Source of the DNA: Cyclobacteriaceae bacterium
GTDB lineage: Bacteria > Bacteroidota > Bacteroidia > Cytophagales > Cyclobacteriaceae
NCBI GenBank assembly: GCA_049430945.1
Contig: JBMTCO010000005.1
Location: 1,001-65,000, forward strand
Length of the DNA: 64,000 bases
Direction: 5' to 3'
The notes beneath the pieces are model-generated. The model did not search any database. It was not told where the DNA came from and saw nothing but the letters and a program-made list of their open reading frames with translations. Both the position numbers and the translations under genes were made by a program. This document shows, one piece after another, positions 1-64,000 of the stretch. How positions within the stretch are numbered: position 1 is the first letter of the stretch; every line of letters starts with the position of its first letter.

Positions 1-47
1 AAGACAATTCATGGGCGGATTCAGCAGAAGAAACTGCAGCACAATAA
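1..47 (+). CDS. 3' end of upstream gene (partial; possibly ccmE or another ccm gene)
   Basis: Open frame from nt 3 (DNSWADSAEETAAQ) ends in TAA at 45-47, 10 nt before the ccmF ATG. Identity is inferred from context only. Confidence 0.3.
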   Translation, partial: DNSWADSAEETAAQ

Positions 48-57
48 CCTTATCATC

Positions 58-2592
58 ATGCATTACCTGATCGGTGACTTAGGTCATTTTTTTGTTTTGC
101 TGGCAGCGGTGTCTGCAGCATTTACATTTTTTATTTATCTGAAAGCCTCCCGTACTGAAGAAGGTCTTTTAAGAAATCAGTGGCTTGTCAATGGCAGAGC
201 AGGGTTTTATATTCATTTCTTTTCGCTGCTCGGGGTAATTATTTCCCTGTTCAGCATTATCTACAACCATTACTTTGAATACCACTACGCGTATTCTCAT
301 TCCTCAAGACACCTTCCGGTTTACTACATGATTTCCTGCTTCTGGGAAGGGCAGGAAGGAAGTTTTCTTTTATGGATGTTCTGGCAAGCTGTGCTTGGTC
401 TGATTCTGATCCGCACACAAAAAGCCTGGGAGGGTCCTGTGATGAGTATTTTCTCTCTTGTTCAGGCGTTCCTGGGTTCCATGATTATGGGTGTGGTAAT
501 TCCGGGGCTTGATTTGAAGCTGGGAAGTTCTCCATTCATCCTGCTGCGCGATGCCATTCAGGATCCCATCTTCCTTTCCAACCCTGATTTCATTCCTGCA
601 GATGGTAACGGGCTTAATCCGTTGTTACAGAATTACTGGATGGTCATTCATCCTCCAACCCTTTTCCTTGGATTTGCAGCCACACTTGTTCCATTTTCAT
701 TTTGTATGGCCGGGCTTTATTTCGGGAAATTTACAGAGTGGATCAAACCTGCTTTGCCATGGTCTCTTTTCGGAGGTGCAGTACTTGGAATTGGCATCAT
801 GATGGGTGGTTACTGGGCCTATGAAACTTTGAGTTTCGGCGGATACTGGAACTGGGATCCTGTGGAAAATGCTGTCTACGTTCCATGGCTTATTCTGATC
901 GCATCCATCCACACACTGATGCTTTATAAGTCAAAACAGCGCGGATTGAGAACATCGGTTATTCTGGTGGTCAGCGTATTCATATTAATCCTCTATTCAA
1001 CATTTCTTACACGAAGTGGTATTCTGGGTGATGCATCGGTCCATTCATTCACAGACCTCGGGCTTTCCGGTCAACTACTGATCTATCTTCTGGTTTTTAC
1101 CGCAGCAGCTGTCATTGCCATAATCTGGCGATGGAAGCAACTCCCAGCGACTGATCAGGAACTGGATACCTACTCGGCTGAGTTCTGGATCTTCATGGGT
1201 ACTGCCATTTTATGCCTGATGGGCTTCCAGGTACTGATTCCAACCTCCTTCCCCGTTATCAATAAAGTTGCAGGATTCTTTGGCATTTCATCAGCGATGG
1301 CTCCGCCTGCAGATCAGGTTGGCTTTTACAGCCGTCTTCAACTATGGTTTGCCGTAGCGACAGCATTTCTTTCAGGCATGGCTCAGTTTTTCTGGTGGGG
1401 TCGTCTCCGAAAGGAGTTTTCCCTGAAACCAATCCTGCTGCCCCTGCTTGCATCTGCATTGTTCTCTCTGCTGATCATTAACACCTACCAGATCTACCGG
1501 ATTGATTTTGCCTGCCTGATGTTTTCCGGTGTCTTTATCATTGTGTCGAATGTTTTGGTGCTTGCCTCCGTGCTTCGCAAAAAACCTATAATCAGTGGTG
1601 GCGCTGTAACGCATATTGGCGTAGGCCTTATGCTTATCGGAATTCTTTTTTCTTCCGGCTATTCCAAAGTCGTATCACTGAACAACAGTGGACTGCCGAT
1701 TTCTAAAAGTGCAAGCACCGAATTCAACAGAGATAACCTCCTGCTTTTTATCAATGAGCCAAGAAGAATGGCAGGTTATGACATAGAGTACAGAGGCGAC
1801 AGAATTCTTGATAATGCAACCGGCACCTTCCTTCGAAAGTCGGAGATTATTTTGACAGATGACCCTTACCGAGTTAAAGCAAAAAATTCCATCAGCAGGG
1901 AAGAAAAAGACTTGTATAATTCCGGTGACACCATTGACATCAATCCTGAAAATACCTACTTCGAAATTGAACTGAAGCGTGACGGCAAGCTTGCTGCAAG
2001 ACTTTTTCCAAGAGTACAAATGAATCCTTCCATGGGTATGCTGAGCTCACCTGATATAACAAGGGGTGTTGCGTCAGATTTATACACTCATATTTCAGCT
2101 AGTGTTTCTACCGGAGATCCTCAGGATGTAGAATGGAGCAAGCCTGAGCAGGTTACCGTTAAAACCGGAGAACAGTTTTTTGTTAATGACTATGTTGCCG
2201 TTGTAGAGAAAGTACAGCCTGTGACTGAAATAGCAGGCATTCAGCTTGAAAGTGATGACGTGGCAGCAATGGCAATAATTAAAATTCAGGGCGAATATGA
2301 AACTTATACCTCAAGCCCTGTTTTTCTGATACGGAATACATCCGGTGATGCAGCAGTAGGATACCTTCCTGATGAGGTCAGTGATCTGGGCGTGAAGCTT
2401 ACGCTGATCAATATCCTGCCAAAGGAAGAAAAATTTACAGTTGGAATTACCACGCGACAAAAAGATTGGGTAATCATCAAAGCGATGGAGAAACCATTTA
2501 TAAATATCCTGTGGCTTGGAACCGGACTATTGTCAATCGGGTTTGTAATGGCGATGATCCGACGATTCAGGGAGTTCAGAGAAAAGGCTTAA
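58..2592 (+). CDS. ccmF: Cytochrome c biogenesis heme lyase, CcmF/CcsA family
   Basis: 844 aa multi-TM protein with the WWD motif GGYWNWDPVEN, plus WEGQEGS, HPP and FLTRSG motifs typical of CcmF/NrfE. Confidence 0.9.
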   Translation: MHYLIGDLGHFFVLLAAVSAAFTFFIYLKASRTEEGLLRNQWLVNGRAGFYIHFFSLLGVIISLFSIIYNHYFEYHYAYSHSSRHLPVYYMISCFWEGQEGSFLLWMFWQAVLGLILIRTQKAWEGPVMSIFSLVQAFLGSMIMGVVIPGLDLKLGSSPFILLRDAIQDPIFLSNPDFIPADGNGLNPLLQNYWMVIHPPTLFLGFAATLVPFSFCMAGLYFGKFTEWIKPALPWSLFGGAVLGIGIMMGGYWAYETLSFGGYWNWDPVENAVYVPWLILIASIHTLMLYKSKQRGLRTSVILVVSVFILILYSTFLTRSGILGDASVHSFTDLGLSGQLLIYLLVFTAAAVIAIIWRWKQLPATDQELDTYSAEFWIFMGTAILCLMGFQVLIPTSFPVINKVAGFFGISSAMAPPADQVGFYSRLQLWFAVATAFLSGMAQFFWWGRLRKEFSLKPILLPLLASALFSLLIINTYQIYRIDFACLMFSGVFIIVSNVLVLASVLRKKPIISGGAVTHIGVGLMLIGILFSSGYSKVVSLNNSGLPISKSASTEFNRDNLLLFINEPRRMAGYDIEYRGDRILDNATGTFLRKSEIILTDDPYRVKAKNSISREEKDLYNSGDTIDINPENTYFEIELKRDGKLAARLFPRVQMNPSMGMLSSPDITRGVASDLYTHISASVSTGDPQDVEWSKPEQVTVKTGEQFFVNDYVAVVEKVQPVTEIAGIQLESDDVAAMAIIKIQGEYETYTSSPVFLIRNTSGDAAVGYLPDEVSDLGVKLTLINILPKEEKFTVGITTRQKDWVIIKAMEKPFINILWLGTGLLSIGFVMAMIRRFREFREKA

Positions 2593-2598
2593 CAGCAA

Positions 2599-3564
2599 TC
2601 AGCTGTTCATCAGTTTTCCGATGATATCATTTACGGTTATACCTTCAGCTTCAGCCCTGAAGTTGCGGACGATTCTGTGACGTAGCACAGGTACTGCTAC
2701 AGCCTTTACATCTTCAATATCAGGTGCATATTTTCCGTTCATCAGCGCGTTGCACTTGGCCCCGAGAATCAGGTATTGCGATGCCCTCGGGCCTGCTCCC
2801 CACTCCAGCCATTCTGATGCAATCTGGGATTGCATGCCGGGGCGGGTCCTCTGTACCAGACTTACCGCATACTCAATAACGTTATCGGGCACAGGAACTC
2901 TGCGTACGAGGCTCTGATAGGCGATGATATCATCTGAGGCAATCAGTTTCTCAACAACAGGTAATTCACCGGTGGTAGTGGCCTTGACAATAGCTACCTC
3001 ATCCCGGTAGGCGGGATAGTCCAGCCAGATGTTAAACATAAAGCGGTCTAGCTGTGCTTCAGGCAGCGGGTAGGTCCCCTCCTGTTCAATCGGATTTTGT
3101 GTGGCAAGAACAAAAAATGGCTGTGGCAGAGGGTACCGCTGGCCGGCGATAGTGACAGCATATTCCTGCATAGATTCCAGCAGCGCTGCCTGGGTTTTTG
3201 GTGGCGTCCGGTTGATCTCATCAGCCAAAATGATATTTGCGAATACAGGGCCTTTTACGAAGTGAAAATTGCGGTCCTTGTCAAGTGTTTCAGACCCCAC
3301 AATATCGGAGGGCATTAGGTCAGGTGTAAACTGAATTCTTTTGAACTGGAGATCAAGCGCACCTGCTATCGTCTGAACAAGCAATGTTTTGGCAAGGCCC
3401 GGAACACCAACAAGCAATGCATGCCCCTTGCAAAAAATGCTGAGCAGCATCAAATGAACAACCTCCTGTTGCCCCACAACCACTCGTGCTATTTCTGCTT
3501 TAAGTTTTTTTGCATCTTCAGCAAGCGCATTGGCTGCTGCCACATCATCGGCGAATTTAGACAT
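2599..3564 (-). CDS. MoxR family AAA+ ATPase
   Basis: Walker A GVPGLAKT, RIQFTPDLMPSD, ADEINR, ATQNPIEQEGTYPLPEAQLDRF. Confidence 0.95.
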   Translation of the reverse strand: MSKFADDVAAANALAEDAKKLKAEIARVVVGQQEVVHLMLLSIFCKGHALLVGVPGLAKTLLVQTIAGALDLQFKRIQFTPDLMPSDIVGSETLDKDRNFHFVKGPVFANIILADEINRTPPKTQAALLESMQEYAVTIAGQRYPLPQPFFVLATQNPIEQEGTYPLPEAQLDRFMFNIWLDYPAYRDEVAIVKATTTGELPVVEKLIASDDIIAYQSLVRRVPVPDNVIEYAVSLVQRTRPGMQSQIASEWLEWGAGPRASQYLILGAKCNALMNGKYAPDIEDVKAVAVPVLRHRIVRNFRAEAEGITVNDIIGKLMNS

Positions 3565-3591
3565 ATCTATTTTGAGGGTTAAACAGGATAG

Positions 3592-4953
3592 TCAATCAAG
3601 AATCCTGCACCTTTTGTACTCAGGATCTATATTAATAAAAACATCATTTTTGGCCTTGACGAACCATTTATCCAGTACTTTATCCTTTTTTTCTGCCAGT
3701 GCAGCAGCCTGAATGCGATACCAGTCCTCTCTTAAGTTTGCCTGATGTGGTGAGAATTTAGTTTTAAAATAAATAATTCTAACGGCGCTTTTACCTTCAT
3801 CTGTACGGTAAGGAACAGGCTTCGAGATATTTCCAACCTTCATTGTATCAATGGTAAAATAGATGACCGGATCAATCTCTTTTGTTGAGATCTTAGAACC
3901 GCCTGAAGGATCGGACAGATATCCTCCGCGAAGTTTAGTGCCGGCATCATCTGAAAATTCTTTTGCTGCTTTTTCAAATTTTATCGAATCCCGAATCACC
4001 AGTGTTCTGATGCTGTCCAGAAAACGCTCTGCATCCCTAAGATCCTGATCAGAAGGGACAGGGTTCACGAGGATATGTCGGGAAGTATATTCATTGCCTC
4101 TCCTTCCAATTAACTGCATAACATGGAAGCCAAAAGGTGATTCAAAAGGCTGTGATATCTCTCCCGGTTTCAGCTTGAACGCCATAGCTTCATAGGAAGG
4201 AACCATGGCACCGCGACCGACCGTCCCCATTTCACCACCATTAGAGGCAGCAGAAGGGTCTTCAGAATATCTTTTTGCAAGCTCATTGAAATTTTCACCT
4301 GCAATAATTCTGCTTCGCAAGTCACTCAACCTTCGCTTAGTTTCCTCTTTCTGATTGTTACTCACTTTCGCAATGCGTACAATTTGCCCTATTTCAACAT
4401 CAGAGTCATAATAGGGAAGACTATCAGATGGAATTTTATTGAAGAATCTTTTTACTTCGCTCGGAGTTATAGTAACCTCTTTGGTGATATTATCCTGCAT
4501 CTGCTGAGCCAGCAATTGTTCTTTTATCTGATCCCTTAATTCGGTGCGGATCTCATCCATGGTTTTTCCGTAAACCTCCTCTAGCTGGTCCGGAGAGCTG
4601 TTGGAGGATTGCAGAATGTAATTCATCCTTTGCTGCGTATTCTGATCCACCTGTGCATCTGAGACCTCAACTGAATCTATTTCAGCTTTCGCCACCAGCA
4701 TTTTGTTAACAATAAGTCTGCTCAGCAAATCACATTTAGCCTCTTCAGAGGGCGGATTACCGTCTGCGAGATAATTTTGATAAGCCCCTTCAAGTTCTGA
4801 TTTCAGGACTATGTAGTTGTCGACCTTGGAAATGATTTTGTCTACGACAAAACCTTTTGTTTCCTGAGCATTCAGCCTGCCGGCGAGTCCGACACATACG
4901 GCGAACAGGCTAAGGATATATTTCAAACTGCTTGTTTCGTACCGCATTTTCAT
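3592..4953 (-). CDS. surA: SurA-like peptidyl-prolyl cis-trans isomerase/chaperone
   Basis: Signal peptide, SurA N-domain (VDKIISKVDNYIVLKSEL), two parvulin domains (YSEDP..GGEMG, FESPFGFH). Start ambiguous (4947/4953/4962). Confidence 0.85.
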   Translation of the reverse strand: MKMRYETSSLKYILSLFAVCVGLAGRLNAQETKGFVVDKIISKVDNYIVLKSELEGAYQNYLADGNPPSEEAKCDLLSRLIVNKMLVAKAEIDSVEVSDAQVDQNTQQRMNYILQSSNSSPDQLEEVYGKTMDEIRTELRDQIKEQLLAQQMQDNITKEVTITPSEVKRFFNKIPSDSLPYYDSDVEIGQIVRIAKVSNNQKEETKRRLSDLRSRIIAGENFNELAKRYSEDPSAASNGGEMGTVGRGAMVPSYEAMAFKLKPGEISQPFESPFGFHVMQLIGRRGNEYTSRHILVNPVPSDQDLRDAERFLDSIRTLVIRDSIKFEKAAKEFSDDAGTKLRGGYLSDPSGGSKISTKEIDPVIYFTIDTMKVGNISKPVPYRTDEGKSAVRIIYFKTKFSPHQANLREDWYRIQAAALAEKKDKVLDKWFVKAKNDVFINIDPEYKRCRILD

Positions 4954-5788
4954 AGATTTCATTTTCCAATTTTCGCGAAAGTTCAGCTTTTCTTTTATTT
5001 AAAATGATGTTTTTTATGTCCGAGCGAACAAATTCCAGTGGCGATTCATTATCGGAGATTTTATAAGCGTCTATTTTAAGGAAATAGAGGTGGTCATTGT
5101 CATTGGTCTCATAATAATTGTAGGACCTCAAAAACTGTACTTTGTTAGGGATGTCAGCCAGAGGTGAATTGACTGCAAGTTTATCAAATTCTACCCAGGA
5201 TGAGTCCGTTAAATGATATGCAGAGGAGAAACTCAGACAATAAGATTTAAGTGCTTCCTGATCTTTGGAGTTTGTTGAGTAAAGCATTGCCTTAATGCGG
5301 TTGGTCCTTGGTGCCCCTTTAGGAACCTTTATAAAGGTGGCTCGGACGATATTTTTTTTCAGAATGAAATTATCCTTGTGATCTGAATAGTATTGTGAGA
5401 TTTCCTGATCTGAAACGGAATCAACAAGGTTTTTGCGGATGTAGAAATTCTGATATTCATAACCAATGAGGCTATATCGGTATTCAAGGATTTTCCTTTC
5501 AACTTCCGCCTCATTGATATTGATTTTCTTTTCAGCTTCCTGCATAACCAGCTGCTTGCGGATCCAGCTGTTCACATAGGCCATTACGCGGGCAGTGGAA
5601 TCATTTTTAGTCACACCTGAAGTGGCAATTCCTTCAAGTTCATCTTCATAGAGCAGCACGTTATTTACCCTTGCCACCGCCCTTCGGGGATTTGCGGCGG
5701 GATCCGGCTTTCTTCTGATCAGGTCACAACCTGTTAATATTACAGCAGGAAAGAGTAACAAAAAAAGTCTGACAAAAGTTCTGTTCAT
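4910..5788 (-). CDS. PPIase-cluster lipoprotein (SurA/rotamase-like, probably non-catalytic)
   Basis: Lipobox ILTGC, VARVNNVLLY, and C-terminal PLEFVRSDIKNIILNKRK; sits between two PPIase genes. Confidence 0.7.
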   Translation of the reverse strand: MNRTFVRLFLLLFPAVILTGCDLIRRKPDPAANPRRAVARVNNVLLYEDELEGIATSGVTKNDSTARVMAYVNSWIRKQLVMQEAEKKININEAEVERKILEYRYSLIGYEYQNFYIRKNLVDSVSDQEISQYYSDHKDNFILKKNIVRATFIKVPKGAPRTNRIKAMLYSTNSKDQEALKSYCLSFSSAYHLTDSSWVEFDKLAVNSPLADIPNKVQFLRSYNYYETNDNDHLYFLKIDAYKISDNESPLEFVRSDIKNIILNKRKAELSRKLENEIYENAVRNKQFEIYP

Positions 5789-7785
5789 AGTTTCAGGGTT
5801 GGTGCGTCTGACCCTTTGGGTGAGGATAATTTTCTAAAGATCAGCTTTTTGGCTTTTTCATCTACCGAAACAGGAAATTGTTTGCGTAATTCCAGCAACC
5901 ATTTTTCTTCAACCTCATCCTGGTAATCAGAAATAACTGACGCCCTGGCTTCCTGCAGGGTCTTAAGACCGGGCGGAATAAGCCTCTTGATTTCTACAAG
6001 CCAGATGACTGAACGATCATCCGTCCGAAACAACCCCGGCTGCCATAATACTTTGTCAATGACCTTATTTTCTCCTTTTTCATAATTTCTGAACGGAGTT
6101 ACGGTACGGAATTTTCGTAAATCGGCCGAGGTAATGGAGTCACCTCTTTTATATTTTTCTAAAAATAACGCTGCCGTAACTGAATCTGAAACGGATAACA
6201 ATCGTGCTCTGATCCGTTCGCCTGCATGATATTTAAATGAATTCGCATTATAGTATAACCGTTGCCCGGTTGTGTCTGTGCCGGCCTTTTTCCAGACTTC
6301 CGATTCCATAATTGAAAAGAGTAAAATCCCCTCTCTGTACTCCTTGAGAAGCATCCGGTAGCTTTCATTTTCACTTTCAAGTTTTCTTTCCTCTGCCTGC
6401 ATTGCCTTCAGGGAAATAAGACCATCCATCATTTGTCTCATAAGTTCAGATGGTTTGATTTCATTGAATGCCGAAGGCGGCAATGGTTGCTGAACCTCAC
6501 CGATAAAATTTACAAATGCCCATACAGGTACCGAAGAATTACCCAGGGTAAAAAGAATTGAAGAACGGAAGTCCGGATCTCCGAAAAATTGCCATTTACC
6601 CTCAAGCAGCGTTGAATCAGAATGGGAGAGCATTTTTGATACCACCTCAGCATTCTCAGTATATCCAAAAACCTTTTTTTGCCTTTCAAGGTGTTTAATT
6701 GCAGAAAGATAACTGCGCTCATCCATTGAAATTCTCTTTTCCAGCTCAGAAGCATAAGCTGAGAATTCGGGGAGGCTTATTGTTTTTTCAAGTCTGATCA
6801 AATGCCAGCCAAAGGCAGTCAATACAGGTTCAGAAAGTTCTCCGCTGAATCTGAGAGCAAAAGCAGCATTTTCAAATTCGGGGGCCGAAGTATCAAACCC
6901 TCCCCTTCGAAAAGGCTGTAATCTGCCAAACTGATCAGGGGCAGACTGATCTTCAGAATAATTTTTAAATATATCTACCCATTTTTCTCCCGCCTCGAGC
7001 TTTGCTTTTGCTTCCCTGATTTTTTGTAATCCTTTTTCATCACGTGCGCGTACCATGATGTGTGAAACCTCTACCTGGTTTCCGGCAGGACGACGATCTG
7101 TAACTTTAATAAGATGATAACCATAACGGGTCCGCACCGGCATTGATACAGTCCCTACCGGCGTGTTGTATGCCACAGACTCAAAAGGATATACCATCTC
7201 AAGTGCTGAAAAATATCCAAGGTCGCCTCCGGACTGAGCAGCGCCCGGATCTGATGAGTAGGTTTTGACCAATGAAACAAAGTCTTCACCGCCAAGAATT
7301 TTTTTACGGATGTCCAAGGCTTGATTCCATACATGCAATGTATCGGCAGGAAGGGCATTTTCATCAAGAGGTAATAAAAGATGGGATGCTCTTATTTCCT
7401 CTTTCATTCTTTCATAGGCTTCTTCAGCCAGTTTTTCACTGTCGCTCCTTCGGGTCAGATAGCTTTTCAGGAGTTCATTTTTATATCCCTGAAATTCAGA
7501 TTTGAAAGCTGCTGTGGTATCCAGTCCGCGGGCATAGGCTTGAGAAACCTTAAGCTTAAAGTTGATGTATAGGTTCAGGTATTCTTCCACCCCCTTTTTA
7601 TTAAAAGCCTCGGGGTTATTTTTGTGATTCTTTCTGAAAAGATATTCGAACTCTGAAACGGGAACCTCCTGGGTTCCTGCAGTAAACAGTATCCGTTGAT
7701 GATCATGGCCGGCCTTACCGGGATGCTTTTTGACCTGGCCAAAAGCGGTAATGCAAGCGAATATTAAAAGGTAAATATGTCTCAT
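5785..7785 (-). CDS. Peptidyl-prolyl cis-trans isomerase (two parvulin domains)
   Basis: SHLLL...YSSDP...GGDLGYF...PVRTRYGYHLIK and a second rotamase unit (FGWHLI). ATG 7785 (MRHIYLL) is preferred over the ORF-track start 7833. Confidence 0.9.
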   Translation of the reverse strand: MRHIYLLIFACITAFGQVKKHPGKAGHDHQRILFTAGTQEVPVSEFEYLFRKNHKNNPEAFNKKGVEEYLNLYINFKLKVSQAYARGLDTTAAFKSEFQGYKNELLKSYLTRRSDSEKLAEEAYERMKEEIRASHLLLPLDENALPADTLHVWNQALDIRKKILGGEDFVSLVKTYSSDPGAAQSGGDLGYFSALEMVYPFESVAYNTPVGTVSMPVRTRYGYHLIKVTDRRPAGNQVEVSHIMVRARDEKGLQKIREAKAKLEAGEKWVDIFKNYSEDQSAPDQFGRLQPFRRGGFDTSAPEFENAAFALRFSGELSEPVLTAFGWHLIRLEKTISLPEFSAYASELEKRISMDERSYLSAIKHLERQKKVFGYTENAEVVSKMLSHSDSTLLEGKWQFFGDPDFRSSILFTLGNSSVPVWAFVNFIGEVQQPLPPSAFNEIKPSELMRQMMDGLISLKAMQAEERKLESENESYRMLLKEYREGILLFSIMESEVWKKAGTDTTGQRLYYNANSFKYHAGERIRARLLSVSDSVTAALFLEKYKRGDSITSADLRKFRTVTPFRNYEKGENKVIDKVLWQPGLFRTDDRSVIWLVEIKRLIPPGLKTLQEARASVISDYQDEVEEKWLLELRKQFPVSVDEKAKKLIFRKLSSPKGSDAPTLKL

Positions 7786-7849
7786 CTGGAATTCGGACGG
7801 CAAAAATAAGCCATTCACCGCTTTTAACGGCAATAGCCGGATTTCATTG

Positions 7850-8332
7850 TTATTTATCTCCGGCAGTGGTTACCCGCAACCCAAGACTTTTTATTCCGCT
7901 GATTGAGTCTTTCCGCATCATCTGCCAGAAAGTAAACCGGAATTCTCCGGCTTCAGGAAACCTGAAATTCCGCTTTATCGGTTGTTCAAGCTCATATAAA
8001 TCACCAATGCCACTTTTTCCTGAAGGGGTCCCTGTTACAGGATCAAACAGCACGGCTTGCATAAGCCCGCTGTCGAGGCGATGCCCGATGCTATCCCGGA
8101 TCTCATATCCTGCAAAAAAACGGGACCACTCGTAATCGGAAGAATAGCGGATGCCCAGCCAGATGTTATTGACCTCCGCAGCATTTCCGGATCTGAATAC
8201 AAACCTTACTGTATCCGTGCTTGTCAGATACGTATCTATGTCGGCATACTTATGAAATCCCGGCTTAATCTCACAGGAGGATCCCATAATCAGCAGAATA
8301 AAAAAAATGCTGATGGAAATGCTTGATTTCAT
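7850..8332 (-). CDS. gldH: Gliding motility lipoprotein GldH
   Basis: Lipobox GSSC, IRYSSDYEWS, SGIGDL, FPEAGEFRF..QMMR..GIKSLGLRV; downstream of a PSP1 gene as is usual in Bacteroidota. Confidence 0.85.
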   Translation of the reverse strand: MKSSISISIFFILLIMGSSCEIKPGFHKYADIDTYLTSTDTVRFVFRSGNAAEVNNIWLGIRYSSDYEWSRFFAGYEIRDSIGHRLDSGLMQAVLFDPVTGTPSGKSGIGDLYELEQPIKRNFRFPEAGEFRFTFWQMMRKDSISGIKSLGLRVTTAGDK

Positions 8333-9489
8333 TGACCTGGATTATTTGGCTGTTGCCTTGAGGGGTTTACGGGGCCTCTGTTTCTTACAGACTTGTTTTT
8401 TCTCTTTTTCCCTTTGGACTTATTGCGGTATTTTTTATCAAGCTGGGCGAGATCCGTATTGAGTGGACCTGCCGGCAGTTGTTCTTCTGTATCTTTTTCA
8501 AGGGTTGCCGGCTTGATACCTTTTTTATTCTGTTCAATTATCTGAGCCACACGATCTGCTGAAAGTGGATACCAGGAATTTTCATCCCTGTAACCGAACC
8601 ACATAATCCGACGGAAAATATCTGTTTTCTGAAGTGCTGCATCTCCGCGCTGGGTCTGCAGAGGGGCTTCAAGTTTGGGGATTTCCTTGAGCGCTTCCAT
8701 GTACGTTTCCAGCTCATAATTCAGACAACATTTTAAACGCCCGCACTGGCCTGAAAGCTTTGAGGGATTGAGTGATAAATTCTGATATCGTGCAGCACTG
8801 GTGGCCACATTTTTAAAGTCAGTAAGCCAGGTTGAGCAGCAGAGCTCCCGGCCGCAAACACCTATTCCACCAAGCCGACCCGCCTCCTGTCTGAGACTGA
8901 TCTGGCGCATTTCAATGCGGGTTTTAAATTCAGATGCCAGGGTTTTAATAAGCTCACGGAAATCAACGCGGTCCTCCGCAGAATAATAGAATGTGGCCTT
9001 GGTGTTATCTGCCTGATACTCTACATCCGAAAGTTTCATCTGCAGTTTGTATCGCTGAATAATTTCCCGACCCCTGAAAATGGCAGGCTCCTCTTTTTTA
9101 CGGACCTCATCAAAACGCTCAAGATCTTTGGCGTGAGCAATCCGGTATATCTTTTTTATTTCTGAATTATTAGGGACATTTTTCTTCATCATCTGAAGGC
9201 GGACCAGTTCGCCCTGAAGAGCAACATATCCTATGTGATGACCATTGGGAACTTCCACCACAACAGCGTCTCCAGTGTGCAGATGAAGATTTTCTGTATT
9301 TCGGAAAAATTCCTTTCGTCCGTTTTTAAAACGAACCTCCACCACATCAAAACGCTGAGCGGAGGGCACCTCCATATCGGAAAGCCAGTCAAACGTATTT
9401 AGCCGGTTACAGCCGCCTGTTCCACAGGTGCCGTTATTCTGACACCCTGTTACCTTATCGGTTCCGCCGGTTCCGCATGCACAACCCAT
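8329..9489 (-). CDS. PSP1/RicT (YaaT) family regulatory iron-sulfur protein
   Basis: VEVRFK, FYYSAEDRVDFRELIK, GGIGVCGRELCC, KLSGQCGRLKCCLNYE. Confidence 0.9.
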   Translation of the reverse strand: MGCACGTGGTDKVTGCQNNGTCGTGGCNRLNTFDWLSDMEVPSAQRFDVVEVRFKNGRKEFFRNTENLHLHTGDAVVVEVPNGHHIGYVALQGELVRLQMMKKNVPNNSEIKKIYRIAHAKDLERFDEVRKKEEPAIFRGREIIQRYKLQMKLSDVEYQADNTKATFYYSAEDRVDFRELIKTLASEFKTRIEMRQISLRQEAGRLGGIGVCGRELCCSTWLTDFKNVATSAARYQNLSLNPSKLSGQCGRLKCCLNYELETYMEALKEIPKLEAPLQTQRGDAALQKTDIFRRIMWFGYRDENSWYPLSADRVAQIIEQNKKGIKPATLEKDTEEQLPAGPLNTDLAQLDKKYRNKSKGKKRKNKSVRNRGPVNPSRQQPNNPGQ

Positions 9490-9528
9490 CTGCTCGTAAT
9501 TCGGTTAAAAAAGCGTTATCTGTAATTG

Positions 9529-10800
9529 TCAGAGCAAATCCTGCCCTATATCAGACCGGAAATATACGCCATCCCATGAAATAGCAGAAGCGGTTTCATA
9601 GGCTTGTCGTATTGCAGTCTGCAAATCAGGCCCTCTCCCTGTTGCAGAAAGGACCCTGCCGCCATCTGTTATCAGTTTTTCCAATTTCAGTGCGGTGCCG
9701 GCATGAAACACAAGACTGGATGCCGGAGCATTCCACCTTATTTCATTTCCTTTTAAATATTCTCCCGGGTACCCTCCTGAAACCATAGAGATAGTAACAG
9801 CGAAATCAGAGGAAGCAGATGCGGATTTTCCTCCCAGCGTTCCTTCGGCTGTAGCAATAAGCAGTTCCGTAAGATCTGCGTTAAGCCTTGTCATTACTAC
9901 CTGTGTTTCAGGATCTCCCATACGCGCATTGTATTCGATTACAAATGGCTCTCCCTGAACATTAATTAATCCAAAAAAGATAAAACCTCTGTAGTCAATC
10001 CCTTCCTCATGCAATCCTCTGATAGTAGGCTCGATTATTTTTTGTTTAATCTTTTCCATAAAAGAAGGTGTTGCAAAAGGAACTGGTGAAACTGCCCCCA
10101 TGCCGCCGGTATTGGGTCCTGTATCGCCATTGCCGATTCTCTTATAATCTTTAGCCTCCGGGAGCAACACATAATTTTTCCCGTCAGTGAGAACAAAAAC
10201 CGAAAGCTCGATCCCTGACAAAAATTGTTCAACGAGGACCCTTGATCCCGCCTCACCGAATTTTCCACCAGCAAGCATATCGGTCATCACTGATTTTGCC
10301 TCTTCACGGGAGGAGGTAATGATCACCCCTTTTCCTGCAGCAAGTCCGTCGGCCTTCAGTACGATGGGTAGCGAGCAGGAGTTCAGATAAGTCAAAGCCC
10401 GATTCAGTTCATCTGCATGAAACGTGTGGGCAGCCGCTGTAGGAATATTGTGCCGTTGCATAAAAGACTTTGAAAAGTCTTTGCTTCCTTCCAGCCGGGC
10501 TCCTGATTTTCCGGGGCCCACCATCAGAATATTTTTCAGCTCAGTCCGCTGCTGAAAGAAATCTCTTATTCCGTTAACAAGCGGTACTTCAGGTCCAACA
10601 ATGACCAGACCTATATGATGTTCCAGGCAGGCATTTGATAATCCATCAAAGTCATCCGCTTTAATATTGAGATTGGTACCCAGAGCAGTGGTGCCCGGAT
10701 TACCGGGAGCAAAAAATAAGGCCTCACACAACGGGCTGGAGGAAATTTTCCAAGCCAGTGCATGTTCCCGGCCTCCGCTTCCAATCAGTAGAATTCTCAT
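9529..10800 (-). CDS. purD: Phosphoribosylamine-glycine ligase
   Basis: MRILLIGSGGREHAL, LEGSKDFSK, KADGLAAGKGV, GPNTGGMGA, EYNARMGDPE. Confidence 0.97.
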   Translation of the reverse strand: MRILLIGSGGREHALAWKISSSPLCEALFFAPGNPGTTALGTNLNIKADDFDGLSNACLEHHIGLVIVGPEVPLVNGIRDFFQQRTELKNILMVGPGKSGARLEGSKDFSKSFMQRHNIPTAAAHTFHADELNRALTYLNSCSLPIVLKADGLAAGKGVIITSSREEAKSVMTDMLAGGKFGEAGSRVLVEQFLSGIELSVFVLTDGKNYVLLPEAKDYKRIGNGDTGPNTGGMGAVSPVPFATPSFMEKIKQKIIEPTIRGLHEEGIDYRGFIFFGLINVQGEPFVIEYNARMGDPETQVVMTRLNADLTELLIATAEGTLGGKSASASSDFAVTISMVSGGYPGEYLKGNEIRWNAPASSLVFHAGTALKLEKLITDGGRVLSATGRGPDLQTAIRQAYETASAISWDGVYFRSDIGQDLL

Positions 10801-10858
10801 GAATCTGAACAAGGTGTTATGGCCTGCAAAGATAGGCCATTCAATTCACCCGACAGAT

Positions 10859-13048
10859 TCAATTCGCGTACTCACTCAGAAATTTGATCCGCATTAACCG
10901 GATTTCTTCCTCCGAAAAGTCCTCGTTTACTTCATTTGCAAGTGCCTCCTCAATGCTGTCTGTTTCTGAATTCAGAAAATAATCGTGGATGGCCTCTTGT
11001 TTTTCCTCGTCAAGAATCTGATCGATATAGTAGTCGAGATTCAGTTTAGTGCCGCTATAACAGATATTTTCGATTTCCGACAACAGATCGGCAAAACTTA
11101 TGGATTTGGATTCCGCAATTTCCTCAAGATCAACCTTACGGTCAATTTGCTGAATGATAAAGACTTTAGTGCTGGACTTATTGACAGAAGATTTTACGAC
11201 CACTTCAGAAGCAGTCTCAATATCATTTTCGTCAACATACTTTTGAATTACCTCAAGAAACTCCTTGCCGAATTTATTCACCTTACCCATTCCAACACCA
11301 TTGACGGATGCTAGTTCCTCGCGGGTAGTCGGATAAATAGTCGCCATCTCTTCGAGAGACGGATCCTGAAAAATCACATAGGGGGGGAGTTCCTTTTCAC
11401 GTGCTATTTGCCTACGAAGTGTTTTGAGTATTTCAAACAGCCTGGCATCATATGCCTTTGCGACCGGTGCTTTCTCAATAGAATCCTCCTCCTCATCTGC
11501 ATCAGTTGAAAAATCGTGATCGCGCGAAAGCTCAATCGGATGTTGTTTAACAAGAAACTTCTTTCCTTTCTCTGAAAGTCTCAGCACGCCGATATTTTCT
11601 ATGTCTTTTTCCAGATACTGATAAATCAATGCCTGGCGGCCAACAGATTTCCAGAAATCATCATCCTCATCGGCACCGGCTCCGAATATTGAAAGGGTTG
11701 AGTGGCTGTAGCTTTTTACGTATTCATCCTCCACGCCTCTTACTACGTGTACGATGTGGTTAAGCCCAAATCGTTCGGAAGTCTGCTTGGTGGCTTCAAG
11801 AAATATTTTTACAAACTCAGTGCCGTCAAATCGCTCGCGCGGATTCACACAGTTGTCACACATTCCGCAGTTTTGCTCGGTATACTCTTCACCGAAGTAA
11901 TGGAGCAACTGTCTTCTCCGACACACCGGTGATTCAGCATAAAACTCCATTTCTTGAAGGAGAATTCTTGCGTTTTCACGCTCCTGAACAGATTTATCCT
12001 TATTGAATTTCTCAAGTTTATTAAGGTCGTTGTGGCTGTAAAACATAAGACAAACTCCCTCGAGTCCGTCACGGCCGCCACGTCCGGTTTCCTGGTAATA
12101 TCCTTCCAGAGATTTTGGAACATCATAATGAACCACAAAGCGCACATCCGGCTTGTCAATTCCCATTCCGAAAGCGATGGTTGCTACCACGATATCAACC
12201 TCTTCATTCAGAAAATCATCCTGATTTTTAACACGGATATCAGCATCAAGTCCAGCATGATACGGAACAGATTTAAATCCGTTTACATTGAGCAGCTGGG
12301 AAACCTCCTCAACTTTTTTTCTGCTCAGGCAATAAATGATGCCGCTTTTACCTTTATGTTCTTTAAGAAATCTGATGAGCTGTTTTTTTGTTTCCTTTTT
12401 AGGCCGGACTTCATAGAACAAATTCTTTCTGTTAAAAGAAGAGATAAAAACATCTGCTTCTTCCATCTGAAGATTTTTCTGAATGTCAATTTGCACCTTT
12501 GGGGTTGCCGTAGCCGTAAGTGCTATAACAGGAAGGTTACCAAGTTGCCCGATCATGGTTTTGATCTTTCTGTACTCCGGCCTGAAATCATGGCCCCATT
12601 CGGAGATACAGTGGGCCTCGTCAATGGCAACAAAAGAAATTTTTACTTTCTGCAGGAATGAAATATTTTCTTCCTTATTCAAAGACTCAGGTGCCACATA
12701 AAGGAGTTTTACTGAACCATTGATGCAATCTTTCCTGAGTGTATTGATCTCCGTTTTTGATAAGGTGGAATTGAGAAATCGTGCCTGGATTCCATAAGCA
12801 TTTAGGCTGTCGACCTGGTTTTTCATCAATGCAATAAGGGGCGAAATGACAATCGCCAGACCATCTAGAACCATTGCAGGTAACTGATAGCAAAGTGATT
12901 TCCCCGCCCCTGTGGGCATGATTACAAATGTATTTCTGCCGGAAAGGATGTTTTTTATAACAGGCTCCTGATTTCCACGGAAGGAATCATATCCGAATAT
13001 TTCCTTCAGCCTGGTTCTGAGCTGCTCCTTTTCTTCTGTTAAGACCAT
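10859..13048 (-). CDS. recQ: ATP-dependent DNA helicase RecQ
   Basis: PTGAGKSLCY, DEAHCISEWGHDFRPEY, Zn-binding CRR..CGMCDNC, RQC, HRDC and a Bacteroidota C-terminal domain. ATG 13048 chosen. Confidence 0.96.
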   Translation of the reverse strand: MVLTEEKEQLRTRLKEIFGYDSFRGNQEPVIKNILSGRNTFVIMPTGAGKSLCYQLPAMVLDGLAIVISPLIALMKNQVDSLNAYGIQARFLNSTLSKTEINTLRKDCINGSVKLLYVAPESLNKEENISFLQKVKISFVAIDEAHCISEWGHDFRPEYRKIKTMIGQLGNLPVIALTATATPKVQIDIQKNLQMEEADVFISSFNRKNLFYEVRPKKETKKQLIRFLKEHKGKSGIIYCLSRKKVEEVSQLLNVNGFKSVPYHAGLDADIRVKNQDDFLNEEVDIVVATIAFGMGIDKPDVRFVVHYDVPKSLEGYYQETGRGGRDGLEGVCLMFYSHNDLNKLEKFNKDKSVQERENARILLQEMEFYAESPVCRRRQLLHYFGEEYTEQNCGMCDNCVNPRERFDGTEFVKIFLEATKQTSERFGLNHIVHVVRGVEDEYVKSYSHSTLSIFGAGADEDDDFWKSVGRQALIYQYLEKDIENIGVLRLSEKGKKFLVKQHPIELSRDHDFSTDADEEEDSIEKAPVAKAYDARLFEILKTLRRQIAREKELPPYVIFQDPSLEEMATIYPTTREELASVNGVGMGKVNKFGKEFLEVIQKYVDENDIETASEVVVKSSVNKSSTKVFIIQQIDRKVDLEEIAESKSISFADLLSEIENICYSGTKLNLDYYIDQILDEEKQEAIHDYFLNSETDSIEEALANEVNEDFSEEEIRLMRIKFLSEYAN

Positions 13049-13081
13049 TTTTCGTTTACGTGCTTTAAGTACCAAATAATT

Positions 13082-13089
13082 TATCTTTG
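13082..13089 (+). promoter_or_regulatory. Bacteroidota -7 promoter box TATCTTTG (kdsD)
   Basis: Perfect TAnnTTTG. It contains the ORF-track TTG start, so the real start lies downstream. Confidence 0.6.
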
Positions 13090-13110
13090 CCCATTAAACG
13101 GGGCTTTTCA

Positions 13111-14079
13111 TTGAAAATACCAAAAAATATCCGGTCCATAGCGGTCAGGACCCTTAATAAAGAGGCGAAAGCCATAGAAAACCTGACGAACTGTATTGAC
13201 GGGGATTTCGAAGCCTGCGTCATGGAAATTTTTCGCTCCAGAGGGCGGGTTGTGGTTACAGGTATCGGAAAAAGTGCCATCATAGCCAATAAAATAGTAG
13301 CAACCTTAAATTCAACCGGAACGCCTGCATTGTTTTTACATGCTGCCGATGCCATACACGGGGATGTGGGTATGGTGCAGCCTGAAGACATCGTGATTTG
13401 CATTTCAAAAAGTGGTAATACGCCGGAAATAAAAGTGCTCACACCACTTCTGAAACGCAGGGGATCAAAACTTGTTGCACTTGTAAGCAATACTCAGTCG
13501 TATCTCGCAACCCATGCTGACTTTGTGCTCAATGCTACCATTGAGGAGGAGGCCTGTCCCAACAACCTGGCTCCTACTACAAGCACTACTGCACACATGG
13601 CCATGGGTGATGCACTGGCTGTCTGCCTTCTGGAGCTCCGGGATTTTTCAGGAGAAGATTTTGCAAAATTCCATCCGGGAGGTGCACTTGGAAAGCAGCT
13701 GTACCTGAAGGTGGATGATATTTATCCCGGCCATCAGTTTCCTTCCGTGAGATCAGAAACCGGAATAAAGGATGTTATTATTGAAATTTCTTCGCGGCGT
13801 CTTGGTGCTGCCGCGGTTACTGGTGAGAATGGAATCCTTGAGGGAATCATCACTGACGGCGACCTTCGTCGTATGCTTGAAAAGCATTCTGATCTTGAAG
13901 GACTGAAAGCTGCAGACATCATGTCAAAAAATCCAAGGACTGTTCAGAAAGGTGAATTTGCGGTGAGGGCACTTGAGATCATGCAAAAAAATAATATTAC
14001 TCAACTGATAGTTACTGAAGAAGACCGTGCGGTTGGATTCATTCATTTACATGATCTGTTAAAAGAAGGAATCGTTTAG
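13111..14079 (+). CDS. kdsD: KpsF/GutQ family arabinose-5-phosphate isomerase (SIS + 2 CBS)
   Basis: TGIGKS, STGTPA, HGDVG, APTTSTT, FHPGGALGK, CBS pair. Likely TTG start at 13111. Confidence 0.93.
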   Translation: MKIPKNIRSIAVRTLNKEAKAIENLTNCIDGDFEACVMEIFRSRGRVVVTGIGKSAIIANKIVATLNSTGTPALFLHAADAIHGDVGMVQPEDIVICISKSGNTPEIKVLTPLLKRRGSKLVALVSNTQSYLATHADFVLNATIEEEACPNNLAPTTSTTAHMAMGDALAVCLLELRDFSGEDFAKFHPGGALGKQLYLKVDDIYPGHQFPSVRSETGIKDVIIEISSRRLGAAAVTGENGILEGIITDGDLRRMLEKHSDLEGLKAADIMSKNPRTVQKGEFAVRALEIMQKNNITQLIVTEEDRAVGFIHLHDLLKEGIV

Positions 14080-14113
14080 GCAAACGATTAAAACAAAACA
14101 TTTAACCGGTTCG

Positions 14114-15196
14114 ATGATGGAAAAAAACAAAAACCTTTTTGTAGTCATAATGGCCGGTGGCGTTGGAGTCCGTTTCTGGCCGCACAGCAGAAATGCTCGG
14201 CCAAAACAATTTTTGGATATTCTGGGCACCGGAAAAACGCTCATCAGATCCACCTTTGAAAGATTTCTTCCGGTATGTCCTGCAGAGAATGTTCTGGTTG
14301 TTACCAGTCAGGAATATGAATCATTAACCAGGTCAGAATTGCCTGAGCTTCATCCTCAGCAGATTCTGGCAGAGCCGATGAGAAAAAACACTGCGCCTTG
14401 CATAGCCTATGCTGCATGGAAAATTCGGGAAAAAAACCCGGATGCAGTGATGGTTGTTAGTCCTTCAGATCACCTCATCCTGAACGAGCATGAATTTCAG
14501 ACCACCATTCAAAAGGCGGTTGAAAAAGCAGGTCAGGATAAACTTGTCACGCTGGGGATTAAACCAACCCGGCCGGAGACAGGCTACGGATATATACAGT
14601 ACCTGGAATCAAAGACTGCTCTGAAAAAAGTTAAGACCTTTACAGAGAAGCCTGAATTATCAATTGCTAAAAAGTTTGTTGAGAGCGGAGATTTTGTCTG
14701 GAACTCAGGGATTTTTATCTGGGGCGTTCAGGCCATATGCAATGCACTGGAGGCTCATACGCCTGACATTGCGGAATCAGTTTCAGAACTGGCCGGCCAT
14801 TTTGGAAAAACCTCAGAAGCAGGTGCGCTGATGAATGCATACGCACAGTGTAAGAGCATATCTATAGACTTTGGGGTGATGGAAAAAGCTGACAATGTCT
14901 ATGTTATGCTGGCATCCTTTCCATGGTCAGATCTCGGGTCATGGGGTTCTCTGCATGAAAATTCTTCAAGAGATTCAAACAACAACCATATTGAAGGCCT
15001 GGCTATGACCTATGATACCAGAAATAGTTTCATTAAAGGTCCTGATGGGAAACTTATGGTCGTTCAGGGGCTGAATGGTTATCTGGTCGGCTGGTTCAAC
15101 GATGTTCTGATCATTTGTGAGAAAGACAGGGAGGAGCTTTTCAGGCGTTATGTCAATGATCTGAAAAATCTGCATGACGGTTCCAGATTTATTTAA
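14114..15196 (+). CDS. Mannose-1-phosphate guanylyltransferase
   Basis: MAGGVGVRFWP..R..PKQF, EP..KNTAPC, PSDH, FTEKP, WNSGIF, SIDFGVMEK, WSDLGSW. Confidence 0.93.
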   Translation: MMEKNKNLFVVIMAGGVGVRFWPHSRNARPKQFLDILGTGKTLIRSTFERFLPVCPAENVLVVTSQEYESLTRSELPELHPQQILAEPMRKNTAPCIAYAAWKIREKNPDAVMVVSPSDHLILNEHEFQTTIQKAVEKAGQDKLVTLGIKPTRPETGYGYIQYLESKTALKKVKTFTEKPELSIAKKFVESGDFVWNSGIFIWGVQAICNALEAHTPDIAESVSELAGHFGKTSEAGALMNAYAQCKSISIDFGVMEKADNVYVMLASFPWSDLGSWGSLHENSSRDSNNNHIEGLAMTYDTRNSFIKGPDGKLMVVQGLNGYLVGWFNDVLIICEKDREELFRRYVNDLKNLHDGSRFI

Positions 15197-15936
15197 TCCC
15201 TTGCTGTCCGCTGGCGAACTGCCTCAAACAGTATTATCCCTGCTGCAACAGAGACATTCAAAGATTGTATTTTCCCCTGCATTGGAATTTTAACAAGCCC
15301 ATCGGCCTGACGCAATATTTCAGGCGCTATGCCATCTTCTTCTGAACCCATAATGAGCGCAAGCGGTCCTTCCATCGGAACGCTGTAAGCAAGTTCTTCT
15401 GCCTTTTCTGTGCAGGCAATCACACGAAGTCCTGAATTTCGCAATTCTTTAATTGACTGACGCAGGTCCTTGCTTCGACAAACCGGAACATAGTTCAGTG
15501 CACCTGCAGAGGTCTTCATGGCATCAGCAGAAACAGGGGCATTGCCCTTTTCAGGAATCACGATCGCGTCTATTCCGGCAGCCTCGGCGCTTCTGACAAT
15601 CGCTCCAAAGTTTCTTACATCTGTTATACGGTCCAGCACCAAAATGAAAGGATCCCTGCCGGTGGAGAAAATATTATGAACAATATTTTCAAGCGACTCA
15701 AAATGAACAGCGGATAAAGCCGCTACAACACCCTGATGATTTTTACCCGGAAAAGCAGATAGTTTTTGTGCCGGTGCAAACGTAAAACTAACATCACTGT
15801 CTTTGGCAAGCTGAATCAGCTCTTTGATAAGATCATTATTCAGACCACTCTGAATAAATACTTTATCAATATCACGGCCGGCCCTGATGGCTTCTATTAC
15901 GGCGCGAGTTCCGAAAATAAATTGTTTTTTATCCAT
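15193..15936 (-). CDS. rlmB: 23S rRNA (Gm2251) 2'-O-methyltransferase, TrmH/SpoU family
   Basis: NHQGVVA, LDRITDVRNFGAIVRS, GSEEDG, IPMQGKIQSLNVSVA. ATG 15936 chosen. Confidence 0.93.
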   Translation of the reverse strand: MDKKQFIFGTRAVIEAIRAGRDIDKVFIQSGLNNDLIKELIQLAKDSDVSFTFAPAQKLSAFPGKNHQGVVAALSAVHFESLENIVHNIFSTGRDPFILVLDRITDVRNFGAIVRSAEAAGIDAIVIPEKGNAPVSADAMKTSAGALNYVPVCRSKDLRQSIKELRNSGLRVIACTEKAEELAYSVPMEGPLALIMGSEEDGIAPEILRQADGLVKIPMQGKIQSLNVSVAAGIILFEAVRQRTARD

Positions 15937-15962
15937 GTAATAAGTGGAAGAGAAAAGGGGAA

Positions 15963-17126
15963 TTATTTCCGGCCTTTTCTCCATAGATCAATAGTGGAGA
16001 ACCAGGGTTGAGAAAAATTATTGTCGCGCTGTAAAAACCAGTTGTATGGTGCAAATACACTGCCTGATCGATGAAAAATAAATTTAGTTTTTATGCCTTC
16101 ATAATACCAGACCTCATTGGTGGTGTTGCGGCTGACTTCTGTTGGTGCTCCGAAAACAGTGAAAATCATTCCCATATCTGTTTTCCATCCTTCTTTATAT
16201 CCTGTGAAGTTTCGGTTTGCAAGTTCAATACCTTTATAATAGTTGCGCATGAACGTTTTAGCTCTTTCCGTATCCTTGGTTATACCCAGTATAACCTTAT
16301 CAAATCTGGATTTTTCGTTATTCACAGTTTTAAGGTCGCGTTGCTCTTCAGCAGTAGTAATATAAATCAGCGGTCCGGACAGGCCTGCGATGGTGTTATA
16401 CTTCGGGTAAGGCCCGCGTGCAACCACTACAGCCAGACCTGAAGCAGTTAAAGTATCCTCCTGAAACAAATAAAGGCCAGGCGACTTTGGGTTGAATTCA
16501 GATTTTTTCAAAACAAAAACCGAGTCAGCTTTTAGTACTTTTTCTTCCGGAGCATTGCGGGTAAAGGGCGGCGGAGCCGGCAGAAAAGATCTTTTGTAGT
16601 AGTACCCATAAAGCGGTCTGTCAGGATTAAAATTTCCGATTCTATAGCTATTCCCGGACTGTACGTACTCGCGCATTACAGGCAGATTATCTTGTATCAG
16701 ATAATGGGTCACCGGCCAGTTGGATTCAAAGGCAATGAAAAAACTGAAAACTCCCTGGGTAACAAGGTTTTTTATCTGAAGCACAGCGAACCAGGGTTTT
16801 TCTTCTGTAAGCTCACGGATTACACCGAGCCTCATTTTTTCAGATAACTGCAATACAGAATCTATTCCCCTGAAAGTTTCACCGCTGCGTGCATTAATAT
16901 TTGAGCGTCTTTCCCATGTTAATTTATAGTCCTCCGACTTGTATTCTTTTCTGAGCACATCCATGCGGTAATACACAGAAATGATATTACCGGTGCGTAC
17001 CGTTTTTGCCTGAAGTCCGATTTCAGCGTCAGGGTCGTAGAGGTAATTCAGATTGAATCCGGAAATTGCCTGAGCTGAAGCAACAGCGGGCAGAATCAGG
17101 ACCAGCAGAATAATTAGTCTGTTCAT
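15963..17126 (-). CDS. GWxTD domain-containing exported protein
   Basis: Signal peptide and C-terminal EGWKTDMGMIFTVFGAP motif. Confidence 0.85.
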   Translation of the reverse strand: MNRLIILLVLILPAVASAQAISGFNLNYLYDPDAEIGLQAKTVRTGNIISVYYRMDVLRKEYKSEDYKLTWERRSNINARSGETFRGIDSVLQLSEKMRLGVIRELTEEKPWFAVLQIKNLVTQGVFSFFIAFESNWPVTHYLIQDNLPVMREYVQSGNSYRIGNFNPDRPLYGYYYKRSFLPAPPPFTRNAPEEKVLKADSVFVLKKSEFNPKSPGLYLFQEDTLTASGLAVVVARGPYPKYNTIAGLSGPLIYITTAEEQRDLKTVNNEKSRFDKVILGITKDTERAKTFMRNYYKGIELANRNFTGYKEGWKTDMGMIFTVFGAPTEVSRNTTNEVWYYEGIKTKFIFHRSGSVFAPYNWFLQRDNNFSQPWFSTIDLWRKGRK

Positions 17127-17136
17127 AACCAATATG

Positions 17137-17144
17137 CAAATCTA
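17137..17144 (-). promoter_or_regulatory. -7 promoter box TAGATTTG (GWxTD gene)
   Basis: CAAATCTA on the + strand, 10 nt upstream of the ATG. Confidence 0.55.
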
Positions 17145-17224
17145 CATACACTTTACCGGCTTTCAGGTTTAGATTACCCTGGTAATCGCATTAAATCCTA
17201 ACTTCGGCTCTGAATTACGGATTT

Positions 17225-17998
17225 ATGGCTATTTACGCTACCGAAATTACAAGTGAAACAGACCCTTCCGACAGCCCGCTGCATCAGCGGTTGCTGAAGG
17301 CCTATGTAGTAGCCCGCGATATGGTTGAGGGAAATGTGCTGGAAGTAGGTTGTGGTGAAGGAAGAGGAATTGGATTATTGTTGGAAAAATCTGTCACATT
17401 TACGGCCATTGACAAAATCGGCGAATCAATCAGCAAACTGCGGCAGGCATATCCTTCGGCCACTTTTATCGATGCCTTTATTCCCCCTTTCAGGGGCATA
17501 GAAGATAACAGCATTGATACGCTTGTCAGTTTTCAGGTCATTGAGCATATCAATGATGATCTTGGCTTTTTGAAAGAGATTCACCGAGTGCTTCGTACGG
17601 GGGGAAAGGCCTTGCTGACCACACCAAACAGAACCTATACACTTTCAAGGAATCCCTGGCATGTGAGGGAATATACCGGATCTGAGTTGCTGACTCTGGC
17701 CGGAAAAGTTTTCAGCAAATGCCGTATGCAGGGCATTGTTGGAAACGAAAAGGTGATGGCTTATTACGAACAAAATAAAAAATCTGTCCGGCGAATTACC
17801 AGGTTTGATGTGCTTGATCTGCAGCACCGCCTTCCGGCCTCATTGCTGAAAGTCCCTTATGAAATCCTCAATCGGTTAAACCGCAAAAGACTTCAATCCG
17901 GAGATAACAAGTTGGTATCATCAATCCGTCATGAGGATTATCTTTTTCAGGATGATTTCGAGCATGCACTAGACCTATTTCTTACTATCACCAAATAA
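17225..17998 (+). CDS. Class I SAM-dependent methyltransferase
   Basis: Motif I VLEVGCGEGRG, SFQVIEH, TTPNR, NPWHVREY. Confidence 0.88.
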   Translation: MAIYATEITSETDPSDSPLHQRLLKAYVVARDMVEGNVLEVGCGEGRGIGLLLEKSVTFTAIDKIGESISKLRQAYPSATFIDAFIPPFRGIEDNSIDTLVSFQVIEHINDDLGFLKEIHRVLRTGGKALLTTPNRTYTLSRNPWHVREYTGSELLTLAGKVFSKCRMQGIVGNEKVMAYYEQNKKSVRRITRFDVLDLQHRLPASLLKVPYEILNRLNRKRLQSGDNKLVSSIRHEDYLFQDDFEHALDLFLTITK

Positions 17999-18029
17999 TA
18001 TTTTCACTAACTGACCTGACAATTAAAAT

Positions 18030-19934
18030 ATGAAAAACTGTACGGCGCTGATCATTATTTCCGTGGTTTTATTTTCCTGTTCCAGGAACAATGGTAAACC
18101 TGATGCTTATTCTATGAAGCAATTCATGGATATTATTTCCATCAATGGGGGATCATTTTCTCCTGATGAAAAACGTATTCTGATCAACACTAGGGAAACC
18201 GGGATTTTTAATGCAGTTGAAATTGACCTTGCAACAGGGAAACAAAAAGCCTTGACCAACTCGACCACAGACGCCATTCAGGCACTTGATTATTTTCCTG
18301 AAGATGACCGGTTTCTCTTCATCAGTGACAAAGGTGGAAATGAAATCAGTCATATTTATGTACAGGCGCCCGGCGGTGCAGTAACTGATTTGATATCAGA
18401 CTCGACTGCAAAGGCAACCTATATGGACTGGAGCCATGACCGCAAGTCCATTTATTTTCAGTCCAACAGCAGAGATAAGCGGTTTTTTGATCTCTACAGA
18501 GTAACAGTTGATGGCCCGGCCAAAGAAGGACAGGTATATCCTTCAACCCTTGTTTATACCAATGACAGAGGGCTAAATGTAAGCGCCATCTCACGTGACG
18601 GCAGATATTTGGCACTGACTGAGTCTGTCACCACAAATGACGGAAATATGTACCTCTATGATACGCAAGCGGGAACCGTAAAACTTCTGAGCGCACACAC
18701 AGGCAATATTCAGTATGATCCACAATACTTCAGTCCTGACGGCCGCAGCCTGGTATACCTGACAGATGAAGGCAGCGAGTTCATGTATCTGGCGACATAT
18801 GATCTGCTTACTAGTGAAAAAAGAAAACTTGAAGATGCGCCATGGGATATCCTTTATTCTTATCTGTCAAGAAACGGGAAATACAGAGTTGTCGCCATCA
18901 ATAACGACGCCAGGACAGAGATGAAAATTTATGACATGGCCGGCAATCTGATTACGATTCCAGAAATACCAGAGGGTGATATTACAGGCGTAACTATTTC
19001 AGACAGTGAGAACCTGATGGCATTTTACGTCAGCAGTTCCCGAAACCCAAGCAACCTTTATTTATACAATTTCATAACAAAAAAAGTTACCCGCCTCACC
19101 AGCACCATGTCAAAAGATATAGATCCGGATGACCTTGTAGAGGGAAGCGTGATCAGGTATAAATCTTTTGACGGAATGGAAATCCCTTCGTTGCTTTATG
19201 TTCCCCGCGGACTGAAAGATGGTGAAAAGGTGCCTGTCCTCTTATTGATCCACGGAGGTCCGGGTGGTCAGACAAGACTGAATTATTCCGGATATGTTCA
19301 GTACCTGGTAAATCATGGGTATGCCATTCTTGCAGTGAATAATCGGGGAAGTTCAGGATACGGAAAAAGTTATTATGCAGAAGATGACCGTAGGCATGGG
19401 GACGCAGACCTAAAGGACTGCATTGCTGCAAAAGATTATCTGGCCACGCTGCCGTTTGCAGACACCGACCGTATCGGAATTATGGGTGGCAGTTATGGCG
19501 GATACATGACTATGGCTGCGCTCGCCTTTGCCCCGGAAGAATTTAAAGTGGGTGTGAATCTGTTCGGTGTAACAAACTGGCTTAGAACATTAAAAAGTAT
19601 TCCGGCATGGTGGGGCTCTCAGCGAACGGCCCTGTACACAGAACTTGGTGACCCTTACAGTGCCGATTCCACAGCATTGTATAATAAGTCGCCATTGTTT
19701 TTCGCAACCCAAATCACAAAACCGTTTATAGTTTTACAAGGCAGCAACGACCCGAGAGTACTGCAAGTTGAATCGGATGAAATTGTAGAAGCAGCAAGAA
19801 AAAATAATGTTCCCGTAGAGTATGTAATCTTTCCAGACGAAGGCCATGGCTTTGTGAAAAAAGAAAATAATATCAAGGCCTATGAAAGTGTTCTGAGCTT
19901 TCTGGATAAATATCTGAAAGGCTCAAATCCATAA
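18030..19934 (+). CDS. S9 family prolyl oligopeptidase/acylaminoacyl peptidase (lipoprotein)
   Basis: Lipobox LFSC, beta-propeller repeats, HGGPG, nucleophile GGSYGG, NDPRV and DEGHGF catalytic Asp/His. Confidence 0.92.
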   Translation: MKNCTALIIISVVLFSCSRNNGKPDAYSMKQFMDIISINGGSFSPDEKRILINTRETGIFNAVEIDLATGKQKALTNSTTDAIQALDYFPEDDRFLFISDKGGNEISHIYVQAPGGAVTDLISDSTAKATYMDWSHDRKSIYFQSNSRDKRFFDLYRVTVDGPAKEGQVYPSTLVYTNDRGLNVSAISRDGRYLALTESVTTNDGNMYLYDTQAGTVKLLSAHTGNIQYDPQYFSPDGRSLVYLTDEGSEFMYLATYDLLTSEKRKLEDAPWDILYSYLSRNGKYRVVAINNDARTEMKIYDMAGNLITIPEIPEGDITGVTISDSENLMAFYVSSSRNPSNLYLYNFITKKVTRLTSTMSKDIDPDDLVEGSVIRYKSFDGMEIPSLLYVPRGLKDGEKVPVLLLIHGGPGGQTRLNYSGYVQYLVNHGYAILAVNNRGSSGYGKSYYAEDDRRHGDADLKDCIAAKDYLATLPFADTDRIGIMGGSYGGYMTMAALAFAPEEFKVGVNLFGVTNWLRTLKSIPAWWGSQRTALYTELGDPYSADSTALYNKSPLFFATQITKPFIVLQGSNDPRVLQVESDEIVEAARKNNVPVEYVIFPDEGHGFVKKENNIKAYESVLSFLDKYLKGSNP

Positions 19935-19942
19935 ATCCGTAA

Positions 19943-22414
19943 TCAGTCTGGGTTTTCCCAATCAAAAAAGTCATCCTCCTTAAGGGTGGCTTTTTTCTTT
20001 TGAGTTTCTTTGGCTTTAAAGGACTCTTTAAATGATTTAACCTGATCCTTGAATTCTCCGGCAATTTTTTTTCTGACGGCTGCGCCATCATAGGAAATTT
20101 CATAATCATCCGATGTCCCGGTAATCTTCAGAAAAAGCTTTGCCTTGCCACCCTTCTCTTCAACGTAGGCATCTCCCGCTTCCTGTTGATTGACCTTTTT
20201 TCTTGCTGAAAGGGGAATAACCACCCGATAATCGATATTCTGATCAAACGAATGCTTTCCGCTTAACAGGATGGCAGTGAGGTTGGATTTAATCTCCATG
20301 CCGGGAATAATAACAATCCTGTCCTTAATCAGGATGTCATTTTTCAAATCAGCAAATCTGAGCTTTCGAAGCCCCTTATCATCAAGATATTTTGATAAAC
20401 CCTGAAGTGGTTCAAAGTCATTCAGCTCACCATTTTTAATCAGAATTCCGGCATTTGCTTCCAGCTTTTCAGGAATCAGTTTTAGTCCACGATCAAGATC
20501 TGCCGTCAGTCGTATATCAGAAGTCATTTTTCCTTTCAGATGCTTTTGCGTGATAAATTCCTGACCAAAATCCTCAAACACATAAAATGTGCTATCCAGT
20601 CTGACGTCTTTTGTTTTAAATCCGGCGACAACTGAGACAATATTTTTTTTCCGGGCATCCACCAATCCATCAAGTTCAACAGATCCGCCCATTGAATTAA
20701 ACCGGTTCTTTTTTAGTTGAGCAATTTTGCCTTTTACAGACAGATCACCACTTAATGACATTGCCCGAAATCTGCGGTACTTAAGAATTCCTGCATCGTA
20801 ATGAAACCGAAGATACAATAAGGGGGAGATGTCAAATTTATATTCCGCAGAATGCATCTGACCAAAGCCAAAGTCAAGCAGCTGATCAAGGTCAATAAAG
20901 TCTGCTTTAAGTTTTGTATCAATTCCAACAGACTGATCCTCCAGCAGCAGATATGAAACAAGGCCTCTGATGCGTCCGCTCAGGTTCAAATCGCTACTTC
21001 CTATTTTACCTGTAATATTGTCAAGAATAAGATCCTGCCCGTTAAATGTCATCGTTCCGTTCCACATTCTGAAAGGAATGCTCCTTTTCCCCCAGTCGGC
21101 AGACAAATTTTTCATTGCAATGGTTCCTCCGGTACGAACCTGCTGAACTGTTTCAACAACCTTAAGATCATTAATCCTTCCTGTCATCGTGAGATTCGCT
21201 TCAACCATTCCGGAAAAGTTACTGATCAGGCTGTCAGGAATAATATGTGACAATACAGTACTATCCAGGTTGCCTCGGAATGCAATGTCCACCCAAGGAT
21301 CATCAAAATCACGCATGATAAATTTCCCGGTAAATGGCTGATTATTCAGTAAGCCAGAGGCCTCATCCAGCTTAAGTTCGGCACGCGTATCAGCTTTTCT
21401 TCCAAAAGCAGAAAAAGTCCCTTTCACCGAGGCCTTTTCCATAGTGAATCCGGTTTCAGGATGTGTCATCGTACCGTCCTGCAGACTGAAATTACCTGTA
21501 AAGGCGAGGCCTTGATTGTCTCCAAATGATCCTGAGAGTCTGAGACCGAAACGAAGCTGTGCTTCGCTCTGATATTTATTTAAGTCTCCGGTATATTTTT
21601 CAGGCAAAAAAGACAAGATGGTAGTGATGTCTGTGTTACGGCCGGAGAGCTTAACATCCAGAAAATCTTTCTCTGAAAATTGCCAGAATCCATTAAGATC
21701 AAAAGCAGATGTTCCTGCAGTAATTTCAGATGGCAAAAAAGTCAGTTTTCCTGAAGCAGCGTCATAATCCAAAGCAATCAGAGTACGGAATTTTTTTTCG
21801 GGCAGAAAAATAAGATCATCAAATGCCAATTGCTGAACAGTCAGGTCGCCATTTGCAACAATGTGGTAAATCTCTTCAGCCAGCCCAACAGAAGCAGAGA
21901 ACCTTTCTGTCTGAAATTCATGGTGAGCAGGCAGCTGCTCATCACTGTAACTCACGGTGGCGCCGGAGATAACTGCTTTTTTAATATTAAATTTCAGTGC
22001 GGAATTCTGACCCTCAAAACTTCTGGATTTAAAAATCCGGAAGTTTGAAATGCCCTTATGGTTGTACCGCAGACTGGTATTGCTGTTAATGATTTCAAGA
22101 GCCAGAATCTCATAATTACCATTCCACAAATCAATCAGATTAAAGGATAAGGCGATTCGTTTTGCAGTAAAAAGCGGATACTTTTCAGGATGACTGTCTT
22201 CAACCGAAACATTGCGCAGGGAGATTGTAAGCTTAGGAAAATCCCTGAGAAGAGATATTTCCACTTCACCAGCCTCCACGGGTGTGGCAAGGTAAGTATT
22301 GGCACGTTCAATAAATCGGCTGATGATGCGGTCGCTGAAAAACCAAAGAGACACTGCAATACCTGCGGATAAAATAACTGCTGCGGTAGAGAAGTAGATG
22401 AAAAATCTTTTCAG
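19943..22414 (-). CDS. AsmA family outer-membrane/lipid-bridge protein
   Basis: About 820 aa beta-rich protein with FPKLTISL near the N-terminus and an AsmA-like C-terminus (LSGKHSFDQNIDY). In-frame TM anchor upstream of the ORF-track GTG (22354) implies a CTG start at 22414. Confidence 0.8.
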   Translation of the reverse strand: MKRFFIYFSTAAVILSAGIAVSLWFFSDRIISRFIERANTYLATPVEAGEVEISLLRDFPKLTISLRNVSVEDSHPEKYPLFTAKRIALSFNLIDLWNGNYEILALEIINSNTSLRYNHKGISNFRIFKSRSFEGQNSALKFNIKKAVISGATVSYSDEQLPAHHEFQTERFSASVGLAEEIYHIVANGDLTVQQLAFDDLIFLPEKKFRTLIALDYDAASGKLTFLPSEITAGTSAFDLNGFWQFSEKDFLDVKLSGRNTDITTILSFLPEKYTGDLNKYQSEAQLRFGLRLSGSFGDNQGLAFTGNFSLQDGTMTHPETGFTMEKASVKGTFSAFGRKADTRAELKLDEASGLLNNQPFTGKFIMRDFDDPWVDIAFRGNLDSTVLSHIIPDSLISNFSGMVEANLTMTGRINDLKVVETVQQVRTGGTIAMKNLSADWGKRSIPFRMWNGTMTFNGQDLILDNITGKIGSSDLNLSGRIRGLVSYLLLEDQSVGIDTKLKADFIDLDQLLDFGFGQMHSAEYKFDISPLLYLRFHYDAGILKYRRFRAMSLSGDLSVKGKIAQLKKNRFNSMGGSVELDGLVDARKKNIVSVVAGFKTKDVRLDSTFYVFEDFGQEFITQKHLKGKMTSDIRLTADLDRGLKLIPEKLEANAGILIKNGELNDFEPLQGLSKYLDDKGLRKLRFADLKNDILIKDRIVIIPGMEIKSNLTAILLSGKHSFDQNIDYRVVIPLSARKKVNQQEAGDAYVEEKGGKAKLFLKITGTSDDYEISYDGAAVRKKIAGEFKDQVKSFKESFKAKETQKKKATLKEDDFFDWENPD

Positions 22415-22443
22415 ATCAGAGTTGGTTAATTTTTATCCGCTGA

Positions 22444-22451
22444 CAAAATTA
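22444..22451 (-). promoter_or_regulatory. -7 promoter box TAATTTTG (AsmA gene)
   Basis: CAAAATTA on the + strand, 29 nt upstream of the proposed CTG. Confidence 0.55.
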
Positions 22452-22591
22452 AGCGCATATAGTCCAGGAACATACTTTCAAAGCTTAAAATTCGGATTTC
22501 AGCAGATTATTTCACTGCTAAATGGTGTTTTTATTTACGATTTGAATACCTTCTGTATTCCAGGTCAGGAGTCTGATTGGCCTTAATGAAT

Positions 22592-22599
22592 TAGTTTTG
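22592..22599 (+). promoter_or_regulatory. -7 promoter box TAGTTTTG (sdaA)
   Basis: Perfect TAnnTTTG, 7 nt before the ATG. Confidence 0.55.
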
Positions 22600-22606
22600 C
22601 AATTGA

Positions 22607-24034
22607 ATGAAAAAGGAGTTTATCAGTGTATTTGATATGTTCAAGATTGGGGTGGGACCTTCAAGCTCCCACACACTCGGACCTTGGCGGGCTGCAGAGG
22701 CTTTTATCAACCTTATTGAAGAAAAAACAAATCCGGAAAATATAATTTCTGTCACAGTTCAGTTGTACGGTTCGCTGGCAAAAACAGGAAAAGGACACGG
22801 AACTGACCTTGCAATACTGATGGGACTCTGCGGAGAAAACCCCGTGACCTGTGATACTGCAAGTCTTGGAAAAAAAGCAGAACAAATTATTTCGGAAAAA
22901 AAACTAATTCTCCGAGGCAAACACCCGATTCCCTTCGACCCTGCAGGGCATATCGAATTCCGTAAAACGGAAAGCCTTCCTTTCCATCCTAATGGTTTGA
23001 GGTTTTACGCAAGCCTCTCAGACGGAACACGTATTGAAGCAGTTTATTTCAGTATTGGAGGAGGTTTTATAACCCGGGAAAACGAACCACCTGCAAAGGC
23101 TGCGCAGGTTTCGGTTCAGTATGATATACACACGGCAGATGATCTGCTGAATTACTGCAACCTTTCCAGACAGAATATTTCAGAGATTGTCATGGGAAAT
23201 GAGGTTTGTATCAGAAGTGAAGCGGAAGTGAGGAACGGCGTCTTGAACATCTGGAATGTAATGAAGCAATGTATCTTCAGAGGATGTCACACGAAAGGTA
23301 CCCTTCCTGGTGGACTTCATGTCGCCAGACGTGCAGCGAAAATGAGTGCTGATCTTTTAAAAGGAAAATCTTATACAGATGAAAGCTCCTGGCTGGAGGC
23401 CGTCCGCTCTACCGGTGATGATTTTACCGGAATCATGAACTGGATCAGCTGCTTCGCACTTGCTGTGAATGAGGAAAATGCATCCTTCGGAAGAGTTGTT
23501 ACCGCCCCGACAAACGGCGCAGCAGGTGTTGTTCCCGCAGTTCTTATGTATTATCACCTTTTTGCAGGCGGCAGCGGAGAAGAGGATATTATTCGGTATT
23601 TGCTGACAGCCTCTGAAATCGGAAGTTTATTTAAAAAGGGCTCAACCATTTCAGCCGCCATGGGTGGTTGTCAGGCCGAGATAGGTGTATCCTCGGCAAT
23701 GGCCGCTGCAGCGCTTACTGAATGTCTCGGAGGTGACCCTTTTCAGGCGATGCAAGCAGCTGAGATAGCGATGGAACATCACCTTGGAATGACCTGTGAT
23801 CCGATTGGCGGGCTGGTACAGATACCATGTATTGAAAGGAACACGATGGGCGCCATCAAAGCCATCACTGCATCACAGCTTGCGTTGAAGAGCAATACAG
23901 ATCTTATGAAAGTATCACTTGATGCTGTTATCAAGACCATGTGGGAAACTGCTCAGGATATGAACAGCAAATACAAGGAAACTTCTGACGGTGGACTTGC
24001 CAGACAAATCTCAATAAACCTGCCTGAGTGCTGA
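22607..24034 (+). CDS. sdaA: L-serine ammonia-lyase, Fe-S dependent, single chain
   Basis: [63 protein letters not shown]. Confidence 0.96.
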
Positions 24035-24068
24035 GGATTTTCCGGTTTTTTTTATCTGCCGGATTAGA

Positions 24069-24947
24069 TTACTCTTTTGTGATTGGTACAGTAATTCTGA
24101 ATTCATGAGAAGCGCCAAATGAATTGGCAGCTCCCCATCCCGTTTCCCAGCAATAGCCAATTTCAATTTTACCGGCAGCTTTGAAGCCGGAATAGAGCGA
24201 CGCTCCGATACCCTGGTTATAAGCGGCACCGATAAAGAACCACTCATTGAATGTAAAATTTGAACCTACCTCCCAATTTCCGCGCAAATCTTTAACCGTA
24301 CGAAAAATAAATCTTGGTGTGACCTTAAGTTTAAGATTCCCGGACTCAAAAGAATAAAACAATGAGTACCACTGATTATAAAATGCCGAAGGCCTGGAAC
24401 GGTTCAATAACTGATTCAAATCTTCATCACCAGGAAGGAGGTCAGGCAGAGAAAAACCCACCTGCAGATTTCTGAATTCAAATGCTATCCCTGCTGCACC
24501 GGAAGGTTCGGTGCGTCCTTCGGCAGCACGGATAATGGCAGGATCATTTCCGTAGTCAACGCCATTCAAATTAAGTCTTTCTGAAACAAACCCACCGGAA
24601 AGTCCAAGCCGTAGTTTTACTTCCTTACTGAGCGGCACAACATAAGCGATTGCAAACCGGCTGTCCACATTTGTGAGATTCACTGATTCCTGCCCGATTA
24701 TGCTTACACCAAAGTTTACTCGTTTTTTTCCTGAGTGCTGAAATAAAAAACCTGTGGCAACAGGTCCATTGTTAAAGCTAATCCATTGCCGGCGGTGGAT
24801 CAGACTTACATCAAATGCATTGTTGATGCCTGTGAGCGAAGGGTTATAAATTCCCTGATTGGCGAAAAACTGCCTGAATACAGGACCGTCCTGGCAGAGT
24901 GCACCGAAGCCTGAAATCATGACAAGAATGATCAGCAGCGCTCTCAT
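24069..24947 (-). CDS. PorP/SprF family type IX secretion system membrane protein
   Basis: QFFAN...YNPSLTG, HRRQW, beta-barrel-like pattern, C-terminal SHEF; directly downstream of a type B CTD gene. Confidence 0.85.
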   Translation of the reverse strand: MRALLIILVMISGFGALCQDGPVFRQFFANQGIYNPSLTGINNAFDVSLIHRRQWISFNNGPVATGFLFQHSGKKRVNFGVSIIGQESVNLTNVDSRFAIAYVVPLSKEVKLRLGLSGGFVSERLNLNGVDYGNDPAIIRAAEGRTEPSGAAGIAFEFRNLQVGFSLPDLLPGDEDLNQLLNRSRPSAFYNQWYSLFYSFESGNLKLKVTPRFIFRTVKDLRGNWEVGSNFTFNEWFFIGAAYNQGIGASLYSGFKAAGKIEIGYCWETGWGAANSFGASHEFRITVPITKE

Positions 24948-26221
24948 CGTACAATCCGGACTGCTCCGGTTATTGACTTTCTGTTTTCACAACGGATTTC
25001 ATAGTAATAAGCCTCTTCTTCAAGCTGTCCGCCTCTTAATGATTTCCCGCTCCATGAATTGTCGTATCCGATTTTGTCCAGTACAATAGTTCCAAAACGG
25101 TCATAAATAATAAGGCGGCAATTTTCATATTCGAGCGTGTTCTCCCATTGCCAGAAATCATTTATTCCATCTCCGTTGGGACTGAATACTTCCGGGAAGG
25201 GCACAGGCTGAATGTCACCAGATGCAATTAAAAGACTTCGGCGTCTTGGACTGTTTTCAAGAACGAGTTTCATTCTTTCAACCTGATCGGTGGTGAAAAG
25301 ATTCATACAATCATCGTATGTATAGTCCATGTAGTTCTGGTACATGCGCCCTTGTGGGGTGCAGTCTGCCAGAACACCTGTGGGACAACTTTCAGTAGGC
25401 TCGGACTGTACAGGCGTGTCATCAATAAAGTCTGTGGAGGAGCAGCCCTCGCCGTCACCCCAGGTGTGGCGCAAACCAAAAAAGTGCCCCATTTCGTGAG
25501 TCAGAATGCGGCCTTCATTGTATCGGTTATCCAGATTAAATGGACCATCATTCACAGAGCCAAAACTGGCGTAACTTACAATGATGCCATCTGTCATTCT
25601 GCTGTAAGCTTCCCCGGAGGCTGAAAGCCCCTGCAATGTGGATATTGGAAATTGCGTAAAGCCAAAATAATCGGTTAGATTACAAACCCAGATATTAAGG
25701 TAATTTTCAGAAGGCCAGAAACTCAGTGATTTTGCATCGTCATTTTCGGACCGCGAATAACCTGAAAGATTCCCCTTTACCCTTACTATTCCTGAGGTAG
25801 ATTTTCCTGATGGATCAACAGAAGCCAGCACAAAACTGATGTTCATAGATCCTGCGGACTGGCTAAAAGAAGCAGGAGTTCTTACTGCATCATCGTTCAG
25901 TCTCTGAAAGTCATTGTTCAGTACTTTAATTTGAGACATCACCTGCGCATCTGAAATATTGGTTCCCGTTCCTACCGGCTCGCCTTTATGGATGATATGA
26001 ACCACAACAGGAATCGTATAGAAGTTTGCCTGAATGGAAGATTTTCTTGAAGATTTCAAACCGGTTAGCCAGGATTCAAACGTTTCTTCGGATTCGGTAA
26101 TAATCCCTTTTTTATAAAGGTCCCGGTTATGTTCCACTGTACCGCACCTGACTTGTCCCATAGCACCCGACCACTCAGTCAGTGCTATGAAAAAGATACA
26201 CGCGCGTGAAAAGGTAATCAT
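24944..26221 (-). CDS. M43 (pappalysin/ulilysin-like) Zn metalloprotease with T9SS type B C-terminal domain
   Basis: IPVVVHIIH, HEMGHFFGLRHTWG, QNYMDY, and FSPNGDGINDFW...YDRFG...W.G gliding-motility CTD. ATG 26221 chosen because the ORF-track TTG lies in a -7 box. Confidence 0.9.
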   Translation of the reverse strand: MITFSRACIFFIALTEWSGAMGQVRCGTVEHNRDLYKKGIITESEETFESWLTGLKSSRKSSIQANFYTIPVVVHIIHKGEPVGTGTNISDAQVMSQIKVLNNDFQRLNDDAVRTPASFSQSAGSMNISFVLASVDPSGKSTSGIVRVKGNLSGYSRSENDDAKSLSFWPSENYLNIWVCNLTDYFGFTQFPISTLQGLSASGEAYSRMTDGIIVSYASFGSVNDGPFNLDNRYNEGRILTHEMGHFFGLRHTWGDGEGCSSTDFIDDTPVQSEPTESCPTGVLADCTPQGRMYQNYMDYTYDDCMNLFTTDQVERMKLVLENSPRRRSLLIASGDIQPVPFPEVFSPNGDGINDFWQWENTLEYENCRLIIYDRFGTIVLDKIGYDNSWSGKSLRGGQLEEEAYYYEIRCENRKSITGAVRIVR

Positions 26222-26239
26222 TCCAATCCTATGGGACTT

Positions 26240-26247
26240 CAAAGATA
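26240..26247 (-). promoter_or_regulatory. -7 promoter box TATCTTTG (M43 protease-porP)
   Basis: CAAAGATA on the + strand; perfect consensus. Confidence 0.6.
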
Positions 26248-26288
26248 TCCAACAAAAGTTATCAGCTGAAAAGTCGTGTGTCAGAATA

Positions 26289-26828
26289 TCATTTTTTACA
26301 AATGAGTTTTTTGCTCACTGCCCAGTCAAAAAGTTTATCCTGCAGTGCATCAGCATCTTTACGAGCCACCACTTCATAATCATTATTGTAATAACCCTTC
26401 TGTTCAGTCTGGGTGGTGTATAACTTGTTTGACTGTCTGTTGCGAAGGTCAAGTGAATGTCGGATTTCATGAATCAGAGTATTGAGTAACTCCTTTAAAT
26501 TATTTTCATGGTTAGGATGACGCCAGTATAAAATCACAGTTCTGGTGATCGGATTAAAAGTCCCCATGACATTACCTAGATTTTTCCTTTTATAGCTTAT
26601 TAAAATGCAAGGTCGCCGGTAACTTCCGGTAATTTTATATTGAGACAGAATCCAGTCTGTGCAGTATTCAACAAATTTTTTATTTGAAATGGTAGGGTTG
26701 ATGACCCATATATCTGGTTCTGACTCAAAAATTTGAAACAGGAAATAAATAATTACGGCTACCAGGATGAGGTATGCCCATGCCTCAGTAGTGCCCCGTT
26801 CAAGCTCTTGTAGAAGTGTTTCAACCAT
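26289..26828 (-). CDS. Hypothetical membrane-anchored zincin-like metallopeptidase
   Basis: One TM helix (AWAYLILVAVIIYFLFQIF), HEIRH, and a downstream NDYEVVAR glutamate motif. Confidence 0.7.
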   Translation of the reverse strand: MVETLLQELERGTTEAWAYLILVAVIIYFLFQIFESEPDIWVINPTISNKKFVEYCTDWILSQYKITGSYRRPCILISYKRKNLGNVMGTFNPITRTVILYWRHPNHENNLKELLNTLIHEIRHSLDLRNRQSNKLYTTQTEQKGYYNNDYEVVARKDADALQDKLFDWAVSKKLICKK

Positions 26829-26832
26829 GAGC

Positions 26833-26867
26833 CAAATTTCAAGCCCATCGTTGTAGTCTATTCAAAA
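26833..26867 (-). promoter_or_regulatory. Degenerate operator (TTGTA-GTCTATT-CAAAA, 26851-26867) plus -7-like box GAAATTTG (26833-26840)
   Basis: Same 10-bp operator-to-box register as the three perfect sites; shares TAG(A/G)CTACAA with the 30036 site. Only 8/10 match, so support is positional. Confidence 0.45.
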
Positions 26868-26877
26868 TCTGAAAGTT

Positions 26878-27867
26878 TCAGACGTTATAGTATTTTTTCA
26901 TTTTTTCCACGTGAGCCTTTACGGAGGTAATTAATTCAGGCGGCTCCAGTACTTTTATCCTGCTGCCGAGGCCAAGAAGGGAAATGGTCAGTTCTTCAGA
27001 AAGGTAAACATCCAGCTGAATCACGGCACCTTTTTCATCCTCATCCATGATGCGCTGAGTTGCGTGCAGTGGTTGGATTTTGAGGAAATAAACAGAATCA
27101 GTGCTTACCCAGAAACGAACACAGCTGGGTTTACCTGATTGCAGCGTTGTAATTCCGATGCTATGTTTAAAATATCTGTTCAGATTAAAAGTAGGATCCC
27201 GGTAAAAGGAAACCCCTGCCACATCACGAACTGTCTTGATCCTGTCCAGTGCAAGATTTATGGTAAAATCCTTTTCTGCCGAATATCCGATCACATACCA
27301 TAGGCCTCTGTATTCCTTAAGTGCGTAAGGAGAGAAATAATGCTTGACTACTTTTTTCTGACGCATTGAGCGGTGTTCGATGATGATGCATTTTTCTTCC
27401 AGAATGGCTTCATGCAGCGGCTCCAGAAATTCAACGCCTTGCACCTGAAGATTTGATTCGCTGATAATGGCCGATCCCTCCTTTTTACGCTCAGTAACCT
27501 TTCTGAAAATTTTATTCAATACTGACTGTGCTTCCCTGATGAGCGCGATGTGGCTGTTACCATTCAACACGTTGATTGCAAAATCCAGGGCTTTGATTTC
27601 AGCTTTTTCGAGTTCATTGGTAAAAATTCTGTAATTCTCCTCCTCATAGTAATAACCCCTTTTTCGGGAACAGATGATGGGCGCCTTGAATTCTTGTTTC
27701 AAAAATCTGATGTCACCATCGAGCGTCTCAATTGCCACTGCGGTGCCACCGTGGGCCTCTAGTTTTAAATTAAGTTCATCAAGCAAATGCTGTCTTTCAA
27801 TGTTACCCTGTGCAATCAATTCATCAAGGATTCGGTATCGGAGATATGCATTTTTATTAATTGGCAT
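26878..27867 (-). CDS. HTH-WYL(-WCX) domain transcriptional regulator
   Basis: MPINKNAYLRYRILD N-terminus, wHTH (TLDGDIRFLK), SPYALKEYRGLWYVIG, ALDRI, and C-terminal LQPLH..Q...LGSRIKVLEP. Confidence 0.92.
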   Translation of the reverse strand: MPINKNAYLRYRILDELIAQGNIERQHLLDELNLKLEAHGGTAVAIETLDGDIRFLKQEFKAPIICSRKRGYYYEEENYRIFTNELEKAEIKALDFAINVLNGNSHIALIREAQSVLNKIFRKVTERKKEGSAIISESNLQVQGVEFLEPLHEAILEEKCIIIEHRSMRQKKVVKHYFSPYALKEYRGLWYVIGYSAEKDFTINLALDRIKTVRDVAGVSFYRDPTFNLNRYFKHSIGITTLQSGKPSCVRFWVSTDSVYFLKIQPLHATQRIMDEDEKGAVIQLDVYLSEELTISLLGLGSRIKVLEPPELITSVKAHVEKMKKYYNV

Positions 27868-27933
27868 AGGTGGTATTCAGATTGAAATTGGGTTATGTAA
27901 ATTTAACTTTACTTCTCAGATTGACGACGATGT

Positions 27934-29991
27934 TCAGGCTGCTTTAATTCTTGTTTCCTGTTTCGGGAATTTTGCAGTCACAACTGACTGACCCTTTAGT
28001 GCTGACTTAAGCGCTGACCTGTAAAAATTGCTGCGGGGATTTTCCGATAATGCTTCCGGATCAATTCCTGAACCATACTCCAGGGCCATTTCTCTGAGCA
28101 TAGCACTTTCAATTACCGGATGATCAGATAAATACCCGGAGAGGTGCAGCAACCATTTTTTTTGTGACTGAAGGTATGCTTTAGCGGATTCATAGGCCTC
28201 CTGCAGCCAGGTCGCTGCAATATTCCGTTGTTGTTCGGTGGGCGGAAGGCCGGCATTTGCATGACTCATAGGAAACTCAAAAAATCCGGGCACCTCACCC
28301 ATACCGGACTCAAGCAACATTTCATTAACAAGCCTGGTGGCATTCCGCAAATCGGATCCGGCTCCAAGCGTAATATTTTCCTTCCCGAAAATAATTTCTT
28401 CTGCTGCCAGGCCGCCCATCAATGCAATCAGTCTTAGTTTAAGTTCTCTGAATGAAAGACATCGCTCTGGGTTTTCGTTCCTGGTGAATCCTGCCATATG
28501 TATTTCCGATGTAACAGAATGCACACTTACCGGCACACGATACATCATTCCGATTGAAATTACAGCATGACCGGATTCATGGACTGCTGTAACCGTCTGA
28601 AGCTCATCTTTCCTCGGTTTGCGGAGTTTGTGTACAGATAAACCTAATTCCTCCTCCATCCTGACCATTCTACCTTTTTTACTGCGGAAGTTTTTTACCA
28701 AATGCGTTCCGGTCCAGCTCAGCTCCACAATAGTTAAATCCAGTCCAAGACGGAACCGTTCCACCATAATTTTTCCTGCCTGTGATCCGATGAGTTCATG
28801 GATGGTGGTGAACAGCGGACGAACGCCCTGCGTGGGAAATACGCCTTCACTGAATATCAATTGATGGATAGAGCTGTCAATTTCAAGTTTTACGCCTTCC
28901 TCAAGTGCGCGATTCGAAATTTTTAACAGTTCTGCACTGATAAGTTTTCTGAAAGACTCCGAACTGAAGGCAGGGTAGATCAAGTGACATGAACCCAGCC
29001 GTGCAATCTGCTCAGGCCTGAAACGGCGTGTAAGGGCAGTTCTGATAGTATTGATGTTTATTTCAAGACTCTGCCGGTGAAAATCATCCGGAGAAATATC
29101 CAGGTTCAGGTCATGACTCATCGGGAAAGCCTCATCCAGGTTGCCCATCACAAAAACCAGTCCTTTGCTGCAATCCATAATCTGCTGACCAAGAGAGTCC
29201 TTATAAGTTTTATGTAGGAACTGCAACAGCTCCGCGCCATTAAGTGTATTGATGTGTTTTTCCAGTTCATAAACTGTCTTAAACTTTCCGAGTGTGATTT
29301 CATAAATCTCTTCAAGACTCCATGCCGGTATGGCTCTTATTGCCTTATTGTCATGATGCTTTTCAAATTCCTCCCTCGGTATAAAAGCATGCTGAAAACG
29401 TTTCAGCACCTCGATGTACAATTCATGACCTTCTGTAACAATACCCTTCTCAATGCCGGCGCCATTGGCAAGGGCCGTGGATAATAAATGAATAAGCTGA
29501 AATACGCTGCTTTGTGCGTAACAATTTAGCGTTGTGACCAGTTGCCCGTTATCAAGAATGTCCCAGACATTTCTGATAAAACCTTTATCAATTTCATCAT
29601 CAGATGAATTAATTGTTCGGGCAAGCTGGAATTCATCAAAGGCTATGACCAGGGGCACTCCATTATGGTGAGGATAGAGGTTTTGTAAACCTTTTTTGAT
29701 GGTGTGCTCTTTGTCGTATGCTTCTCCAAGATCAAATTTGAAATAGCGATTTTCAAATCCGATAAGCCGGACAAACCTTGATACCAGTGATGTTTTCCCT
29801 ACCCCTGTAAGACCCCACAGGTTAACAACCAGGGGCCTGTCCTGTAAGTATGGGAAAAGAAACCATGGAGTGGTCACATCAATGACGCGATCAATAACAG
29901 AGTCGATACCAATGAATTCTGATTTCAGCTGAGCTCTGACAGATTCAAACAACCGGTGTTTTTCCAGAATTTCTTCGCCTTTTATAGTCAT
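27934..29991 (-). CDS. Soluble AAA+ ATPase (ClpB D2-like) fused to M41 (FtsH-type) Zn-peptidase domain
   Basis: Walker A GLTGVGKT, Walker B IAFDE, FRPEQIARLG, GVRPL (sensor 2), then HESGH...GGLAAEEIIFG...GAGSDL. No TM segment. ATG 29991 chosen. Confidence 0.85.
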   Translation of the reverse strand: MTIKGEEILEKHRLFESVRAQLKSEFIGIDSVIDRVIDVTTPWFLFPYLQDRPLVVNLWGLTGVGKTSLVSRFVRLIGFENRYFKFDLGEAYDKEHTIKKGLQNLYPHHNGVPLVIAFDEFQLARTINSSDDEIDKGFIRNVWDILDNGQLVTTLNCYAQSSVFQLIHLLSTALANGAGIEKGIVTEGHELYIEVLKRFQHAFIPREEFEKHHDNKAIRAIPAWSLEEIYEITLGKFKTVYELEKHINTLNGAELLQFLHKTYKDSLGQQIMDCSKGLVFVMGNLDEAFPMSHDLNLDISPDDFHRQSLEININTIRTALTRRFRPEQIARLGSCHLIYPAFSSESFRKLISAELLKISNRALEEGVKLEIDSSIHQLIFSEGVFPTQGVRPLFTTIHELIGSQAGKIMVERFRLGLDLTIVELSWTGTHLVKNFRSKKGRMVRMEEELGLSVHKLRKPRKDELQTVTAVHESGHAVISIGMMYRVPVSVHSVTSEIHMAGFTRNENPERCLSFRELKLRLIALMGGLAAEEIIFGKENITLGAGSDLRNATRLVNEMLLESGMGEVPGFFEFPMSHANAGLPPTEQQRNIAATWLQEAYESAKAYLQSQKKWLLHLSGYLSDHPVIESAMLREMALEYGSGIDPEALSENPRSNFYRSALKSALKGQSVVTAKFPKQETRIKAA

Positions 29992-30017
29992 ATACAGGAT
30001 TTGAGGTAACTGGGATG

Positions 30018-30052
30018 CGAAAATAGGCTGAAGCATTGTAGCCTAATTACAA
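30018..30052 (-). promoter_or_regulatory. Operator TTGTA-GCCTAAT-TACAA (30036-30052) plus -7-like box TATTTTCG (30018-30025)
   Basis: Perfect palindrome exactly 10 nt upstream of the -7-like box, in front of the AAA-M41 gene. Confidence 0.75.
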
Positions 30053-30106
30053 CGGGGTAAAGCGATTCAGTTTGACCTAAACCTTCAAAATCACGCTAAA
30101 ATTGAA

Positions 30107-30137
30107 TTTGCACAATCAAAAAATGGGTATAAATTTG
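30107..30137 (+). promoter_or_regulatory. Bacteroidota sigma-70 promoter for tRNA-Val (-33 TTTG, -7 TAAATTTG)
   Basis: TTTG at 30107-30110, a 19-nt spacer, then TAAATTTG at 30130-30137 followed by GC-rich CGCTCC. Confidence 0.75.
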
Positions 30138-30225
30138 CGCTCCTCTTTTGAGGATAGCCTAACAAGACACTTAAGGATATCCGATTTATTTCTTCGGAAA
30201 CAGGCAGTCAGGTTAGGGTAAAATT

Positions 30226-30300
30226 GGGAGCTTAGCTCAGCTGGTTCAGAGCATCTGCCTTACAAGCAGAGGGTCGGGGGTTCGAACCCCTCAGCTCCCA
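30226..30300 (+). tRNA. tRNA-Val (anticodon TAC); CCA not encoded
   Basis: Acceptor stem GGGAGCT/AGCTCCC, D-arm AGCTCAGCTGGTTCAGAGC, anticodon arm TCTGC-CTTACAA-GCAGA, T-loop GGTTCGAACCC. Confidence 0.97.
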
Positions 30301-30319
30301 CTCTTATACTTCATTTCAA

Positions 30320-30354
30320 CTGTTTAATCCCCTTTCAGGGATTTACATAAACAG
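30320..30354. terminator. Hairpin between tRNA-Val and the convergent recB
   Basis: CTGTTTA-ATCCC-CTTTCA-GGGAT-TTACA-TAAACAG imperfect stem-loop. Confidence 0.55.
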
Positions 30355-30468
30355 GTCTCCAAAAATTTTTATTTCTACAACCTTATACCCGTAAAGGTAT
30401 TTTCAAATTCTTTTGACTGAATTCAAATTGCCGGTTATGATTTTTTTAGACCTGAGAATTCACTCTAC

Positions 30469-33400
30469 CTATGCCAAAGCTTTATCACCGCGAAATAAAG
30501 CATCCATTCCTTCAATAACCTTACGGTCAGGCATTGAGTAGAAAATACCTTCTCTTCTGCCACGGCGCACGCCTCTGACAAATAAATAAATAACTCCTCC
30601 AAACTGACTGTCGTAATCAAACCCGGGAATGCGGCTCTGCAAATATCTCATGGCCGCCAGAGTATATAAATGATACTGCAGATTATAATTATTCTCTGCC
30701 ATGGCCATGTTCAGCTGTTCTTCAGAATAATCTTCAACACGGTCACCGAGGTAGTTTGACTTCCAGTCGAGGATGTAAAACTTGCCTTCCCACTCAAAAA
30801 ATAAATCCATCAGACCATTCATAATTCCTTCCAGTTCGGAGCGGCTGCCCATTCCATCTTCATCTGTCAGCGCGACTTTGAAAGGAGCATGTGCTGGCGC
30901 AAGGCTCTGCAGCTCTGAAACCTGAAATGGTTTCAGATCAAGATCAAATTCAAGTTCAGCCATACGATTTGTACGATCAAGTTCTGAAAGCCTGAAGGTG
31001 CCGTCCGGCAAAAGCTGAGTCTCAAGGATTTCTTTTACCATAATGGTTAATGAAGACTCAAAGGAATCAGAAGCACCGGAATCTGCGGAGTTTCGTACCT
31101 GAAAGCGCTTGACCATTTTACTTACCACCGCATCCCATCCATGCGGAGCTGTGAAGTTGACATTTTCAAAAATGGCATGCAGCATATTTCCTGTTACGGC
31201 TCCTTTACGCAGTCTGCGGAAAACAAAATGGTCGTATGCCGTCATGTCCGTACGCTGACTAACCGGAATAGCAACCGGCGTATGATCCGGCGTCAGCCTC
31301 GTGAAGCTTGCACGCCTCCAGTTTTTCTCCCGGAGTTCAAAAATACCTGCGTTTTTATAAACAGCTGTCTGAACCTGCTCAGGAGCAGCCTGCCCCGCAA
31401 GAAGGTTTGAAGGCGGTGTCCATAAACGGATAAGACTATTTTCAGGGCTTTCCAGTTCAAGCTTGGAAAAGAAGCGTCCAAGGAATTCGGCCCCGGAATT
31501 ATATTTTTTATCAGTGAGAATAAAACATTGTTGTTTGGCCCTGGTCAATGCCACATAAAGAAGTCTCAGATTTTCTCGTTCCTGTTGCAGACGATACAAT
31601 TCCATTTTATCCGGATATCCTTCCAGTGTAATTTTATTTATCGTAACATAATCTCCCTGCTCGGTTTGGAATTCAGCAGTTTTATGTTTTGACTGTGAGA
31701 CAGGTTCAAGCTGAGGACAAATTACAATAGGGTATTCAAGTCCCTTTGATTTATGGATGGTTACAATTTTAACGGCATCTTCGTCGCTTTCAATGCGCTG
31801 GATATATTCATCCCCTTCAGGAGTTTCTCCTTCAGTACCCCGCTGAAGCCATTGCACCTGTTCTGCCATGTCATAGCTTTTTCGTACTGAAATTCTGTGA
31901 ATCAGGTCAACCAGTTGCAGCAAATTGGCAACAGAGCGCTCAGCATTTTTTACTCCGGCTTCGTAAAAACGGCTATGGACCTTATGATCTGCCATAAACT
32001 GCTGGAGCATCACATAAACACCCTTTGATTTCCAGGCTTCCTGATATCTGCGAAACCTGGCAATCAGATCTTCACTGTTTGACCTGCTCAGTTGCTCAAT
32101 TGAGTAACCGGCAATATTTGTCAGCAACGCACGGTTCACTTTACTTACTGTCAGTTCATGAATTCCGGACAGTACATAAAATAATTCCAAAGCCTCAGGT
32201 GATTCAAGTATTCCGCTGTCATCCACTGTAACTGAAGGTATCCGGGCGGCAGCAAGCTGCTTTTTTATTTCTTGGCCTTTTGAATTCGTCCTTACCAGAA
32301 TTCCGATATCTGAGAATTTAATATCATTCGGAACACCATTTTTAAGCAGTTTATATTCTCCGGACCAAACCAAATGACTGACCAGGACAGCCAGCGAATT
32401 AATCCGATGGTCAACCTTAGGGTGTGATGATACAAGAACCGGCGCTATATTTTCTCCGTTTCTGGTAAGAATCGCTTTATCGTTTGGAACAGGTGATTTG
32501 ACCTTCATATACTTAAGGTCATTGCCATATCTGAATGTATCAAAGGGACCTCCCTCCTGTTCAGGCAGAAAAAATTTGTTCATTGCATCAATGAGCCTGG
32601 TATTGGAGCGGAAATTCGTATTCATGTAATGTAATGTGTGAACTTCCGATACAGCTTTGAAGTAAGTACTAAGATCCGCCTTTCTCCAGCCATAGATGGA
32701 TTGCTTTGGATCGCCGATGAAATACAAATAGTGCTCTGCTCCGAAGAGCTCTTTAAAAATCCCGTACTGATCGGCATCTGTATCCTGAAACTCATCAATG
32801 AACACAGCATGAAATCTTTCGCGGAGCCGGTTTCGAAGCTCATCCCTCTGTGTCCCTTCCGTAACAGCCTTTCGGACCTGTATGATCAGGTCATCAAATG
32901 TTTTTGAAAGCCTGCGGTCTTTTTCTTTTCCAATCAGGTCAGCAATTGAAGCCATGGCATCGCCTGCAATTTGCTGACACAGGATTCTAAGGCCTGCCTG
33001 TTGTGCATTACACTTGGCAAGGTAGGCTCTCATTTCATTGACAGCAGGGCCGAACACACACTTGTCTCTGATATAGTTTACTTCCTGTTTCAGACTCAAA
33101 GTTTCTGTTAAAGAATCCCATAATTCTCTTTCAAAGTGAACTTTGAAAGCCTTTGATGCGTTTGTGTTATCCTCAAATAACTGCAGAATCGTCTCTTTGT
33201 GATTTTTACATGCTTGAATAAAAGCATTCTTCAAATCTTCCGTCTCCCTTAAAATCTGTAAAATTCTGTTCTGATGCGTCTGCTCCAAAAAATCCTCAAC
33301 AAGCGCTTCCGGATTAAATGGTTTCTTGCCGGAAAGCCCTGACTTGACCATTTTAAAAATCACGGTTCGCTCCATACTGAAATTTATAGGATCCTCATTG

Positions 33401-33975
33401 GGCCTAATAACTGCATGTTCTCGCAACAAGGCTGTCAAAATATCAGGATGAAGGGTGGCAATTTTACTCCGCCAGTAATCATTCAGGTGGTCATCAATAA
33501 GTATCTGATAATCGTCTTCTGACAACATGCCTGTGCCAAAAGCCTGCATGGTCTCAAACGAGAATTCCTGAAGAACACGCTGGCAAAAACTATGAATGGT
33601 CAGCACAGCAGTCTCGTCCAACAAGGCTACAGCATTTTCAAGCTTTTTAATCACCTCCTCCTGTGAAGTGGCATTTATCCGGGCAGAGATGATGTTCTTA
33701 ATATTTACATCGGCATCTGCCGCATTGAGGTCGCGTGCGATCTCCAGGGCCTGCCTCACAAAAGAGCGCACACGCAATTCAAGTTCTGCCACAGCAGCAC
33801 GCGTGAAAGTCACCATCAGGATCTTATTTACCGGAATATTTTTTTCCAATAGCAAACGCAGCGTAAGGATGGCAATGGAATATGTTTTTCCTGTACCTGC
33901 AGATGCTTCAACCGCCTGTGGTTGTTGGATGACATCAACAGTTACAGCTTCAAAATTTTCATTAATAATGGGCAT
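30469..33975 (-). CDS. recB: Exodeoxyribonuclease V beta subunit (helicase + nuclease)
   Basis: EASAGTGKTYSI, TFTRAAVAEL, DEFQDTD, IGDPKQSIYGWR, TIHKSKGLEY, RLLYVALTRA, and nuclease motifs MDL...ILDWKSN and YNLQYHLY. ATG 33975. Confidence 0.93.
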   Translation of the reverse strand: MPIINENFEAVTVDVIQQPQAVEASAGTGKTYSIAILTLRLLLEKNIPVNKILMVTFTRAAVAELELRVRSFVRQALEIARDLNAADADVNIKNIISARINATSQEEVIKKLENAVALLDETAVLTIHSFCQRVLQEFSFETMQAFGTGMLSEDDYQILIDDHLNDYWRSKIATLHPDILTALLREHAVIRPNEDPINFSMERTVIFKMVKSGLSGKKPFNPEALVEDFLEQTHQNRILQILRETEDLKNAFIQACKNHKETILQLFEDNTNASKAFKVHFERELWDSLTETLSLKQEVNYIRDKCVFGPAVNEMRAYLAKCNAQQAGLRILCQQIAGDAMASIADLIGKEKDRRLSKTFDDLIIQVRKAVTEGTQRDELRNRLRERFHAVFIDEFQDTDADQYGIFKELFGAEHYLYFIGDPKQSIYGWRKADLSTYFKAVSEVHTLHYMNTNFRSNTRLIDAMNKFFLPEQEGGPFDTFRYGNDLKYMKVKSPVPNDKAILTRNGENIAPVLVSSHPKVDHRINSLAVLVSHLVWSGEYKLLKNGVPNDIKFSDIGILVRTNSKGQEIKKQLAAARIPSVTVDDSGILESPEALELFYVLSGIHELTVSKVNRALLTNIAGYSIEQLSRSNSEDLIARFRRYQEAWKSKGVYVMLQQFMADHKVHSRFYEAGVKNAERSVANLLQLVDLIHRISVRKSYDMAEQVQWLQRGTEGETPEGDEYIQRIESDEDAVKIVTIHKSKGLEYPIVICPQLEPVSQSKHKTAEFQTEQGDYVTINKITLEGYPDKMELYRLQQERENLRLLYVALTRAKQQCFILTDKKYNSGAEFLGRFFSKLELESPENSLIRLWTPPSNLLAGQAAPEQVQTAVYKNAGIFELREKNWRRASFTRLTPDHTPVAIPVSQRTDMTAYDHFVFRRLRKGAVTGNMLHAIFENVNFTAPHGWDAVVSKMVKRFQVRNSADSGASDSFESSLTIMVKEILETQLLPDGTFRLSELDRTNRMAELEFDLDLKPFQVSELQSLAPAHAPFKVALTDEDGMGSRSELEGIMNGLMDLFFEWEGKFYILDWKSNYLGDRVEDYSEEQLNMAMAENNYNLQYHLYTLAAMRYLQSRIPGFDYDSQFGGVIYLFVRGVRRGRREGIFYSMPDRKVIEGMDALFRGDKALA

Positions 33976-33979
33976 AGAC

Positions 33980-36900
33980 TTATTTAATTGTACCGGGGAA
34001 AAATTCATTTATTAACCGGGTCATTTCCTGAGTATTTTCTTTAAGTATTTCAAAAGTATCTTCTGAAACAAAATCCTGTTCACAGGCTTTCAGGAAATAA
34101 TCATCTCTTAAGGGGTGTGAATCTGCAGAGCGGGCTTTTTCAATCTCTTCAAGCAAATCGGACAATTCCTTACCATTTTTAAATTTACCTATCAGTCCAT
34201 GGAAGAAGTAGAAAAAATTATTTAATCCACCCTTATAATATTCAATGAGCTTTTGCAATTTCTCCTTCGCTCCTTCAGGAGAAATTTTTTCAGGACCACA
34301 AACACTTGCTTCTCCTTTATAATTAATAAATACAAACTCAACGGGTAAACCTGAAGCTACAAGGCCCAGGTAATAAACAATACCACTGAGCATGTGCTTA
34401 TGAGCTGACTTTGAAAAAGTCCACCTCACCATTCGGAGCTTATTTCCGGAATTCAGAATGTCAGCAACCTGACCTTTCAACTGAATGGTTTCATAATCCA
34501 CCTTCACATTCTGCGGACCGGACTCCCATCCATCCGTCCACATTTTTATTTCATAGCGCAAAGGTTCAAGTTCTGCTCTTAAAATACGGGCAGTTGCCTT
34601 GCCGAGATTATGAAGCGGCAGTTTACCGTTATCAGATTGCATTTTGACAATCGCGTCGAAATCACTGTCCTGCATCCGAATCAGCTTATCTGACAATTCC
34701 CGTTCGTCAAAAAATTCAAGCTCAAAGGGTTCATGATCCTTAAGAATCACTTCATCTTCTCTGTACCAGATATCAAAAAACTTAGTGAGAAATGTTTTGG
34801 GAGGGTTTTCGAGGAAATGAGCAATTTCCTGAATGCCTACAATTGCAGAATCAGTCAAAGGAGACTTCCTTGTTTCTCCGATTCTTATATCGATGCGCGA
34901 ACGAAAGCGATCCGGTGACAGATAACTGGTGAGGCCGTGAGGACCATAACGTTTACTAAAACCATGAAGCGGATGAATCGTAACCCAGTCGGCAGTCAGT
35001 TTATCAGGATTTTTCTTTTGAGCTCTTGCTACAAACCCAATCAGTTCATCAACCAGAATACTGGGTGGTAGCACAGCCCCATCTTTCTCACTTCGTGCCT
35101 GGAAGCTGATGTAAAGTTTTTCCTGCGCTGATAATACGGTTTCAAGGAATAAGTGCTTGTCGTTGGCCTTAACGTTCCGGTCTCCTTTTTTATGTTTAGA
35201 AAGCAAACTGAAATTCACCGGTGTTTCCTTGCGTGGAAAGGCTTCAAAGTTCATTCCGAGCATGGCCACAACACGAAACGGAATACTGCGCATAGGAAGC
35301 AGCGAGCAGAATGTTATTCCCTTCGCTGCAAACTGGGTACTGCGTCGTTCCACAGAAAGCTTACTGAGGAAACTGGTTCTGAAAACATCAAAAGGAATGG
35401 CAACCTGCGCGGCTTCCTTCATATCAGTGAGCTGCTCAATCAGACTGATAAACCTTGGATAGTCCTCATCATCCCTTTCGCCTGCCTGAAATACCATATC
35501 CTCAAGTAATTCCTTCAGGTAATCTGCCCAGCCTGCAAGTGTTCTTGGCGTGGCACGCATCTCAATTTTATCACGAAGGACTCGTAAAAAATAAGCAAGT
35601 CTGATGCGATCCAGTCCTCCGGCTCCTTCTTCCGTATCAAGAACAGGAACCAAATCAACGCCATCGGAATAGGATGCATCTCCTTCGGGCTGCATGCACA
35701 ACCCATAAATCATCTTTTTAAGGCCGGTGGTCCAGCTGATTTTGCGGCTGTCGTCATCGTTCGTTCCATCAAGGCCGAAAAAAACTGTAGCCTGCCTGAT
35801 GGCATTTCTGATTTCATCCAGATCATCAAACTGAAATCTGCGCCTGATGTATGGAAAATCCAGCATTCCCATGATTTCTTCTGCCTTAAAGCGCAGACCA
35901 TCGAATTCAAGGAGTGCCTTCAGAGCAGCGAAAAGATTATTTTCTGATGCAATCAGTTCATCAGCTATTGAATATCGGAATCGGTTAGCAGAGTTGCCGA
36001 AAACTGCATGTATATATGGTGCATACAAGTCAATGTCAGGCACCATCACCAGAAAATCGCGTGCAGAATAGTCTGATCCTTCTTTGTCAACCAGTGAAAC
36101 AAAATAATTGTACAGCACCTCTACTTCACGAGGAGGAGTATAGCAGCCGTTAATTATTACCGAACCATCCTTATGATCCTGCGCACCAATGGCAATTTCA
36201 TTTCCTTCCTGAAGGTCCCGGAAGGTCATATTTTTATATATGCCGTAATGAAGGCGGGCAAGAAGGTTAGTCGGATTTTCAGGCGCTACGGCCAGACTGT
36301 CATCATAGCGGTTAATCAGTTCATCATCCTGAAACAATAACCAGAAAGATTCCTTGATGATACCACCCCAGTTGAGCAGCAGATCATTTCCATGAGGTTC
36401 ATTTCCTTCAAAGAGCGGGTTTACATATTTCCCGGTAAATCGTGCAAGCTGCTTTTCTGAAAAGTAATCCAGCCAGTAAACCTCAGGCGCAGGATTAAGC
36501 AGAAACATATGGATGTCAACAAATCCGGAAAGGGCTTTAAAAATTTTCTGGAAAAATGGGGTGACTACGGCAATTCCAAAAATGTACAGGTGGGGCATCT
36601 TTTCAAGAATGCGCTCACGCACTTCAGGCTCATTTAATTTGCTGATGATCAGTCCGGCAATCTGGGTTCTGTCCTTTGCGTTGTCTCCGAAACTGTCCCG
36701 TAACTTCCTCCAGAGATATGGTTGCCAGTCTTCTGAGTTCTCAATTTCTTGGTCAGTAAGATTATTCCAGTCGGTGATGTCGTCTGAACGGTAGATCTGG
36801 TACTGATCAAACAAATCGGCAACTTTCTGCGCAAGGGTCGCCATTCGGATCACATCCCGGTCATAGTAAGACGCAACCTCAGGAAATTTTTCACGGAACG

Positions 36901-37213
36901 CCGGTGAGTCCAGAATTGAATACACTACCCAGCAGATCTCTTCTTTTGAAAATGAATCCTGTCGCTGATTAATACCTGCCGCGATCCACTCAAGTCGACT
37001 TACCACATCAGCAGGCTGGACAAATTGAATGTTGGATGCGATTCCGGTCTGAGCGGCGATGGTATTTTTGAGCCAACTGCTCATGCCGTCAGTCTGAGTA
37101 ATCACAAGCTGTGATCTCATCACACCAAGACCGTGGCTATGGGCGGCCATATCGGTACAAAGACGGCCGGCAAGCCTCTTCAGGTCATTTGAAACATGCA
37201 GTAAAAATGGCAT
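33980..37213 (-). CDS. recC: Exodeoxyribonuclease V gamma subunit
   Basis: LHVSNDL, ADLFDQYQIYR, LLNP...YW, CYTPPREVEVL, VMVPDIDLYAPYIHAVF, FCSLLPMRSIPFRVV, HPLHGFS. Confidence 0.93.
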   Translation of the reverse strand: MPFLLHVSNDLKRLAGRLCTDMAAHSHGLGVMRSQLVITQTDGMSSWLKNTIAAQTGIASNIQFVQPADVVSRLEWIAAGINQRQDSFSKEEICWVVYSILDSPAFREKFPEVASYYDRDVIRMATLAQKVADLFDQYQIYRSDDITDWNNLTDQEIENSEDWQPYLWRKLRDSFGDNAKDRTQIAGLIISKLNEPEVRERILEKMPHLYIFGIAVVTPFFQKIFKALSGFVDIHMFLLNPAPEVYWLDYFSEKQLARFTGKYVNPLFEGNEPHGNDLLLNWGGIIKESFWLLFQDDELINRYDDSLAVAPENPTNLLARLHYGIYKNMTFRDLQEGNEIAIGAQDHKDGSVIINGCYTPPREVEVLYNYFVSLVDKEGSDYSARDFLVMVPDIDLYAPYIHAVFGNSANRFRYSIADELIASENNLFAALKALLEFDGLRFKAEEIMGMLDFPYIRRRFQFDDLDEIRNAIRQATVFFGLDGTNDDDSRKISWTTGLKKMIYGLCMQPEGDASYSDGVDLVPVLDTEEGAGGLDRIRLAYFLRVLRDKIEMRATPRTLAGWADYLKELLEDMVFQAGERDDEDYPRFISLIEQLTDMKEAAQVAIPFDVFRTSFLSKLSVERRSTQFAAKGITFCSLLPMRSIPFRVVAMLGMNFEAFPRKETPVNFSLLSKHKKGDRNVKANDKHLFLETVLSAQEKLYISFQARSEKDGAVLPPSILVDELIGFVARAQKKNPDKLTADWVTIHPLHGFSKRYGPHGLTSYLSPDRFRSRIDIRIGETRKSPLTDSAIVGIQEIAHFLENPPKTFLTKFFDIWYREDEVILKDHEPFELEFFDERELSDKLIRMQDSDFDAIVKMQSDNGKLPLHNLGKATARILRAELEPLRYEIKMWTDGWESGPQNVKVDYETIQLKGQVADILNSGNKLRMVRWTFSKSAHKHMLSGIVYYLGLVASGLPVEFVFINYKGEASVCGPEKISPEGAKEKLQKLIEYYKGGLNNFFYFFHGLIGKFKNGKELSDLLEEIEKARSADSHPLRDDYFLKACEQDFVSEDTFEILKENTQEMTRLINEFFPGTIK

Positions 37214-37225
37214 TGATTATTTTTT

Positions 37226-39073
37226 TCAGTTAGGAATGGAGGGACGGCTAAGTTTCTCGCTGACTCCGGAAGCTCTGGTGACCTGGCGACCGACGCAGGC
37301 TATGATCTGGTCTTTGGTTCCAGAAATGATCACGGACTGTTTGGCGCGGGTGATAGCCGTATATAATAGTTCACGGGTAAGAAGCCTGTGTCCGGGTTCC
37401 TTCGGAAGAAAAATCATAACGGAATCAAACTCACTTCCCTGACTCTTGTGGATGGTCATGGCATAGGTTGTTTCTGTATGACTGAGGTACGCCGGAAGAA
37501 CCGACCGCAATACGGGTTTGCCATGCTCATCCAAGATTCCTGAATCAAACCAAACCCGTAATGTGCCCTCAGCATCTTCTCGAACAATGCCGACATCGCC
37601 ATTCACAAGTCCCAGCTCGCTGTTATTTCTTGTGATCAATACAGGGCGGTGTTTATACCAGACAGTTCCCGTATTAATGAGCTTTTTACTTTGCAGGTAT
37701 TGCTCAATGCGCTTATTCAGTTCATAAAGACCGAATTTACCCTCCCGTACAGCTGTGAGAATGCGAATGGAGTTCAGTTTTTTCAAAGCTTCGGATTTGT
37801 CGTCTTCTTTTATGAAGGCCTCATATCCGGAAGCAAATTGCTTCAGAAGTTCTTCGTCATATTCAACATCAAAAAGTAACTGCGGAGATTTTTTATCCTG
37901 ATCACGCGTCTTTTGGTACAGGTCTGTCAGTTCACCAAGTGTGTCCGCATCATTATGAAGGACAGCTTTTGCAACATTTCCGATCAGACCCAGCGCATTA
38001 AACCGGTGGCTGTACTTAAGTTCAGTGATGAATCCGGAGAGAAGACCCGCGTTTGGAACAGGAACAGGCTGCCCGGGAATGCAGCGTGATTCATCGGTTA
38101 TAAAACGGTTAAACCAATTCTGATCGGAAAAGGAGAAGGCATTAAGTGTTCCTGCAGAACGGCAAAGATCTCCCAGCATACTTCCTGCTTCTACAGATGC
38201 GAGCTGGTTCTGATCGCCAAGTAATATTAATCGTCCATGCTCAGGCAAGGCATCCATCAGTTTACTCATCATTGGCATATCTGTCATACTTGACTCATCT
38301 ACAACGATCAGGTCATAAGGAAGTGGATTTGATTTATTGTGCTTGAAGTGAACCGTGCCTCTTTTATAGCCAAGCAGGCTGTGTATGGTCAGCGCCGGAA
38401 TTTCCTGTATCCACTTCCTGATGTTTTCAGGTTCGTTAGCCACTGATTTACGAAGCGATTCAATCATACGCATGGCGGCCTTACCTGTCGGGGCAGTGAG
38501 GTGAACAATTTTATCCGGATATATGCGATGAAAAATTTTCAGAATTTTTGCCAAAGTGGTTGTCTTGCCTGTACCGGGACCACCGGTAAGAATTGAAAAA
38601 TCTGACAACAGACAACGCATGGCACCAACCAGCTGCCAGTCAACCGCCTCAGGCGTACCTGTAATTCCCGGAGTAAGTTCCGGAAATGATGTTCCGAGGG
38701 ACTTTATAAAATCTAAATTTCTAAGCAGCAATTCTTCACGCTCAGCACGTAATGATGAACTTTTGACAACCGCTGCTTTTATTTTATTAATGACGTTAGC
38801 CTCATACCTGAAATAACGGTGCAGGTATAACTTTCCATTGGTCAGTATAAAGGGTTTGATGTCTGTTTCCTCCGTTCCAACCCAGGTTGAAAGCTTGGAC
38901 CAATCAGGTAATTCTGTCAGATTATAAGGGGGCTGATTAAGCGTTTCTTCCGGATTGATACAGATATGTCCTTCCAGTAAGCGTTCGCTTAACAGATAAG
39001 CAAAAGGTCTGATCCGCAGATCAGGGAAAAACTCAGCAAACTGGCGATGTACATCGTTGGTAATAACAGTCAT
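37226..39073 (-). CDS. recD: Exodeoxyribonuclease V alpha subunit
   Basis: GHICI, LYLHRY, VDWQ, GGPGTGKTT, APTGKAA, VVDESSM, LGDQNQLASVEAG, NGDVG, YAMTIHKSQGSEF, RELLYTAITRA. Confidence 0.95.
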   Translation of the reverse strand: MTVITNDVHRQFAEFFPDLRIRPFAYLLSERLLEGHICINPEETLNQPPYNLTELPDWSKLSTWVGTEETDIKPFILTNGKLYLHRYFRYEANVINKIKAAVVKSSSLRAEREELLLRNLDFIKSLGTSFPELTPGITGTPEAVDWQLVGAMRCLLSDFSILTGGPGTGKTTTLAKILKIFHRIYPDKIVHLTAPTGKAAMRMIESLRKSVANEPENIRKWIQEIPALTIHSLLGYKRGTVHFKHNKSNPLPYDLIVVDESSMTDMPMMSKLMDALPEHGRLILLGDQNQLASVEAGSMLGDLCRSAGTLNAFSFSDQNWFNRFITDESRCIPGQPVPVPNAGLLSGFITELKYSHRFNALGLIGNVAKAVLHNDADTLGELTDLYQKTRDQDKKSPQLLFDVEYDEELLKQFASGYEAFIKEDDKSEALKKLNSIRILTAVREGKFGLYELNKRIEQYLQSKKLINTGTVWYKHRPVLITRNNSELGLVNGDVGIVREDAEGTLRVWFDSGILDEHGKPVLRSVLPAYLSHTETTYAMTIHKSQGSEFDSVMIFLPKEPGHRLLTRELLYTAITRAKQSVIISGTKDQIIACVGRQVTRASGVSEKLSRPSIPN

Positions 39074-39161
39074 GCAGCTTTAGTATTTAGAAAAACGACA
39101 GGGGAAGAAAAAGAAGTTAAATTTAATCTAATTCTTTTTTACGGTTTGATTCGGGAAAAGG

Positions 39162-39350
39162 TTAATCAGTTTCAGGATCCTTCTTTTCCTCTACAGGTAT
39201 CTGTTCATCATTCTCTTCACTATTTGACTCCGGATTGACTGAGGAATCGGGGGTAACATACTTATCCAGATTATGGATCAAAAAAGAGTCTGCCTGCTCC
39301 TGACCAAAAAGAGACGCAAAAGACTCAAGAAATTCTTCAGAAAACTTCAT
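39162..39350 (-). CDS. Small acidic hypothetical protein (62 aa)
   Basis: ATG 39350 after an A-rich leader and operator/-7 architecture; 17 D/E versus 4 K and 0 R. Confidence 0.6.
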   Translation of the reverse strand: MKFSEEFLESFASLFGQEQADSFLIHNLDKYVTPDSSVNPESNSEENDEQIPVEEKKDPETD

Positions 39351-39373
39351 AGTTATTTCGTTTAATTTTTCCA

Positions 39374-39408
39374 CAAATAAAATGCTCCTGATTGTAGTGG
39401 AAATACAA
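39374..39408 (-). promoter_or_regulatory. Operator TTGTA-GTGGAAA-TACAA (39392-39408) plus -7-like box TTTATTTG (39374-39381)
   Basis: Perfect palindrome exactly 10 nt upstream of the -7-like box, facing the acidic ORF and recD-recC-recB. Confidence 0.75.
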
Positions 39409-39452
39409 CAAGGAAATTCCATCTATTATTCCTTAACAAGAATTTTCTTTCA

Positions 39453-39487
39453 TTGTAAAACCAATACAATTGACTCCCTGATTTTTG
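39453..39487 (+). promoter_or_regulatory. Operator TTGTA-AAACCAA-TACAA (39453-39469) plus -7-like box GATTTTTG (39480-39487)
   Basis: Perfect palindrome exactly 10 nt upstream of the -7-like box, 15 nt before ATG 39503. Confidence 0.75.
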
Positions 39488-39502
39488 ACGCAATTCTATT
39501 TT

Positions 39503-39880
39503 ATGAAAGAAAATCATTCAGAAACCAGTTGCCCGGGCTGCAGCTGGAAGCCGCAGGCTGATCACACATGGTATTGCCTCTGTGGACACAGCTGGAACAC
39601 ATTCGAAACAGGAGGAATTTGTCCCGGTTGCAAAAAGGCATGGGATAAGACGCAGTGTCCGGCCTGCGACAGCTGGTCAGATCATACAGACTGGTATTCA
39701 GGTCTTAAAAAGAAGCTTAGGCAAGATCTTTCTGAATTGCTGCACAAACCACGGAAAAGAAAAATCAAAAGAAAATTTTCAGTTTTTCAATACAGGTCAC
39801 TGCATAATATATCCCTGATTCAGAGAAAAAAATTCAATGCGCCTTTTTTACTTTTCAGAATACCGCCGCTTAAAAATTGA
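39503..39880 (+). CDS. Cys-rich Zn-ribbon-like hypothetical protein
   Basis: CPGC...WYCLCGHSW...CPGC...CPAC..WSDH.DWY (8 Cys) followed by a basic low-complexity tail. Confidence 0.7.
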   Translation: MKENHSETSCPGCSWKPQADHTWYCLCGHSWNTFETGGICPGCKKAWDKTQCPACDSWSDHTDWYSGLKKKLRQDLSELLHKPRKRKIKRKFSVFQYRSLHNISLIQRKKFNAPFLLFRIPPLKN

Positions 39881-39885
39881 ATTGT

Positions 39886-40737
39886 TCAGAGATCAGCAGT
39901 TCCTCCATCGGAAATCGACAACAATAAGGCTTTAACCTCTTCAGATCTTGCATGCTCGCCAAGCTTGTCAAAGGCGATTACAAGATTACGAAGTGACCTC
40001 CTGATAATGTCCTCATTTGAACATGGCTCAAAAAAGGAAGACTGCGGGGTCAACTGAATTTCCAGTATATACGTTTCGAGATCTTTTCTCGTGAATATAA
40101 GACCTCTATTAAATGCATTGATGTAGAAGTCATGGCTTTCGTCACGGCAAAGCAGCATGAACATATTAGGCAGGTTCACACCATGTACAGGAAGCTTCAG
40201 CTTGGTTGCCACCAGCATATATATAACACAAAGGCTAATGGGATTACCCTTTTTTGACTCCAGAACCACATTGATCATGGAGTTTCCCGGTGAGTGAAAA
40301 TTTCTGGTATTCGCACCAAACCGAAGTTTTGAGAACAGTACGCTGTTAAGTGCTTTTATCCGATCCATGACAGTCATGCCATCAGAAAAAGTCAGCCATA
40401 CATCATAATGGATTTGTTCAAGCTCCTGCCGCAGTTTCTGTAAATCAAGATCAGGATACTGAATGGTGGCCACAATCCACATTCCGGTAAGCAAGTCCCT
40501 ATCCGGGCTGTTATGCCATTCCTGCAAACGTTCTTTGAGCAGCTCTGTTTGCAGGTCGTGAATCAGATTTTCAATCCTTGACTGCAGATCAGGACTTAGC
40601 GCCGATTCCCACTCCTTCTCCAGATGAGGAATTATTCCGGTCCCCAGGCTTCTGATCTTTTGTTCAACGAGGCCGGCAACCTGAACATCCTGATCATCCA
40701 GAAGGGAAATAAGTGCTTTGATTTCTTTGTTTTCCAT
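39886..40737 (-). CDS. SirB1/transglutaminase-like (Transglut_core2) protein
   Basis: ALISLLDD, NSVLF...FGAN..NFHSPGNS.IN.VLE.KKGNPISL, GVNLP..F, YINAFNRG. Confidence 0.85.
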   Translation of the reverse strand: MENKEIKALISLLDDQDVQVAGLVEQKIRSLGTGIIPHLEKEWESALSPDLQSRIENLIHDLQTELLKERLQEWHNSPDRDLLTGMWIVATIQYPDLDLQKLRQELEQIHYDVWLTFSDGMTVMDRIKALNSVLFSKLRFGANTRNFHSPGNSMINVVLESKKGNPISLCVIYMLVATKLKLPVHGVNLPNMFMLLCRDESHDFYINAFNRGLIFTRKDLETYILEIQLTPQSSFFEPCSNEDIIRRSLRNLVIAFDKLGEHARSEEVKALLLSISDGGTADL

Positions 40738-40756
40738 GGTCCGGTATCAGCCGGCG

Positions 40757-41722
40757 TTATTGAGATTTTCTGTTACGTTCTTCCTCCTTAAGTAATTCCT
40801 TTTTGATCTTTTTGGCACTCTTTCCGAGCGGAGCAAAAAAATGATCAGGATTATTATTCATGTGGCTGGTCAGGCTGTCAATGCTGGTAAGCACACTATT
40901 CAGATTTTTATAGAGTGTATCATCGGTAAGCAATTTACTTGCTGTATTATCTCCTTTCTTTAGTCTGGCCATGAGATCGGTCAGTTCCTCAAGTGTTTTT
41001 TGAGTTTTGACAAGGGTCCTGTTAATCTCTAGTTGTCTGAGGGAGTCAGATATGACCTTCAGATTTTTCAGGGTAGGATCCAGTTCAGACATTGTTCCTT
41101 TCAGCTTTTCAGAGGCATCCCGGATGGTGGAGGTCAGCTCAACCATACTTTGATTTCCCTGGTCAAGCATCGTATTGAGTTTTCCCGGCGTTTCGCGAAA
41201 CCGATGAATAACTGGATTGATTTCATTCAGTGTAACGGTAAGATCATCAATAATACCGTTAAATTTTTTCAGAGTTGACTGCATGTCATAGGCAACGGGG
41301 CTCGCTGTTTCAGAAATAAGATCCAGCATACCTTTTGCCAGTTCGCCTGTAATTGTATCACCCCTCTCAATAGGAGCTGAAATATCTCCCAGATCAAGCA
41401 AAATTGATTTGCTTCCAAGCAGCGCACTGCTCAGCGTGGCTTTTGCATTTTTGCCAACCCTGACATTACCTTCAATTTCAAGCTCTACCAGAACTTTATT
41501 TTTTTGTTTTGGCATCAGGCTGATCCTGCTGACCCTGCCTACAGCATAACCATTTACAAGTACGGGGTTGGAAACTGCCAGCTCACTAACGTTGTCATAT
41601 TTCACGAAATAGTTCCCATGATCAGCAAAGAAATCTGTTCCCTTCAGGTAGTTAAATCCGAAGTATAATAGCGCAAGTGCGGCTGCGGCAAAGATTCCTA
41701 CAATAATTTCTTTATGTTTCAC
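40757..41722 (-). CDS. MlaD/MCE family protein
   Basis: N-terminal TM, FNYLKG, VLVNGYAVGRV, ALLGSKSI, coiled coil, KGDNTASKLL.DD.LY.NL. Confidence 0.88.
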   Translation of the reverse strand: MKHKEIIVGIFAAAALALLYFGFNYLKGTDFFADHGNYFVKYDNVSELAVSNPVLVNGYAVGRVSRISLMPKQKNKVLVELEIEGNVRVGKNAKATLSSALLGSKSILLDLGDISAPIERGDTITGELAKGMLDLISETASPVAYDMQSTLKKFNGIIDDLTVTLNEINPVIHRFRETPGKLNTMLDQGNQSMVELTSTIRDASEKLKGTMSELDPTLKNLKVISDSLRQLEINRTLVKTQKTLEELTDLMARLKKGDNTASKLLTDDTLYKNLNSVLTSIDSLTSHMNNNPDHFFAPLGKSAKKIKKELLKEEERNRKSQ

Positions 41723-41727
41723 GATAA

Positions 41728-42531
41728 TCAGTTAATGGCTTCTATTTGCGTTTTATAATCTTTAAATGCCCTGAACAAAGATGCGGCAATTGCTTCCTGT
41801 CCTGCGGCGCTGCCAAGATAAGCTTCCTCGCTCGCATTGGTGAGAAATCCTACCTCTGTCAGAATACTTGGCATGGTTGTTTTCCACAAGACCCAGAAAC
41901 CGGCCTGTTTCACCCCATTTGATTTTCTGCCTGCTTTCACCCTGAACTGATTTTCAACCTTTTCGGCAAGTTTAAGACTGCTTTCCTGAAAAGCGGACTG
42001 GGTCAGCGAAAAAAGGATGTACGATTCAGGACTTGTAGGATCAAAGCCTTCATAATTCTCCTCATATTTTTCATCCAGCATCATTACCGAGTTTTCGCGC
42101 TTTGAAACATCAAAATTCTGTTGTGTTTTATGCAGACCCATCACATAAGTTTCAGTTCCATGAGCCTCAGCCCGGGGTGCACTGTTTGCATGAATGCAGA
42201 CAAAAACATCCGCTTTAGCCTTATTTGCAATCTCGGCGCGTTCATTCAGATCCAGATACCGGTCATCTTTTCTGGTATAAATGACCTTAACATTAGGAAG
42301 GTTTTTCTCTATATAGTTTCCCAGCAGCAGAGCAATTTTCAGGGAGACTTCTTTTTCCTTTACCTTTTTACCACTGGAGCCCGGATCTTTACCTCCATGG
42401 CCCGGATCAATCACAACGACACGAACCTTACTGCCCGCAGGTACACTAATTTTGGGTTCCGGGCGCTCAACACCTGAAAAGTTCAGCAGGGTAAGTGCCA
42501 GTAAAAGAAGTTTGATGCCGATATTCCGCAC
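41728..42531 (-). CDS. N-acetylmuramoyl-L-alanine amidase (Amidase_3)
   Basis: VVIDPGHGGKDPG, EKEV, YTRKDD, CIHAN, PSILTEVGFLTN. Probable GTG start at 42531. Confidence 0.92.
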   Translation of the reverse strand: MRNIGIKLLLLALTLLNFSGVERPEPKISVPAGSKVRVVVIDPGHGGKDPGSSGKKVKEKEVSLKIALLLGNYIEKNLPNVKVIYTRKDDRYLDLNERAEIANKAKADVFVCIHANSAPRAEAHGTETYVMGLHKTQQNFDVSKRENSVMMLDEKYEENYEGFDPTSPESYILFSLTQSAFQESSLKLAEKVENQFRVKAGRKSNGVKQAGFWVLWKTTMPSILTEVGFLTNASEEAYLGSAAGQEAIAASLFRAFKDYKTQIEAIN

Positions 42532-42561
42532 GGTATTGAAAAGAAAGTTGTGGTTTTGCGG

Positions 42562-42569
42562 TAAATTTG
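42562..42569 (+). promoter_or_regulatory. -7 promoter box TAAATTTG (lptD)
   Basis: Perfect TAnnTTTG in the divergent amidase/lptD gap. Confidence 0.5.
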
Positions 42570-42607
42570 GCCCAATTTCCGAATTTTTTAGCAATTCATA
42601 AACAGCC

Positions 42608-45277
42608 CTGAAACCTCTGCGTCCCATTTTGACCTTATTGATCCTGGCTGGTGCACTCACAGTCTCCGCCCAACGCACGGGAAGAAGCCGACCGGCACCT
42701 ACTGCCGTGGCTGTTAGGGACGTAGCCGATACTGTTAAAAGCCCTCAGGATTCGGTTAAAAAGCCGGTTTCTAACGATATTGAATCTACAATTATTTATT
42801 CAGCCAAGGACTCCATAAACTCAAACCTGGATACTAAGATTGTCAGGCTGTATGGTCAGGCAAAAATTGTTTACGGAGAAATACAGCTGGAGGCAGAGGA
42901 AATAATTATTGATTACGAGAAATCAACGCTTACGGCTGTCGGAAAGATTGATTCTTCAGGACGACGGGTCGGGTTTCCCATTTTCATGAATGGACAGGAG
43001 AAATATGAAACCAAAGAAATCGTTTATAATTTCAAAACCAAACAGGCCCGCATCAAAGAAGTAGTTACAAAGCAGGGCGAAGGACTACTTCATGGAGCGT
43101 CTGTATTTAAAAATACAAAAGGGGAATTATTCAGCACCACCAATGCGTACACCACCTGCGACCTTCCTGACCCTCATTTCCGTGTAATTTCTACAAAATC
43201 CAAAGCAATTCCCGGGGATAAGATTGTTTCAGGTCCCTTTTACCTTGAATTCAATCACATACCGACGCCACTTGCATTTTTGTTCGGAATGTTTCCTTCC
43301 AAAATAAAGGCAACCTCCGGAATCATCATGCCCACCTATGGCGAGGAAGGACGCAGAGGATTTTTTCTTCGTGGCGGAGGTTACTTCTTTAATATCAGTG
43401 ATCATCTGAAACTGACACTTCGCGGCGACGTGTACTCCAGGGGATCAACCGGCCTGCAGATGAATATGAACTACAAAACCAGGTATAAGTATAACGGAGC
43501 CTTCAATTTCAACTTTACCAACAACCGGATATCTGACAAGATTGAAGAAAAAAATTCCAAAAAAGATTTCGTGCTGACCTGGTCACACACACCGGAAAGT
43601 AAGGGCACGGGGCGATTTTCGGCCAGTGTAAATGCGGCAACCTCTTCTTTTTCGAATAATAATTATCTGGGTATTAATGCATCACCGAACAGCAGCAGGC
43701 TGGATCAGACCACCACGAAGATGAGTTCAAATATCTCTTACTCTAAATCTTTTCCGGCGGCAGGCATTACGCTGGGTGTAAATATGAGACACAATCAGGA
43801 TCTTGCCACCAAGCGCGTGGATATTCCTGCTCCCGATCTTTCATTCAACCTGAATAACGTTTATCCTTTTCGAAAGGCGGCCAGAGGCGTGGACGTCCTC
43901 GAAAATCTGAACTTCAGACTTACCAGCGTTGCAACCAATCAGATTACCAACGCCATCCGAATAGGAAGGCCCGGCCCCAGAGGTGACATTGTCTATCAGG
44001 ACTCCATTGCTCCTTTCACTTTTGGAAACCTGAGCAGTTTTTTTCAGCAATCACGTAAAGGTGTAAGACATTCGATTCCGTTGTCTACCTCCATTAAATT
44101 ATTCAGATTCTTCACACTCAATCCATCCATAGATTATTCAGAGGTCTGGTATTTCAATAAATTAAAATGGGGGCTGAATAGTGAGGGTAATCCGGTTGTA
44201 GTTGACACGGTCAATGGATTCAATCGCATTTCAAACTATGCATTGAGCGGCAGCATCAACACACGGATTTTTGGAATGGCCTACTTTGGAAAGGACAAAA
44301 GAATCCAGGCCCTGCGACATGTTATTGCACCAAGTGTAAGCTTTTCTTATCAGCCAGATTATACAAATCCCGCAAAAGGATATTTTCAGGAGTTTATGGT
44401 CAGAGAAAAGAAACAATACTACTCCGTTCATCAGGGCTTTGCCTACGGAGAATCCAGGAGACAAGGAGCACAAACACTTGGATTCGGAATCAATAATACC
44501 ATTGAAATGAAAGTGAAAGGAAAGACTGATACAGTAGCAAGGAAAATTTCACTTTTTAATTCATTATCCATAAATAGTGGATACAATTTTCAGGCAGAAG
44601 AGTTCAAGTTGTCGCCATTCTCACTTGGCGCCAACACCAGCATCCTTAATGATAAAATTAATCTGAATTTCAATGGAACGCTCGAACCTTATCAGTACAG
44701 GCTGGACAGCATCGTGAGAGGCGTTGTATTTCAGGAAAGAGTAGACCGGTATGCCTGGCAAGGAGAAAAATTCAAAATCGGTCAACTTTCAAGTGCCGGA
44801 CTTAACTTCGGAACAAACCTCAGCCCCAAGGGGCGCGACAAGGATAAAAATACCAGAGAAAAGATTGCCGAATCAAATCTCAATGAAGGCGATCGCAACT
44901 TCCTGCTCGCAAACCCTGATGCTTATGTTGATTTCAACATTCCTTGGAATTTACGGCTGAATTATAGCTTTACCTACACAAAAACCGGATTTGAAAAATC
45001 CAGAATCATCCAGACCATCCGCATCAATGGTGATATAAGTCTATCCGAAAAATGGAAGATCCAGTATAATACCGGATATGATCTGGACCGAAAAGAATTT
45101 ACCCAAACTAATATCTCATTCACCCGAGATCTTCATTGCTGGACAATGAGTCTGAACTGGGTTCCGTTCGGGCGGATGCAGTTCTATAGTTTCAATATTG
45201 GGGTAAAATCCAGTCTGCTGCAGGATCTTAAAATCAGCAGACAGCGATCCTTCTTTGATTCTGTGGGTCTATTCTAA
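42608..45277 (+). CDS. lptD: Putative LPS-assembly protein LptD (Bacteroidota type)
   Basis: IIYSAKDS, LYGQAKIVY, YTTCDLPDPHF, GIIMPTYGE, RDLHCW, C-terminal SSLLQDLK. Start is CTG 42608 or TTG 42629. Confidence 0.85.
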   Translation: MKPLRPILTLLILAGALTVSAQRTGRSRPAPTAVAVRDVADTVKSPQDSVKKPVSNDIESTIIYSAKDSINSNLDTKIVRLYGQAKIVYGEIQLEAEEIIIDYEKSTLTAVGKIDSSGRRVGFPIFMNGQEKYETKEIVYNFKTKQARIKEVVTKQGEGLLHGASVFKNTKGELFSTTNAYTTCDLPDPHFRVISTKSKAIPGDKIVSGPFYLEFNHIPTPLAFLFGMFPSKIKATSGIIMPTYGEEGRRGFFLRGGGYFFNISDHLKLTLRGDVYSRGSTGLQMNMNYKTRYKYNGAFNFNFTNNRISDKIEEKNSKKDFVLTWSHTPESKGTGRFSASVNAATSSFSNNNYLGINASPNSSRLDQTTTKMSSNISYSKSFPAAGITLGVNMRHNQDLATKRVDIPAPDLSFNLNNVYPFRKAARGVDVLENLNFRLTSVATNQITNAIRIGRPGPRGDIVYQDSIAPFTFGNLSSFFQQSRKGVRHSIPLSTSIKLFRFFTLNPSIDYSEVWYFNKLKWGLNSEGNPVVVDTVNGFNRISNYALSGSINTRIFGMAYFGKDKRIQALRHVIAPSVSFSYQPDYTNPAKGYFQEFMVREKKQYYSVHQGFAYGESRRQGAQTLGFGINNTIEMKVKGKTDTVARKISLFNSLSINSGYNFQAEEFKLSPFSLGANTSILNDKINLNFNGTLEPYQYRLDSIVRGVVFQERVDRYAWQGEKFKIGQLSSAGLNFGTNLSPKGRDKDKNTREKIAESNLNEGDRNFLLANPDAYVDFNIPWNLRLNYSFTYTKTGFEKSRIIQTIRINGDISLSEKWKIQYNTGYDLDRKEFTQTNISFTRDLHCWTMSLNWVPFGRMQFYSFNIGVKSSLLQDLKISRQRSFFDSVGLF

Positions 45278-45838
45278 TCAATACTTCAAACGGATAAAAC
45301 AACCTGCTGGCCGTGCGGTTACTGCCTCCGGTTGTACCCCATTCAATGTTGCTTCGATGACATCCAGCAGATAATTCTTATCAGCATCTTCGGGTACCTG
45401 AGGATTATCATCCAGCGGTCCCCTGTATACAAGTGTTAGTCCTTGTTCGGTTCGAAGTAAAAAGAAAACTTCAGAAGTTCGCTTTGCATTCAGTGCCCGC
45501 AGAACATTCTGATCAGGATCATGAAGATATGGTATTTCATTGCCCCATGAATTAAGTTTTTTCCTGATGTCTTCCGGGGTATCCTCCGAAGCGGCATTCA
45601 CAAAATAAAAAAGAATTTTTCCGGCATACCGGGAGGCATATTTTTTCATTCGTTCCAGGTAATGATCATCATACGGACAGCGCGTGGCAGTAAAAAAAAT
45701 GACAACGCCTTTGCTATCACCCCCATTAAGCTGAACGTACTTACCATCCTGACCTATGGCTTCAAGTGGTTGTTTTATCACCTGAGCAAATAGTGCGGAC
45801 GAAGTAATGAGCAGCAGAACATTGAGAAAGATTTTCAT
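45278..45838 (-). CDS. Exported redoxin/peroxiredoxin-like thioredoxin-fold protein
   Basis: Signal peptide, CPY, PYLHDPDQ, A.RTSEVF, YRGPLDD, C-terminal GC.I. Confidence 0.75.
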   Translation of the reverse strand: MKIFLNVLLLITSSALFAQVIKQPLEAIGQDGKYVQLNGGDSKGVVIFFTATRCPYDDHYLERMKKYASRYAGKILFYFVNAASEDTPEDIRKKLNSWGNEIPYLHDPDQNVLRALNAKRTSEVFFLLRTEQGLTLVYRGPLDDNPQVPEDADKNYLLDVIEATLNGVQPEAVTARPAGCFIRLKY

Positions 45839-46476
45839 TTCATTTCAACAGTTTTGGTGGACGCAAGAATAAATTCAGGAGCCGAAATATAGTCCAACTG
45901 AACATTCCATTGCTGATCCCTGAAGATAATACTACAATTCAGAATCCCGGATTCTGATAAAATGAAAGGTTCAACAAGCAGATGCCTGGAAAAAATCAGG
46001 TTTCTTTTTCCATAAATTTTATAAAGCGCCTCTTTCGCGCTCCAGTAAACACCGAGTTTCAGCGGATCATTACCAGCGTCTGTTTGTTCTTCCGGAGACA
46101 AAACCCTTGGAATCACCTGCGCCATCCTAGGGCGTAAAATTTCAAGGTCAATGCCAACAGGCATCGTCGGGTGAATCTGAGCGGCAATAAAAGGGAAGGA
46201 ATGAGACAATGAGATCTGGTAATCCAAGCCAATCGGAAATGGTTTCCCGGATTCTTCCTTGGCGAGTCCCTGATAATGTAAGCCTTCTCCCGTGAACAGG
46301 TAATTGATCAGAAACCGTCCGCCAAGCCATTCAAGGCGTTTTCGCATAAAATTTATTTGTTCAGGACATTGATCAGCCTGTGGCAGGGCTGCTTCAAAGA
46401 CCCCTGCCTCCTCCTCCACCTTCCATACAGCCAGGACTGAACCGGGACTAATTTGCCGAATTTGATGCAATGGCAT
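45835..46476 (-). CDS. 4'-phosphopantetheinyl transferase superfamily protein
   Basis: GKP, ISLSHS, VGIDLE, WSAKEALYK. ATG 46476 chosen. Confidence 0.88.
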   Translation of the reverse strand: MPLHQIRQISPGSVLAVWKVEEEAGVFEAALPQADQCPEQINFMRKRLEWLGGRFLINYLFTGEGLHYQGLAKEESGKPFPIGLDYQISLSHSFPFIAAQIHPTMPVGIDLEILRPRMAQVIPRVLSPEEQTDAGNDPLKLGVYWSAKEALYKIYGKRNLIFSRHLLVEPFILSESGILNCSIIFRDQQWNVQLDYISAPEFILASTKTVEMK

Positions 46477-46516
46477 GGTTAAATATAGTTTTACACCGAA
46501 TTTTGCCAAAACATAA

Positions 46517-47452
46517 ATGATCGCTGACCCAAATAAAAAGAGAGCACTCGCAGTAAAGGTATTTAAGTTTCAGGGCCACCGGGACTGTATTTATCAGCTT
46601 GAGTCAGCCGGAGACGATAAATCATTTTTTTCCGCCGGTGGTGACGGAATGATTGTTCGCTGGAATCTGGATCATCCGGATCAGGGGAATCTTATTGCCA
46701 GAACAGAGGGTTCGGTTTACAGCATGTGCTTTATCCCTTCAACAGGAATCCTGCTGGCAGGACAAAATAATGAGGGCATTCATGCAATTGACGTAATTAA
46801 AAAAGAGCGCGTAGCATCATCAGCTCTGGGCAGCGTTTCCATTTTTGATCTCAAGGTTTCGGGAGGGCGGGTATATGCGGGCACATCTGCAGGAGAGCTG
46901 GTAATTCTTGATCCTGCCGAATTAAAAACCATTGCAAAATTAAAACTTTCAGAAGGTAGTCTTCGGACCATTGCGATACATCCGCTTACAGGCAATCTGG
47001 CTCTTGGTTTCAGTGATTGCTCTGTTAAAATATTTGATACCCGATCAGGCACAGTTACCGAAGATTGGCAGGCGCATCATTTGTCTGTTTTTACACTTTG
47101 CTGGAGTCCTGACGGAAAATATCTTTTGAGCGGATCAAGGGATGCAAAGATCAAATGCTGGGAGTGGAATGACCAGGGGCCCGAATGCCGGGAGGTTACT
47201 GCGCATTTGTTTGCCGTGAATCATGTAATCTATAGTCCCGGCGGAGAACATTTTTTAACTTGTAGCATGGATAAAACCATAAAGATCTGGTCGTCCAGAG
47301 ATCTTAGCCTGCACAGGGTTTTGGACAAGGCCCGTCATGCAGGTCATGGTCATTCTGTGAACCGGCTCGTTTGGATAAATGATGATACCTTTGCAAGTGC
47401 AGGCGACGACCGAATCATATCCGTCTGGAAACTTCAAAAAGAACAACCCTGA
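46517..47452 (+). CDS. WD40 repeat protein
   Basis: GH..CIY, SAGGDGMIVRW, AHHLSVFTL.WSPDG.YLLSGSRD, SMDKTIKIW, SAGDDR.ISVW repeats. Confidence 0.9.
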   Translation: MIADPNKKRALAVKVFKFQGHRDCIYQLESAGDDKSFFSAGGDGMIVRWNLDHPDQGNLIARTEGSVYSMCFIPSTGILLAGQNNEGIHAIDVIKKERVASSALGSVSIFDLKVSGGRVYAGTSAGELVILDPAELKTIAKLKLSEGSLRTIAIHPLTGNLALGFSDCSVKIFDTRSGTVTEDWQAHHLSVFTLCWSPDGKYLLSGSRDAKIKCWEWNDQGPECREVTAHLFAVNHVIYSPGGEHFLTCSMDKTIKIWSSRDLSLHRVLDKARHAGHGHSVNRLVWINDDTFASAGDDRIISVWKLQKEQP

Positions 47453-47466
47453 AAAACCCGGGAATC

Positions 47467-48138
47467 ATGAAAATTACTCCGCTTGAAATCCGTCAGAAGA
47501 CATTTGAAAAAAACCTGCGCGGGTATGACAAGGATGAGGTTACAGCATTTCTGACCACACTTTCTCAGGAATGGGAAAAGCTGCAGGAGGAATTCCGAGA
47601 AGCCAAGCTCCGTCTTGAATCATCTGAGCGGGAAGTGGCAAAATTAAGAGAGGTGGAGACCACCTTATTTAAGACGCTGAAGACAGCAGAGGATACCGGT
47701 AACAATCTTATTGAACAGGCCGGTAAAGCTGCAGAGTTACAGTTAAGAGAGTCCCAGTTGCAAGCAGAGGGATTAATGTATGAGGCGAGGGCAAAGGCCA
47801 AAGAAATTGTTGAGGAAGCGGAAACCCGATCACAGCAAATTATTGATGGCCTCGAAAATCGTCTGAAAGATCTGGTCCAGGAATACAGAGGTATGCTGAT
47901 GCAAAAAGATAATTTCTCAGCAGATTTATTAAGGCTTGCAGCAGAACTTACCGACCGGGCAGAGCGGCTGAAGAAGATGGGAGATAGTTTTCATCCTGAA
48001 CAATATCAGGCGAAAGCAAAAAAAGAAATCATCCCTGAAGAAACTGCAAAGAGGGAGGACGTTCTAATTAAAACCCCGGAACCATCACGGGAGTCAGTAA
48101 AAAAGTCAACCGGATCATTCTTTGATGAGATTGAATGA
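47467..48138 (+). CDS. DivIVA domain protein
   Basis: MKITPLEIRQKTFEKNLRGYDKDEV followed by a long coiled coil. Confidence 0.9.
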   Translation: MKITPLEIRQKTFEKNLRGYDKDEVTAFLTTLSQEWEKLQEEFREAKLRLESSEREVAKLREVETTLFKTLKTAEDTGNNLIEQAGKAAELQLRESQLQAEGLMYEARAKAKEIVEEAETRSQQIIDGLENRLKDLVQEYRGMLMQKDNFSADLLRLAAELTDRAERLKKMGDSFHPEQYQAKAKKEIIPEETAKREDVLIKTPEPSRESVKKSTGSFFDEIE

Positions 48139-48500
48139 ACTTCAGAATTACGCTTGAAAATCTGATCTTCCACAGTTTCCACGGACTATATCCGGAAGAA
48201 AAAGTAAACGGTAATCAATTTACTGTTTCGCTGCATATCGATTTCAGTCCTTCCGGCGCCATAAGCAACGATGAGATTACTCATACGATTGACTACGCTG
48301 CCGTTTACTCATTGATCCGGGAAGAGATGCAAAAACCCAAAGGCCTCCTGGAAGCTCTTGCAAAAGGTATCTGTGAAAAAATCTTACTGAATTTCCTGAA
48401 AGCAGAGTCCATTACACTTTCTGTTTCAAAACACAACCCCCCAATTGGCGGCCCCTGCGAAAAAGCTACTGTGACCGTCAGTTTATCAAGACATGTCTGA
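48135..48500 (+). CDS. folB: Dihydroneopterin aldolase
   Basis: FHSFHGLYPEE...GNQF, TIDY, LLEALA, VSKHNPPIGG. Confidence 0.92.
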   Translation: MNFRITLENLIFHSFHGLYPEEKVNGNQFTVSLHIDFSPSGAISNDEITHTIDYAAVYSLIREEMQKPKGLLEALAKGICEKILLNFLKAESITLSVSKHNPPIGGPCEKATVTVSLSRHV

Positions 48501-48533
48501 TTTTCTGCCGGTTTTTTTAAAATGACAGATATA

Positions 48534-48565
48534 AAAAAAGGACCTGAAAATTCAGGTCCTTTTTT
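48534..48565. terminator. Bidirectional Rho-independent terminator
   Basis: AAAAAAGGACCTGAA-AA-TTCAGGTCCTTTTTT between the convergent folB and TBDT genes. Confidence 0.85.
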
Positions 48566-48587
48566 ATTGATGACTCGGTAAACCGGA

Positions 48588-51500
48588 TCAGAAAATGTAA
48601 CGGATGCCAAGCTGAGCCTGCCATACGTCAAATACAGATGAGTTTCTGGAATAAGTGTCTTTGATAAGAACATTGGTTCCATCAGCCTCACGCTGAGTAG
48701 CAAGTTTAAATACGGGCTCACCATTGCCATTTAGTGACTGGTACTGAAGAACCGCAGGGTTGGTTGAGCGCTGGGAAACACCCCACTTGTTATTGAGCAT
48801 GTTACCGAAGTTCAGAATGTCAAAACGAACCTGAATGGTATTCTTGTATCCTTTCACCTTAACATTGAAATCCTGAGCGATAGAGAAATCAAAGCGGTGC
48901 AGATAAGGAAGTGTCAGTGCATTTCGCTCCGCATAATTTAACGTACGTGTTGAGAGGTAAGGATCCTGCTCTATAAATTTTGCATAGGCCTCCTGCTGCT
49001 GAGCCTCCGTGTAAGTCACAGTAGAAGTCTGACCATTCACTGTTGAAGAAACAGCGTTGTTTGCAAACCTTACCTGTGTAGCGTCGAGAGGAACATACAT
49101 CAACTCGTTGTCACGTACACGGTCGCCATTGAGGTCGCCTGCAACAAAATAAGAGAACGGACTGCCCTGGTCACCAATGTATCCAAGGGTCAGGGTAGTT
49201 GCGCCGCCGAACTTATCTCCATACTCTATTCTGTAACCTGCAAGTCCTACGAAACGGTTAGGAAGGTTGTTGTTAGATCGTGACAATTCAAGCTTGTTGT
49301 TGCCATTGACTGAACGTGCACTCTGCCAGCTTCCGCTTGCAATGGAACCCGCACTCATGTAGTCATATGCACGGGATGTAGTCCATGCAAATGAACCCCA
49401 GAATCCTTTTTGGTAAGGCTTTTCAATTTTAAAGGTCAGACCCTGGTAATAAGGTCCATTACGGTTTGTAAGGACTGCACCCATAGAAACGTTGTCGTTT
49501 ACACGAACGCCATTATCGTTATTTGCAAAACGATCACGGGCATCCGGTCCTTTGAGGGTAGTTGTAGGGTTATCCAGGTTGGCATTGTAGTAATGCACAG
49601 CATTGATTGACCTGTTGTATAGGAATTCAACTGAACCAATCAGACCAAATGGAAGTTTCTGATCTATTGCAATGTTGGTTTTCCACATCTGAGGAAACTT
49701 GTAATTCGGGTCAGTAAATGCCAGGTCAAATGTTGAAGGCAACGTAGGGGTCTGAGGAATAAAAAAGTCATTCGGACGCGGGGTGAAGCCGTAATTGGCC
49801 GCTGCGTTTCCGCTGACATCAATAAATCCTGTCAACACACCGTTGTTACCCACCTGATTTGACACGAACACGTATGGAGGACGGCCGGTAAAAATACCTG
49901 TACCGCCACGAATCTGTGTACGCAGTACTGCATCATTATCCCAGTTGAAGGCAATGCGGGGTTCCCACAATACCTGGGTTTTGGGAAGAACGCCTGTGTT
50001 AAACTTTTCGCCATTGGCAAAAGTGAGTGCAGTAACCGTTTCGTTTTCAATTGCAGTATCCTCAAATCCGATAACCGCAGCACGTACACCGAAGGTAAGC
50101 TTGAAATCTTCAGTCACGTTAAACTCATCCTGTGCATAAACATCAAGGCGGGTGGTCTTCAGAACCTGAAGAGGCTCCTTTGCACCAGGGAGTGCAGAAT
50201 AACGCAGCTGAAATCTTGCAGGTGCAAAAGCTGAAGGGGCTCCGCCATTGGCAATAGACTGGTTGGCAGCAGTATAAAAATCAGCAAGACTGTTGAAGAT
50301 ATAAACGCCATTAGATGCCGGGAAGAACAAGTTGTTTGACTTGTACTTTTCAAAGTTAAAGCCCAGTGTGATGGTGTGCTTATTCATGTACTTGGTCAGG
50401 TTATCCGTAATATGGAAAGTACCATAATCCAACTTATTGTTTGGCGTGAACGGATCAAAACCTACTGAGGTGTAGGTATTGGAGCCTTCCCTGATGTCGA
50501 TGGTCGGGAAAAGCTGTGAACGGTATGCACGGTCTTCAATCTGCTTATCATAACCAATGATCAGGTTATTGTGCAGGGTATTGGACAGGCGGCTATTCAA
50601 CTCAAGAACATAAGAGCGGGTGTTGTCAAGAATAATATAACCGCTGTTCTGGAATGCCATTGCATTGGCATTTGTTGTGCGGCTTCCGGCTCCTGCAGAC
50701 TGTGAGTTGGAGATATTGATCTCTGCATCAGAGTTATGGAATACATAGCGGGCCATCAGTTTGTGCTTGTCGTTGATATTCCAGTCAAGACGTACAAGGA
50801 ATTTTTCTGATTTAACCGCGTTATTGTAACCTTCCCAAGGACCAGTTTCATAGTCGAAATTATCGCGCATGAAGTTTGAGAGTGTTTCCATGTCGGAATA
50901 CTTAACACGTGAAACCTGAGAACCTGACAGCGGAGAGCCGTCAGATATCCAGGTTGTACCGGGCTCAGTCTTTTCGAGGTTTTCATAGTTACCAAAGAAG
51001 AAAAGCTTATCCTTAATGATTGGAAGACCAAGACGTAAGCCCTGAACTTTCTCATTAAATTTTGAAGCTGTTACAGGCACATCGTATGCCTTATTTCCTG
51101 TAAATGTGGAAGAGTTGTTCCTCTGAGTCTGGTACACGGATCCTTCAACCTTATTTGTTCCGGAGCGTGTAACTGCGTTGATACCGGCACCTACGAAACC
51201 GCTTTGGCGGATGTCAAAAGGGGCAACGTTTACCTGAAGCTGGTCAATAGCATCCAATGAGATTGCAGTTGCGCCTGTACGACCACCGGCCTGAGCAGAT
51301 GATCCAAGACCGAAACCATTATTGAACTGAGATCCGTCAATAGTGAAATTGTTGAGACGGGAGTCCTGACCACCAAAAGAGCGGCCATCGCCATTAGGGT
51401 TATATTTTGTAACACCATCAATCGTACGTGCACCGATGATCGGAACTGAAGTAATTTCGTTGCGTCCGAATTTTTGTGCAGCACCTGTACGGTCTTTAGA

Positions 51501-51881
51501 GAAAACGCGGCCACCCTCAGCAGTTACAAGAACTTCGCTCAGGGTTGTGCTTTCCTCTTTAAGTTCAAAATCAGCGTGTGCTGTTGATCCCAGATCAGCT
51601 TCAAGAACCTGAATGGTTTCTGTTCGGAAACCAACGAAGGATACAGTTACGTTGTAAGGACCACCAACACGAACTGCAGGAAGAATATAAGTTCCATTGG
51701 TATTGGTGATTGTACCGTACTTGGTTCCTGAAGGTAGGTGAACCGCCTGTACAGTGGCGTTGGGGACGGGTGCCCCATTGGAGTCCTTAACAACTCCGGA
51801 AATGGTTGATGTGGTAATCTGCGCATATCCTGAAATGGATACTAACAGCACCAGCACCATAGACAAGTAGTGGTTTTTCAT
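48588..51881 (-). CDS. TonB-dependent receptor, Oar-like, with N-terminal carboxypeptidase-regulatory-like domain
   Basis: Signal peptide, GGPYNVTVSFVG, plug (NNFTIDG, PFDIRQSGFVGAGINAVTRSG), PRIAFNWD, C-terminal QLGIRYIF. No SusD partner. Confidence 0.92.
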   Translation of the reverse strand: MKNHYLSMVLVLLVSISGYAQITTSTISGVVKDSNGAPVPNATVQAVHLPSGTKYGTITNTNGTYILPAVRVGGPYNVTVSFVGFRTETIQVLEADLGSTAHADFELKEESTTLSEVLVTAEGGRVFSKDRTGAAQKFGRNEITSVPIIGARTIDGVTKYNPNGDGRSFGGQDSRLNNFTIDGSQFNNGFGLGSSAQAGGRTGATAISLDAIDQLQVNVAPFDIRQSGFVGAGINAVTRSGTNKVEGSVYQTQRNNSSTFTGNKAYDVPVTASKFNEKVQGLRLGLPIIKDKLFFFGNYENLEKTEPGTTWISDGSPLSGSQVSRVKYSDMETLSNFMRDNFDYETGPWEGYNNAVKSEKFLVRLDWNINDKHKLMARYVFHNSDAEINISNSQSAGAGSRTTNANAMAFQNSGYIILDNTRSYVLELNSRLSNTLHNNLIIGYDKQIEDRAYRSQLFPTIDIREGSNTYTSVGFDPFTPNNKLDYGTFHITDNLTKYMNKHTITLGFNFEKYKSNNLFFPASNGVYIFNSLADFYTAANQSIANGGAPSAFAPARFQLRYSALPGAKEPLQVLKTTRLDVYAQDEFNVTEDFKLTFGVRAAVIGFEDTAIENETVTALTFANGEKFNTGVLPKTQVLWEPRIAFNWDNDAVLRTQIRGGTGIFTGRPPYVFVSNQVGNNGVLTGFIDVSGNAAANYGFTPRPNDFFIPQTPTLPSTFDLAFTDPNYKFPQMWKTNIAIDQKLPFGLIGSVEFLYNRSINAVHYYNANLDNPTTTLKGPDARDRFANNDNGVRVNDNVSMGAVLTNRNGPYYQGLTFKIEKPYQKGFWGSFAWTTSRAYDYMSAGSIASGSWQSARSVNGNNKLELSRSNNNLPNRFVGLAGYRIEYGDKFGGATTLTLGYIGDQGSPFSYFVAGDLNGDRVRDNELMYVPLDATQVRFANNAVSSTVNGQTSTVTYTEAQQQEAYAKFIEQDPYLSTRTLNYAERNALTLPYLHRFDFSIAQDFNVKVKGYKNTIQVRFDILNFGNMLNNKWGVSQRSTNPAVLQYQSLNGNGEPVFKLATQREADGTNVLIKDTYSRNSSVFDVWQAQLGIRYIF

Positions 51882-51998
51882 AGGCTATTGGTTTTGGATT
51901 AAGGAAAGGTTACTGAGGTTGAGGCCTTTAACTATCAGATCAGATCATCTATTTCAAAGCTTTTCTTGACTAGAGTCCTGAGCAATTTTAAAGGCGAG

Positions 51999-52006
51999 CA
52001 AAAGTA
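51999..52006 (-). promoter_or_regulatory. -7 promoter box TACTTTTG (TBDT)
   Basis: CAAAAGTA on the + strand, about 117 nt upstream of the ATG. Confidence 0.5.
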
Positions 52007-52245
52007 GGATTTTTGACAAAAAAGACCTTGCCTGTACCCCTAAAATTGATGTGAAGGATTCGTTAAGAAACCTGAATCGTAGGTTTATGCGGTCCGGAAC
52101 TAACCTTAATTAAAAGGTGTTTGATAGGTTTTATAAAACCGGAATTCGTTAAGATTTCAATAAATAAAATTATACTCAATATAATATTTTGTTTATTTAA
52201 AATTAGCAAAATATGATTTTGTGTTCAACTAAAAAAGCATTCTAA

Positions 52246-53079
52246 ATGAATCTCAAGGATCTGAAAGCTTTCTCAAAAGGTTTTAAAAAAACCCGGCGAA
52301 TGCCGGCCTTGTTCATTGGCCATGGTTCGCCTATGAATGGAATAAAATCAAACTGTTTCAGTAAAATCTGGGAGCAGGTTGGATCATCCTTGCCCCGACC
52401 GGAAGCGGTTTTATGCATTTCGGCCCACTGGCTGACTAAAGGGACATTTGTCACAGCCATGAACCATCCCAAAACCATTCATGATTTTGGCGGTTTTCCG
52501 CCTGAACTTTATGCTGTACAATATCCGGCACCCGGTAAACCGGAACTGGCAGGTGAAATCAAAGAAATCGTACAGTGCACTCAGATTGGACTTGATCACG
52601 ACTGGGGGCTGGATCATGGCACCTGGTCGGTGGTGCGCAGAATGTTTCCGGAGGCCGATATTCCTGTTCTTCAGTTAAGCATAGACTATTATAAACCCGG
52701 AAGGTGGCATTTTGATCTTGCCGGCGAACTGATCAGCCTTCGCGACAGAGGCGTGTTGATCATCGGCAGTGGAAATATGGTACACAATCTGAGGATGGTT
52801 GACTTTGAGAAACTCAATGTTCCGGGGTACGGGTATGACTGGGCAAAAGAAATGAATGTGACCTTCAAAGATCACATTATGCGAAGGGATTATGCCCCAT
52901 TAATAGAATATGAGCGTCTGGGTGCCGGAGCCAGACTTGCAATTCCTACTCCGGATCACTACTGGCCACTTATTTATACACTTGCTGCAACGCACAAGGA
53001 CGAAGTGCCTGTCTTCTTTAATGATGAGCTGGTTGGAGGATCACTGACTATGACATCCGTATTATTTACCAATAACTGA
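52246..53079 (+). CDS. ygiD: 4,5-DOPA dioxygenase extradiol (LigB family)
   Basis: PALFIGHGSPMN, SAHW, TIHDFGGFP, DHGTW, GSGNMVHNL, PTPDHYWPL. Confidence 0.92.
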   Translation: MNLKDLKAFSKGFKKTRRMPALFIGHGSPMNGIKSNCFSKIWEQVGSSLPRPEAVLCISAHWLTKGTFVTAMNHPKTIHDFGGFPPELYAVQYPAPGKPELAGEIKEIVQCTQIGLDHDWGLDHGTWSVVRRMFPEADIPVLQLSIDYYKPGRWHFDLAGELISLRDRGVLIIGSGNMVHNLRMVDFEKLNVPGYGYDWAKEMNVTFKDHIMRRDYAPLIEYERLGAGARLAIPTPDHYWPLIYTLAATHKDEVPVFFNDELVGGSLTMTSVLFTNN

Positions 53080-53097
53080 CCTGGGAAAAAAGGTCAG
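53076..53097. terminator. Hairpin between convergent genes
   Basis: CTGACCT-GGGAAAAA-AGGTCAG. Confidence 0.4.
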
Positions 53098-54236
53098 ATC
53101 ATTCTTGAAAGGGTACCTATATAACGTTCCGGTACTTCGCCCCTGGTCGCAGTTTCATAGTCAGCATACGTGCAGGGTACAACCATGGCCCGTTGGGAGC
53201 CGGGTACCTCCATCCACCAGCGGTCTGTTACTTTGCTTTTATAAAAAATCATCACCTCAGGCTCAACCGGCATGGCAACTGAGAAACGGAGGAAGTCGTT
53301 TGATTTAAAATCCTGCTCTGCTTTTCTGTTTGAATAGCCCTCAACAAAATACCACACCATAGTAGCCACCACTGCAGCAGTTTTTTGTTGTTCATCATCC
53401 ATTGAAGGGTTGTATTCATAAAAGCCGGCAGAGCTCAGTTTTTCATTAAGACCTGCATACCAGCAAAGCTGACAAGCCTCTTCTCCTGTCAGTCCGAATG
53501 GCTGGGCCATTTGATTGCCCGGAGCATCGGAAGAACGAATAGCCGTAATATCAAATGAAAGAAGGTCTGCACTGCGAATAGCCGGCTCCATTTCCATAAG
53601 ATTGGTGCGAATGGTGCCAAGTCTGTAAGCTTCAAAAAAGAGTTTTTCCATCACAGCAGTAATGCCGGGATCAGCCAGGTAAGACTGATGTGCGAGGTGC
53701 GTATAGCTGAACAGGTAATTTGGCTCGTGCATCAGCACTTTGTTTATGTGCTGACGATTCATCGGAAACTCATAGCCCTCTTCAAGGTCCAGAAAAGCAT
53801 CCACATTCAGAAAACTTACCAGTTTATTCAAATCCTGGTAAGAACGGTACTGGCCGATATCAAGATCATGCGATCCTCCGAGAATCAAAGGAAGTATATT
53901 GTTCTCAAGCAACAGCCGGCACACTTCAGATAAGCGCGTATAGGTTTCATCCAGGTCTAAGCCCGGTTTCAGATTTCCAAGATCAATAATTTGAGCTTTG
54001 CCGGTTCCGCGCTTAAGGCGGTATAATTTTTTGCGTATAAAATCAGCACCTGTTGCACAACCGGCATTTGAATCAGTACCTCTTTCTTCCGGTACGCCGA
54101 TGATTGCAAGGTTGGCTGTTCTGTAATCAGGAATTTTTTCGTCATAAACCCTGATGTTTTTAAGGAAGCTTCCCGGACTTTCAGCGTCCTTCAAAATTTC
54201 TTCCGGGACAGGAGAGAAAAACAAAGTAAGATCCAT
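53094..54236 (-). CDS. Arginase/formimidoylglutamase-family (ureohydrolase fold) protein
   Basis: IIGVPEERG, DLGNL, LGGSHD, APG....PFGL..EEAC, EYNP. Start 54236 follows a TAGATTTG box at 54252-54259. Confidence 0.8.
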   Translation of the reverse strand: MDLTLFFSPVPEEILKDAESPGSFLKNIRVYDEKIPDYRTANLAIIGVPEERGTDSNAGCATGADFIRKKLYRLKRGTGKAQIIDLGNLKPGLDLDETYTRLSEVCRLLLENNILPLILGGSHDLDIGQYRSYQDLNKLVSFLNVDAFLDLEEGYEFPMNRQHINKVLMHEPNYLFSYTHLAHQSYLADPGITAVMEKLFFEAYRLGTIRTNLMEMEPAIRSADLLSFDITAIRSSDAPGNQMAQPFGLTGEEACQLCWYAGLNEKLSSAGFYEYNPSMDDEQQKTAAVVATMVWYFVEGYSNRKAEQDFKSNDFLRFSVAMPVEPEVMIFYKSKVTDRWWMEVPGSQRAMVVPCTYADYETATRGEVPERYIGTLSRMI

Positions 54237-54334
54237 ATGCGGGGCTTTTGACAAATCTACAACGGAAGTGTGTTTAAATAAAAAGTCCTGCCGGAGCAGG
54301 ACTTTAACAGGTTCAATGCTTTCAGTTTCGGAAG

Positions 54335-55633
54335 TTATCCGCCAAAATCATCAAAGCGGATGTTTTCCTTTGGAATGCCGAGGTCGTCGAGCATTTTGAA
54401 GACAGCCTGGTTCATCATCGGTGGTCCGCAGAGGTAATATTCAACATCCTCGGGAGCTTGATGATTTTTAAGATAGTTATCAAAGAGACATTTGTGGATG
54501 AATCCTGTGTAGCCATCAGCCTCCTGATCATCAAGACTCTTTTTTGTTTTCCAGTTATCTTCCGGGAGAGGTTCAGAAAGACCGATGTAGAATCTGAAAT
54601 TGGGGAATTCCTTCTCAATTTTTCTGAAGTGTTCAGTATAGAACAGTTCTTTCTTTGAACGACCACCGTACCAATAAGAAACTTTGCGATTGGTTTTTTC
54701 GGTATGGAAGAGGTGGAAGATTTGAGCACGCAGCGGAGCCATACCTGCGCCACCACCGATATAAATCATTTCTCGTTGTGTCTTATTGATATGGAACTCA
54801 CCATAAGGACCGGATATCATTACTTTATCACCGGGCTTTCTGGAGAAGATGTAAGAAGAACAAATACCGGGGTTAACATCCATCCATTTATTATTGGCAC
54901 GATCCCATGGCGGTGTGGCCACACGGATATTCAACATGATGATATTTCCTTCTGCAGGGTGATTGGCCATTGAGTATGCACGGAAGATGGGCTCTTCATT
55001 TTTCATTTTGAGATCCCATAATTTGAATTTATCCCAGTCTGACTGGAACACATCCTGTTTGTGGCCAAGATCAGGATGTGGCGTGATATCAATATTTTTA
55101 AAATCAACAGTAACCGGAGGAACGTCTATCTGAATATAACCACCTGCTTCAAAGTTGAGTGATTCACCCGGAGGGAGCTTAACAACGAACTCCTTAATGA
55201 AAGTGGAAACATTATAGTTAGAGACTACTTCACATTCCCATTTTTTAATTCCGAAAATCTCTTCAGGTATCCTGATGTTCAGGTCATTTTTCACCTTTAC
55301 CTGGCATCCAAGGCGAACATTTTCTTTCCTTTCCTGCCTTGAAAGATGACCAACCTCTGTTGGCAGAACATCCCCGCCTCCTGATTCCACCACGCATTTG
55401 CACATGGCACAGGTTCCGCCTCCGCCACAGGCAGAAGGGAGAAATATTTTTTCATTTCCAAGCGTTGACAGCAGGGAACTTCCCGCAGCAACGGTTATTT
55501 CACGTTCTCCGTTGATCGTGATCTTAACCGGGCCGGACTGAACAAGCTTTTTCTGGGCAAAAAGCAGCAGCAGGACCAGTGCAAGTATAATAACCGTAAA
55601 GGCTATAGAGGATGTGGCTAAAACAGAAAGCAT
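54335..55633 (-). CDS. nqrF: Na+-translocating NADH:ubiquinone reductase subunit F
   Basis: [15 protein letters not shown] 2Fe-2S motif, [42 protein letters not shown] 55633 lies downstream of a TATATTTG box at 55655-55662. Confidence 0.96.
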
Positions 55634-55792
55634 CTGTGATAAGTTTTTGGACCACAAATATAGATAGCCCACCTGTTTTTCATCGTTGAAAGAAGGTATT
55701 TTTGAATATGGTTAACGAAAGAATTTCCCTTTAAAAAGGGGGGGTGACTTTGACACCAAAAAAATGGGATTTTTTTTGCTTTTTGATTGATT

Positions 55793-56908
55793 ATGACAGT
55801 TTACAGATTATTTTATTTCATGCTGATTTTAAGCATTTCAGCTTCGGCAACACTTTATGGTCAGGGCGGCATTTGCAAAATCACAGGCACAGCAGGTCCG
55901 AAGTTCCAGGGTTCTTTTAAGGCAGAAGCTATTGTATTCGGTAAACCCACTTCCTTTGAATCAGCTATCCAGAAAGGAAAATTTGAACTCAGCATCAATC
56001 AGCCTGCTCCCACTGCGTACAGGGTGAGCATTTCCGGAAAGCCGGAGGCAGGTAGTTTAACATTATTTTGTGATCACGGGGATGTCAAAATTCAGCTGGC
56101 AGGCGACAATTTTTCAGACGCAGAAGTCACAGGTTCAAAATCACAAACAGAATGGCTGGACTATGATCAGGGGGTTCAGGCTATTGAGGGCAAACTCAGG
56201 GCCGTTCAGGAGTATTTTGAAGAACTTGCCGAGAAAGGAGAAATCGGACCTAAAGAGGATAGTCTTCGGTTTGCTTTTCAATCTCTCTCTCAGGGAAAGG
56301 AAAATTTTATCAGATCCTGGATCTTAAATCACTCCGATTCATATGTGGCGCCGTTCATACTCGCTATTCAGTACGGTGCCAATCCCAGGGTAGATGTACT
56401 GAAGCCATTGTATACTCCTTTACAACCGGAAGTTAAGTCCAGCTATTACGGAAAGGTAATGGGTGAACTTGTTGAGAAACTGGATGCAGTGTCAATCGGA
56501 AAATCTGCCCCCTCATTTACTCAGGCTGACCCTGAGGGGAAGCAGGTTTCACTTGAATCATTCCGCGGAAAATATGTGCTGCTGGATTTCTGGGCAAGCT
56601 GGTGCGGCCCCTGCAGACAGGAAAATCCAAACCTTGTAAAAACATATCAGAGGTTCAGGGATCACCTGACCATTCTGGGCATTTCACTTGATCAGAAACG
56701 AGAGCCATGGCTCAAGGCTATTAAAGACGATCAGCTGATCTGGCAGCAGGTCTCAGACCTTAAAGGCTGGAGCAACGAGGTTGCAGGGAAGTACCAGGTA
56801 AGATCCATTCCCGATAATTTCCTTCTGGATAAGGAAGGCCGGATTATTGCCCGGGGTCTGCGAGGTGCAGATCTTGACAGGGCACTTGAGAAACTTTTAA
56901 AGCCATAA
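55793..56908 (+). CDS. TlpA-family disulfide reductase with N-terminal DUF4369-like domain
   Basis: Signal peptide, GKSAPSF, LLDFWASWCGPCRQENP, ISLD, IP.NFLLD. Confidence 0.9.
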   Translation: MTVYRLFYFMLILSISASATLYGQGGICKITGTAGPKFQGSFKAEAIVFGKPTSFESAIQKGKFELSINQPAPTAYRVSISGKPEAGSLTLFCDHGDVKIQLAGDNFSDAEVTGSKSQTEWLDYDQGVQAIEGKLRAVQEYFEELAEKGEIGPKEDSLRFAFQSLSQGKENFIRSWILNHSDSYVAPFILAIQYGANPRVDVLKPLYTPLQPEVKSSYYGKVMGELVEKLDAVSIGKSAPSFTQADPEGKQVSLESFRGKYVLLDFWASWCGPCRQENPNLVKTYQRFRDHLTILGISLDQKREPWLKAIKDDQLIWQQVSDLKGWSNEVAGKYQVRSIPDNFLLDKEGRIIARGLRGADLDRALEKLLKP

Positions 56909-56936
56909 AAAAAGCCCTCTGTATGAGGGCTTTTTT
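56908..56936. terminator. Bidirectional Rho-independent terminator
   Basis: AAAAAAGCCCTC-TGTAT-GAGGGCTTTTTT. Confidence 0.85.
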
Positions 56937-56957
56937 AGGAATATACTGAGACAGTAA

Positions 56958-58268
<1,311 letters not shown>

Positions 58269-59378
58269 TCAGGCAGTAACCTGAACGGATGATTTAATAT
58301 TTGAAATGAACTGGTCAAACAGATACCTGGAATCGTGAGGTCCCGGAGATGCTTCAGGATGGTACTGAACGGAAAATGCTTTTTTATCTTTTAGTCTTAT
58401 TCCCATGATCGTACCATCATTGAGATGGACATGAGTAACTTCCACCTCCGGATGGTTTTCAATACCCTCCTTACTGACTGCAAAGCCATGATTCTGGGAA
58501 GTCATTTCACCGAGGCCTGTCAAAAGATTTTTTACTGGATGATTGAGACCGCGGTGGCCATGGTGCATTTTAAAAGTTTTAAGTCCCGCAGCAATTGCCA
58601 GGATCTGATGGCCCAGGCAAATACCAAAAACAGGCTTTCCGGAGTTGAGAATTTCTTTTGCGGTGGCCACTGCATACGTCATTACGGACGGATCGCCGGG
58701 ACCGTTGGACAAAAAATATCCGTCGGGTCCCCATGCCTGAAGTTCAGCAAACGGAGTTTTAGCGGGGAATACTTTTACAAGGGATCCTCTTTCGTTGAGG
58801 CATCGCACGATATTGGTTTTGATGCCAAAATCAAGTGCAGCGATTTTTATTTGTGCTCCCGGATCACCCGACTCATAGGGTGCAGTTGTTGAAACTACTG
58901 AAGAAAGCTCCAAGCCATTCATATCAGGAACGGAAGCAAGCCTTTCCTGAAGCTGTTCAGGAGTGAGATCGGAAGAAATAACTGCATTCATGGCCCCTTT
59001 GCTGCGGAGGTGTCTTACAAGCATCCGTGTGTCCAGGTCAGCGATACCCACCACACCATGTTTTTCAAGATACTGCTGAAGGCTTTCGCGGGCTGTTTTG
59101 CGGCTGAATTCAGAGGAAAAATCATTAACGACCAGACCGCTGATTTTAGGTCTGTCACTTTCCTGTTCCTCGTTTACTGTTCCATAGTTGCCGATGTGCG
59201 CTGCGGTATTTACAATGATCTGACCAAAATACGAGGGGTCTGTGTAGATCTCCTGATAGCCGGTCATACCTGTATTGAAACAAATCTCACCGCCGGTGGT
59301 TCCGAGTTTTCCGATGGCAGTACCTTCCAGCATCAAGCCATCCTGAAGAAGTAAATAAGCCTTTTGGATCTGAGACAT
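58269..59378 (-). CDS. carA: Carbamoyl-phosphate synthase small subunit
   Basis: FNTGMTGYQE, SNGPGDP, GICLGHQ, SQNHGF, QYHPEASPGP. ATG 59378 follows a TATTTTTG box at 59394-59401. Confidence 0.97.
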   Translation of the reverse strand: MSQIQKAYLLLQDGLMLEGTAIGKLGTTGGEICFNTGMTGYQEIYTDPSYFGQIIVNTAAHIGNYGTVNEEQESDRPKISGLVVNDFSSEFSRKTARESLQQYLEKHGVVGIADLDTRMLVRHLRSKGAMNAVISSDLTPEQLQERLASVPDMNGLELSSVVSTTAPYESGDPGAQIKIAALDFGIKTNIVRCLNERGSLVKVFPAKTPFAELQAWGPDGYFLSNGPGDPSVMTYAVATAKEILNSGKPVFGICLGHQILAIAAGLKTFKMHHGHRGLNHPVKNLLTGLGEMTSQNHGFAVSKEGIENHPEVEVTHVHLNDGTIMGIRLKDKKAFSVQYHPEASPGPHDSRYLFDQFISNIKSSVQVTA

Positions 59379-59467
59379 TTCGTTGGGGTTTTGCAAAAAT
59401 AACCTTGTGGGTCTTTTTTTCAGTTATCTGGGTACGGTATTTTGGGGTATAGGACTCTTAAAATAAA

Positions 59468-59492
59468 AAAGGGATTGAATTTCAATCCCTTT
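59468..59492 (-). terminator. Rho-independent terminator at the end of the alpha operon
   Basis: AAAGGGATTGAA-T-TTCAATCCCTTT with a U-tract on the - strand. Confidence 0.85.
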
Positions 59493-59514
59493 GATATTTG
59501 AGGTCCAAATGTCA

Positions 59515-59988
59515 TCACTCCTTTTCAGTTTCGGCTGCAGGAGCTGCAGTTGTTTCTTGTTTTGTGGCCTTGGTACGTGAACGGCGGGTTTTGGCCTTTT
59601 TGGCTGCTCCCTCCTTCTTATAAACATCATTGAAGTCAACAAGCTCCATCATACACATATCAGATCCGTCACCCAGGCGGGCATCTCCGAGTTTAATAAT
59701 CCGGGTGTATCCACCTTTGCGGTCAGTAATGCGTCCGGCTACTTCACCGAACAGGGATTTCATGCTTTCTTTGTTCTGAAGGTAGGACATCACCACACGG
59801 CGTGAGTGCGTCGTATCTTCCTTTGATCGTGTAAGCAGAGGTTCCACATACTTACGGAGCGCTTTCGCTTTTGCTACCGTTGTGGTAATGCGCTTATTAA
59901 GGATTAAGGAAGAAGCCAGATTTGACAGCAACGCGTGGCGATGCGCAGTCTTTCTTCCCAAGTGATTAACTTTTTTACCGTGCCTCAT
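59515..59988 (-). CDS. rplQ: 50S ribosomal protein L17
   Basis: [20 protein letters not shown]. Confidence 0.99.
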
Positions 59989-59991
59989 AAC

Positions 59992-60981
59992 TTAGTCTTC
60001 TTCAAGTTTATACTTAATCAGGTCCATTCCGAAGGTGAGTCCCTTTTCAGCCACGAGCTGCTCAAGCTCTGCCAGGGACTTTTTACCAAAGTTGCGGAAC
60101 TTCATCATATCAGAAATTTCAAGCTGTACCAGGTCTCCGAGTGTCTTAACATCAGCTGCCTTAAGGCAGTTGTAAGCACGCACTGAGAGGTCAAGGTCAT
60201 GAAGTGAGGTTTTGAGAAGTTTACGCATGTGCAGTAATTCTTCGTCAACCTGCTCAATTTCACTGTCCTTTCCAGTTTCAATTTCAATTGATTTGTCGGA
60301 GAACAGACGGAAGTGCTGAATCAATATGAAAGCAGCACCTTCAAGAGCCTTTTCCGGATGAATAGATCCATCTGTTTCAATATCGATTACGAGTTTTTCG
60401 TAGTCGGTTTTTTGCTCAACGCGGGTATTCTCAACGCTGTACTTAACATTTTTAATGGGCGTGAAAATTGCGTCGATCGGAATAAATCCGAAAACCTGTT
60501 CATTGGGTTTGTTTTCTTCTGCAGGAAGGTAACCGCGTCCTTTTTCAATTGTCAATTCAATTTCAAAGTGCGCTGAATCATCCAGGTTGCAGATTACCAG
60601 TTCCGGGTTAAGGATTTCAAATCCTGCTGTTGCCTTTCCGATATCGGAAGCCTTGAACTGCTTTTGCTTTTTAACAGCAATGGTAATACGTGATTCAGGC
60701 GCATCTGAAACTTTACGGAAACGAACCTGTTTCAGGTTTAGGATGATTTCAGCCACATCCTCAACAACACCTTCAATGGTAGAAAACTCATGCAGCACAC
60801 CAGGAACTTTAATTCCTGTGATTGCATAGCCTTCAAGGGAAGAAAGGAGGATTCTTCTGAGTGCATTCCCTATGGTTACACCATAGCCCTTTTCAAGGGG
60901 CTTGAAAGTAAACATCCCGTGGAAGTCATCTGACTTCTCCATGACCACCTTATCGGGCATTTGAAATGCTAGTATTGACAT
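59992..60981 (-). CDS. rpoA: RNA polymerase alpha subunit
   Basis: [38 protein letters not shown]. Confidence 0.99.
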
Positions 60982-60998
60982 ATTCGTGTTTTTAAATA

Positions 60999-61604
60999 TT
61001 ACTTGGAGTACAATTCGACAATCAGCTGCTCATTAATTGTTTCAGGAATATCCTGTCGGGCAGGCAATGCGATGAACTTACCTGTCATATCTGTTCCGTC
61101 CCATTCAAGCCAGTTATACTTGGAAGCAGAACCTCTGGACAAACTTTCAACCACTGTTTCCAGAGATTTAGATTTTTCACGTACGCCAACCTGATCACCT
61201 GGACGAAGGTTGTATGAAGGATAGTTTACTACCTCTCCATTTACGACGATGTGCTTGTGAATTACCAGCTGACGTGCTGCACGGCGTGTGGGTGCAATAC
61301 CTAAACGGTATACAGTGTTGTCCAATCTGGATTCCAAAAGCTGAAGGAGTACCTCACCTGTTACACCCTTTTTACTTGTTGCCTTCACAAAGGTGTGTGC
61401 AAACTGTCTTTCCAGCAGGCCATAGATGTATTTAGCCTTCTGCTTTTCAGCAAGCTGGGTAGCATATTCAGACTGCTTGCGCTTACGGGTGCGGCCATGC
61501 TGTCCGGGGGGATGCGGTTTTCTTTCGTAAACCTTACTTTCACCGAGGATCGGCTGACCGAACTTGCGGGAAATTCTGACTTTTGGTCCTGTATATCTTG
61601 CCAT
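60999..61604 (-). CDS. rpsD: 30S ribosomal protein S4
   Basis: [36 protein letters not shown]. Confidence 0.99.
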
Positions 61605-61635
61605 TTGGGTAGATAGATTTTCGTTCGGTTAATAA

Positions 61636-62040
61636 TTAGATTCTGCGACGCTTAGGAGGACGGCAGCCATTGTGGGGCAGCGGCGTTACATCGCGGATAA
61701 TCAGCACTTCAAGGCCTACCCCCTGAATGGTACGAATTGCTGACTCACGTCCTGCACCGGGTCCTTTAACAAAAACCTCCACTTTCCTCATGCCGAGTTC
61801 AAAGGCCTTGGTTGCACAATCCTGTGCGGCCATTTGAGCGGCATAGGGTGTGTTCTTTTTAGATCCTTTAAAACCCATTTTGCCGGCGGAGGCCCAAGCC
61901 ACCACCTGGCCGGTTGAGTTGGTGATTGATACAATAATATTATTGAAGGTTGCCTGGATGTGAGCCTCTCCTGAGGTCTCTACAACAACAGTGCGCTTTT
62001 TACTTTTATCCTTCTTTTTTTCTACCTGTGCAGTTGCCAT
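61636..62040 (-). CDS. rpsK: 30S ribosomal protein S11
   Basis: [36 protein letters not shown]. Confidence 0.99.
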
Positions 62041-62057
62041 TGAATAATCTTTATCAA

Positions 62058-62438
62058 TTAACCTTTAGTTGCTTTTTTCTTATTTGCCACAGTCTTACGC
62101 TTTCCCTTTCTGGTGCGGGCGTTGTTCTTAGTAGTTTGACCGCGTACGGGAAGGCCTTTGCGATGACGCAGGCCACGATAAGAACCGATGTCCATCAATC
62201 GCTTGATGCTCAGCTGGATTTCTGATTTCAGCAATCCTTCAATCTTGAACTTTTCAGCGATGATTGCACGGATGGCATTGGACTCTTCATCAGTCCATTC
62301 CTTTACGCGCTTATCAAAGTTTACACCAGCCTGTGCTAGAATCCGCTGTGCGGAACTGCGGCCAATGCCAAAAATGTATGTGAGACCAATCTCACCTCTT
62401 TTGTTGTCCGGAATATCAACACCTGCTATACGTGCCAT
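62058..62438 (-). CDS. rpsM: 30S ribosomal protein S13
   Basis: [35 protein letters not shown]. Confidence 0.99.
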
Positions 62439-62466
62439 GTGTATTGTTTAATGTTTTAGTCAATGT

Positions 62467-62583
62467 TTATCCCTGACGCTGCTTATAGCGTGGGTTCTTT
62501 TTGTTGATTACATACAGCTTTCCTTTCCGACGGATGATCTTACAGTCGGCGCTGCGTTTTTTAATAGATGCCCTTACTTTCAT
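62467..62583 (-). CDS. rpmJ: 50S ribosomal protein L36 (absent from the ORF track, 38 aa)
   Basis: Manual translation gives [38 protein letters not shown]. Confidence 0.98.
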
Positions 62584-62584
62584 A

Positions 62585-62803
62585 CTATTTGTATCTAAAA
62601 GTTATCCTTCCTTTTGTTAAATCATATGGCGACATCTCCAGTTTTACTCTGTCTCCGGGCAAGAGTCGGATGTAATGCATCCTCATTTTGCCTGAGATAT
62701 GAGCGAGCACTTCGTGACCATTTTCAAGCTGTACCCTGAATGTTGCATTCGAGAGTGCTTCAAGAATGGTTCCGTCCTGCTCTATTGACTTTTGTTTCGC
62801 CAC
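62585..62803 (-). CDS. infA: Translation initiation factor IF-1 (GTG start)
   Basis: [38 protein letters not shown]. Confidence 0.98.
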
Positions 62804-63576
62804 TTTATACTATAATTTTCTTCAATATATACGTGTGTCGTCAGTACCTCAGTTTGTCCGTCAAGTATGGCTACCATATGCTCAAAATGAGCAGAAGGTT
62901 TCCGGTCTTTGGTGCGGATGGTCCATCCATCTCTTTCCTGAACCACCTCTCTGGTTCCCATGTTGATCATCGGCTCTATTGCGAAGACCATTCCGGGCAC
63001 CAGCTTAACTCCTGAACCACGTTTGCCATAATTCGGGATTTCAGGTTCTTCATGGAGGTTTTTACCAACTCCATGTCCAACCAGCTCCCTCACTACGCCG
63101 TAGCCAAAAGACTCAACATAGCTTTGAATGGCATGACCGATGTCGCCTGTCCGGTTACCGGCCGTTGCAACCCGAATTCCCAGTAACAGGGAATCATAGG
63201 TACGTTGCAAAAGGTTCAGTACATCCTGACCAACGCCGGGCAGCGGATAGGTGTAGGCGGAATCACTATGAAATCCGGCCAGCTCCACTCCGCAGTCTAC
63301 AGCGATCACATCATCTTCCTTCAGCTCATATTTTCCAGGGAACCCGTGCACCACCACTTCGTTAACCGAAATGCAAAGTGTTGCGGGGAAACCGCGGTAA
63401 TTTTTGAACGAAGGTTTTCCGCCATGATCGCGGATAAACACTTCGGCCACCTTATCCAGCTCGGAGGTTTTTACACCTGGCTTAACCATCTTAGCGATCT
63501 CTCCATGCGTTCTTGCAAGAAGTTCAGCGCTTTTTCTGATTAGCTCTATTTCTCCGGCAGTCTTCAGGTGTACCAT
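62782..63576 (-). CDS. map: Methionine aminopeptidase type I
   Basis: [16 protein letters not shown]...SDSA, GHGVG..LHEEP, AIEPM, SAHFEH. Confidence 0.97.
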
Positions 63577-63582
63577 CAGCCC

Positions 63583-64000
63583 TTAAGCTGCAGCAAACTG
63601 AGAACGTCCTTTCACTCTGCCTGATTTCATCATTCCCTCATAATGCCGCATCAGCAGATGGCTTTCAATTTGCTGCAAGGTGTCGAGGATTACTCCCACC
63701 ATGATCAGCAAGGATGTGCCACCAAAAAACTGAGCGAAATTCTGTTGCACACCAGCTTTGACAGCAAAGGCCGGTAAAATGGCGATTGCAGCAAGAAAAA
63801 GTGCGCCGGGAAGGGTGATCCTGGACAGAACGGTATCTATAAATTCGGCAGTAGGCTTACCGGGTTTAATTCCGGGAATAAAACCGCCGTTTCTTTTCAA
63901 GTTGTCAGCCATGTCGTTTGAAGGAACAGTAATGGCTGTGTAGAAGAATGTAAACAATAAGATCAGGACTGCGAACAGGAGGTTATACTGCCAGCTTGTG
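63583..64000 (-). CDS. secY: Preprotein translocase SecY (3' part; gene starts beyond the window)
   Basis: The frame stays open to the window edge ([21 protein letters not shown]); [27 protein letters not shown]. Confidence 0.97.

Follow-up and report, generated by a model that had tools for sequence, protein, structure and literature searches.

A soluble AAA+/M41 protease and a WYL regulator form a conserved gene pair with a putative link to nucleic acid damage

Results

The window analysed here, that is the whole stretch of 64,000 nucleotides from a Cyclobacteriaceae bacterium (GCA_049430945.1, contig JBMTCO010000005.1), carries three co-oriented genes on its minus strand, separated by gaps of 66 and 49 nt, just as the original prediction had read them. 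They encode a soluble AAA+/M41 protease, a WYL-WCX transcription regulator (26878..27867, 329 aa, Pfam WYL and WCX) and a membrane-anchored mini-gluzincin (26289..26828, 179 aa), the latter being lineage-specific cargo. The ORF of the protease was first called at 27934..30036 (700 aa). Homologues begin at M16 of this ORF, and the ATG at 30036 falls within an operator and is not kept in relatives; hence, the corrected coding sequence is 27934..29991 (685 aa), with the true start at 29991. Terminator-like sites were found in neither intergenic gap, and the three genes probably form one operon, with a regulator and its putative target as the conserved core. Both predicted HExxH metallopeptidase motifs were confirmed as HESGH and HEIRH, each conserved within its family, and the predicted divergent tRNA promoter was recovered as an exact -7 box, TAAATTTG, that faces tRNA-Val. 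A single mobile island bounded by tRNA-Val was considered and rejected, with neither integrase nor repeat evidence found.

The protease is a fusion of a Clp/Hsp100-D2-type ATPase and an FtsH-type M41 peptidase, with Walker A GLTGVGKT, Walker B DEF, HESGH and the conserved D of GxxSD; across 25 homologues, neither HExGH nor GxxxD varies. Pfam returned Peptidase_M41 at 7.9e-20 (PF01434, 72 bits against a cut-off of 29.9 bits), an M41 domain with its HExxH zinc site, as well as ClpB_D2-small and a weak AAA match. The classical AAA domain PF00004 stayed at 18.6 bits, under its 21.2-bit cut-off, and the FtsH equivalog TIGR01241 covered the peptidase part alone (57.5 bits, 600 needed). The ATPase instead resembles the NBDs of ClpB, Hsp104 and ClpE: residues 13-99 match ClpE/Skd3 and residues 294-437 ClpB/Hsp104 NBD2, while residues 465-650 match the protease domains of FtsH/YME1 (1e-21). 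A TM segment is absent (highest 19-residue Kyte-Doolittle mean 1.39) and the N-terminus consists of hydrophilic helices. An AF2 model (pLDDT 75) has FtsH as its top Foldseek matches, and canonical FtsH copies are present elsewhere in the same genome. With FtsH, YME1 and AFG3L2 (MEROPS M41) the protein shares the C-terminal M41 domain with HExxH and the conserved Asp ligand region, the order of ATPase and then protease, and the structural similarity. However, it lacks a TM anchor, which in FtsH consists of two TM helices, its Clp/Hsp100 D2-type ATPase carries an insertion of ~120 residues, and it is encoded by an accessory gene under putative WYL control. The enzyme is presumably hexameric and ATP-dependent.

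In the regulator, WYL (PF13280; 1.4e-11, 44.6 bits) and WCX (PF25583; 4.4e-7, 30.6 bits) both score above cut-off. Regulators of this wHTH-WYL-WCX type have an N-terminal DNA-binding wHTH; here Pfam gave no HTH match, and the alignment to a generic PADLOC WYL model (1e-26) starts at residue 15. The closest solved chain is found in the PafBC-RNAP complex 7p5x (9e-9). This is the sole WYL gene of the genome (one match genome-wide), and no LexA was found in the genome.

The mini-zincin has one TM helix (residues 16-34) and the motifs NTLIHEIRH and GYxNN.YExxAR; Pfam gave only a sub-threshold M90 match. Foldseek searches with its AF2 model (pLDDT 72) ranked selecase/jannalysin best (probability up to 0.96, E 0.05-0.3, TM(target) 0.5-0.6), ahead of IrrE/PprI (probability 0.2-0.4, E>0.17). 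These minigluzincins, a zincin fold of roughly 110 residues with HExxH and Glu as third ligand, and the ImmA/IrrE (M78) proteins resemble the zincin in their small size and in a HExxH followed by Glu on the next helix, and they are its best, albeit non-significant, fold matches (all Foldseek E >0.04). The zincin differs from them by its N-terminal TM anchor and the absence of any Pfam match above cut-off, and neither peptidase of the operon matches the HExxH...ExxAN domain of M78 (PF06114) in Pfam. The gene accompanies the protease-WYL pair only where the protease is at least about 65% identical; it was found in 0/400 other Bacteroidota genomes, and its family has no matches in IMG/VR phages. 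In 86 distant relatives (160-200 aa) the HExxH...E is conserved. Genes of distant relatives adjoin neither WYL nor protease genes; P0127 and P0128 were left out of this context comparison, as their contigs are too short. In 6 Bacteroidales loci a small HExxH protein (197 aa, HELGHHHD...GENYAE) is encoded directly upstream of the protease, for which homology to the window zincin is not demonstrated (hhalign probability 12%). Most plausibly, the zincin is an accessory gene that was added to the operon in this lineage, with its own weak operator variant.

The operator upstream of the protease, TTGTAATTAGGCTACAA (30036..30052, minus strand), is a perfect palindrome of the form TTGTA-N7-TACAA, 45 nt before the true start. 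Ten nt downstream of it, a -7-like promoter box, TATTTTCG (30018..30025, minus strand; consensus TAnnTTTG), can be read from the sequence, and relatives keep it as TACTTTCG or TACCTTTA. A -33 TTTG is missing at the distance expected from this box, so the operator appears to fill the place of the -33 element. The palindrome is position-conserved in the loci L014, L015 and L169-171 despite diverged flanks. Upstream of the zincin gene lies a variant, TTTTGAATAGACTACAA (26851..26867, minus strand), with an identical right arm, a similar spacer and a degenerate left arm, that is kept in the same loci. The claim that both metallopeptidase genes have the operator was thus borne out for the protease, which has an exact copy, and not for the zincin, which has the degenerate variant. 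Apart from the two sites in the window and their orthologues, a refined pattern of this variant matches only between the WYL and protease genes of L086, a distant MAG whose WYL protein is the second closest homologue of that in the window. Another site, with 1 mismatch (26808-26824), falls within the zincin ORF and is at background frequency.

Exact TTGTA-N7-TACAA occurs 3 times in the window and 6 times genome-wide, compared to 2 sites for a control pattern. With about 2-3 sites expected this is only a modest rise, hence the operator argument rests on the placement of the sites. Five of the six are intergenic, four of these forming two pairs, and they lie at three promoters: the protease operon (1), recDCB (2) and contig C12 (2), where the pair precedes a small ORF and a PDDEXK_1 (PD-(D/E)XK) nuclease gene. 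An extension of the regulon by 1-mismatch operators was rejected (92 sites vs 146 for the control); these are at background and therefore only exact operators were used. At recDCB, one exact copy (39392..39408) faces a unit of an acidic ORF followed by recD (37226..39073), recC (33980..37213) and recB (30469..34008), all on the minus strand and assigned by Pfam, which are putative co-regulated targets. The other exact copy (39453..39469) faces a divergent Cys-rich ORF of 125 aa (39503..39880). RecC was found in 2/41 relatives only; in one of these (G024) the contig stops inside recD. The protease operon, recDCB and the PD-(D/E)XK nuclease gene thus have this operator in common.

Proteins of the protease family number in the hundreds and are encoded in Bacteroidota, Ignavibacteriota, Marinimicrobia, Balneolales and jumbo phages, in many loci as a stand-alone gene. 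Among 24 genomes of the same genus, only one has the orthologue. WYL and protease genes are paired: a WYL gene lies within 5 kb of the protease in 48/87 loci, in most cases either immediately upstream in the same orientation or divergent, and the protease tree places this linkage as basal/ancestral, spread through the cellular clade. The unit is therefore not the three-gene module that had been proposed, since the pair is conserved and the zincin joins it in close relatives only. In most clades the protease start is preceded, at 16-29 nt, by a promoter motif of 31 nt, CAYNYTTTGGCG-N11-TANNTTTG (also written GACAT.CTTTGGCG), which was found in 30/42 WYL-linked loci vs 4/28 WYL-less loci (Fisher p=2.5e-6). 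The window lineage has another operator, TTGTA-N7-TACAA. A palindrome had been considered as the cross-locus element; a generic inverted-repeat scan for one common to distant loci gave nothing consistent, and it was replaced by the non-palindromic promoter motif, the element actually common. In 3/4 isolate genomes the motif occurs once, at the protease promoter, and in the fourth there is no match at <=1 mismatch, thus a global damage regulon would not be general.

In a nested Bacteroidales clade the WYL gene is lost and the protease lies within an RtcB-PrfH-Tpt1-TatD RNA-repair operon; in total, 16 loci have the protease inside or beside RtcB-PrfH(-Tpt1-TatD). The ribosome/RNA repair module RtcB-PrfH as described has no protease (PMC9304027, PMC9223846), and the window differs from it in that neither RtcB nor PrfH is encoded beside the protease. 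Other recurrent neighbours of protease loci are PDDEXK_4, DUF2779/Cas4-like, DEDDh exonuclease, DUF2130 and DnaB_C-like proteins. Around the pair, PADLOC defence candidates are enriched: PDC-S26 (= PDDEXK_4) is present in up to 10/150, and GmrSD, McrBC, BrxL, HEC-06, PD-Lambda-2 and HigB are sporadic neighbours. Jumbo phages carry protease homologues without WYL and with intact catalytic motifs, some on contigs of roughly 360-400 kb that may be gut phages. These WYL-less homologues indicate that a damage regulon is not needed for the enzyme to work, which counts against the reading favoured below. The prediction that no named defence system would be recognised agrees with a PADLOC-DB 2.0 run, which found none and reported generic WYL models only; the protease reaches PADLOC protein models at E=0.02 at best, and no model matched the zincin.

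Discussion

A role as LexA-independent master switches of DNA-damage and defence genes is emerging for WYL regulators. To our knowledge, a conserved proteolytic output has not been described for them beyond the indirect linkage of PafBC and the proteasome, and a literature search that covered reviews on RNA repair, on WYL regulators and on jumbo phages found no described module of WYL and an M41/FtsH-like protease. PafBC is also encoded next to an AAA+ protease system, the Pup-proteasome locus. The window regulator has the WYL-WCX architecture in common with PafBC, SiwR, DriD and DdaA, which are ssDNA-activated activators binding the -26/-35 region (PMC11804915, PMC10693628, PMC9186387, PMC12392091), PafBC being the nearest solved relative. 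Further similarities are an operator at the upstream element of the promoter, and recombination/repair genes among the putative targets in a LexA-less genome. However, the operator sequences differ, the known targets are recA, didA or DinB-like genes while the conserved putative target here is the protease, and the putative regulon of this family apparently comprises one gene in most genomes. BrxR and CapW are similar as local WYL regulators that accompany accessory cargo in variable regions, and ssDNA sensing was demonstrated for CapW (PMC11662680). The cargo here, in contrast, matches no known defence system, and while BrxR and CapW are repressors, a promoter lacking a -33 element suggests activation. 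An operator that overlaps the promoter nevertheless fits a WYL repressor of the CapW and BrxR type equally well. Binding of the regulator to TTGTA-N7-TACAA is what we infer from co-occurrence alone.

On balance, we favour a PafBC/DriD-like, nucleic-acid-damage-responsive protease module rather than a named defence system. An operator common to the pair, RecBCD and a nuclease in a LexA-less bacterium points to an undescribed DNA/RNA-damage-type response. A WYL dimer would bind TTGTA-N7-TACAA at the -33 position, 10 nt upstream of the -7 box, and would sense single-stranded nucleic acid, be it from phage DNA, DNA breaks or stalled replication. It would then turn on its own operon together with RecBCD and the nuclease, with the protease as the proteolytic output. 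The most likely task of the protease would be to unfold and remove either a specific regulator or proteins that obstruct damaged nucleic acid or are trapped on it. Lacking a WYL partner, the protease of the Bacteroidales sister clade is instead part of the RtcB-PrfH-Tpt1-TatD operon for RNA/ribosome repair. Of the nucleic-acid-triggered proteolytic response originally predicted, the tie between WYL and an ATP-dependent HExxH protease stands and the three-gene unit does not. The nucleic acid link gained from the shared operator of recDCB and the PD-(D/E)XK gene and from the nuclease and RNA-repair neighbours elsewhere.

For a defence function, narrowly defined, the evidence is contextual only. 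A dedicated anti-phage module, in which WYL senses phage-derived nucleic acid and the protease, released or induced by it, destroys phage or host proteins in abortive infection or direct restriction, seems unlikely, yet it is the strongest rival. Its distribution is patchy and accessory, for the orthologue as for RecC, BrxR/CapW-type WYL regulators adjoin defence systems (PMC9122601, PMC9122588), the neighbourhood of the pair is enriched for PADLOC candidates, and homologues in jumbo phages are expected of arms-race genes. Against this, the protease matches nothing in PADLOC, be it a system or a protein model, the Bacteroidales form is stably embedded in an RNA-repair operon, an effector that is suicidal by nature is hard to reconcile with phage copies whose motifs are intact, and the genes putatively co-regulated here are repair enzymes. 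We give rather less credit to a general cytosolic quality-control protease, a soluble FtsH paralogue that WYL merely tunes to stress with no tie to nucleic acid. Canonical FtsH-like catalytic motifs, the stand-alone genes in many loci and phages and the canonical FtsH copies elsewhere in the genome would agree with such a housekeeping role, but it leaves the operator shared with recDCB and the nuclease, the nuclease/RNA-repair neighbours and the patchy distribution within the genus unexplained. Least likely is a three-component proteolytic switch in which zincin and protease act with WYL, the zincin for example cleaving a regulator or anti-regulator as in IrrE-DdrO or ImmA-ImmR: the single operon with short gaps and no terminators, the conserved operator variant of the zincin, its weak fold resemblance to IrrE/PprI and the unrelated 197-aa HExxH protein in Bacteroidales speak for it, but the narrow occurrence of the zincin with the pair, relatives in other contexts, the missing M78 match and the undemonstrated homology to the Bacteroidales protein speak against it, and the predicted regulator-cleaving role of the IrrE/ImmA/CapP type found no direct support for either peptidase.

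Within the favoured damage-responsive module, a more specific and rather speculative reading would make the enzyme an ATP-dependent protease dedicated to nucleic-acid-protein adducts, functionally equivalent in bacteria and jumbo phages to SPRTN/Wss1 plus p97. Induced by ssDNA via WYL, it would clear proteins trapped on broken DNA ahead of RecBCD, and the Bacteroidales form would have been re-wired into the RtcB-PrfH-Tpt1 operon for proteins or nascent chains on damaged ribosomes or RNA.

The analysis defines a large and so far uncharacterised M41 protease family that combines a Clp-type motor with the lack of a membrane anchor, its dedicated putative WYL regulator, two promoter/operator motifs that are directly testable by EMSA or reporter assays, and an alternative wiring of the protease into RtcB-PrfH RNA repair. 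This offers an entry point to the nucleic-acid-damage response of LexA-less Bacteroidota and to the substrates of a soluble FtsH-like machine. If the adduct-protease reading is true, the family would represent a LexA-independent proteolytic branch of the damage response.

Results

The three genes under study lie on the minus strand and encode an AAA+/M41 protease (first called as 27934..30036), a WYL regulator (26878..27867) and a zincin (26289..26828). ORF calling bears out the co-oriented layout with gaps of 66 and 49 nt that the original prediction had described, and neither gap contains a terminator-like site. The protease CDS is corrected to 27934..29991, because all homologues in the alignment start at M16 and the ATG at 30036 falls within operator sequence (TACAATG), where relatives read TACAACG. 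Upstream of the operon, tRNA-Val is encoded on the opposite strand (30226..30301, plus strand) and an exact -7 box, TAAATTTG, points toward it. Directly downstream are genes for a T9SS-secreted M43 peptidase (CHU_C sorting domain) and PorP/SprF (24069-26242); relatives keep both genes, and neither seems connected with the module. Close relatives keep the gene order recC-recB-(HD_4)-tRNA-protease-WYL-zincin-M43-PorP. L169, L170 and L171 carry an extra 185-aa HD_4 (RelA/SpoT-type HD) gene between recB and tRNA-Val (5815-6372), and its absence from the window (~30053-30468) is an indel at the tRNA.

Pfam searches of the protease returned Peptidase_M41 (7.9e-20), ClpB_D2-small and a sub-threshold AAA match. 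A profile built from 25 homologues aligned residues 465-650 with FtsH/YME1 protease domains (about 1e-21), residues 294-437 with NBD2 of ClpB/Hsp104 and residues 13-99 with the NBDs of ClpE/Skd3. The homologues share Walker A (GLTGxGKS/T), Walker B (DEF), HExGH and the GxxSD region without variation, and no transmembrane segment was found. The protein joins a Clp-D2-type motor to an M41 chamber in one soluble chimera, and its ATPase contains an insertion of roughly 120 residues. FtsH proteins are the best fold matches of the AF2 model (pLDDT 75) and share the M41 peptidase domain, but the protease has no membrane anchor, carries an ATPase of another AAA clade and scores below the FtsH equivalog threshold (57 vs 600 bits); hence, it belongs to M41 by its peptidase domain and is not an FtsH. 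Scoring of 8000 candidates yielded 974 family matches, and the source names of the 120 listed matches are all 'hypothetical' or automatic FtsH/M41/ClpB-domain labels. In species-representative genomes 276 loci were confirmed, from Bacteroidota, Ignavibacteriota, Marinimicrobia, Balneolales and others. Distribution is patchy in the window's genus (1 of 24 other genomes), and 2 of 16 other families of the order have the protease.

The second gene product contains WYL and WCX domains (Pfam), which place it in the WYL-WCX family, with PafBC as the nearest solved chain. It is the single WYL protein of its genome, in which LexA was not found; a non-canonical LexA does exist in some Bacteroidota (PMC8565304). 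When ORFs were called and neighbours clustered, WYL was the sole broadly recurrent protease neighbour (48 of 87 loci), mostly directly upstream in the same orientation or divergently oriented; the downstream position seen in the window is a minority arrangement. Our search of the literature on RNA repair, WYL regulators and jumbo phages found no paper on the Clp-motor/M41 architecture or on its pairing with WYL. Most frequent among 150 neighbouring proteins of WYL-protease pairs are PDDEXK_4 (8, corresponding to the PADLOC candidate PDC-S26), DUF2779/Cas4-like (7), DEDDh exonuclease (4) and DUF2130 (3) proteins, while GmrSD, McrBC, BrxL and HigB occur sporadically. This genomic context, together with the accessory distribution, speaks for a narrow anti-phage role of the module, which we nevertheless consider unlikely. 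As anticipated, PADLOC matched the module to no named defence system and returned generic WYL matches only.

A 31-nt motif, CAYNYTTTGGCG-N11-TANNTTTG (typically GACATACTTTGGCGTAG...TAGnTTTG), was seen in divergent WYL/protease intergenic regions of the majority clade and then scanned for. Its distance to the protease start is 16-29 nt, also where a co-oriented WYL gene is only 60-90 nt away on the upstream side, and it was not found before WYL genes. With up to 2 mismatches, and among loci with adequate flank, it is present at 30/42 WYL-linked vs 4/28 WYL-less loci (Fisher p=2.5e-6). Isolate genomes of Mangrovibacterium, Mongoliitalea and Aquiflexum contain a single copy each, located at the protease promoter; the Bizionia isolate genome has none at ≤1 mismatch. 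The motif extends the canonical -33/-7 promoter of Bacteroidota by further conserved positions near -33. At some loci, MAG loci among them (L022, L027, L036, L057, L059, L074 and L100), it also stands, as GACAY.YTTTGGCG...TAnnTTTG, before neighbouring genes, including several small ORFs, members of a 256-aa family without Pfam match and genes for DnaB_C-like proteins (about 276-322 aa), a pattern that suggests small local regulons.

The window's lineage uses a different element, the perfect palindrome TTGTAATTAGGCTACAA (TTGTA-N7-TACAA). Pattern search located three exact sites in the window, one at the protease promoter (30036-52) and two, 44 bp apart (39392-408 and 39453-469), within a 152-bp divergent promoter (39351-39502). 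On one side of this pair lies a unit (30469-39350) in which recD-recC-recB come after a very acidic 62-aa ORF; the other side has a Cys-rich 125-aa ORF without Pfam match (39503..39880). RecC occurs in only 2 of 41 relatives, hence RecBCD is accessory here too. Genome-wide there are 6 exact sites (control pattern 2), five of them intergenic, at three promoters. The third promoter of the putative regulon lies outside the window (contig C12 of the same genome, 8084-9319); here two exact sites, 55 bp apart, stand before an 88-100-aa ORF without Pfam match and the gene for a 247-aa, Cys-rich, AddB/Cas4-like PDDEXK_1 nuclease. One-mismatch sites occur at background frequency, so the case for the operator rests on placement and pairing. 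At the protease promoter, the operator including its spacer is kept in relatives despite diverged flanks and is followed after 10 nt by a conserved -7-like box, and no -33 TTTG was found at the expected spacing. A generic quality-control role of the protease, which we regard as quite improbable, would leave this operator sharing unexplained.

The operator had been proposed to precede both metallopeptidase genes. This holds exactly for the protease gene; the zincin gene is preceded by a variant only, TTTTGAATAGACTACAA, with the operator's right arm, a similar spacer and a degenerate left arm, which is conserved in relatives. When the pattern was refined to take in both window sites, it matched, in about 5 Mb, only their orthologues and one independent place, the WYL/protease intergenic region of locus L086. 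Among homologues of the window's WYL, that of L086 ranks second. This match ties the operator, on sequence grounds, to the window's WYL subfamily.

The zincin itself has no Pfam match above cut-off. A word-based search gave 6 homologues and a profile search 86 distant relatives of 160-200 aa with a common transmembrane helix, NTxIHExxH and GYxNNPFExxAR; the family was absent from all 400 other Bacteroidota genomes and had no match in IMG/VR. Three distant relatives with usable context lie in hypothetical-rich regions without WYL or protease, two of them with DnaB_C-like, DUF2130 or bPH_2 genes. Only the close relatives L014, L015 and L169-171 have a zincin beside the pair. The postulated conservation of the neighbourhood thus applies to protease and WYL and fails for the zincin: the conserved unit is the protease-WYL pair, and the three-gene module is lineage-specific. 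A three-part switch including the zincin is contradicted by this distribution and very improbable.

The protease also stands beside RtcB in 16 loci, of which 15 are from Bacteroidales (Dysgonomonas, Tannerellaceae and relatives), with the order RtcB - PrfH-like RF-1 - (small HELGH protein) - protease - Tpt1/KptA - TatD. Dysgonomonas/Tannerellaceae loci with the RtcB-PrfH-protease-Tpt1-TatD operon include L026, L040, L043, L047, L052, L056, L064 and L083. Cultivable species are known for both types of locus: Algoriphagus marincola, Mongoliitalea lutea, Mangrovibacterium lignilyticum and Bizionia hallyeonensis carry the WYL type, Dysgonomonas gadei and D. macrotermitis the RtcB type. The small HELGH protein is a 197-aa zincin (HELGHHHD...GENYAE) without Pfam match. 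Judged from sequence, this conserved operon is predicted to be an RNA/ribosome-repair cassette that includes its own protease; the papers searched on RtcB-PrfH make no mention of it. The sixteenth locus, L011 (genome G003), is from the window's genus and has RtcB divergent to the protease. It holds the only same-genus orthologue (33% identity), which the protease tree places together with copies from jumbo phages and which may have been acquired separately. In this tree the cellular proteases form a clade (n=83, support 0.93) in which WYL linkage is seen both on the basal branches and across the whole clade. Inside it lies the RNA-repair clade (n=23, support 1.0), whose sister group is the window plus L016. 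Full-length homologues, their Walker A and HExxH motifs intact, are also encoded on about 50 IMG/VR contigs (L110-L159), most of them low-GC jumbo phages of 200-500 kb, and neither WYL nor any other constant neighbour was found beside them. These viral copies are basal, except that three cluster with the copy from the window's genus. At roughly 360-400 kb, some of the low-GC contigs fit in size the Bacteroides-infecting Jug gut phages, whose description does not mention this gene (PMC12880540).

Discussion

The protease is paired with WYL regulators, and two promoter/operator motifs are linked to WYL presence or subfamily. In the window's genome, which has no LexA, the operator is common to the protease operon, recDCB and a nuclease gene, and the catalytic motifs are intact. 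Several WYL proteins are known to respond to ssDNA. PafBC, DriD, SiwR and DdaA are ssDNA-activated activators that bind the -26/-35 region (PMC11804915, PMC9186387, PMC10693628, PMC12392091), and CapW and BrxR are ssDNA-responsive repressors (PMC11662680, PMC9122601). It seems plausible that a WYL dimer binds the palindrome where the -33 element would otherwise stand. A single-stranded nucleic-acid signal would then cause WYL to switch on the operon, which would here be autoregulated, together with RecBCD and the nuclease, and the protease would act as proteolytic effector of the response. Since the protease appears in two independent wirings, DNA-end processing and RNA/ribosome repair, we favour the speculative view that it clears proteins that block, or are trapped on, damaged DNA or RNA. 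Such a system would combine two known kinds, WYL-controlled stress or defence cargo and an AAA+ zinc protease.

Follow-up and report, generated by a model that had tools for sequence, protein, structure and literature searches.

A TTGTA-N7-TACAA palindrome fixed to −7 boxes marks a candidate WYL regulon of recDCB and protease genes in a Cyclobacteriaceae bacterium

We report that the palindrome TTGTA-N7-TACAA lies at a constant distance from −7 boxes in a 64,000-nucleotide stretch of a Cyclobacteriaceae genome (hereafter the window), that motif and spacing are conserved in other genomes, and that both are associated exclusively with one clade of WYL-domain transcription factors. On sequence grounds we think it probable that the palindrome is the site of the local wHTH-WYL-WCX protein, and that palindrome and −7 box form composite promoters switched on by that protein. 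Physical binding by the WYL protein and the direction of regulation are suggested by these sequence patterns, and by analogy with known systems the WYL domain would sense ssDNA arising from DNA damage or phage attack as the trigger. The comparisons lead us to conclude that the regulon is real.

The window contains three perfect copies of the palindrome and one degenerate copy matching at 8/10 positions, and our search confirms the positions given for them in an earlier note on this DNA. The shuffled window is expected to hold 0.08 perfect copies, and three or more were seen in 0/100 shuffles. The exact 10-nt gap between each palindrome and a box resembling TAnnTTTG, also described in that note, holds for all four sites:

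Operator O1, 30036..30052, minus strand: perfect, minus-strand sequence TTGTAATTAGGCTACAA, upstream of the AAA-M41/WYL operon
−7 box of O1, 30018..30025, minus strand: TATTTTCG, 10 nt downstream, predicted TSS ~30013
Operator O2, 39392..39408, minus strand: perfect, minus-strand sequence TTGTATTTCCACTACAA, facing the acidic ORF and recDCB
−7 box of O2, 39374..39381, minus strand: TTTATTTG, 10 nt away, predicted TSS ~39369
Operator O3, 39453..39469, plus strand: perfect, TTGTAAAACCAATACAA, facing the Zn-ribbon ORF
−7 box of O3, 39480..39487, plus strand: GATTTTTG, 10 nt away, predicted TSS ~39492
Operator O4, 26851..26867, minus strand: 8/10, minus-strand sequence TTTTGAATAGACTACAA, distal half degenerate, between the WYL and zincin genes
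−7 box of O4, 26833..26840, minus strand: GAAATTTG, 10 nt away, predicted TSS 26828 (the A of the ATG)

This spacing is further supported by an offset test on 17 perfect sites from non-redundant loci, read in 33 orientations that were not chosen beforehand, in which a box was counted when at least 5/6 positions of TAnnTTTG matched. A box was found at offset 10 in 10/33 orientations and in 0-1 at each other offset from 0 to 24. The oriented operator consensus is TTGTAAAW-n-S-n-C-TACAA, and the spacer of the palindrome is asymmetric and points toward the promoter. The sigma-A box of Bacteroidota extends from −12 to −5 (PMC9723704), and the promoter-proximal end of the palindrome being 10 nt from it therefore places the site at about −39 to −23. 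Where a −33 TTG occurs in this genome it is separated from the box by a 19-nt spacer, and the regulated promoters have AAW there instead. A sigma-70 promoter scan was uninformative for Bacteroidota.

The low chance expectation given in the earlier note for the window stands. Over the whole genome, 6 bare palindromes were observed versus ~5.3 expected from base composition; the bare palindrome is therefore not enriched genome-wide. The signal is instead the clustering of the copies, their intergenic placement and their fixed link to the −7 box. Of the six perfect copies, five lie between genes: the three of the window and a back-to-back pair on contig C12, upstream of a PD-(D/E)XK nuclease gene. 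A perfect palindrome at C190:1337 falls within a 465-aa ORF and has no box, and was taken as chance. In a PWM scan of the 2.9-Mb genome the six promoters scored 26.5-32 (O4 at 26.5) and the next intergenic candidate 18; no recA or uvr promoter scored. A match at C45:17997 scored 26 and lies antisense in a SpeA-like decarboxylase ORF, and is probably chance. We further note that the C12 locus of the proposed regulon lies outside the window.

The sites are also preserved in relatives. O1 is identical at 17/17 bases in relatives whose WYL proteins are 93% and 69% identical, with diverged flanks. The degenerate form of O4 is kept in both of these relatives, and O4 is conserved in four genomes. The palindrome occurs at the same spacing in every metagenomic locus with a WYL orthologue (39-93% identity). 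All six independent orthologue loci (L036, 69% WYL identity; L029 and L034, 50%; L031, 46%; L030, 45%; L032, 39%) have perfect sites in the promoters of nearby genes, giving 12 sites in 70 kb. Genes at these sites encode AAA ATPases, GIY-YIG/YaaA nucleases, a UvrD-PDDEXK helicase and a methyltransferase, and DUF2779/OGG genes are also neighbours in orthologue loci. In L029-L034 no homologue was found of the window's Zn-ribbon ORF, acidic ORF or AAA-M41 gene. A conserved AAA partner was considered and rejected, as BLAST gave no homology between the window's AAA-M41 protein and the PF00004 AAA ATPases at the other orthologue loci; the AAA partnership is therefore one of protein class and not of orthology.

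Two controls indicate that this association is specific. Across ~2.05 Mb surrounding ~180 WYL paralogues (26-36% identity), 5 perfect sites were found, which is the chance level, and 400 genomes of the order hold ~0.2 composite motifs per genome versus 5 here. Matches outside the regulon were set aside as follows: one in the same-genus MAG G024 (on its contig C1) lies within a 530-aa ORF, and genome G058 has four composite matches, of which the two inspected both lie within ORFs (1056 aa and 1231 aa). GTDB genomes and JGI metagenomes yielded, besides two contigs of the 93% relative and the genome studied here, relatives of at most 36% identity. WYL alone among gene families is shared by all motif-bearing loci, and it is the sole DNA-binding regulator that they contain. 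The scan of the genome and its relatives, called for in the earlier note, favours the link to WYL proposed there, and ties the motif to this WYL clade rather than to more distant WYL proteins.

[quoted passage not shown]

WYL gene, 26878..27867, minus strand: wHTH-WYL-WCX transcription factor, proposed palindrome binder (Pfam WYL 1.4e-11, WCX 4.4e-7)

Its AlphaFold model (pLDDT 80) begins with helices at residues 7-19, 25-38 and 46-59 followed by a beta hairpin, and the top 30 PDB matches of the model are all PafBC, DriD, BrxR or CapW. PafB/PafC and DriD match it best in both sequence and fold, and by sequence and model the protein appears to be a Bacteroidota counterpart of these DNA-damage activators. 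From the symmetry of its 17 bp, the palindrome would be bound by a homodimer that places both of its HTH domains on DNA. Specific binding of such a dimer to the inverted repeat is suggested by the co-occurrence of motif and clade and by the co-variation of recognition helix and flank. Indeed, sister WYL clades keep the GTA-N7-TAC core with varying flanks (ACGTA, GGTAA, CCGTA), and the recognition-helix position that aligns with D50 varies with the flank, being D, E, T or Q. At ~30% identity, the ACGTA and TAGTA groups also retain the N10 gap and the −7 box.

The genes under the window sites combine recDCB with proteases and genes of unassigned function, and the PD-(D/E)XK nuclease joins recDCB in the regulon as a whole:

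AAA-M41 gene, 27934..29991, minus strand: AAA-like ATPase fused to an M41 (FtsH-type) peptidase, soluble, 685 aa, HESGH motif, Pfam Peptidase_M41 8e-20
Zincin gene, 26289..26828, minus strand: small zincin, 179 aa, HEIRH motif, weak Peptidase_M90 match
M43 gene, 24944-26242: downstream of the zincin gene
PorP/SprF gene, 24069-24947: downstream of the zincin and M43 genes
Acidic ORF, 39162..39350, minus strand: 62 aa, first gene of the recDCB transcription unit
recD, 37226-39073, minus strand: Pfam assignment
recC, 33980-37213, minus strand: Pfam assignment
recB, 30469-34008, minus strand: Pfam assignment (recDCB block, 30469..39073)
Zn-ribbon ORF, 39503..39880, plus strand: 125 aa, Cys-rich Zn-ribbon-like region and basic tail

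O1, at 30036, overlaps the ATG of the longest AAA-M41 ORF; translation most likely begins at 29991, in agreement with the 685-aa length of the product in relatives. The predicted TSS of the zincin gene falls on the A of its ATG, and its mRNA would therefore be leaderless. The M43 and PorP/SprF genes may be co-transcribed with it, and the M43 gene and the stop codon of the zincin overlap in locus L026. No terminator-like site was found between the acidic ORF and recD. RecC is found in just 2/60 relatives, and the RecBCD cluster is accessory in this genus. The Zn-ribbon protein had no Pfam family match, and PADLOC matched no system to the AAA-M41, zincin or Zn-ribbon proteins.

In the mechanism we propose, the palindrome would be one half of a composite promoter and the sigma-A −7 box TAnnTTTG the other, with the palindrome taking the place of the −33 TTG element. 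The bound WYL dimer would most likely recruit or adapt RNA polymerase in the manner of DriD and PafBC. Six promoters would be switched on in this genome: that of the AAA-M41/WYL operon, creating positive feedback; that of the leaderless zincin, possibly with the downstream M43 and PorP genes; those of the acidic ORF with recDCB and of the Zn-ribbon ORF; and the divergent pair on the other contig, including that of the PD-(D/E)XK nuclease. Activation is favoured over repression because the fixed site position matches PafBC and DriD promoters. The same preference in the earlier note is a reasonable one given this position over a missing −33 element, and we infer it rather than observe it.

The opposite direction, which we consider the less likely by a good measure, is that WYL binds the palindrome as a BrxR- or CapW-like repressor, occludes the −33 region and is released by ssDNA, leading to de-repression. 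Both CapW and BrxR have the wHTH-WYL-WCX architecture, repress from palindromic sites and sense ssDNA (PMC11662680), and they match the WYL fold at E values of 1e-8 to 4e-9, only slightly below the activators. The site overlaps the core promoter, and covering −33 would also explain such a palindrome; in addition, the GIY-YIG protein of one orthologue locus matches the defence candidate PDC-M57B (1e-98, PADLOC). However, repressor operators need no fixed −7 register, and the 10-nt gap is invariant over ~20 promoters and in the ACGTA and TAGTA groups. Against repression stand also the two divergent promoters that each own a site rather than sharing one, the orientation of the asymmetric spacer and the several loci in which no site lies immediately upstream of the WYL gene itself. 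The regulated promoters are without a −33 TTG, which is weak evidence because most boxes in this genome also have none (TTG is present at only 11% of intergenic TAnnTTTG boxes).

It is improbable that another factor (an alternative sigma, the Zn-ribbon protein or a host regulator) reads the palindrome and the WYL gene just co-occurs with it. G024 carries the motif, the N10 gap and TTCCTTTG ahead of recD, and no WYL gene was found in its assembly, an absence that is not conclusive because this MAG is only 77% complete; the basic tail of the Zn-ribbon ORF would likewise suit such a factor. The downstream element, however, is a sigma-A −7 box, the dyad symmetry suits a dimeric HTH protein, no other gene is common to the motif-bearing loci, and the motif flanks change along with WYL clade and recognition helix. 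That the copies are chance or repeat remnants without a regulatory role, as the near-expected bare genome count might suggest, is effectively refuted by clustering, intergenic placement, fixed −7 spacing, conservation in the 39-93% loci and the controls.

Activation by WYL would have wider implications. We tentatively suggest, as a possibility we would not yet favour, a phylum-wide Bacteroidota WYL family that uses GTA-N7-TAC palindromes 10 nt from the −7 box, a homodimeric form of sigma adaptation and an SOS-independent alarm acting on RecBCD, AAA-M41 and zincin. If true, sigma adaptation would have an independent, homodimeric counterpart matched to the unusual sigma-A of Bacteroidota, and one nucleic-acid sensor would induce RecBCD, the AAA-M41 protease and the leaderless zincin in this lineage, joining DNA-end processing to proteolysis in a damage or phage alarm that is independent of SOS. 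Should WYL prove to be an activator, the DriD/PafBC replacement of −35 would reach a phylum whose primary-sigma promoters are built differently. Stress and DNA-damage regulation is poorly mapped in Bacteroidota, and the literature searched contained no description of a Bacteroidota WYL regulator or of the motif and regulon of one. The analysis supplies a testable operator and a precise promoter geometry, offers specificity variants that occur in nature (flanks TTGTA, ACGTA, GGTAA and CCGTA, with a recognition-helix change accompanying each) and predicts inducible transcription of RecBCD in some Bacteroidota, where it would be co-regulated with an unusual soluble AAA-M41 protease.

Among known systems, BrxR and CapW share the domain architecture and palindromic operators (fold E ~1e-8), and CapW senses ssDNA. 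They differ in being ~290-aa repressors that head BREX or CBASS operons, whereas here PADLOC found no known defence system and the sites keep a fixed phase to the −7 box. Two further homodimeric WYL activators are DdaA of Moraxellaceae, which binds the palindrome CGWCA-N5-TGWCG and also controls anti-phage genes (PMC12392091), and SiwR of Mycobacterium smegmatis, which acts on adjacent genes via the −26 region (PMC10693628). Their motifs likewise lie in damage-induced promoters; phyla, motifs and targets are different. The best match is PafBC, the actinobacterial WYL activator that works by "sigma adaptation" (sequence E = 4.5e-9, fold E = 1e-13). PafBC hybrid promoters are without −35 and have a factor-specific element whose distance from −10 is fixed (PMC8635444). 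The regulon of PafBC is one of DNA repair, and its genes are linked in the genome to an AAA/proteolysis system. It acts as a heterodimer or fusion with one HTH on an asymmetric −26 element, in contrast to the symmetric 17-bp palindrome here, and the present regulon is small (six promoters) and without recA or uvr genes. DriD, the WYL activator of the SOS-independent DNA damage response of Caulobacter crescentus, resembles the protein as a homodimeric wHTH-WYL-WCX factor of ~330 aa with a helical linker (fold E = 4e-11) and in its palindrome with a 7-nt spacer, CGAC-N7-GTCG. Sequence similarity to DriD is marginal (E = 0.03 with the profile), the half-site here is TTGTA, and ssDNA sensing and activation are predicted here. 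The partner here is a Bacteroidota sigma-A promoter of the −7/−33 type, and the predicted regulon comprises RecBCD, the AAA-M41 protease, zincins and GIY-YIG or PD-(D/E)XK nucleases.

Within the window, pattern search yields TTGTA-N7-TACAA in perfect form three times and no more (30036, 39392 and 39453), where dinucleotide shuffles give an expectation of 0.08. A fourth copy, matching at 8/10 positions, is read from the sequence at 26851-26867. After each of these four copies, exactly 10 nt lead to a box similar to the -7 element of Bacteroidota sigma-A promoters (TATTTTCG, TTTATTTG, GATTTTTG and GAAATTTG), and all four boxes face the adjoining gene. Both the set of copies claimed in the earlier note and their placement 10 nt upstream of imperfect, gene-facing -7 boxes are thus confirmed. 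The genes concerned are the following.

24069-24947, minus strand: PorP/SprF gene
24944-26242, minus strand: M43 peptidase with CHU_C domain
26289-26828, minus strand: zincin, 179 aa, HEIRH
26878-27867, minus strand: wHTH-WYL-WCX regulator (the WYL protein), 329 aa
27934-29991, minus strand: AAA-like ATPase fused to M41 peptidase (AAA-M41), HESGH
30226-30301, plus strand: tRNA-Val (TAC), between the AAA-M41/WYL operon and recB
30469-39073, minus strand: recB, recC and recD
39162-39350, minus strand: acidic ORF, 62 aa
39503-39880, plus strand: Zn-ribbon-like ORF, 125 aa

The zincin ATG lies 4 nt past its -7 box (26826-26840), so its mRNA is predicted to have no leader at all. The AAA-M41 protein (27934-29991) is without a transmembrane anchor and combines a Clp-D2-like small domain with an intact HESGH motif.

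Across the whole assembly (2.89 Mb, 208 contigs) there are 6 perfect palindromes where base composition predicts about 5.3, so that the bare count is unremarkable genome-wide; the chance estimate of the earlier note stands for the window and fails for the genome. It is the arrangement of the palindromes, rather than their number, that stands out. Three perfect copies fall within 9.4 kb of the window, and two more lie 72 bp apart in a single intergenic region of contig C12, where both have a separate outward-facing box 10 nt away (CCTATTTG and TTCCTTTG). The sixth lies inside a coding region.

Contig C12 (locus L001), 7856-9319: second regulon locus, outside the window, with operators back-to-back at 8084 and 8156

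Downstream of the C12 operators lie, on one side, a small 57-aa ORF and, on the other, an 88-100-aa ORF and a 247-aa PD-(D/E)XK (Cas4/AddB-like) nuclease. When a position weight matrix made from the oriented sites was scanned over the genome, the four window promoters and the divergent C12 pair scored 26.5-32, and apart from these six and one match in a decarboxylase ORF no score exceeded 18, which indicates a small regulon in this genome. The recA and uvr promoters fall outside it in this genome-wide scan. The additional match (C45:17997, minus strand, about 7998-8032 of fetched locus L037; TTTTAAAACCGTTACAA, N10, TATCCTTG) scores 26, like real sites, but lies within, and antisense to, a 466-aa arginine/ornithine decarboxylase-like ORF, which leaves chance or an antisense promoter as its explanation.

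The spacing was examined at 17 perfect sites from non-redundant loci by comparing the sequence on either side with TAnnTTTG at offsets 0-24, orientations not being preset. Matches at 5/6 positions or better occur in 10/33 flanks at offset 10, and in 0 or 1 at every other offset. The oriented logo reads TTGTAAAW-n-S-n-C-TACAA, N10, TAnnTTTG, with an asymmetric palindrome spacer whose A-rich side is promoter-distal.

The scan of the genome and its relatives proposed in the earlier note bears out its reading. The composite pattern TTGTA-N7-TACAA-N14-TTYG, scanned in 401 genomes of the order, occurs 5 times in the window's own genome versus about 0.2 times per genome elsewhere, and the reversed pattern gives 0 matches in the same genome. 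The next-richest genome, G058, has 4 composite matches, of which the two inspected lie inside very long ORFs. For WYL orthologues, the contigs of six independent cases were fetched: perfect intergenic palindromes are found in 6/6 loci (12 in 70 kb), together with one-mismatch palindromes at equivalent promoters. Orthologues were found in a large protein collection (93, 84, 69, 54-45 and 39-36% identity); 60 related genomes yielded no close orthologue, the best match being 33% identical. At loci of more distant WYL paralogues, perfect sites number 0 in 85 kb (22 loci, ~30% identity, from relatives), 5 in 1.19 Mb (80 loci from species genomes) and 0 in 0.77 Mb (78 metagenomic loci).

The WYL gene is the sole family common to all motif-bearing orthologue loci. 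Its neighbours are the AAA-M41 protease and the zincin in close relatives, and elsewhere PF00004 AAA ATPases, GIY-YIG (±YaaA) nucleases, a UvrD-PDDEXK helicase-nuclease, a methyltransferase and a metallophosphatase operon. Since AAA-M41 has no BLAST-level homology to these PF00004 ATPases, WYL genes repeatedly have an AAA ATPase as partner, but of differing kinds. The palindrome at 30036 is unchanged in the 93% and 69% relatives despite diverged flanks, and the degenerate copy at 26851 is kept as it is (TTTTGAATAGA[C/T]TACAA, N10, GAA[A/T]TTTG). In the 93% relative (L026) an HD_4-domain gene is called between the recB and AAA-M41 genes, where the window has tRNA-Val, so this junction is variable. 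Beside the 50% orthologue, the GIY-YIG protein (L029 7797-8429) matches the PADLOC defence candidate PDC-M57B at 1e-98, and L029 resembles an integrative island, carrying an integrase gene, HTH genes of excisionase-like type and a fragment of McrBC. In other loci (e.g. L031 3000-4820, 46% orthologue) the GIY-YIG_2 domain either shares a protein with a YaaA (DUF328) domain or precedes one.

The recBCD cluster is accessory in this genus, as recC was found in only 2/60 relatives. One of these two, G024, encodes a RecC 58% identical to that of the window and carries TTGTAATCTGACTACAA, N10, TTCCTTTG in the gap between a transglutaminase-like gene and recD, directed at recD, so the putative control of recD by the motif is conserved across species. 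A WYL gene was not detected in the G024 MAG (77% complete, 410 contigs), which is a caveat and no refutation.

Palindromes also adjoin the genes of some distant WYL paralogues, in sister clades of 26-33% identity; these palindromes keep the GTA-N7-TAC core but differ in their flanks (ACGTA, TAGTA, GGTAA and CCGTA; in order, ACGTAAATAGRYTACGT, TAGTAAATAGGCTACAA, GGTAAGGTATTTACC and CCGTATTGTATATACGG).

Sister-clade loci: L061, L065, L125, L137, L130, L139, L180, L183, L187, L070, L138, L174, L096

In the ACGTA and TAGTA groups the palindrome is followed by N10 and a -7 box, as in the window, and on this sequence comparison the composite-promoter design looks family-wide in Bacteroidota. The residue aligned with recognition-helix D50 is D, E, T or Q, tracking the flank, as recognition of the site by the wHTH domain would predict. 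WYL genes in these clades also have neighbours homologous to the C12 nuclease and the small zincin; in L180, L183 and L187 the nuclease homologue (46-49% identity) and the WYL gene are divergently oriented. In the ACGTA clade, AAA ATPases follow the WYL gene with a 4-nt gap past the box (L061, L137), implying a leaderless mRNA.

With the Flavobacterium sigma-A box at -12 to -5 (PMC9723704), the palindrome would cover about -39 to -23. A -33 TTG is enriched in the window's genome only at a 19-nt spacer (11% versus ~2.5%); at the regulated promoters this position is the A-rich spacer of the palindrome, and the TTG of the distal half-site is 24 nt away. A positionally fixed site in place of a missing upstream element is likewise seen in structural work on DriD (PMC13004042) and PafBC (PMC8635444), where it replaces the absent -35 element. 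The structure model of the WYL protein is closest to PafB/PafC (E = 1e-13), followed by DriD (4e-11) and by BrxR and CapW (~1e-8), and the ranking by sequence profile is identical. By this analogy a ligand-activated class of activator is favoured, in agreement with the earlier note's preference for activation over repression, with a repressor as a serious rival. The trigger is proposed purely by analogy with PafBC, DriD, SiwR, DdaA and CapW. No description of a Bacteroidota WYL clade with this motif and regulon was found in the literature searched. Activators of the WYL type, and the geometry of their promoters, are already known; new, and well supported computationally, are the Bacteroidota clade, its motif, the regulon content and the adaptation of this geometry to -7/-33 promoters.

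Follow-up and report, generated by a model that had tools for sequence, protein, structure and literature searches.

A predicted soluble protease joining a Clp D2-type AAA+ module to an FtsH-type M41 peptidase, encoded beside a WYL regulator in a Cyclobacteriaceae bacterium

We found that the window, by which we mean the whole stretch of 64,000 nucleotides analysed here, encodes a protein of 685 amino acids in which an Hsp100/Clp D2-type AAA+ module is followed, in the same chain, by an FtsH-type M41 zinc peptidase. Accounts of ATP-dependent proteolysis in bacteria usually name ClpXP/ClpAP, HslUV, Lon, FtsH and the proteasome; FtsH carries a classic-clade AAA domain together with transmembrane (TM) helices, and Clp ATPases pair in trans with the serine peptidase ClpP. 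To our knowledge, the M41 chamber in those machines is always coupled to a classic AAA ring anchored in the membrane, and the partner of Clp rings is always ClpP. The sequence is best read as a chimeric cytoplasmic metalloprotease that is ATP-dependent and self-contained, a prediction made because the protein is soluble and all of its catalytic residues are invariant. The features discussed below are collected in Table 1.

Table 1. Coordinates (positions in the window) of the fusion protease, its parts and the neighbouring features.
Feature	Position	Strand	Basis or remark
AAA+ (Clp D2-type)/M41 fusion protease CDS, stop codon included	27934..29991	-	ORF, Pfam, AlphaFold
Hsp100/Clp D2-type AAA+ module, residues 1-450	28642..29991	-	invariant columns, own-genome profile, hhalign, Foldseek
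Walker A, G60-T67	29791-29814	-	within the AAA+ module
Further AAA+ sites: Walker B D119/E120, sensor-1 N284, Arg finger R325, sensor-2 R391
Clade-specific insertion, residues ~155-268	29188..29529	-	secondary structure of models
FtsH-type M41 zinc peptidase domain, residues 463-632	28096..28605	-	Pfam, PDB phmmer, invariant residues
HESGH, H471-H475	28567-28581	-	M41 site, with E531 and third ligand D547
C-terminal Lys-Ala-Ala, possible ClpXP/ClpAP-type degron	27937..27945	-	comparative; putative function
WYL/WCX transcription regulator (DriD/PafBC-like), 329 aa	26878..27867	-	Pfam, PADLOC WYL models, PDB
p179, 179 aa, N-terminal hydrophobic segment and HEIRH motif	26289..26828	-	weak zincin-like Pfam matches only
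Palindrome TTGTA-N7-TACAA, likely WYL operator	30036..30052	.	45-61 nt upstream of the protease start codon
tRNA-Val(TAC), between recB and the protease cassette	30226..30301	+	ARAGORN, Rfam; identical in L089
Putatively co-regulated operon	30469..39350	-	palindromes upstream
RecB	30469-34008	-	TIGR00609 recB, 707 bits
RecC	33980-37213	-	Exonuc_V_gamma/RecC_C
RecD-like	37226-39073	-	RecD-type domains
62-aa acidic ORF	39165-39350	-	first in the recDCB operon
Two more palindrome copies	39392-39408 and 39453-39469	.	divergent promoter region, recD-recC-recB operon / Zn-ribbon ORF

The initial annotation had proposed this combination from the letters alone, and both the frame on the minus strand and every motif that it quoted (GLTGVGKT, IAFDE, DILDNG, FRPEQIARLG, GVRPL, HESGH, GGLAAEEIIFG, GAGSDL and the C-terminal RIKAA) were found in the translation. 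The open frame extends from 27934 to 30036 and would give 700 residues if read at its longest. The ATG at 29991 is almost certainly the start, rather than the upstream ATG, because homologs are 685 residues long at 98% coverage, and because the 45 nt between the two codons differ from those of L089, an 87%-identical relative, mostly by non-synonymous changes and overlap with a conserved palindrome. Outside the scope of that annotation lay the WYL partner with its operator, the insertion of ~115 residues in the ATPase and the absence of a GYVG loop.

The domain assignment was checked against Pfam, where both expected families scored above their cut-offs: Peptidase_M41 (PF01434) with an E-value of 8e-20 and 72 bits (cut-off 29.9) over model positions 6-188 of 191, and ClpB_D2-small with 22.7 bits (cut-off 21.9). 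Both were also matched by all 45 aligned relatives, the best ClpB_D2-small E-value being 1.5e-11. Sequence matches in the PDB divide along the same line, with FtsH/YME1 covering residues 476-587 and the D2 rings of ClpE, ClpC1 and ClpB covering 29-117 and 270-445. K66, D119/E120, N284, R325, R391, H471/E472/H475, E531 and D547 are invariant in the 45 relatives, and the AlphaFold model of the whole chain has a pLDDT of 82.4. The protease has no TM segment, as had been claimed: its highest Kyte-Doolittle mean over 19 residues is 1.39, as compared to 2.2-2.7, at two positions each, in the two genuine FtsH paralogs of the same genome.

The ATPase half was placed with Clp D2, as first proposed, by three approaches, none of which grouped it with the FtsH-type AAA. 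A profile of this part, searched against all ORFs of its own genome, picked out the ClpC-like and ClpB proteins at their D2 rings, a Lon-like protein at its Walker A region, and nothing else; the two FtsH paralogs were never met. With hhalign, the probability was 90-91% for the D2 rings of the genome's own ClpB and ClpC and 2.4% for its own FtsH. A Foldseek search of the PDB with the model of residues 1-450 (pLDDT 86.9) returned Hsp100 D2 modules in all of the top 50 places and no FtsH, and target-normalised TM-scores against Hsp100 D2 ranged from 0.63 to 0.74. The general AAA family (PF00004) reached 18.6 bits, under its cut-off of 21.2, and AAA_lid_3 had no Pfam match in the fusion protease; as a control, the canonical FtsH of phage PA5oct gave AAA at 3e-42 (144.6 bits) together with AAA_lid_3 and FtsH_ext. 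Judged by its sequence, the ATPase belongs to the HCLR clade, with a Clp-type Arg finger, a sensor-2 “GxRP” and a D2-small lid; the D2-small subdomain follows sensor-2 and is itself followed by a terminal beta-sheet. Only one set of Walker A and B motifs is present, which indicates a single ring.

Two loops and one insertion set this module apart within its clade. The “GYVG” pore loop of Clp D2 is absent from the alignment of the fusion proteases; strand 2 and helix 2 are joined by a loop that is ~13 residues shorter than in Clp D2 and carries only a semi-conserved aromatic. This short loop (residues 96-99) reads aromatic-x-[I/V]-[K/Q], with an aromatic at position 96 in 94 of 118 members and an aliphatic residue at position 98 in all 118. 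Given these alignment statistics, the idea that pore loop-1 is wholly missing and that the ring cannot thread was dropped; with GYVG lost, the ring may thread weakly, or it may serve instead as a gate or remodeller. The ClpP-docking IG[F/L] loop is not conserved, and the sole “IGF” (residues 79-81) falls in a non-conserved stretch of the alignment. Between the strands at 150-154 and 269-273, where Clp D2 has just a short hairpin ahead of sensor-1, the models show a mostly helical insertion of ~115 residues. It has no homolog in its own genome, is absent from a sister family of ~620-aa proteins and was matched in 13 of 70 viral-contig relatives, and is thus missing from most of them. We infer that this insertion is a candidate substrate- or adaptor-binding module.

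The peptidase half resembles FtsH. It matched YME1/FtsH in the PDB at 1e-10 by phmmer, and its profile found both FtsH paralogs of the genome (E 5e-22 and 1e-20). The M41 site had been described as intact, a description that agrees with the invariant zinc-site residues listed above. The same annotation had ventured, as a weak idea, that the C-terminus resembles an ssrA-like degron, and here the comparison lends some support: an -AA terminus occurs in 10 of the 13 closest relatives (41-100% identity), where the preceding residues vary, and in almost none of the other ~105 relatives, and the tmRNA tags of the own genome end in ...YAMAA. In the window subclade, the conserved Ala-Ala may make the protease a substrate of ClpXP/ClpAP and so limit its lifetime.

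The fusion family comprises ~1,100 clusters at 50% identity. Its distribution is patchy, the gene being found in 9 of 401 genomes of the phylum and 2 of 25 of the genus, so that ~98% of the phylum genomes are without it. Relatives were collected by alignment-based searches of contigs; a scan of contigs started from the single protein mostly met ordinary FtsH genes and yielded L001 as the only true relative. PADLOC, PHROGs and NCBIfam hold no dedicated model for the family, the matches of the protease in PADLOC-DB v2 being at the level of Walker A only (DolB, E 0.022; PDC-M37B, E 0.029), and the literature searched gave no account of a Clp D2/M41 fusion protease family. Related fusion proteins are numerous on large viral contigs in IMG/VR, and the bacterial clade sits nested inside the radiation of viral-contig sequences. 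Among cultured phages in INPHARED we found only the canonical FtsH of PA5oct-like phages, and in BFVD only canonical viral FtsH or Clp, with no fusion in either. A few bacterial copies lie within RtcB-PrfH RNA-repair operons, for example L103 and L115, which are RtcB-PrfH-KptA-TatD operons.

A gene for a WYL regulator of the wHTH-WYL-WCX type starts 66 nt downstream of the protease gene. Pfam recognised WYL (1.4e-11) and WCX (4.4e-7) in its product, and the best PDB matches were chains of 7p5x and 9fnd from M. smegmatis, named “Transcriptional regulator-like protein” (9e-9), which we take to be PafB/PafC; the entry named PafBC, 6sj9, reached an E-value of 0.079 only. Of 17 curated loci, 11 have the regulator beside the protease, as do 54 of 80 metagenome loci; for 20 of the 26 metagenome loci without it, the sequence does not reach 1.3 kb into the upstream flank. 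The WYL gene is missing in ~10% of the loci that can be assessed and in all 70 viral-contig relatives. Protease and WYL regulator are the only gene families that recur broadly across the loci, and the open-access literature searched held no link between WYL regulators and an AAA+/M41 fusion protease. The third gene of the cassette, p179, has copies at the same position in L269 (75% identical) and L270 (59%); it was rejected as a universal third component, being confined to the window subclade and absent from all other loci of the family. The UVR-motif proteins beside WYL in L120-122 and L090, which likewise have 179 residues, are unrelated to it.

The promoter of the cassette contains a palindrome, TTGTA-N7-TACAA, which overlaps the -33 region and occurs at equal spacing in six of six lineages of the window subclade (the window, L089, L118, L269, L270 and L271). 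The -33/-7 elements, of Bacteroidota type, were read by eye; a scan for sigma-70 promoters and terminators gave nothing above chance. The window holds three copies against 0.08 expected; the other two lie ahead of the recDCB operon, with a spacing of -41/-57 to the start codon of its small first ORF. Genome-wide, the 10-base palindrome count of 6 is close to the composition-based expectation of 5.3, so the operator argument rests on clustering at promoters within the window and not on the genomic total. The five perfect intergenic copies all lie in three promoter regions, those of the protease cassette, of recDCB and the Zn-ribbon ORF, and of a PDDEXK_1 nuclease; the sixth (C190) lies inside a coding ORF and was treated as a chance match. 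In the main clade, 27 of 77 loci have a different box, CG[ACT]CA-N5-TGGCG, at -45..-62; across 694 kb it was counted 54 times, where ~4 would be expected. Further operator copies in other loci precede DnaB_C-like, metallophosphoesterase and PDDEXK_4 genes. The core of the DriD box is CGxC-N7-GxCG (PMC10853764); the main-clade box fits this core literally, and that of the window subclade shares its half-site geometry. The WYL protein is the putative binder of these palindromes, judged from where they lie, from how they co-vary with the WYL subfamily, and by analogy. We also considered whether recB belongs to one operon with the protease, which was rejected, as an opposite-strand tRNA-Val gene lies between them. 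RecB was absent from all 25 relatives, hence it offers no empty-site comparison.

Taken as a whole, we lean towards a soluble single-ring Clp D2/M41 protease that acts, under WYL control, when nucleic acid is damaged or foreign DNA is present, an explanation that we hold to be somewhat probable. The protease would form hexamers, as both parent modules do, and ATP hydrolysis and the short pore loop would unfold substrates and pass them to the M41 chamber. On the model of DriD/PafBC, the DriD-like WYL regulator, transcribed together with the protease, would bind ATTGTA-N7-TACAAT at -45/-61. Under its control would stand the protease-WYL-p179 cassette itself, the adjacent recD-recC-recB operon and, at another site in the genome, one PD-(D/E)XK nuclease gene. 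The protease would supply the proteolysis in this non-SOS response.

An alternative reading is an anti-phage role. Here a BrxR/CapW-like WYL regulator would hold a potentially toxic protease off until infection, upon which phage proteins, or host proteins in abortive infection, would be destroyed. Such a role would suit the patchy, accessory spread of the gene, its nesting within the viral-contig radiation and island-like neighbours (PDDEXK_4, DUF2779, GmrSD, the type I RM subunit HsdM and Mrr/Mrr_cat in other loci, together with an integrase, an IS200-like element and an adjoining tRNA); BrxR/CapW-type WYL proteins are repressors of defence systems, and a protease made short-lived by its -AA terminus would suit a toxic effector. 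However, the protease matches no PADLOC model, and the operator geometry, with recDCB and a PD-(D/E)XK nuclease under it, resembles the DNA-damage regulons of DriD/PafBC more than a single defence operon. We regard the anti-phage effector as a serious but rather unlikely alternative. Since RecBCD itself works both in repair and against phages, the defence and damage-response readings can hold together.

The WYL-less members bring RNA repair or ribosome rescue into consideration, with the protease clearing truncated nascent chains, damaged ribosomal proteins or ribotoxins beside the RtcB ligase and PrfH. RtcB2-PrfH has been established as a ribosome repair module that counters toxins (PMC9223846, PMC6514570), RtcB is adjacent in three of six curated WYL-less loci, two of them operons of RtcB, a PrfH-like RF-1, the protease, KptA/Tpt1 and TatD, and viral-contig relatives adjoin genes for Thg1-like tRNA-His guanylyltransferase, ligase and NUDIX proteins, a few of them KptA or RtcB/PrfH. 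But RtcB was seen in a single one of the 80 metagenome loci and in three of the 17 curated ones, the RtcB-linked members form one WYL-less subclade separate from that of the window, the window locus has neither RtcB nor PrfH, and no protease is named among the published RtcB-PrfH accessory genes, all of which leaves this role improbable. We consider it very improbable that the protein is expressed constitutively for housekeeping quality control, standing in as a soluble enzyme for FtsH or Lon and not specially tied to WYL: both parent modules do serve general proteostasis, and the relative L114 adjoins a Lon-like gene, but two FtsH genes are present in this genome beside ClpB, ClpC-like and Lon-like ones, most genomes of the phylum do without the fusion, the neighbourhood is kept only for the WYL regulator, and the protease gene has a putative regulator box at a fixed promoter position. 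The fact that protease and regulator are the sole two conserved partners could also mean that the main substrate is the WYL regulator or another repressor, by a CapP/CapH-like or Lon/LexA-like logic, rather than proteins in bulk; the short pore loop and the extra insertion would suit such a narrow substrate range. Yet the module has no other conserved output gene, so a protease that cleaves its regulator would regulate mainly itself, and the members without WYL, on viral contigs and in RtcB operons, keep the domains of all catalytic residues. This is the least likely of the explanations considered.

The damage- or foreign-DNA-response protease that we favour can be extended into a broader proposal, which we put forward tentatively and hold to be more doubtful than the explanation itself. 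The fusion may represent an unrecognised class of ATP-dependent proteases of bacteria and large phages. In Bacteroidota it would be induced, outside SOS, by DriD-like WYL regulators together with RecBCD and PD-(D/E)XK nucleases, and would strip or destroy proteins that block the processing of damaged or foreign nucleic acid (DNA-protein adducts, stalled complexes, phage RecBCD inhibitors); the bacterial clade would have branched off from a much larger phage-borne radiation and become domesticated. A large conserved family with a Clp D2 ring and an M41 chamber in one soluble chain would indicate that the modules are interchangeable, and would offer a compact model for how motor type and chamber type are matched. 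The linkage with DriD-type WYL proteins and DNA-end processing would add a dedicated protease to damage or defence regulons outside SOS, for which none has so far been described, and the abundance on large viral contigs suggests a role in phage-host conflict.

Compared with known systems, the fusion protease shares with FtsH, YME1 and AFG3L2 a single chain in which the ATPase is N-terminal to an M41 zinc peptidase, with HExxH, the Asp ligand and GGxAAE, and these proteins are the best sequence and whole-chain fold matches for its C-terminal half. FtsH, however, has a strong PF00004 match, AAA_lid_3, no sensor-2 Arg and two TM helices, whereas the fusion protease is Clp D2-type and soluble, and scores 57.5 bits on TIGR01241 against a cut-off of 600. 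With the Hsp100/Clp D2 rings (ClpB NBD2, ClpC/ClpC1, ClpA and Skd3/CLPB) it has the whole D2 module in common, including the helix before Walker A: the strand “FDLGE” corresponds to “IDMSE”, the Arg finger “RFRPEQIxR” to “FRPEFINR”, and sensor-2 “GxRPL” and the D2-small domain with its terminal beta-sheet are present as well. In contrast to these proteins, it is a single ring without N-domain, D1, M-domain, GYVG or a conserved IG[F/L], has the ~115-aa insertion, and carries its protease fused in cis, where Clp has ClpP in trans; the Clp equivalogs TIGR02639 and TIGR03346 gave 33.6 bits against a cut-off of 993 and 28.1 against 1232, respectively.

Lon (LonA/LonB) offers the same soluble, self-compartmentalising design, an HCLR-clade AAA+ fused to its own protease domain, and the Walker A region of the Lon-like protein was the sole non-Clp match of the AAA profile in the genome. 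Lon cuts with a Ser-Lys dyad S16 domain, whereas the fusion carries an M41 zincin, and neither Lon_C (Pfam, NCBIfam) nor LON_substr_bdg (Pfam) matched the fusion. On the regulatory side, no AAA+/M41 fusion protease is reported in the regulon of either DriD (Caulobacter) or PafBC (mycobacteria), both of them WYL activators of non-SOS DNA-damage genes, in which respect the present locus differs from both. The partner regulators, with 300-329 residues (DriD has 327) and WYL and WCX domains, resemble DriD/PafBC and BrxR/CapW, and the palindromic boxes with a 7-nt spacer are like that of DriD. The putatively co-regulated genes encode DNA-end processing enzymes, as in the DriD regulon, which includes recA, recJ and bapE (PMC10853764).

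The initial annotation had described the 685-aa protease as a Clp D2-type AAA+ ring fused to an FtsH-type M41 peptidase, and every motif that it quoted was found in the translation. Pfam searches detected both Peptidase_M41 (residues 463-632, E 8e-20) and ClpB_D2-small (residues 344-402, score above the gathering cut-off), with generic AAA models sub-threshold only. Both domains were matched by all 45 aligned relatives, and the model of Torsin, a Clp-D2 relative, by 15 of them. In searches of PDB sequences, YME1 and FtsH were matched by the C-terminal part (1e-10), and D2 rings of ClpE, ClpC1, and ClpB by two separate stretches of the N-terminal part, residues 29-117 and residues 270-445. NCBIfam gave only partial matches, all far under equivalog cut-offs.

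The class of the ATPase was evaluated in the window's own genome: separate profiles were made from the AAA and M41 parts of the 45-sequence alignment, and every ORF was searched with both. Apart from the D2 rings of the ClpC-like protein and ClpB, the AAA-part profile matched only a Lon-like protein, in its Walker A region; neither of the two FtsH paralogs was matched, while the M41-part profile matched exactly these two. The hhalign probability of the AAA part was 90-91% against the D2 rings of the genome's own ClpB and ClpC, as compared to 2.4% against its own FtsH, and the D2 alignments paired 'RFRPEQIARLG' with 'SVRPEFINRIDE' and 'GVRPL' with 'GARPL'. AlphaFold models were confident (pLDDT 82.4 for the full-length protein, 86.9 for residues 1-450), and the top 50 PDB matches of the AAA-only model were all Hsp100 D2 modules (Skd3/CLPB, ClpB NBD2, ClpC, ClpC1, ClpA; TM normalised to target 0.63-0.74), with no FtsH among them. 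The control, a genuine FtsH from a phage (PA5oct), gave FtsH_ext, a strong PF00004, and AAA_lid_3. Clustering with FtsH-type AAA was looked for and not seen; because the AAA part grouped with Clp D2 in all tests and the control gave FtsH domains, the chimeric architecture stands.

The ATPase and peptidase residues listed in the table are invariant over 45 sequences of 35-79% identity, which bears out the M41 site, with its Asp ligand, that had been called intact-looking. The absence of a TM anchor also held, as no TM helix was found in the protease (maximum hydropathy 1.39 vs 2.2-2.7 in the genome's FtsH proteins). Judged by sequence, this is a conserved, catalytically intact, and soluble Clp-D2/M41 fusion, which would act as a hexameric unfoldase-protease. 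Its open frame extends to a first ATG, 45 nt ahead of the second; since the homologs are 685 aa long (98% coverage), changes in the inter-ATG stretch relative to an 87%-identical relative (L089) are mostly non-synonymous, and a conserved palindrome overlaps this stretch, the second ATG, as originally annotated, is almost certainly the start.

Positions of the features (window coordinates unless another contig or locus is named)
Feature	Position	Remark
Protease gene	27934-29991	- strand; second ATG 29991
Open frame	27934..30036	- strand; 700 aa; first ATG 30036
WYL regulator	26878-27867	divergent 329-aa form in window's subclade
p179, 179-aa TM/HEIRH protein	26289-26828	after regulator in L089, L269, L270
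M43 (pappalysin-type) metallopeptidase with CHU_C type IX secretion domain; PorP/SprF gene	24069-26242	directly downstream of cassette; ordinary Bacteroidota chromosomal genes, establishing the host's phylum
Palindrome at protease promoter	30036-30052	-45/-61 to start
Palindromes 2 and 3	39392-39408, 39453-39469	between divergent 62-aa ORF-recD-recC-recB operon and Zn-ribbon ORF
Region with complete recD-recC-recB operon after 62-aa acidic ORF	30469-39880	operon divergent from Zn-ribbon ORF
Two palindromes, ATTGTA-N7-TACAAT	own-genome contig C12 8084-8172 (L272 5085-5173)	72 nt apart
100-aa ORF and PDDEXK_1 nuclease gene	L272 5181-6320	preceded by C12 palindromes
WYL-less RtcB loci	L103 6756-13229; L115 5192-12381; L110 8884-12452	protease inside operon or divergent from RtcB
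Walker A	G60-K66	invariant
Walker B	D119/E120	invariant
Sensor-1	N284	invariant
Arg finger	R325	invariant
Sensor-2	R391	invariant
M41 peptidase site	H471/E472/H475, E531, D547	invariant; D547 third zinc ligand

Of the 13 relatives nearest in sequence (41-100% identity), 10 have an -AA end preceded by varying residues (KAA, HAA, PAA, TAA); it is present in almost none of the other ~105. The tmRNA tags of the genome end in YAMAA, and the -AA end of the window's subclade is a plausible ClpXP/ClpAP-type degron candidate, through which the protease may limit itself. ARAGORN found two different tmRNA genes (near C86/C87 and C183/C184; tags GENTYAMAA and GETSYAMAA) in this assembly, which is rated 100% complete and 0% contaminated; contamination, the presence of a second strain, or a tmRNA carried by a mobile element could explain this.

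A protease profile run against 1.84 billion cluster representatives matched 1,108 proteins at E<=1e-30; of the best 150, almost all have the full length of 650-720 aa. This is an accessory gene, carried by 2 of 25 genomes in the genus and by 9 of 401 in the phylum, and the window's genome already has two FtsH genes besides ClpB, ClpC-like, and Lon-like ones. In a scan of genome contigs with the single protein as query, the sole true relative (L001 7911-10014, a Prolixibacteraceae MAG) has the gene split into two overlapping frames of 277 aa and 428 aa, a frameshift or assembly error.

Single-ORF D2-small/M41 proteins of 635-780 aa were also found at 70 loci of IMG/VR, mostly on low-GC contigs of 50-500 kb (many 100-500 kb) whose genes are dense and co-directional, with PHROG matches to a virion protein, Dda-like helicase, ligase, Thg1-like enzyme, and NUDIX. 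The fusion genes often lie among the ligase, Thg1-like, NUDIX, and helicase genes, and none of the 70 has a WYL neighbour. In an unrooted tree of 108 sequences (FastTree), the WYL-linked family of bacteria forms one clade (support 99) nested in the radiation of contigs that are viral by their IMG/VR label. A ~620-aa bacterial sister family (L111-L113; AAA_2/ClpB_D2-small and M41), without the ~115-aa insertion or a WYL neighbour, also nests among viral-contig clades. Cultured phages (INPHARED), PHROGs, and BFVD yielded canonical FtsH or Clp only, and no description of the fusion was found in the papers searched.

The protease is linked to a DriD-like WYL regulator. When 17 independent loci were compared, no gene family recurred apart from the protease itself and the WYL/WCX regulator, which is found at 11 of them. 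It is also present at 54 of 80 metagenome loci (34 upstream on the same strand, 12 divergent, 8 downstream), and 20 of the 26 without it have an upstream flank of <1.3 kb. The best PDB matches of the window's regulator are two M. smegmatis chains labelled 'Transcriptional regulator-like protein' (7p5x, 9fnd; E 9e-9), presumably PafB/PafC; the named PafBC entry 6sj9 reached only E 0.079. p179 is a subclade-specific third gene outside the family-wide module, found among family loci only in the window, L089, L269 (protease 79% identical), and L270 (64%, different flank).

In 27 of 77 main-clade loci, CG[ACT]CA-N5-TGGCG lies 45-62 nt ahead of the protease start, overlapping a Bacteroidota -33 TTTG and followed by TAnnTTTG (54 copies in 694 kb vs ~4 expected). 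The box also lies ahead of DnaB_C-like, metallophosphoesterase, PDDEXK_4, PcfJ, and unknown genes. Three tandem paralogous ~200-aa genes of unknown function (L139 189-2590) adjoin one family member; a box of DriD type, CGxCA-N5-TGGCG, precedes each of them, with a spacing of 806 nt. The window's subclade has another palindrome of the same geometry, (A)TTGTA-N7-TACAA(T), at -44/-66 in L089, L118, L269, L270, and L271, with 3 copies in the window vs 0.08 expected.

The whole genome holds six perfect copies, near the composition-based expectation of 5.3, and the regulon argument therefore rests on their placement: one lies inside a coding ORF, and all five intergenic copies lie in promoters of DNA-processing genes, in three regions. 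The protease, recDCB, and the PDDEXK_1 nuclease gene share regulator-type palindromes at fixed positions in their promoters, and the nuclease gene is likely a further member of the same putative regulon. As none of the 25 relatives searched has RecB, the recBCD operon is an accessory element as well, and it is apparently WYL-regulated. An opposite-strand tRNA-Val gene between recBCD and the protease cassette rules out a single transcript; the operon and the cassette plausibly belong to one regulon. The WYL regulator would bind the palindromic boxes, and nucleic-acid damage or infection may induce the cassette. Neighbours of relatives include PDDEXK_4 (11 loci), DUF2779 (12), GmrSD (4), HsdM (3), Mrr_cat, an integrase, and an IS200-like gene. 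The defence-effector and damage-response readings of the protease overlap. RtcB adjoins the protease at three WYL-less loci, two of them operons of RtcB, PrfH-like RF-1, protease, KptA/Tpt1, and TatD; this RNA-repair link concerns a subclade other than the window's, and the published lists that we found of accessories of the RtcB-PrfH ribosome-repair module name no protease.

The main-clade box literally fits the core of the DriD box, CGxC-N7-GxCG (PMC10853764). As compared to Clp D2, the protease has ~115 mostly helical extra residues (~155-268), placed by the models between two strands directly before sensor-1, which have no homolog in the genome and are missing from the ~620-aa sister family and most viral-contig relatives. 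The GYVG loop of Clp D2 is absent, and the strand 2-helix 2 stretch is shorter by ~13 residues; of 118 members, 80% have an aromatic residue at position 96 and all have an aliphatic one at position 98, and the short loop is of the same kind as in classic AAA proteins.

Follow-up and report, generated by a model that had tools for sequence, protein, structure and literature searches.

A recDCB operon probably acquired from a Chitinophagaceae-like donor in place of addAB in a Cyclobacteriaceae genome

A RecBCD operon identified in the metagenome-assembled genome (MAG) of an uncultured Cyclobacteriaceae bacterium probably came from a Chitinophagaceae-like donor, replaced addAB and afterwards ended up downstream of TTGTA-N7-TACAA palindromes. 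The operon occupies positions 30469-39073 on the minus strand of the window, by which we mean the whole stretch of 64,000 nucleotides that was analyzed. It consists of three intact, co-directional ORFs that correspond to recD, recC and recB. The enzyme itself is ordinary; its history and wiring are moderately interesting.

37226 to 39073, minus strand: recD, the first gene of the operon, encoding an SF1B helicase subunit of 615 aa
33980 to 37213, minus strand: recC, 1077 aa, beginning 12 nt past the recD stop
30469 to 34008, minus strand: recB, 1179 aa from the ATG at 34008, or 1168 aa from the ATG at 33975

Functional annotation assigned all three subunits. RecD scored 435.5 bits against TIGR01447 (an NCBIfam equivalog, cut-off 310), contains the Pfam domains AAA_19, AAA_30, UvrD_C_2 and SH3_13, and has Walker A (GGPGTGKT at residue 164) and motif II (DExx; IVVDESS at 256). 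RecC reached 574.3 bits against TIGR01450, slightly below the cut-off of 582.9 and comparable to the scores of other Bacteroidia RecC (583 and 575 bits). Both of its Pfam domains were above threshold (PF04257, the N-terminal Exonuc_V_gamma domain, 186 bits; PF17946, RecC_C, 85.5 bits). RecB scored 707.1 bits against TIGR00609 (cut-off 696). Its Walker A (GTGKT at residue 38), motif II (VFIDEFQ at 402) and nuclease motif (DLFF...ILDWK at 1068) were all found, the last aligning with the D1067/D1080/K1082 region of E. coli RecB. Residues 349-1174 matched E. coli RecB structures at E=2e-111, and in this alignment the motifs of the helicase and of the D...D-x-K nuclease coincided; the Pfam model PDDEXK_1 stayed below threshold on this protein. 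The recD-recC gap is 12 nt. A recB start at ATG 33975 would leave 4 nt between recC and recB, whereas the alternative in-frame ATG upstream, at 34008, gives a 29-nt overlap with recC. No ptrA-like gene lies within the operon. The preliminary description of the locus had reported three intact genes with 12- and 4-nt gaps, all motifs and no ptrA, and we confirm this, with its coordinates exact. Together, recD, recC and recB specify a complete RecBCD (exonuclease V) helicase-nuclease that appears to be functional. By homology, the enzyme would bind double-strand ends and unwind them with the RecB and RecD motors; the RecB nuclease would degrade the DNA, and single-stranded DNA (ssDNA) would then be passed to RecA.

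The order recD-recC-recB is no peculiarity of this locus: it characterizes the Bacteroidia RecBCD lineage in general and was found in ~52 Bacteroidia loci having all three genes. Loci from proteobacteria and from Bacteroidota classes other than Bacteroidia have recC-recB-recD instead. Phylogenetically, the Bacteroidia RecBCD operons form one clade (SH-aLRT 100), apart from those of proteobacteria and the other classes of the phylum. These patterns indicate that the D-C-B order is derived and common to all Bacteroidia RecBCD operons, which makes it a useful marker for annotating Bacteroidia RecBCD and for tracking transfers.

The surroundings of the operon contain two small ORFs, three palindromes and a second minus-strand operon.

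39162 to 39350, minus strand: short acidic ORF of 62 aa (start ATG 39350), located between an operator-like site and recD
39392 to 39408, no strand assigned: perfect operator-like palindrome TTGTAGTGGAAATACAA, 41 nt upstream of the acidic-ORF ATG at 39350
39453 to 39469, no strand assigned: second perfect palindrome TTGTAAAACCAATACAA, facing the divergent Zn-ribbon ORF
39485 to 39880, plus strand: Cys-rich Zn-ribbon-like ORF, 131 aa, probable start at an ATG near 39503, divergent from recDCB
30036 to 30052, no strand assigned: third perfect palindrome, TTGTAGCCTAATTACAA, preceding the M41-like/WYL operon
27934 to 30036, minus strand: AAA/ClpB-D2-small plus M41-peptidase-like protein (Pfam Peptidase_M41 7.9e-20)
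26878 to 27867, minus strand: wHTH-WYL-WCX transcription factor, 329 aa (Pfam WYL 1.4e-11, WCX 4.4e-7)

Neither small ORF matched Pfam, NCBIfam or PADLOC. In the related species L166 (RecC 90% identical), the Zn-ribbon-like ORF is 96% and the acidic ORF 77% identical; the acidic ORF is absent from G024, the closest (sister) genome. No terminator-like hairpin was found between the acidic ORF and recD, and this ORF is probably co-transcribed with recDCB. The M41-like gene product (~700 aa) had no PADLOC match. Its L166 counterpart is 89% identical and lacks the upstream ATG; translation of the M41-like gene probably begins at Met16, near 29991. The WYL protein matched the PADLOC WYL models and is the only wHTH-WYL-WCX protein found in the genome; its nearest solved structures are PafBC (7p5x and 9fnd, E=9e-9). 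It had been described as a neighbour of recDCB. A WYL gene is indeed part of the locus, but it lies 2.6 kb away, beyond a tRNA and the 700-aa AAA/M41-peptidase-like gene.

A perfect TTGTA-N7-TACAA precedes both recDCB and the M41-protease/WYL operon, and this palindrome is also found ahead of a PD-(D/E)XK nuclease locus in another part of the genome. At the sequence level, the "operator-bearing promoter" first proposed for recDCB therefore holds as a conserved palindrome common to the two promoters. L166 has a perfect palindrome with a different spacer in the intergenic region equivalent to that upstream of recDCB, and keeps the third palindrome at the same place, 45 nt before the called start. 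G024 has a single perfect site in the 200-bp spacer before recD and only two sites genome-wide. The window contains three perfect sites, while ~0.12 are expected (calculated from the genome-wide expectation of 5.3). A function for the palindromes would be argued from clustering and conservation only.

We propose that the palindromes are candidate operators of a small regulon under the single wHTH-WYL-WCX factor, which would be a sensor of the DriD/PafBC/CapW type and is the candidate operator-binding protein. We give this reading a chance just short of even. Another explanation, which we also take seriously and hold to be somewhat improbable, is that the palindromes are bound by a non-WYL regulator or are chance or structural features, with recDCB constitutive as in E. 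coli. The genome-wide count of perfect sites fits this, with six seen and 5.3 expected, no excess over chance; yet five of the six lie in three promoter regions, in pairs, beside DNA-metabolism genes and the WYL operon. The half-sites are also invariant in two related species (L166 and G024) while the spacers change, and the 5-N7-5 architecture fits DriD-type WYL factors (PMC12392091). G024 retains the recD site, though no WYL orthologue was found in that genome (77% complete), and of the regions upstream of recD in 63 other Bacteroidia loci, just two have a similar motif. Against this, WYL genes adjoin recDCB in three other Bacteroidia loci.

A more specific version of the WYL regulon, which we regard as possible and rather unlikely, is that RecBCD was wired after the replacement into a small DNA-damage regulon whose single WYL factor senses RecBCD-made ssDNA. 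Such a regulon would cover recDCB plus the acidic leader ORF, the Zn-ribbon protein, the M41 AAA protease together with the regulator, the PD-(D/E)XK nuclease and perhaps uvrA. If true, this would be, as far as we know, the first RecBCD under direct damage-responsive WYL transcriptional control, and it would parallel, in Bacteroidota, the DriD and PafBC pathways. If the palindromes are WYL operators, the locus lets one test how an acquired repair machine comes under host control, and whether an ssDNA-sensing regulator receives feedback from end resection.

Adjacent genes for AddA-like (~1080 aa) and AddB-like (~950 aa) proteins are present in nearly all relatives from the genus and the order. 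In this genome, tblastn with the proteins of genus relatives found no AddA or AddB and gave only weak matches to RecB and UvrD. Scans with PF12705 and PF00580 detected no AddAB either, the only PF12705 (PDDEXK_1) match being a 247-aa stand-alone nuclease. The conserved gene that adjoins addA, encoding 761 aa, was located at C3:9798-12083, mid-contig, with other genes beside it and without addAB. The absence is not absolute because the genome is a MAG of 208 contigs, with an estimated completeness of 100%. Searches of four other RecBCD-bearing Bacteroidia genomes (G024, G081, G675 and G177) found no AddAB-type nuclease matches, so that AddAB is absent from all five such genomes examined. Genomes with both enzymes are rare in general (only 16 of 5563; PMC6452273). 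We interpret this as replacement of AddAB by RecBCD, which is a known pattern.

The preliminary description had considered RecBCD an accessory enzyme. This does not agree with the tblastn result, the addA neighbour without addAB or the lack of AddAB in other RecBCD-bearing Bacteroidia. Moreover, RecBCD is the only enzyme of the RecBCD/AddAB class found in the genome, which that description had itself listed among the findings that would count against it. As the sole end-processing enzyme of this class detected, it is therefore not an extra one. For an accessory role, AddAB would have to be hidden in an assembly gap, with RecBCD serving as an inducible anti-phage or anti-plasmid nuclease. The number of contigs leaves room for such a gap, the region from ~24 to 39.9 kb is lineage-specific and has a WYL regulator of a kind often linked to defence islands, and conserved operator-like sites lie upstream of recDCB. 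However, not even a fragment of AddA or AddB was recovered, the addA neighbour lies mid-contig in an assembly estimated as complete, and PADLOC did not match RecC and matched RecB and RecD through generic helicase domains. We thus consider an accessory role very unlikely.

The distribution of the replacing enzyme is patchy. Two of the 25 genus genomes encode RecC, the 16 other families sampled from the order do not, and across the class it occurs in 4 of 401 genomes. RecB, RecC and RecD share their nearest relatives, which are from Sediminibacterium/Chitinophagaceae MAGs (41-49% identity; 42% for RecC). The RecC tree puts the window clade (SH-aLRT 100) within freshwater Chitinophagaceae, inside two successive clades that each have 100% support and carry the labels Chitinophagaceae or unclassified Bacteroidetes. 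The NCBI taxonomic labels of MAGs may be wrong, and the long stem branch of the window clade (0.58) makes long-branch effects on this placement possible. Constraining those 14 sequences to group without the window clade cost 76.9 lnL units (AU p=0.0023; the group was picked after the tree had been inspected). Together, the patchy distribution, the same Chitinophagaceae nearest relatives for the three subunits and the AU test uphold the earlier claim that the operon was acquired. The transfer would be old or from an unsampled lineage, because identity to the donor group is only 41-49% and the stem is long.

G024 shares this history. Its transglutaminase-like flanking protein is 85% identical to that of the window, compared with 61-68% in other members of the genus, and recD directly follows the same flanking gene. 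RecBCD is 57-59% identical between the two genomes, whose 27 syntenic orthologue pairs span 50-95% (median 84%). Our analyses point to a single acquisition in the ancestor of a small subclade of the genus, composed of this genome, G024 and a few metagenomic relatives. In that ancestor, the whole recDCB operon would have arrived from a Chitinophagaceae-like donor and the original addAB would have disappeared, and the palindromes would have come to precede recDCB after the acquisition. No clean empty site was demonstrable because the locus is at a synteny breakpoint.

Scans for marks of transfer (integrase, att repeat, GC deviation) found none. The operon does lie beside a tRNA, as first described:

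30226 to 30301, plus strand: tRNA-Val(TAC), predicted by ARAGORN, convergent with recB

The tRNA is 167 nt from the recB stop. There is no att-like scar, since nothing elsewhere in the window repeats 13 nt or more of the tRNA 3' end. Pfam identified no integrase among the 19 ORFs of at least 120 aa between 19943 and 47452, and the GC content across the operon (0.42-0.46) is like that of the remainder of the window. A tRNA-integrated genomic island was rejected for these reasons (no integrase, no direct repeat, no deviant composition). The window also contains the type IX secretion genes PorP/SprF and CHU_C, as well as LptD_2, which support the assignment to Bacteroidota; named homologues in Cyclobacteriaceae MAGs also back this assignment.

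Flat GC content and missing mobility genes would suit vertical inheritance, with RecBCD present in the Bacteroidia ancestor, lost nearly everywhere, including most Cytophagales, and kept here. The shared derived D-C-B order in one Bacteroidia clade is in line with this too. We consider it highly improbable: the window clade is nested in one Chitinophagaceae sub-branch and is not sister to that order, as the AU test indicates, and RecC is missing from the 16 other families and from 23 of the 25 genus members. Dozens of independent losses, with independent retention of AddAB in each such lineage, would be required. Finally, a Chitinophagaceae fragment misjoined to or binned with a Cyclobacteriaceae MAG, conceivable for any MAG whose nearest RecBCD relatives are Chitinophagaceae, is scarcely credible given that the operon is mid-way in a 65-kb contig with flanking genes 61-68% identical to and syntenic with those of genus relatives, that G024, an independent assembly, joins the same flanking gene to recD, that ENA and JGI contigs bear the same Zn-ribbon/acidic-ORF/recDCB block, and that no Chitinophagaceae sequence exceeds the 41-49% identity range. 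Acquisition by transfer and replacement of addAB is the reading that we retain.

The gene order in E. coli is recC-ptrA-recB-recD. The operon described here has the three subunits of E. coli RecBCD (exonuclease V; PDB 1W36, 5LD2) and differs from it in its D-C-B order, its 12- and 4-nt gaps, the lack of ptrA and the palindromes upstream; its RecC is only ~27% identical to proteobacterial RecC. Closer counterparts are the operons of Chitinophagaceae/Sphingobacteriales, annotated by NCBI as exodeoxyribonuclease V subunits (for example in Chitinophaga, Sediminibacterium, Mucilaginibacter, Pedobacter arcticus and Edaphocola flava), with which it has the D-C-B order and the RecC-tree clade in common. 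In contrast to these, its host belongs to another order, Cytophagales, a long stem branch lies between, and its upstream region (acidic ORF, Zn-ribbon ORF and TTGTA-N7-TACAA sites) is lacking in 61 of 63 other recD upstream regions. Bacteroidota AddAB, as in Bacteroides fragilis (PMC2887965), has the same cellular role, the processing of double-strand break ends. Unlike RecBCD, it has two subunits, one motor and two nucleases, and it has no homologue in this genome. RecBCD and AddAB are analogous machines that are seldom found together, and this locus appears to capture one replacing the other within a single Cytophagales genus, with an identifiable (Chitinophagaceae-like) donor lineage.

For the regulator, the comparison set is DriD (Caulobacter), PafBC (mycobacteria), DdaA (Acinetobacter) and CapW/BrxR, all WYL-domain regulators of DNA damage or defence; we found no report in the literature examined of a RecBCD operon as a target of such regulators. 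Like them, the 329-aa protein has the wHTH-WYL-WCX architecture, PafBC as its nearest solved structure and a candidate site in the promoter of its own operon. The DriD site, CGAC-N7-GTCG, has the same N7 spacing as the candidate 5-N7-5 operator, but its half-site sequence differs (PMC12392091). Unlike all of these regulators, the factor described here shares an operon with an M41-type AAA protease.

The preliminary description of intact recD, recC and recB genes beside a tRNA was accurate, with open reading frames at exactly these coordinates:

37226-39073, minus strand: recD, 615 aa, NCBIfam equivalog match of 435.5 bits (cut-off 310)
33980-37213, minus strand: recC, 1077 aa, NCBIfam equivalog match of 574.3 bits (cut-off 582.9)
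30469-34008, minus strand: recB, 1179 aa, NCBIfam equivalog match of 707.1 bits (cut-off 696)
30226-30301, plus strand, opposite to recB: tRNA-Val(TAC)

RecC scores marginally below its NCBIfam cut-off, and its two Pfam RecC domains both score clearly above theirs. E. coli RecB structures align with the window RecB (E=2e-111), and the E. coli catalytic residues line up with its Walker A sequence GTGKT, its motif II VFIDEFQ and its nuclease signature, DLFF...ILDWK. RecD carries the motifs GGPGTGKT and IVVDESS. The spacing is 12 nt between recD and recC and 4 nt between recC and recB if recB starts at ATG 33975; the in-frame ATG at 34008 would give an overlap with recC.

The idea that this enzyme is accessory was contradicted by the gene content of the host genome, a 2.89 Mb assembly of 208 contigs rated 100% complete, in which the window occupies C5:1001-65000. 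Nearly all relatives encode an AddB-like protein (~950 aa, PDDEXK_1 E ~1e-35 to 1e-40), in most cases with an AddA-like protein (~1080 aa) on the same contig; of the five loci retrieved, four have the two genes side by side. The only PDDEXK_1 match of the host is a 247-aa protein, and its UvrD-family matches comprise RecB, RecD, an SF1B helicase, a fragment of a NERD helicase and a single UvrD/PcrA gene broken across two contigs. Searching the host genome by tblastn with the AddA and AddB of relatives gave only weak matches to RecB and UvrD. A 761-aa gene that adjoins addA in four relatives lies mid-contig in the host (contig C3, 9798-12083), with unrelated genes in place of the expected addAB. 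The sister genome G024, of the same genus and also RecBCD-bearing, has no AddB-type match, and in three other RecBCD-bearing Bacteroidia genomes (G081, Edaphocola flava; G675; G177; each at least 99% complete) only RecB nuclease domains were matched and no AddAB. AddAB is thus missing from all five RecBCD-bearing Bacteroidia genomes examined. Judged by gene content, the window RecBCD is a predicted replacement of AddAB and not an addition to it; the characterised Bacteroidota enzyme is the AddAB of B. fragilis (PMC2887965). Another genus member (G008, 100% complete) has neither a RecC match nor an AddB-type PDDEXK_1 match, so it may lack both end-processing complexes or have a divergent one.

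RecC is patchily distributed around the host. It was detected in two of 25 same-genus genomes (the host and G024) and in 4 of 401 genomes taken from across the class; the 16 other families sampled within the order all lacked it. It is common in the wider GTDB phylum (141 of 401 genomes), where all but three of the carriers, the host among those three, belong to other classes. A single-protein RecC search of genome contigs returned no relative, and an alignment-based search of the same kind succeeded.

We surveyed gene order in the flanks of 16 genomes and in 79 named loci, locating recB, recC and recD in each. The recD-recC-recB order is not peculiar to this locus: about 52 Bacteroidia loci with all three genes have it, from Chitinophaga, Niastella, Filimonas, Segetibacter, Sediminibacterium, Mucilaginibacter, Albibacterium, Arcticibacter, Edaphocola and Geofilum, as well as from Pedobacter arcticus, a Flavobacteriaceae MAG and G675. 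Partial Bacteroidia loci are consistent with it, and none has another order. In contrast, every three-gene locus of proteobacteria and of the phylum's other classes reads recC-recB-recD, which identifies recD-recC-recB as the hallmark of the RecBCD lineage in Bacteroidia. Literature searches found no report on this order or on RecBCD in Chitinophaga. In one Chitinophagaceae MAG (L148, 8001-11185), recC is split into three open reading frames (500, 200 and 401 aa), reflecting either a pseudogene or sequencing errors.

The claim that the operon was acquired was supported by this patchy distribution and by phylogeny. The nearest RecC sequences are metagenomic (91, 90, 79 and 58% identity), followed by Chitinophagaceae at ~43%. 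In a tree of 86 RecC sequences, the window, these metagenomic sequences and G024 form a single clade (SH-aLRT 100). This clade lies inside two successively larger ones, each with 100% support, composed of freshwater Chitinophagaceae-type sequences (Sediminibacterium, Ferruginibacter, G675). Constraining those 14 sequences, a group chosen post hoc with the tree already seen, to a clade without the window clade changed the log-likelihood by -76.9 units (AU p=0.0023). The nearest relatives of RecC are also those of RecB and RecD, so the operon was transferred in one piece. Among genomes, G024 is closest to the host, with a flanking transglutaminase-like protein 85% identical to that of the window vs 61-68% in all other genus members, and its recD lies directly downstream of the same gene. 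The RecBCD proteins of the two genomes share 57-59% identity, low but within the range of 27 syntenic orthologue pairs (50-95%, median 84%). The simplest account is one acquisition predating the split of the two species. The transfer is not recent, given 41-49% identity to any sampled donor, ordinary GC content and no integrase or tRNA-derived repeat. A tRNA-integrated island was rejected, as there is no att-like repeat, integrase or GC shift.

Type IX secretion genes and LptD_2 in the window place the host in Bacteroidota, and the named homologues of a flanking gene come from Cyclobacteriaceae MAGs, pointing to an uncultured member of Cytophagales. In genus relatives the transglutaminase-like gene is followed by an AhpC/ACPS/WD40 block, which the host has beyond LptD. 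This displacement indicates that the locus is a rearrangement point, where no clean empty insertion site could be shown among genus relatives. Synteny with the genus loci L021-L029 is rearranged across 39886-48138, and in relatives the MlaD-like and transglutaminase-like genes lie a further 1.7-2.7 kb apart. Beyond the tRNA, the PorP/SprF-like and WYL genes have no orthologues in the genus; together with the displaced block, this makes the entire region from ~24 to 39.9 kb lineage-specific. In the metagenomic relative L166, with a RecC 90% identical to that of the window, an HD_4-domain gene (17083-17640) lies between recB and tRNA-Val, and a polysaccharide-export cluster replaces the transglutaminase/MlaD/amidase genes upstream, so the block borders vary between close relatives.

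The operator-bearing promoter proposed for the operon corresponds at the sequence level to a conserved palindrome, TTGTA-N7-TACAA, which also precedes the operon of the WYL regulator. The relevant features are:

39485-39880, plus strand: Cys-rich Zn-ribbon-like ORF, divergent from the recDCB unit, no family match
39453-39469: perfect palindrome, in the spacer separating the divergent Zn-ribbon ORF and acidic-ORF/recDCB unit
39392-39408: perfect palindrome, same divergent spacer
39162-39350, minus strand: acidic ORF, 62 aa, highly acidic, between the candidate operator and recD
30036-30052: perfect palindrome, upstream of the M41-like/WYL operon
27934-30036, minus strand: M41-like protein, 700 aa, soluble, in one operon with the WYL regulator
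26878-27867: WYL protein, 329 aa

From genome-wide figures, ~0.12 sites are expected per 64 kb, so the three in the window are unlikely by chance (Poisson ~2e-4). Genome-wide there are six perfect copies vs 5.3 expected, five of them in three promoter regions. Conservation is the stronger argument for these candidate sites. L166 has perfect palindromes at all three corresponding places, where the half-sites match those of the window and the spacers differ, and G024 has a perfect site in the 200-bp spacer preceding recD. The only other G024 site in 2.5 Mb, within a conserved ORF and with no counterpart in the host, is probably due to chance. The third promoter region belongs to a locus on contig C12 of the host (8084-9319), where two perfect palindromes 72 bp apart are followed by an ORF of 100 aa and the stand-alone PD-(D/E)XK (PF12705) nuclease of 247 aa; this locus is likely to be the regulon's third member.

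Intergenic sites with at most one mismatch number 25 genome-wide, five of them perfect. Most of the ten ORFs read downstream of such sites look unrelated to DNA metabolism; only uvrA and a local zincin gene seem relevant. The former has a one-mismatch site (TTGTAAATATTTTTCAA, contig C4, 15698-15714) separated by 54 nt from the 940-aa ORF reading as uvrA, which may be due to chance, given the 25 sites. The latter has one (TTGTAGAAGTGTTTCAA, 26808-26824) that directly precedes a zincin-like gene of 179 aa and is located downstream of the WYL gene. The same operator before the addAB of relatives was not supported (one one-mismatch match in five loci). The palindrome is not a non-canonical Bacteroidetes LexA box, as the published motifs (GGA-N5-TCC and CTAA-N5-TTAG; PMC8565304) differ from it.

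The acidic ORF is 77% identical overall in L166, with a conserved N-terminal half, and is missing from G024, in which 200 bp separate recD from the flanking gene. We found no terminator-like hairpin between it and recD, which is compatible with co-transcription. The Zn-ribbon-like ORF is 96% identical in L166, exceeding the conservation of RecC. The M41-like protein has a weak AAA/ClpB-D2-small region and, at its C-terminus, an M41 (FtsH-type) peptidase domain. Its translation probably begins at Met16, since the upstream ATG is missing in L166.

The WYL protein, described at first as neighbouring, is not an immediate neighbour of recB; the tRNA and the M41-like gene intervene. It has a wHTH-WYL-WCX architecture, is the sole protein of this kind found in the host, and has PafBC structures as its nearest solved relatives. 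The 5-N7-5 form of the palindrome matches the DriD site, CGAC-N7-GTCG (PMC12392091). WYL homologues adjoin recDCB in 3 of 69 other Bacteroidia loci:

L090, 5032-6202: WYL-family regulator, divergent from recD
L098, 13591-14734: WYL-family regulator
L149, 6149 and 17811-18815: WYL-family regulators

Adjacent spacers in these loci contain the N7-spaced palindromes TTATT-N7-AATAA, ATGCA-N7-TGCAT and TGTA-N7-TACA, and in one of the three loci TGTAAATAGATTACA precedes recD by 66 nt. A similar motif occurs in only 2 of 63 other recD upstream regions, which is a counterpoint to WYL control and led us to reject the operator as a general trait of recD-recC-recB operons. A search of G024 (77% complete) gave no WYL orthologue, which also counts against it. 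We regard control of recDCB by the WYL protein, whether as activator or as repressor, as possible but slightly doubtful.

In PADLOC, RecC and the M41-like protein had no match and RecB and RecD gave generic helicase-domain matches only, so the locus fits no known defence system; nothing specific favours an anti-phage role beyond that of any RecBCD. Overall, acquisition and a conserved candidate operator stand from the first interpretation and an accessory role does not; the gene order is ordinary for the lineage. The moderate interest of the locus lies in its possible WYL wiring and in the exchange of AddAB for RecBCD inside a single genus. The host and four other RecBCD-bearing Bacteroidia genomes fit the complementary distribution of RecBCD and AddAB, in which both are encoded in only 16 of 5563 genomes (PMC6452273).
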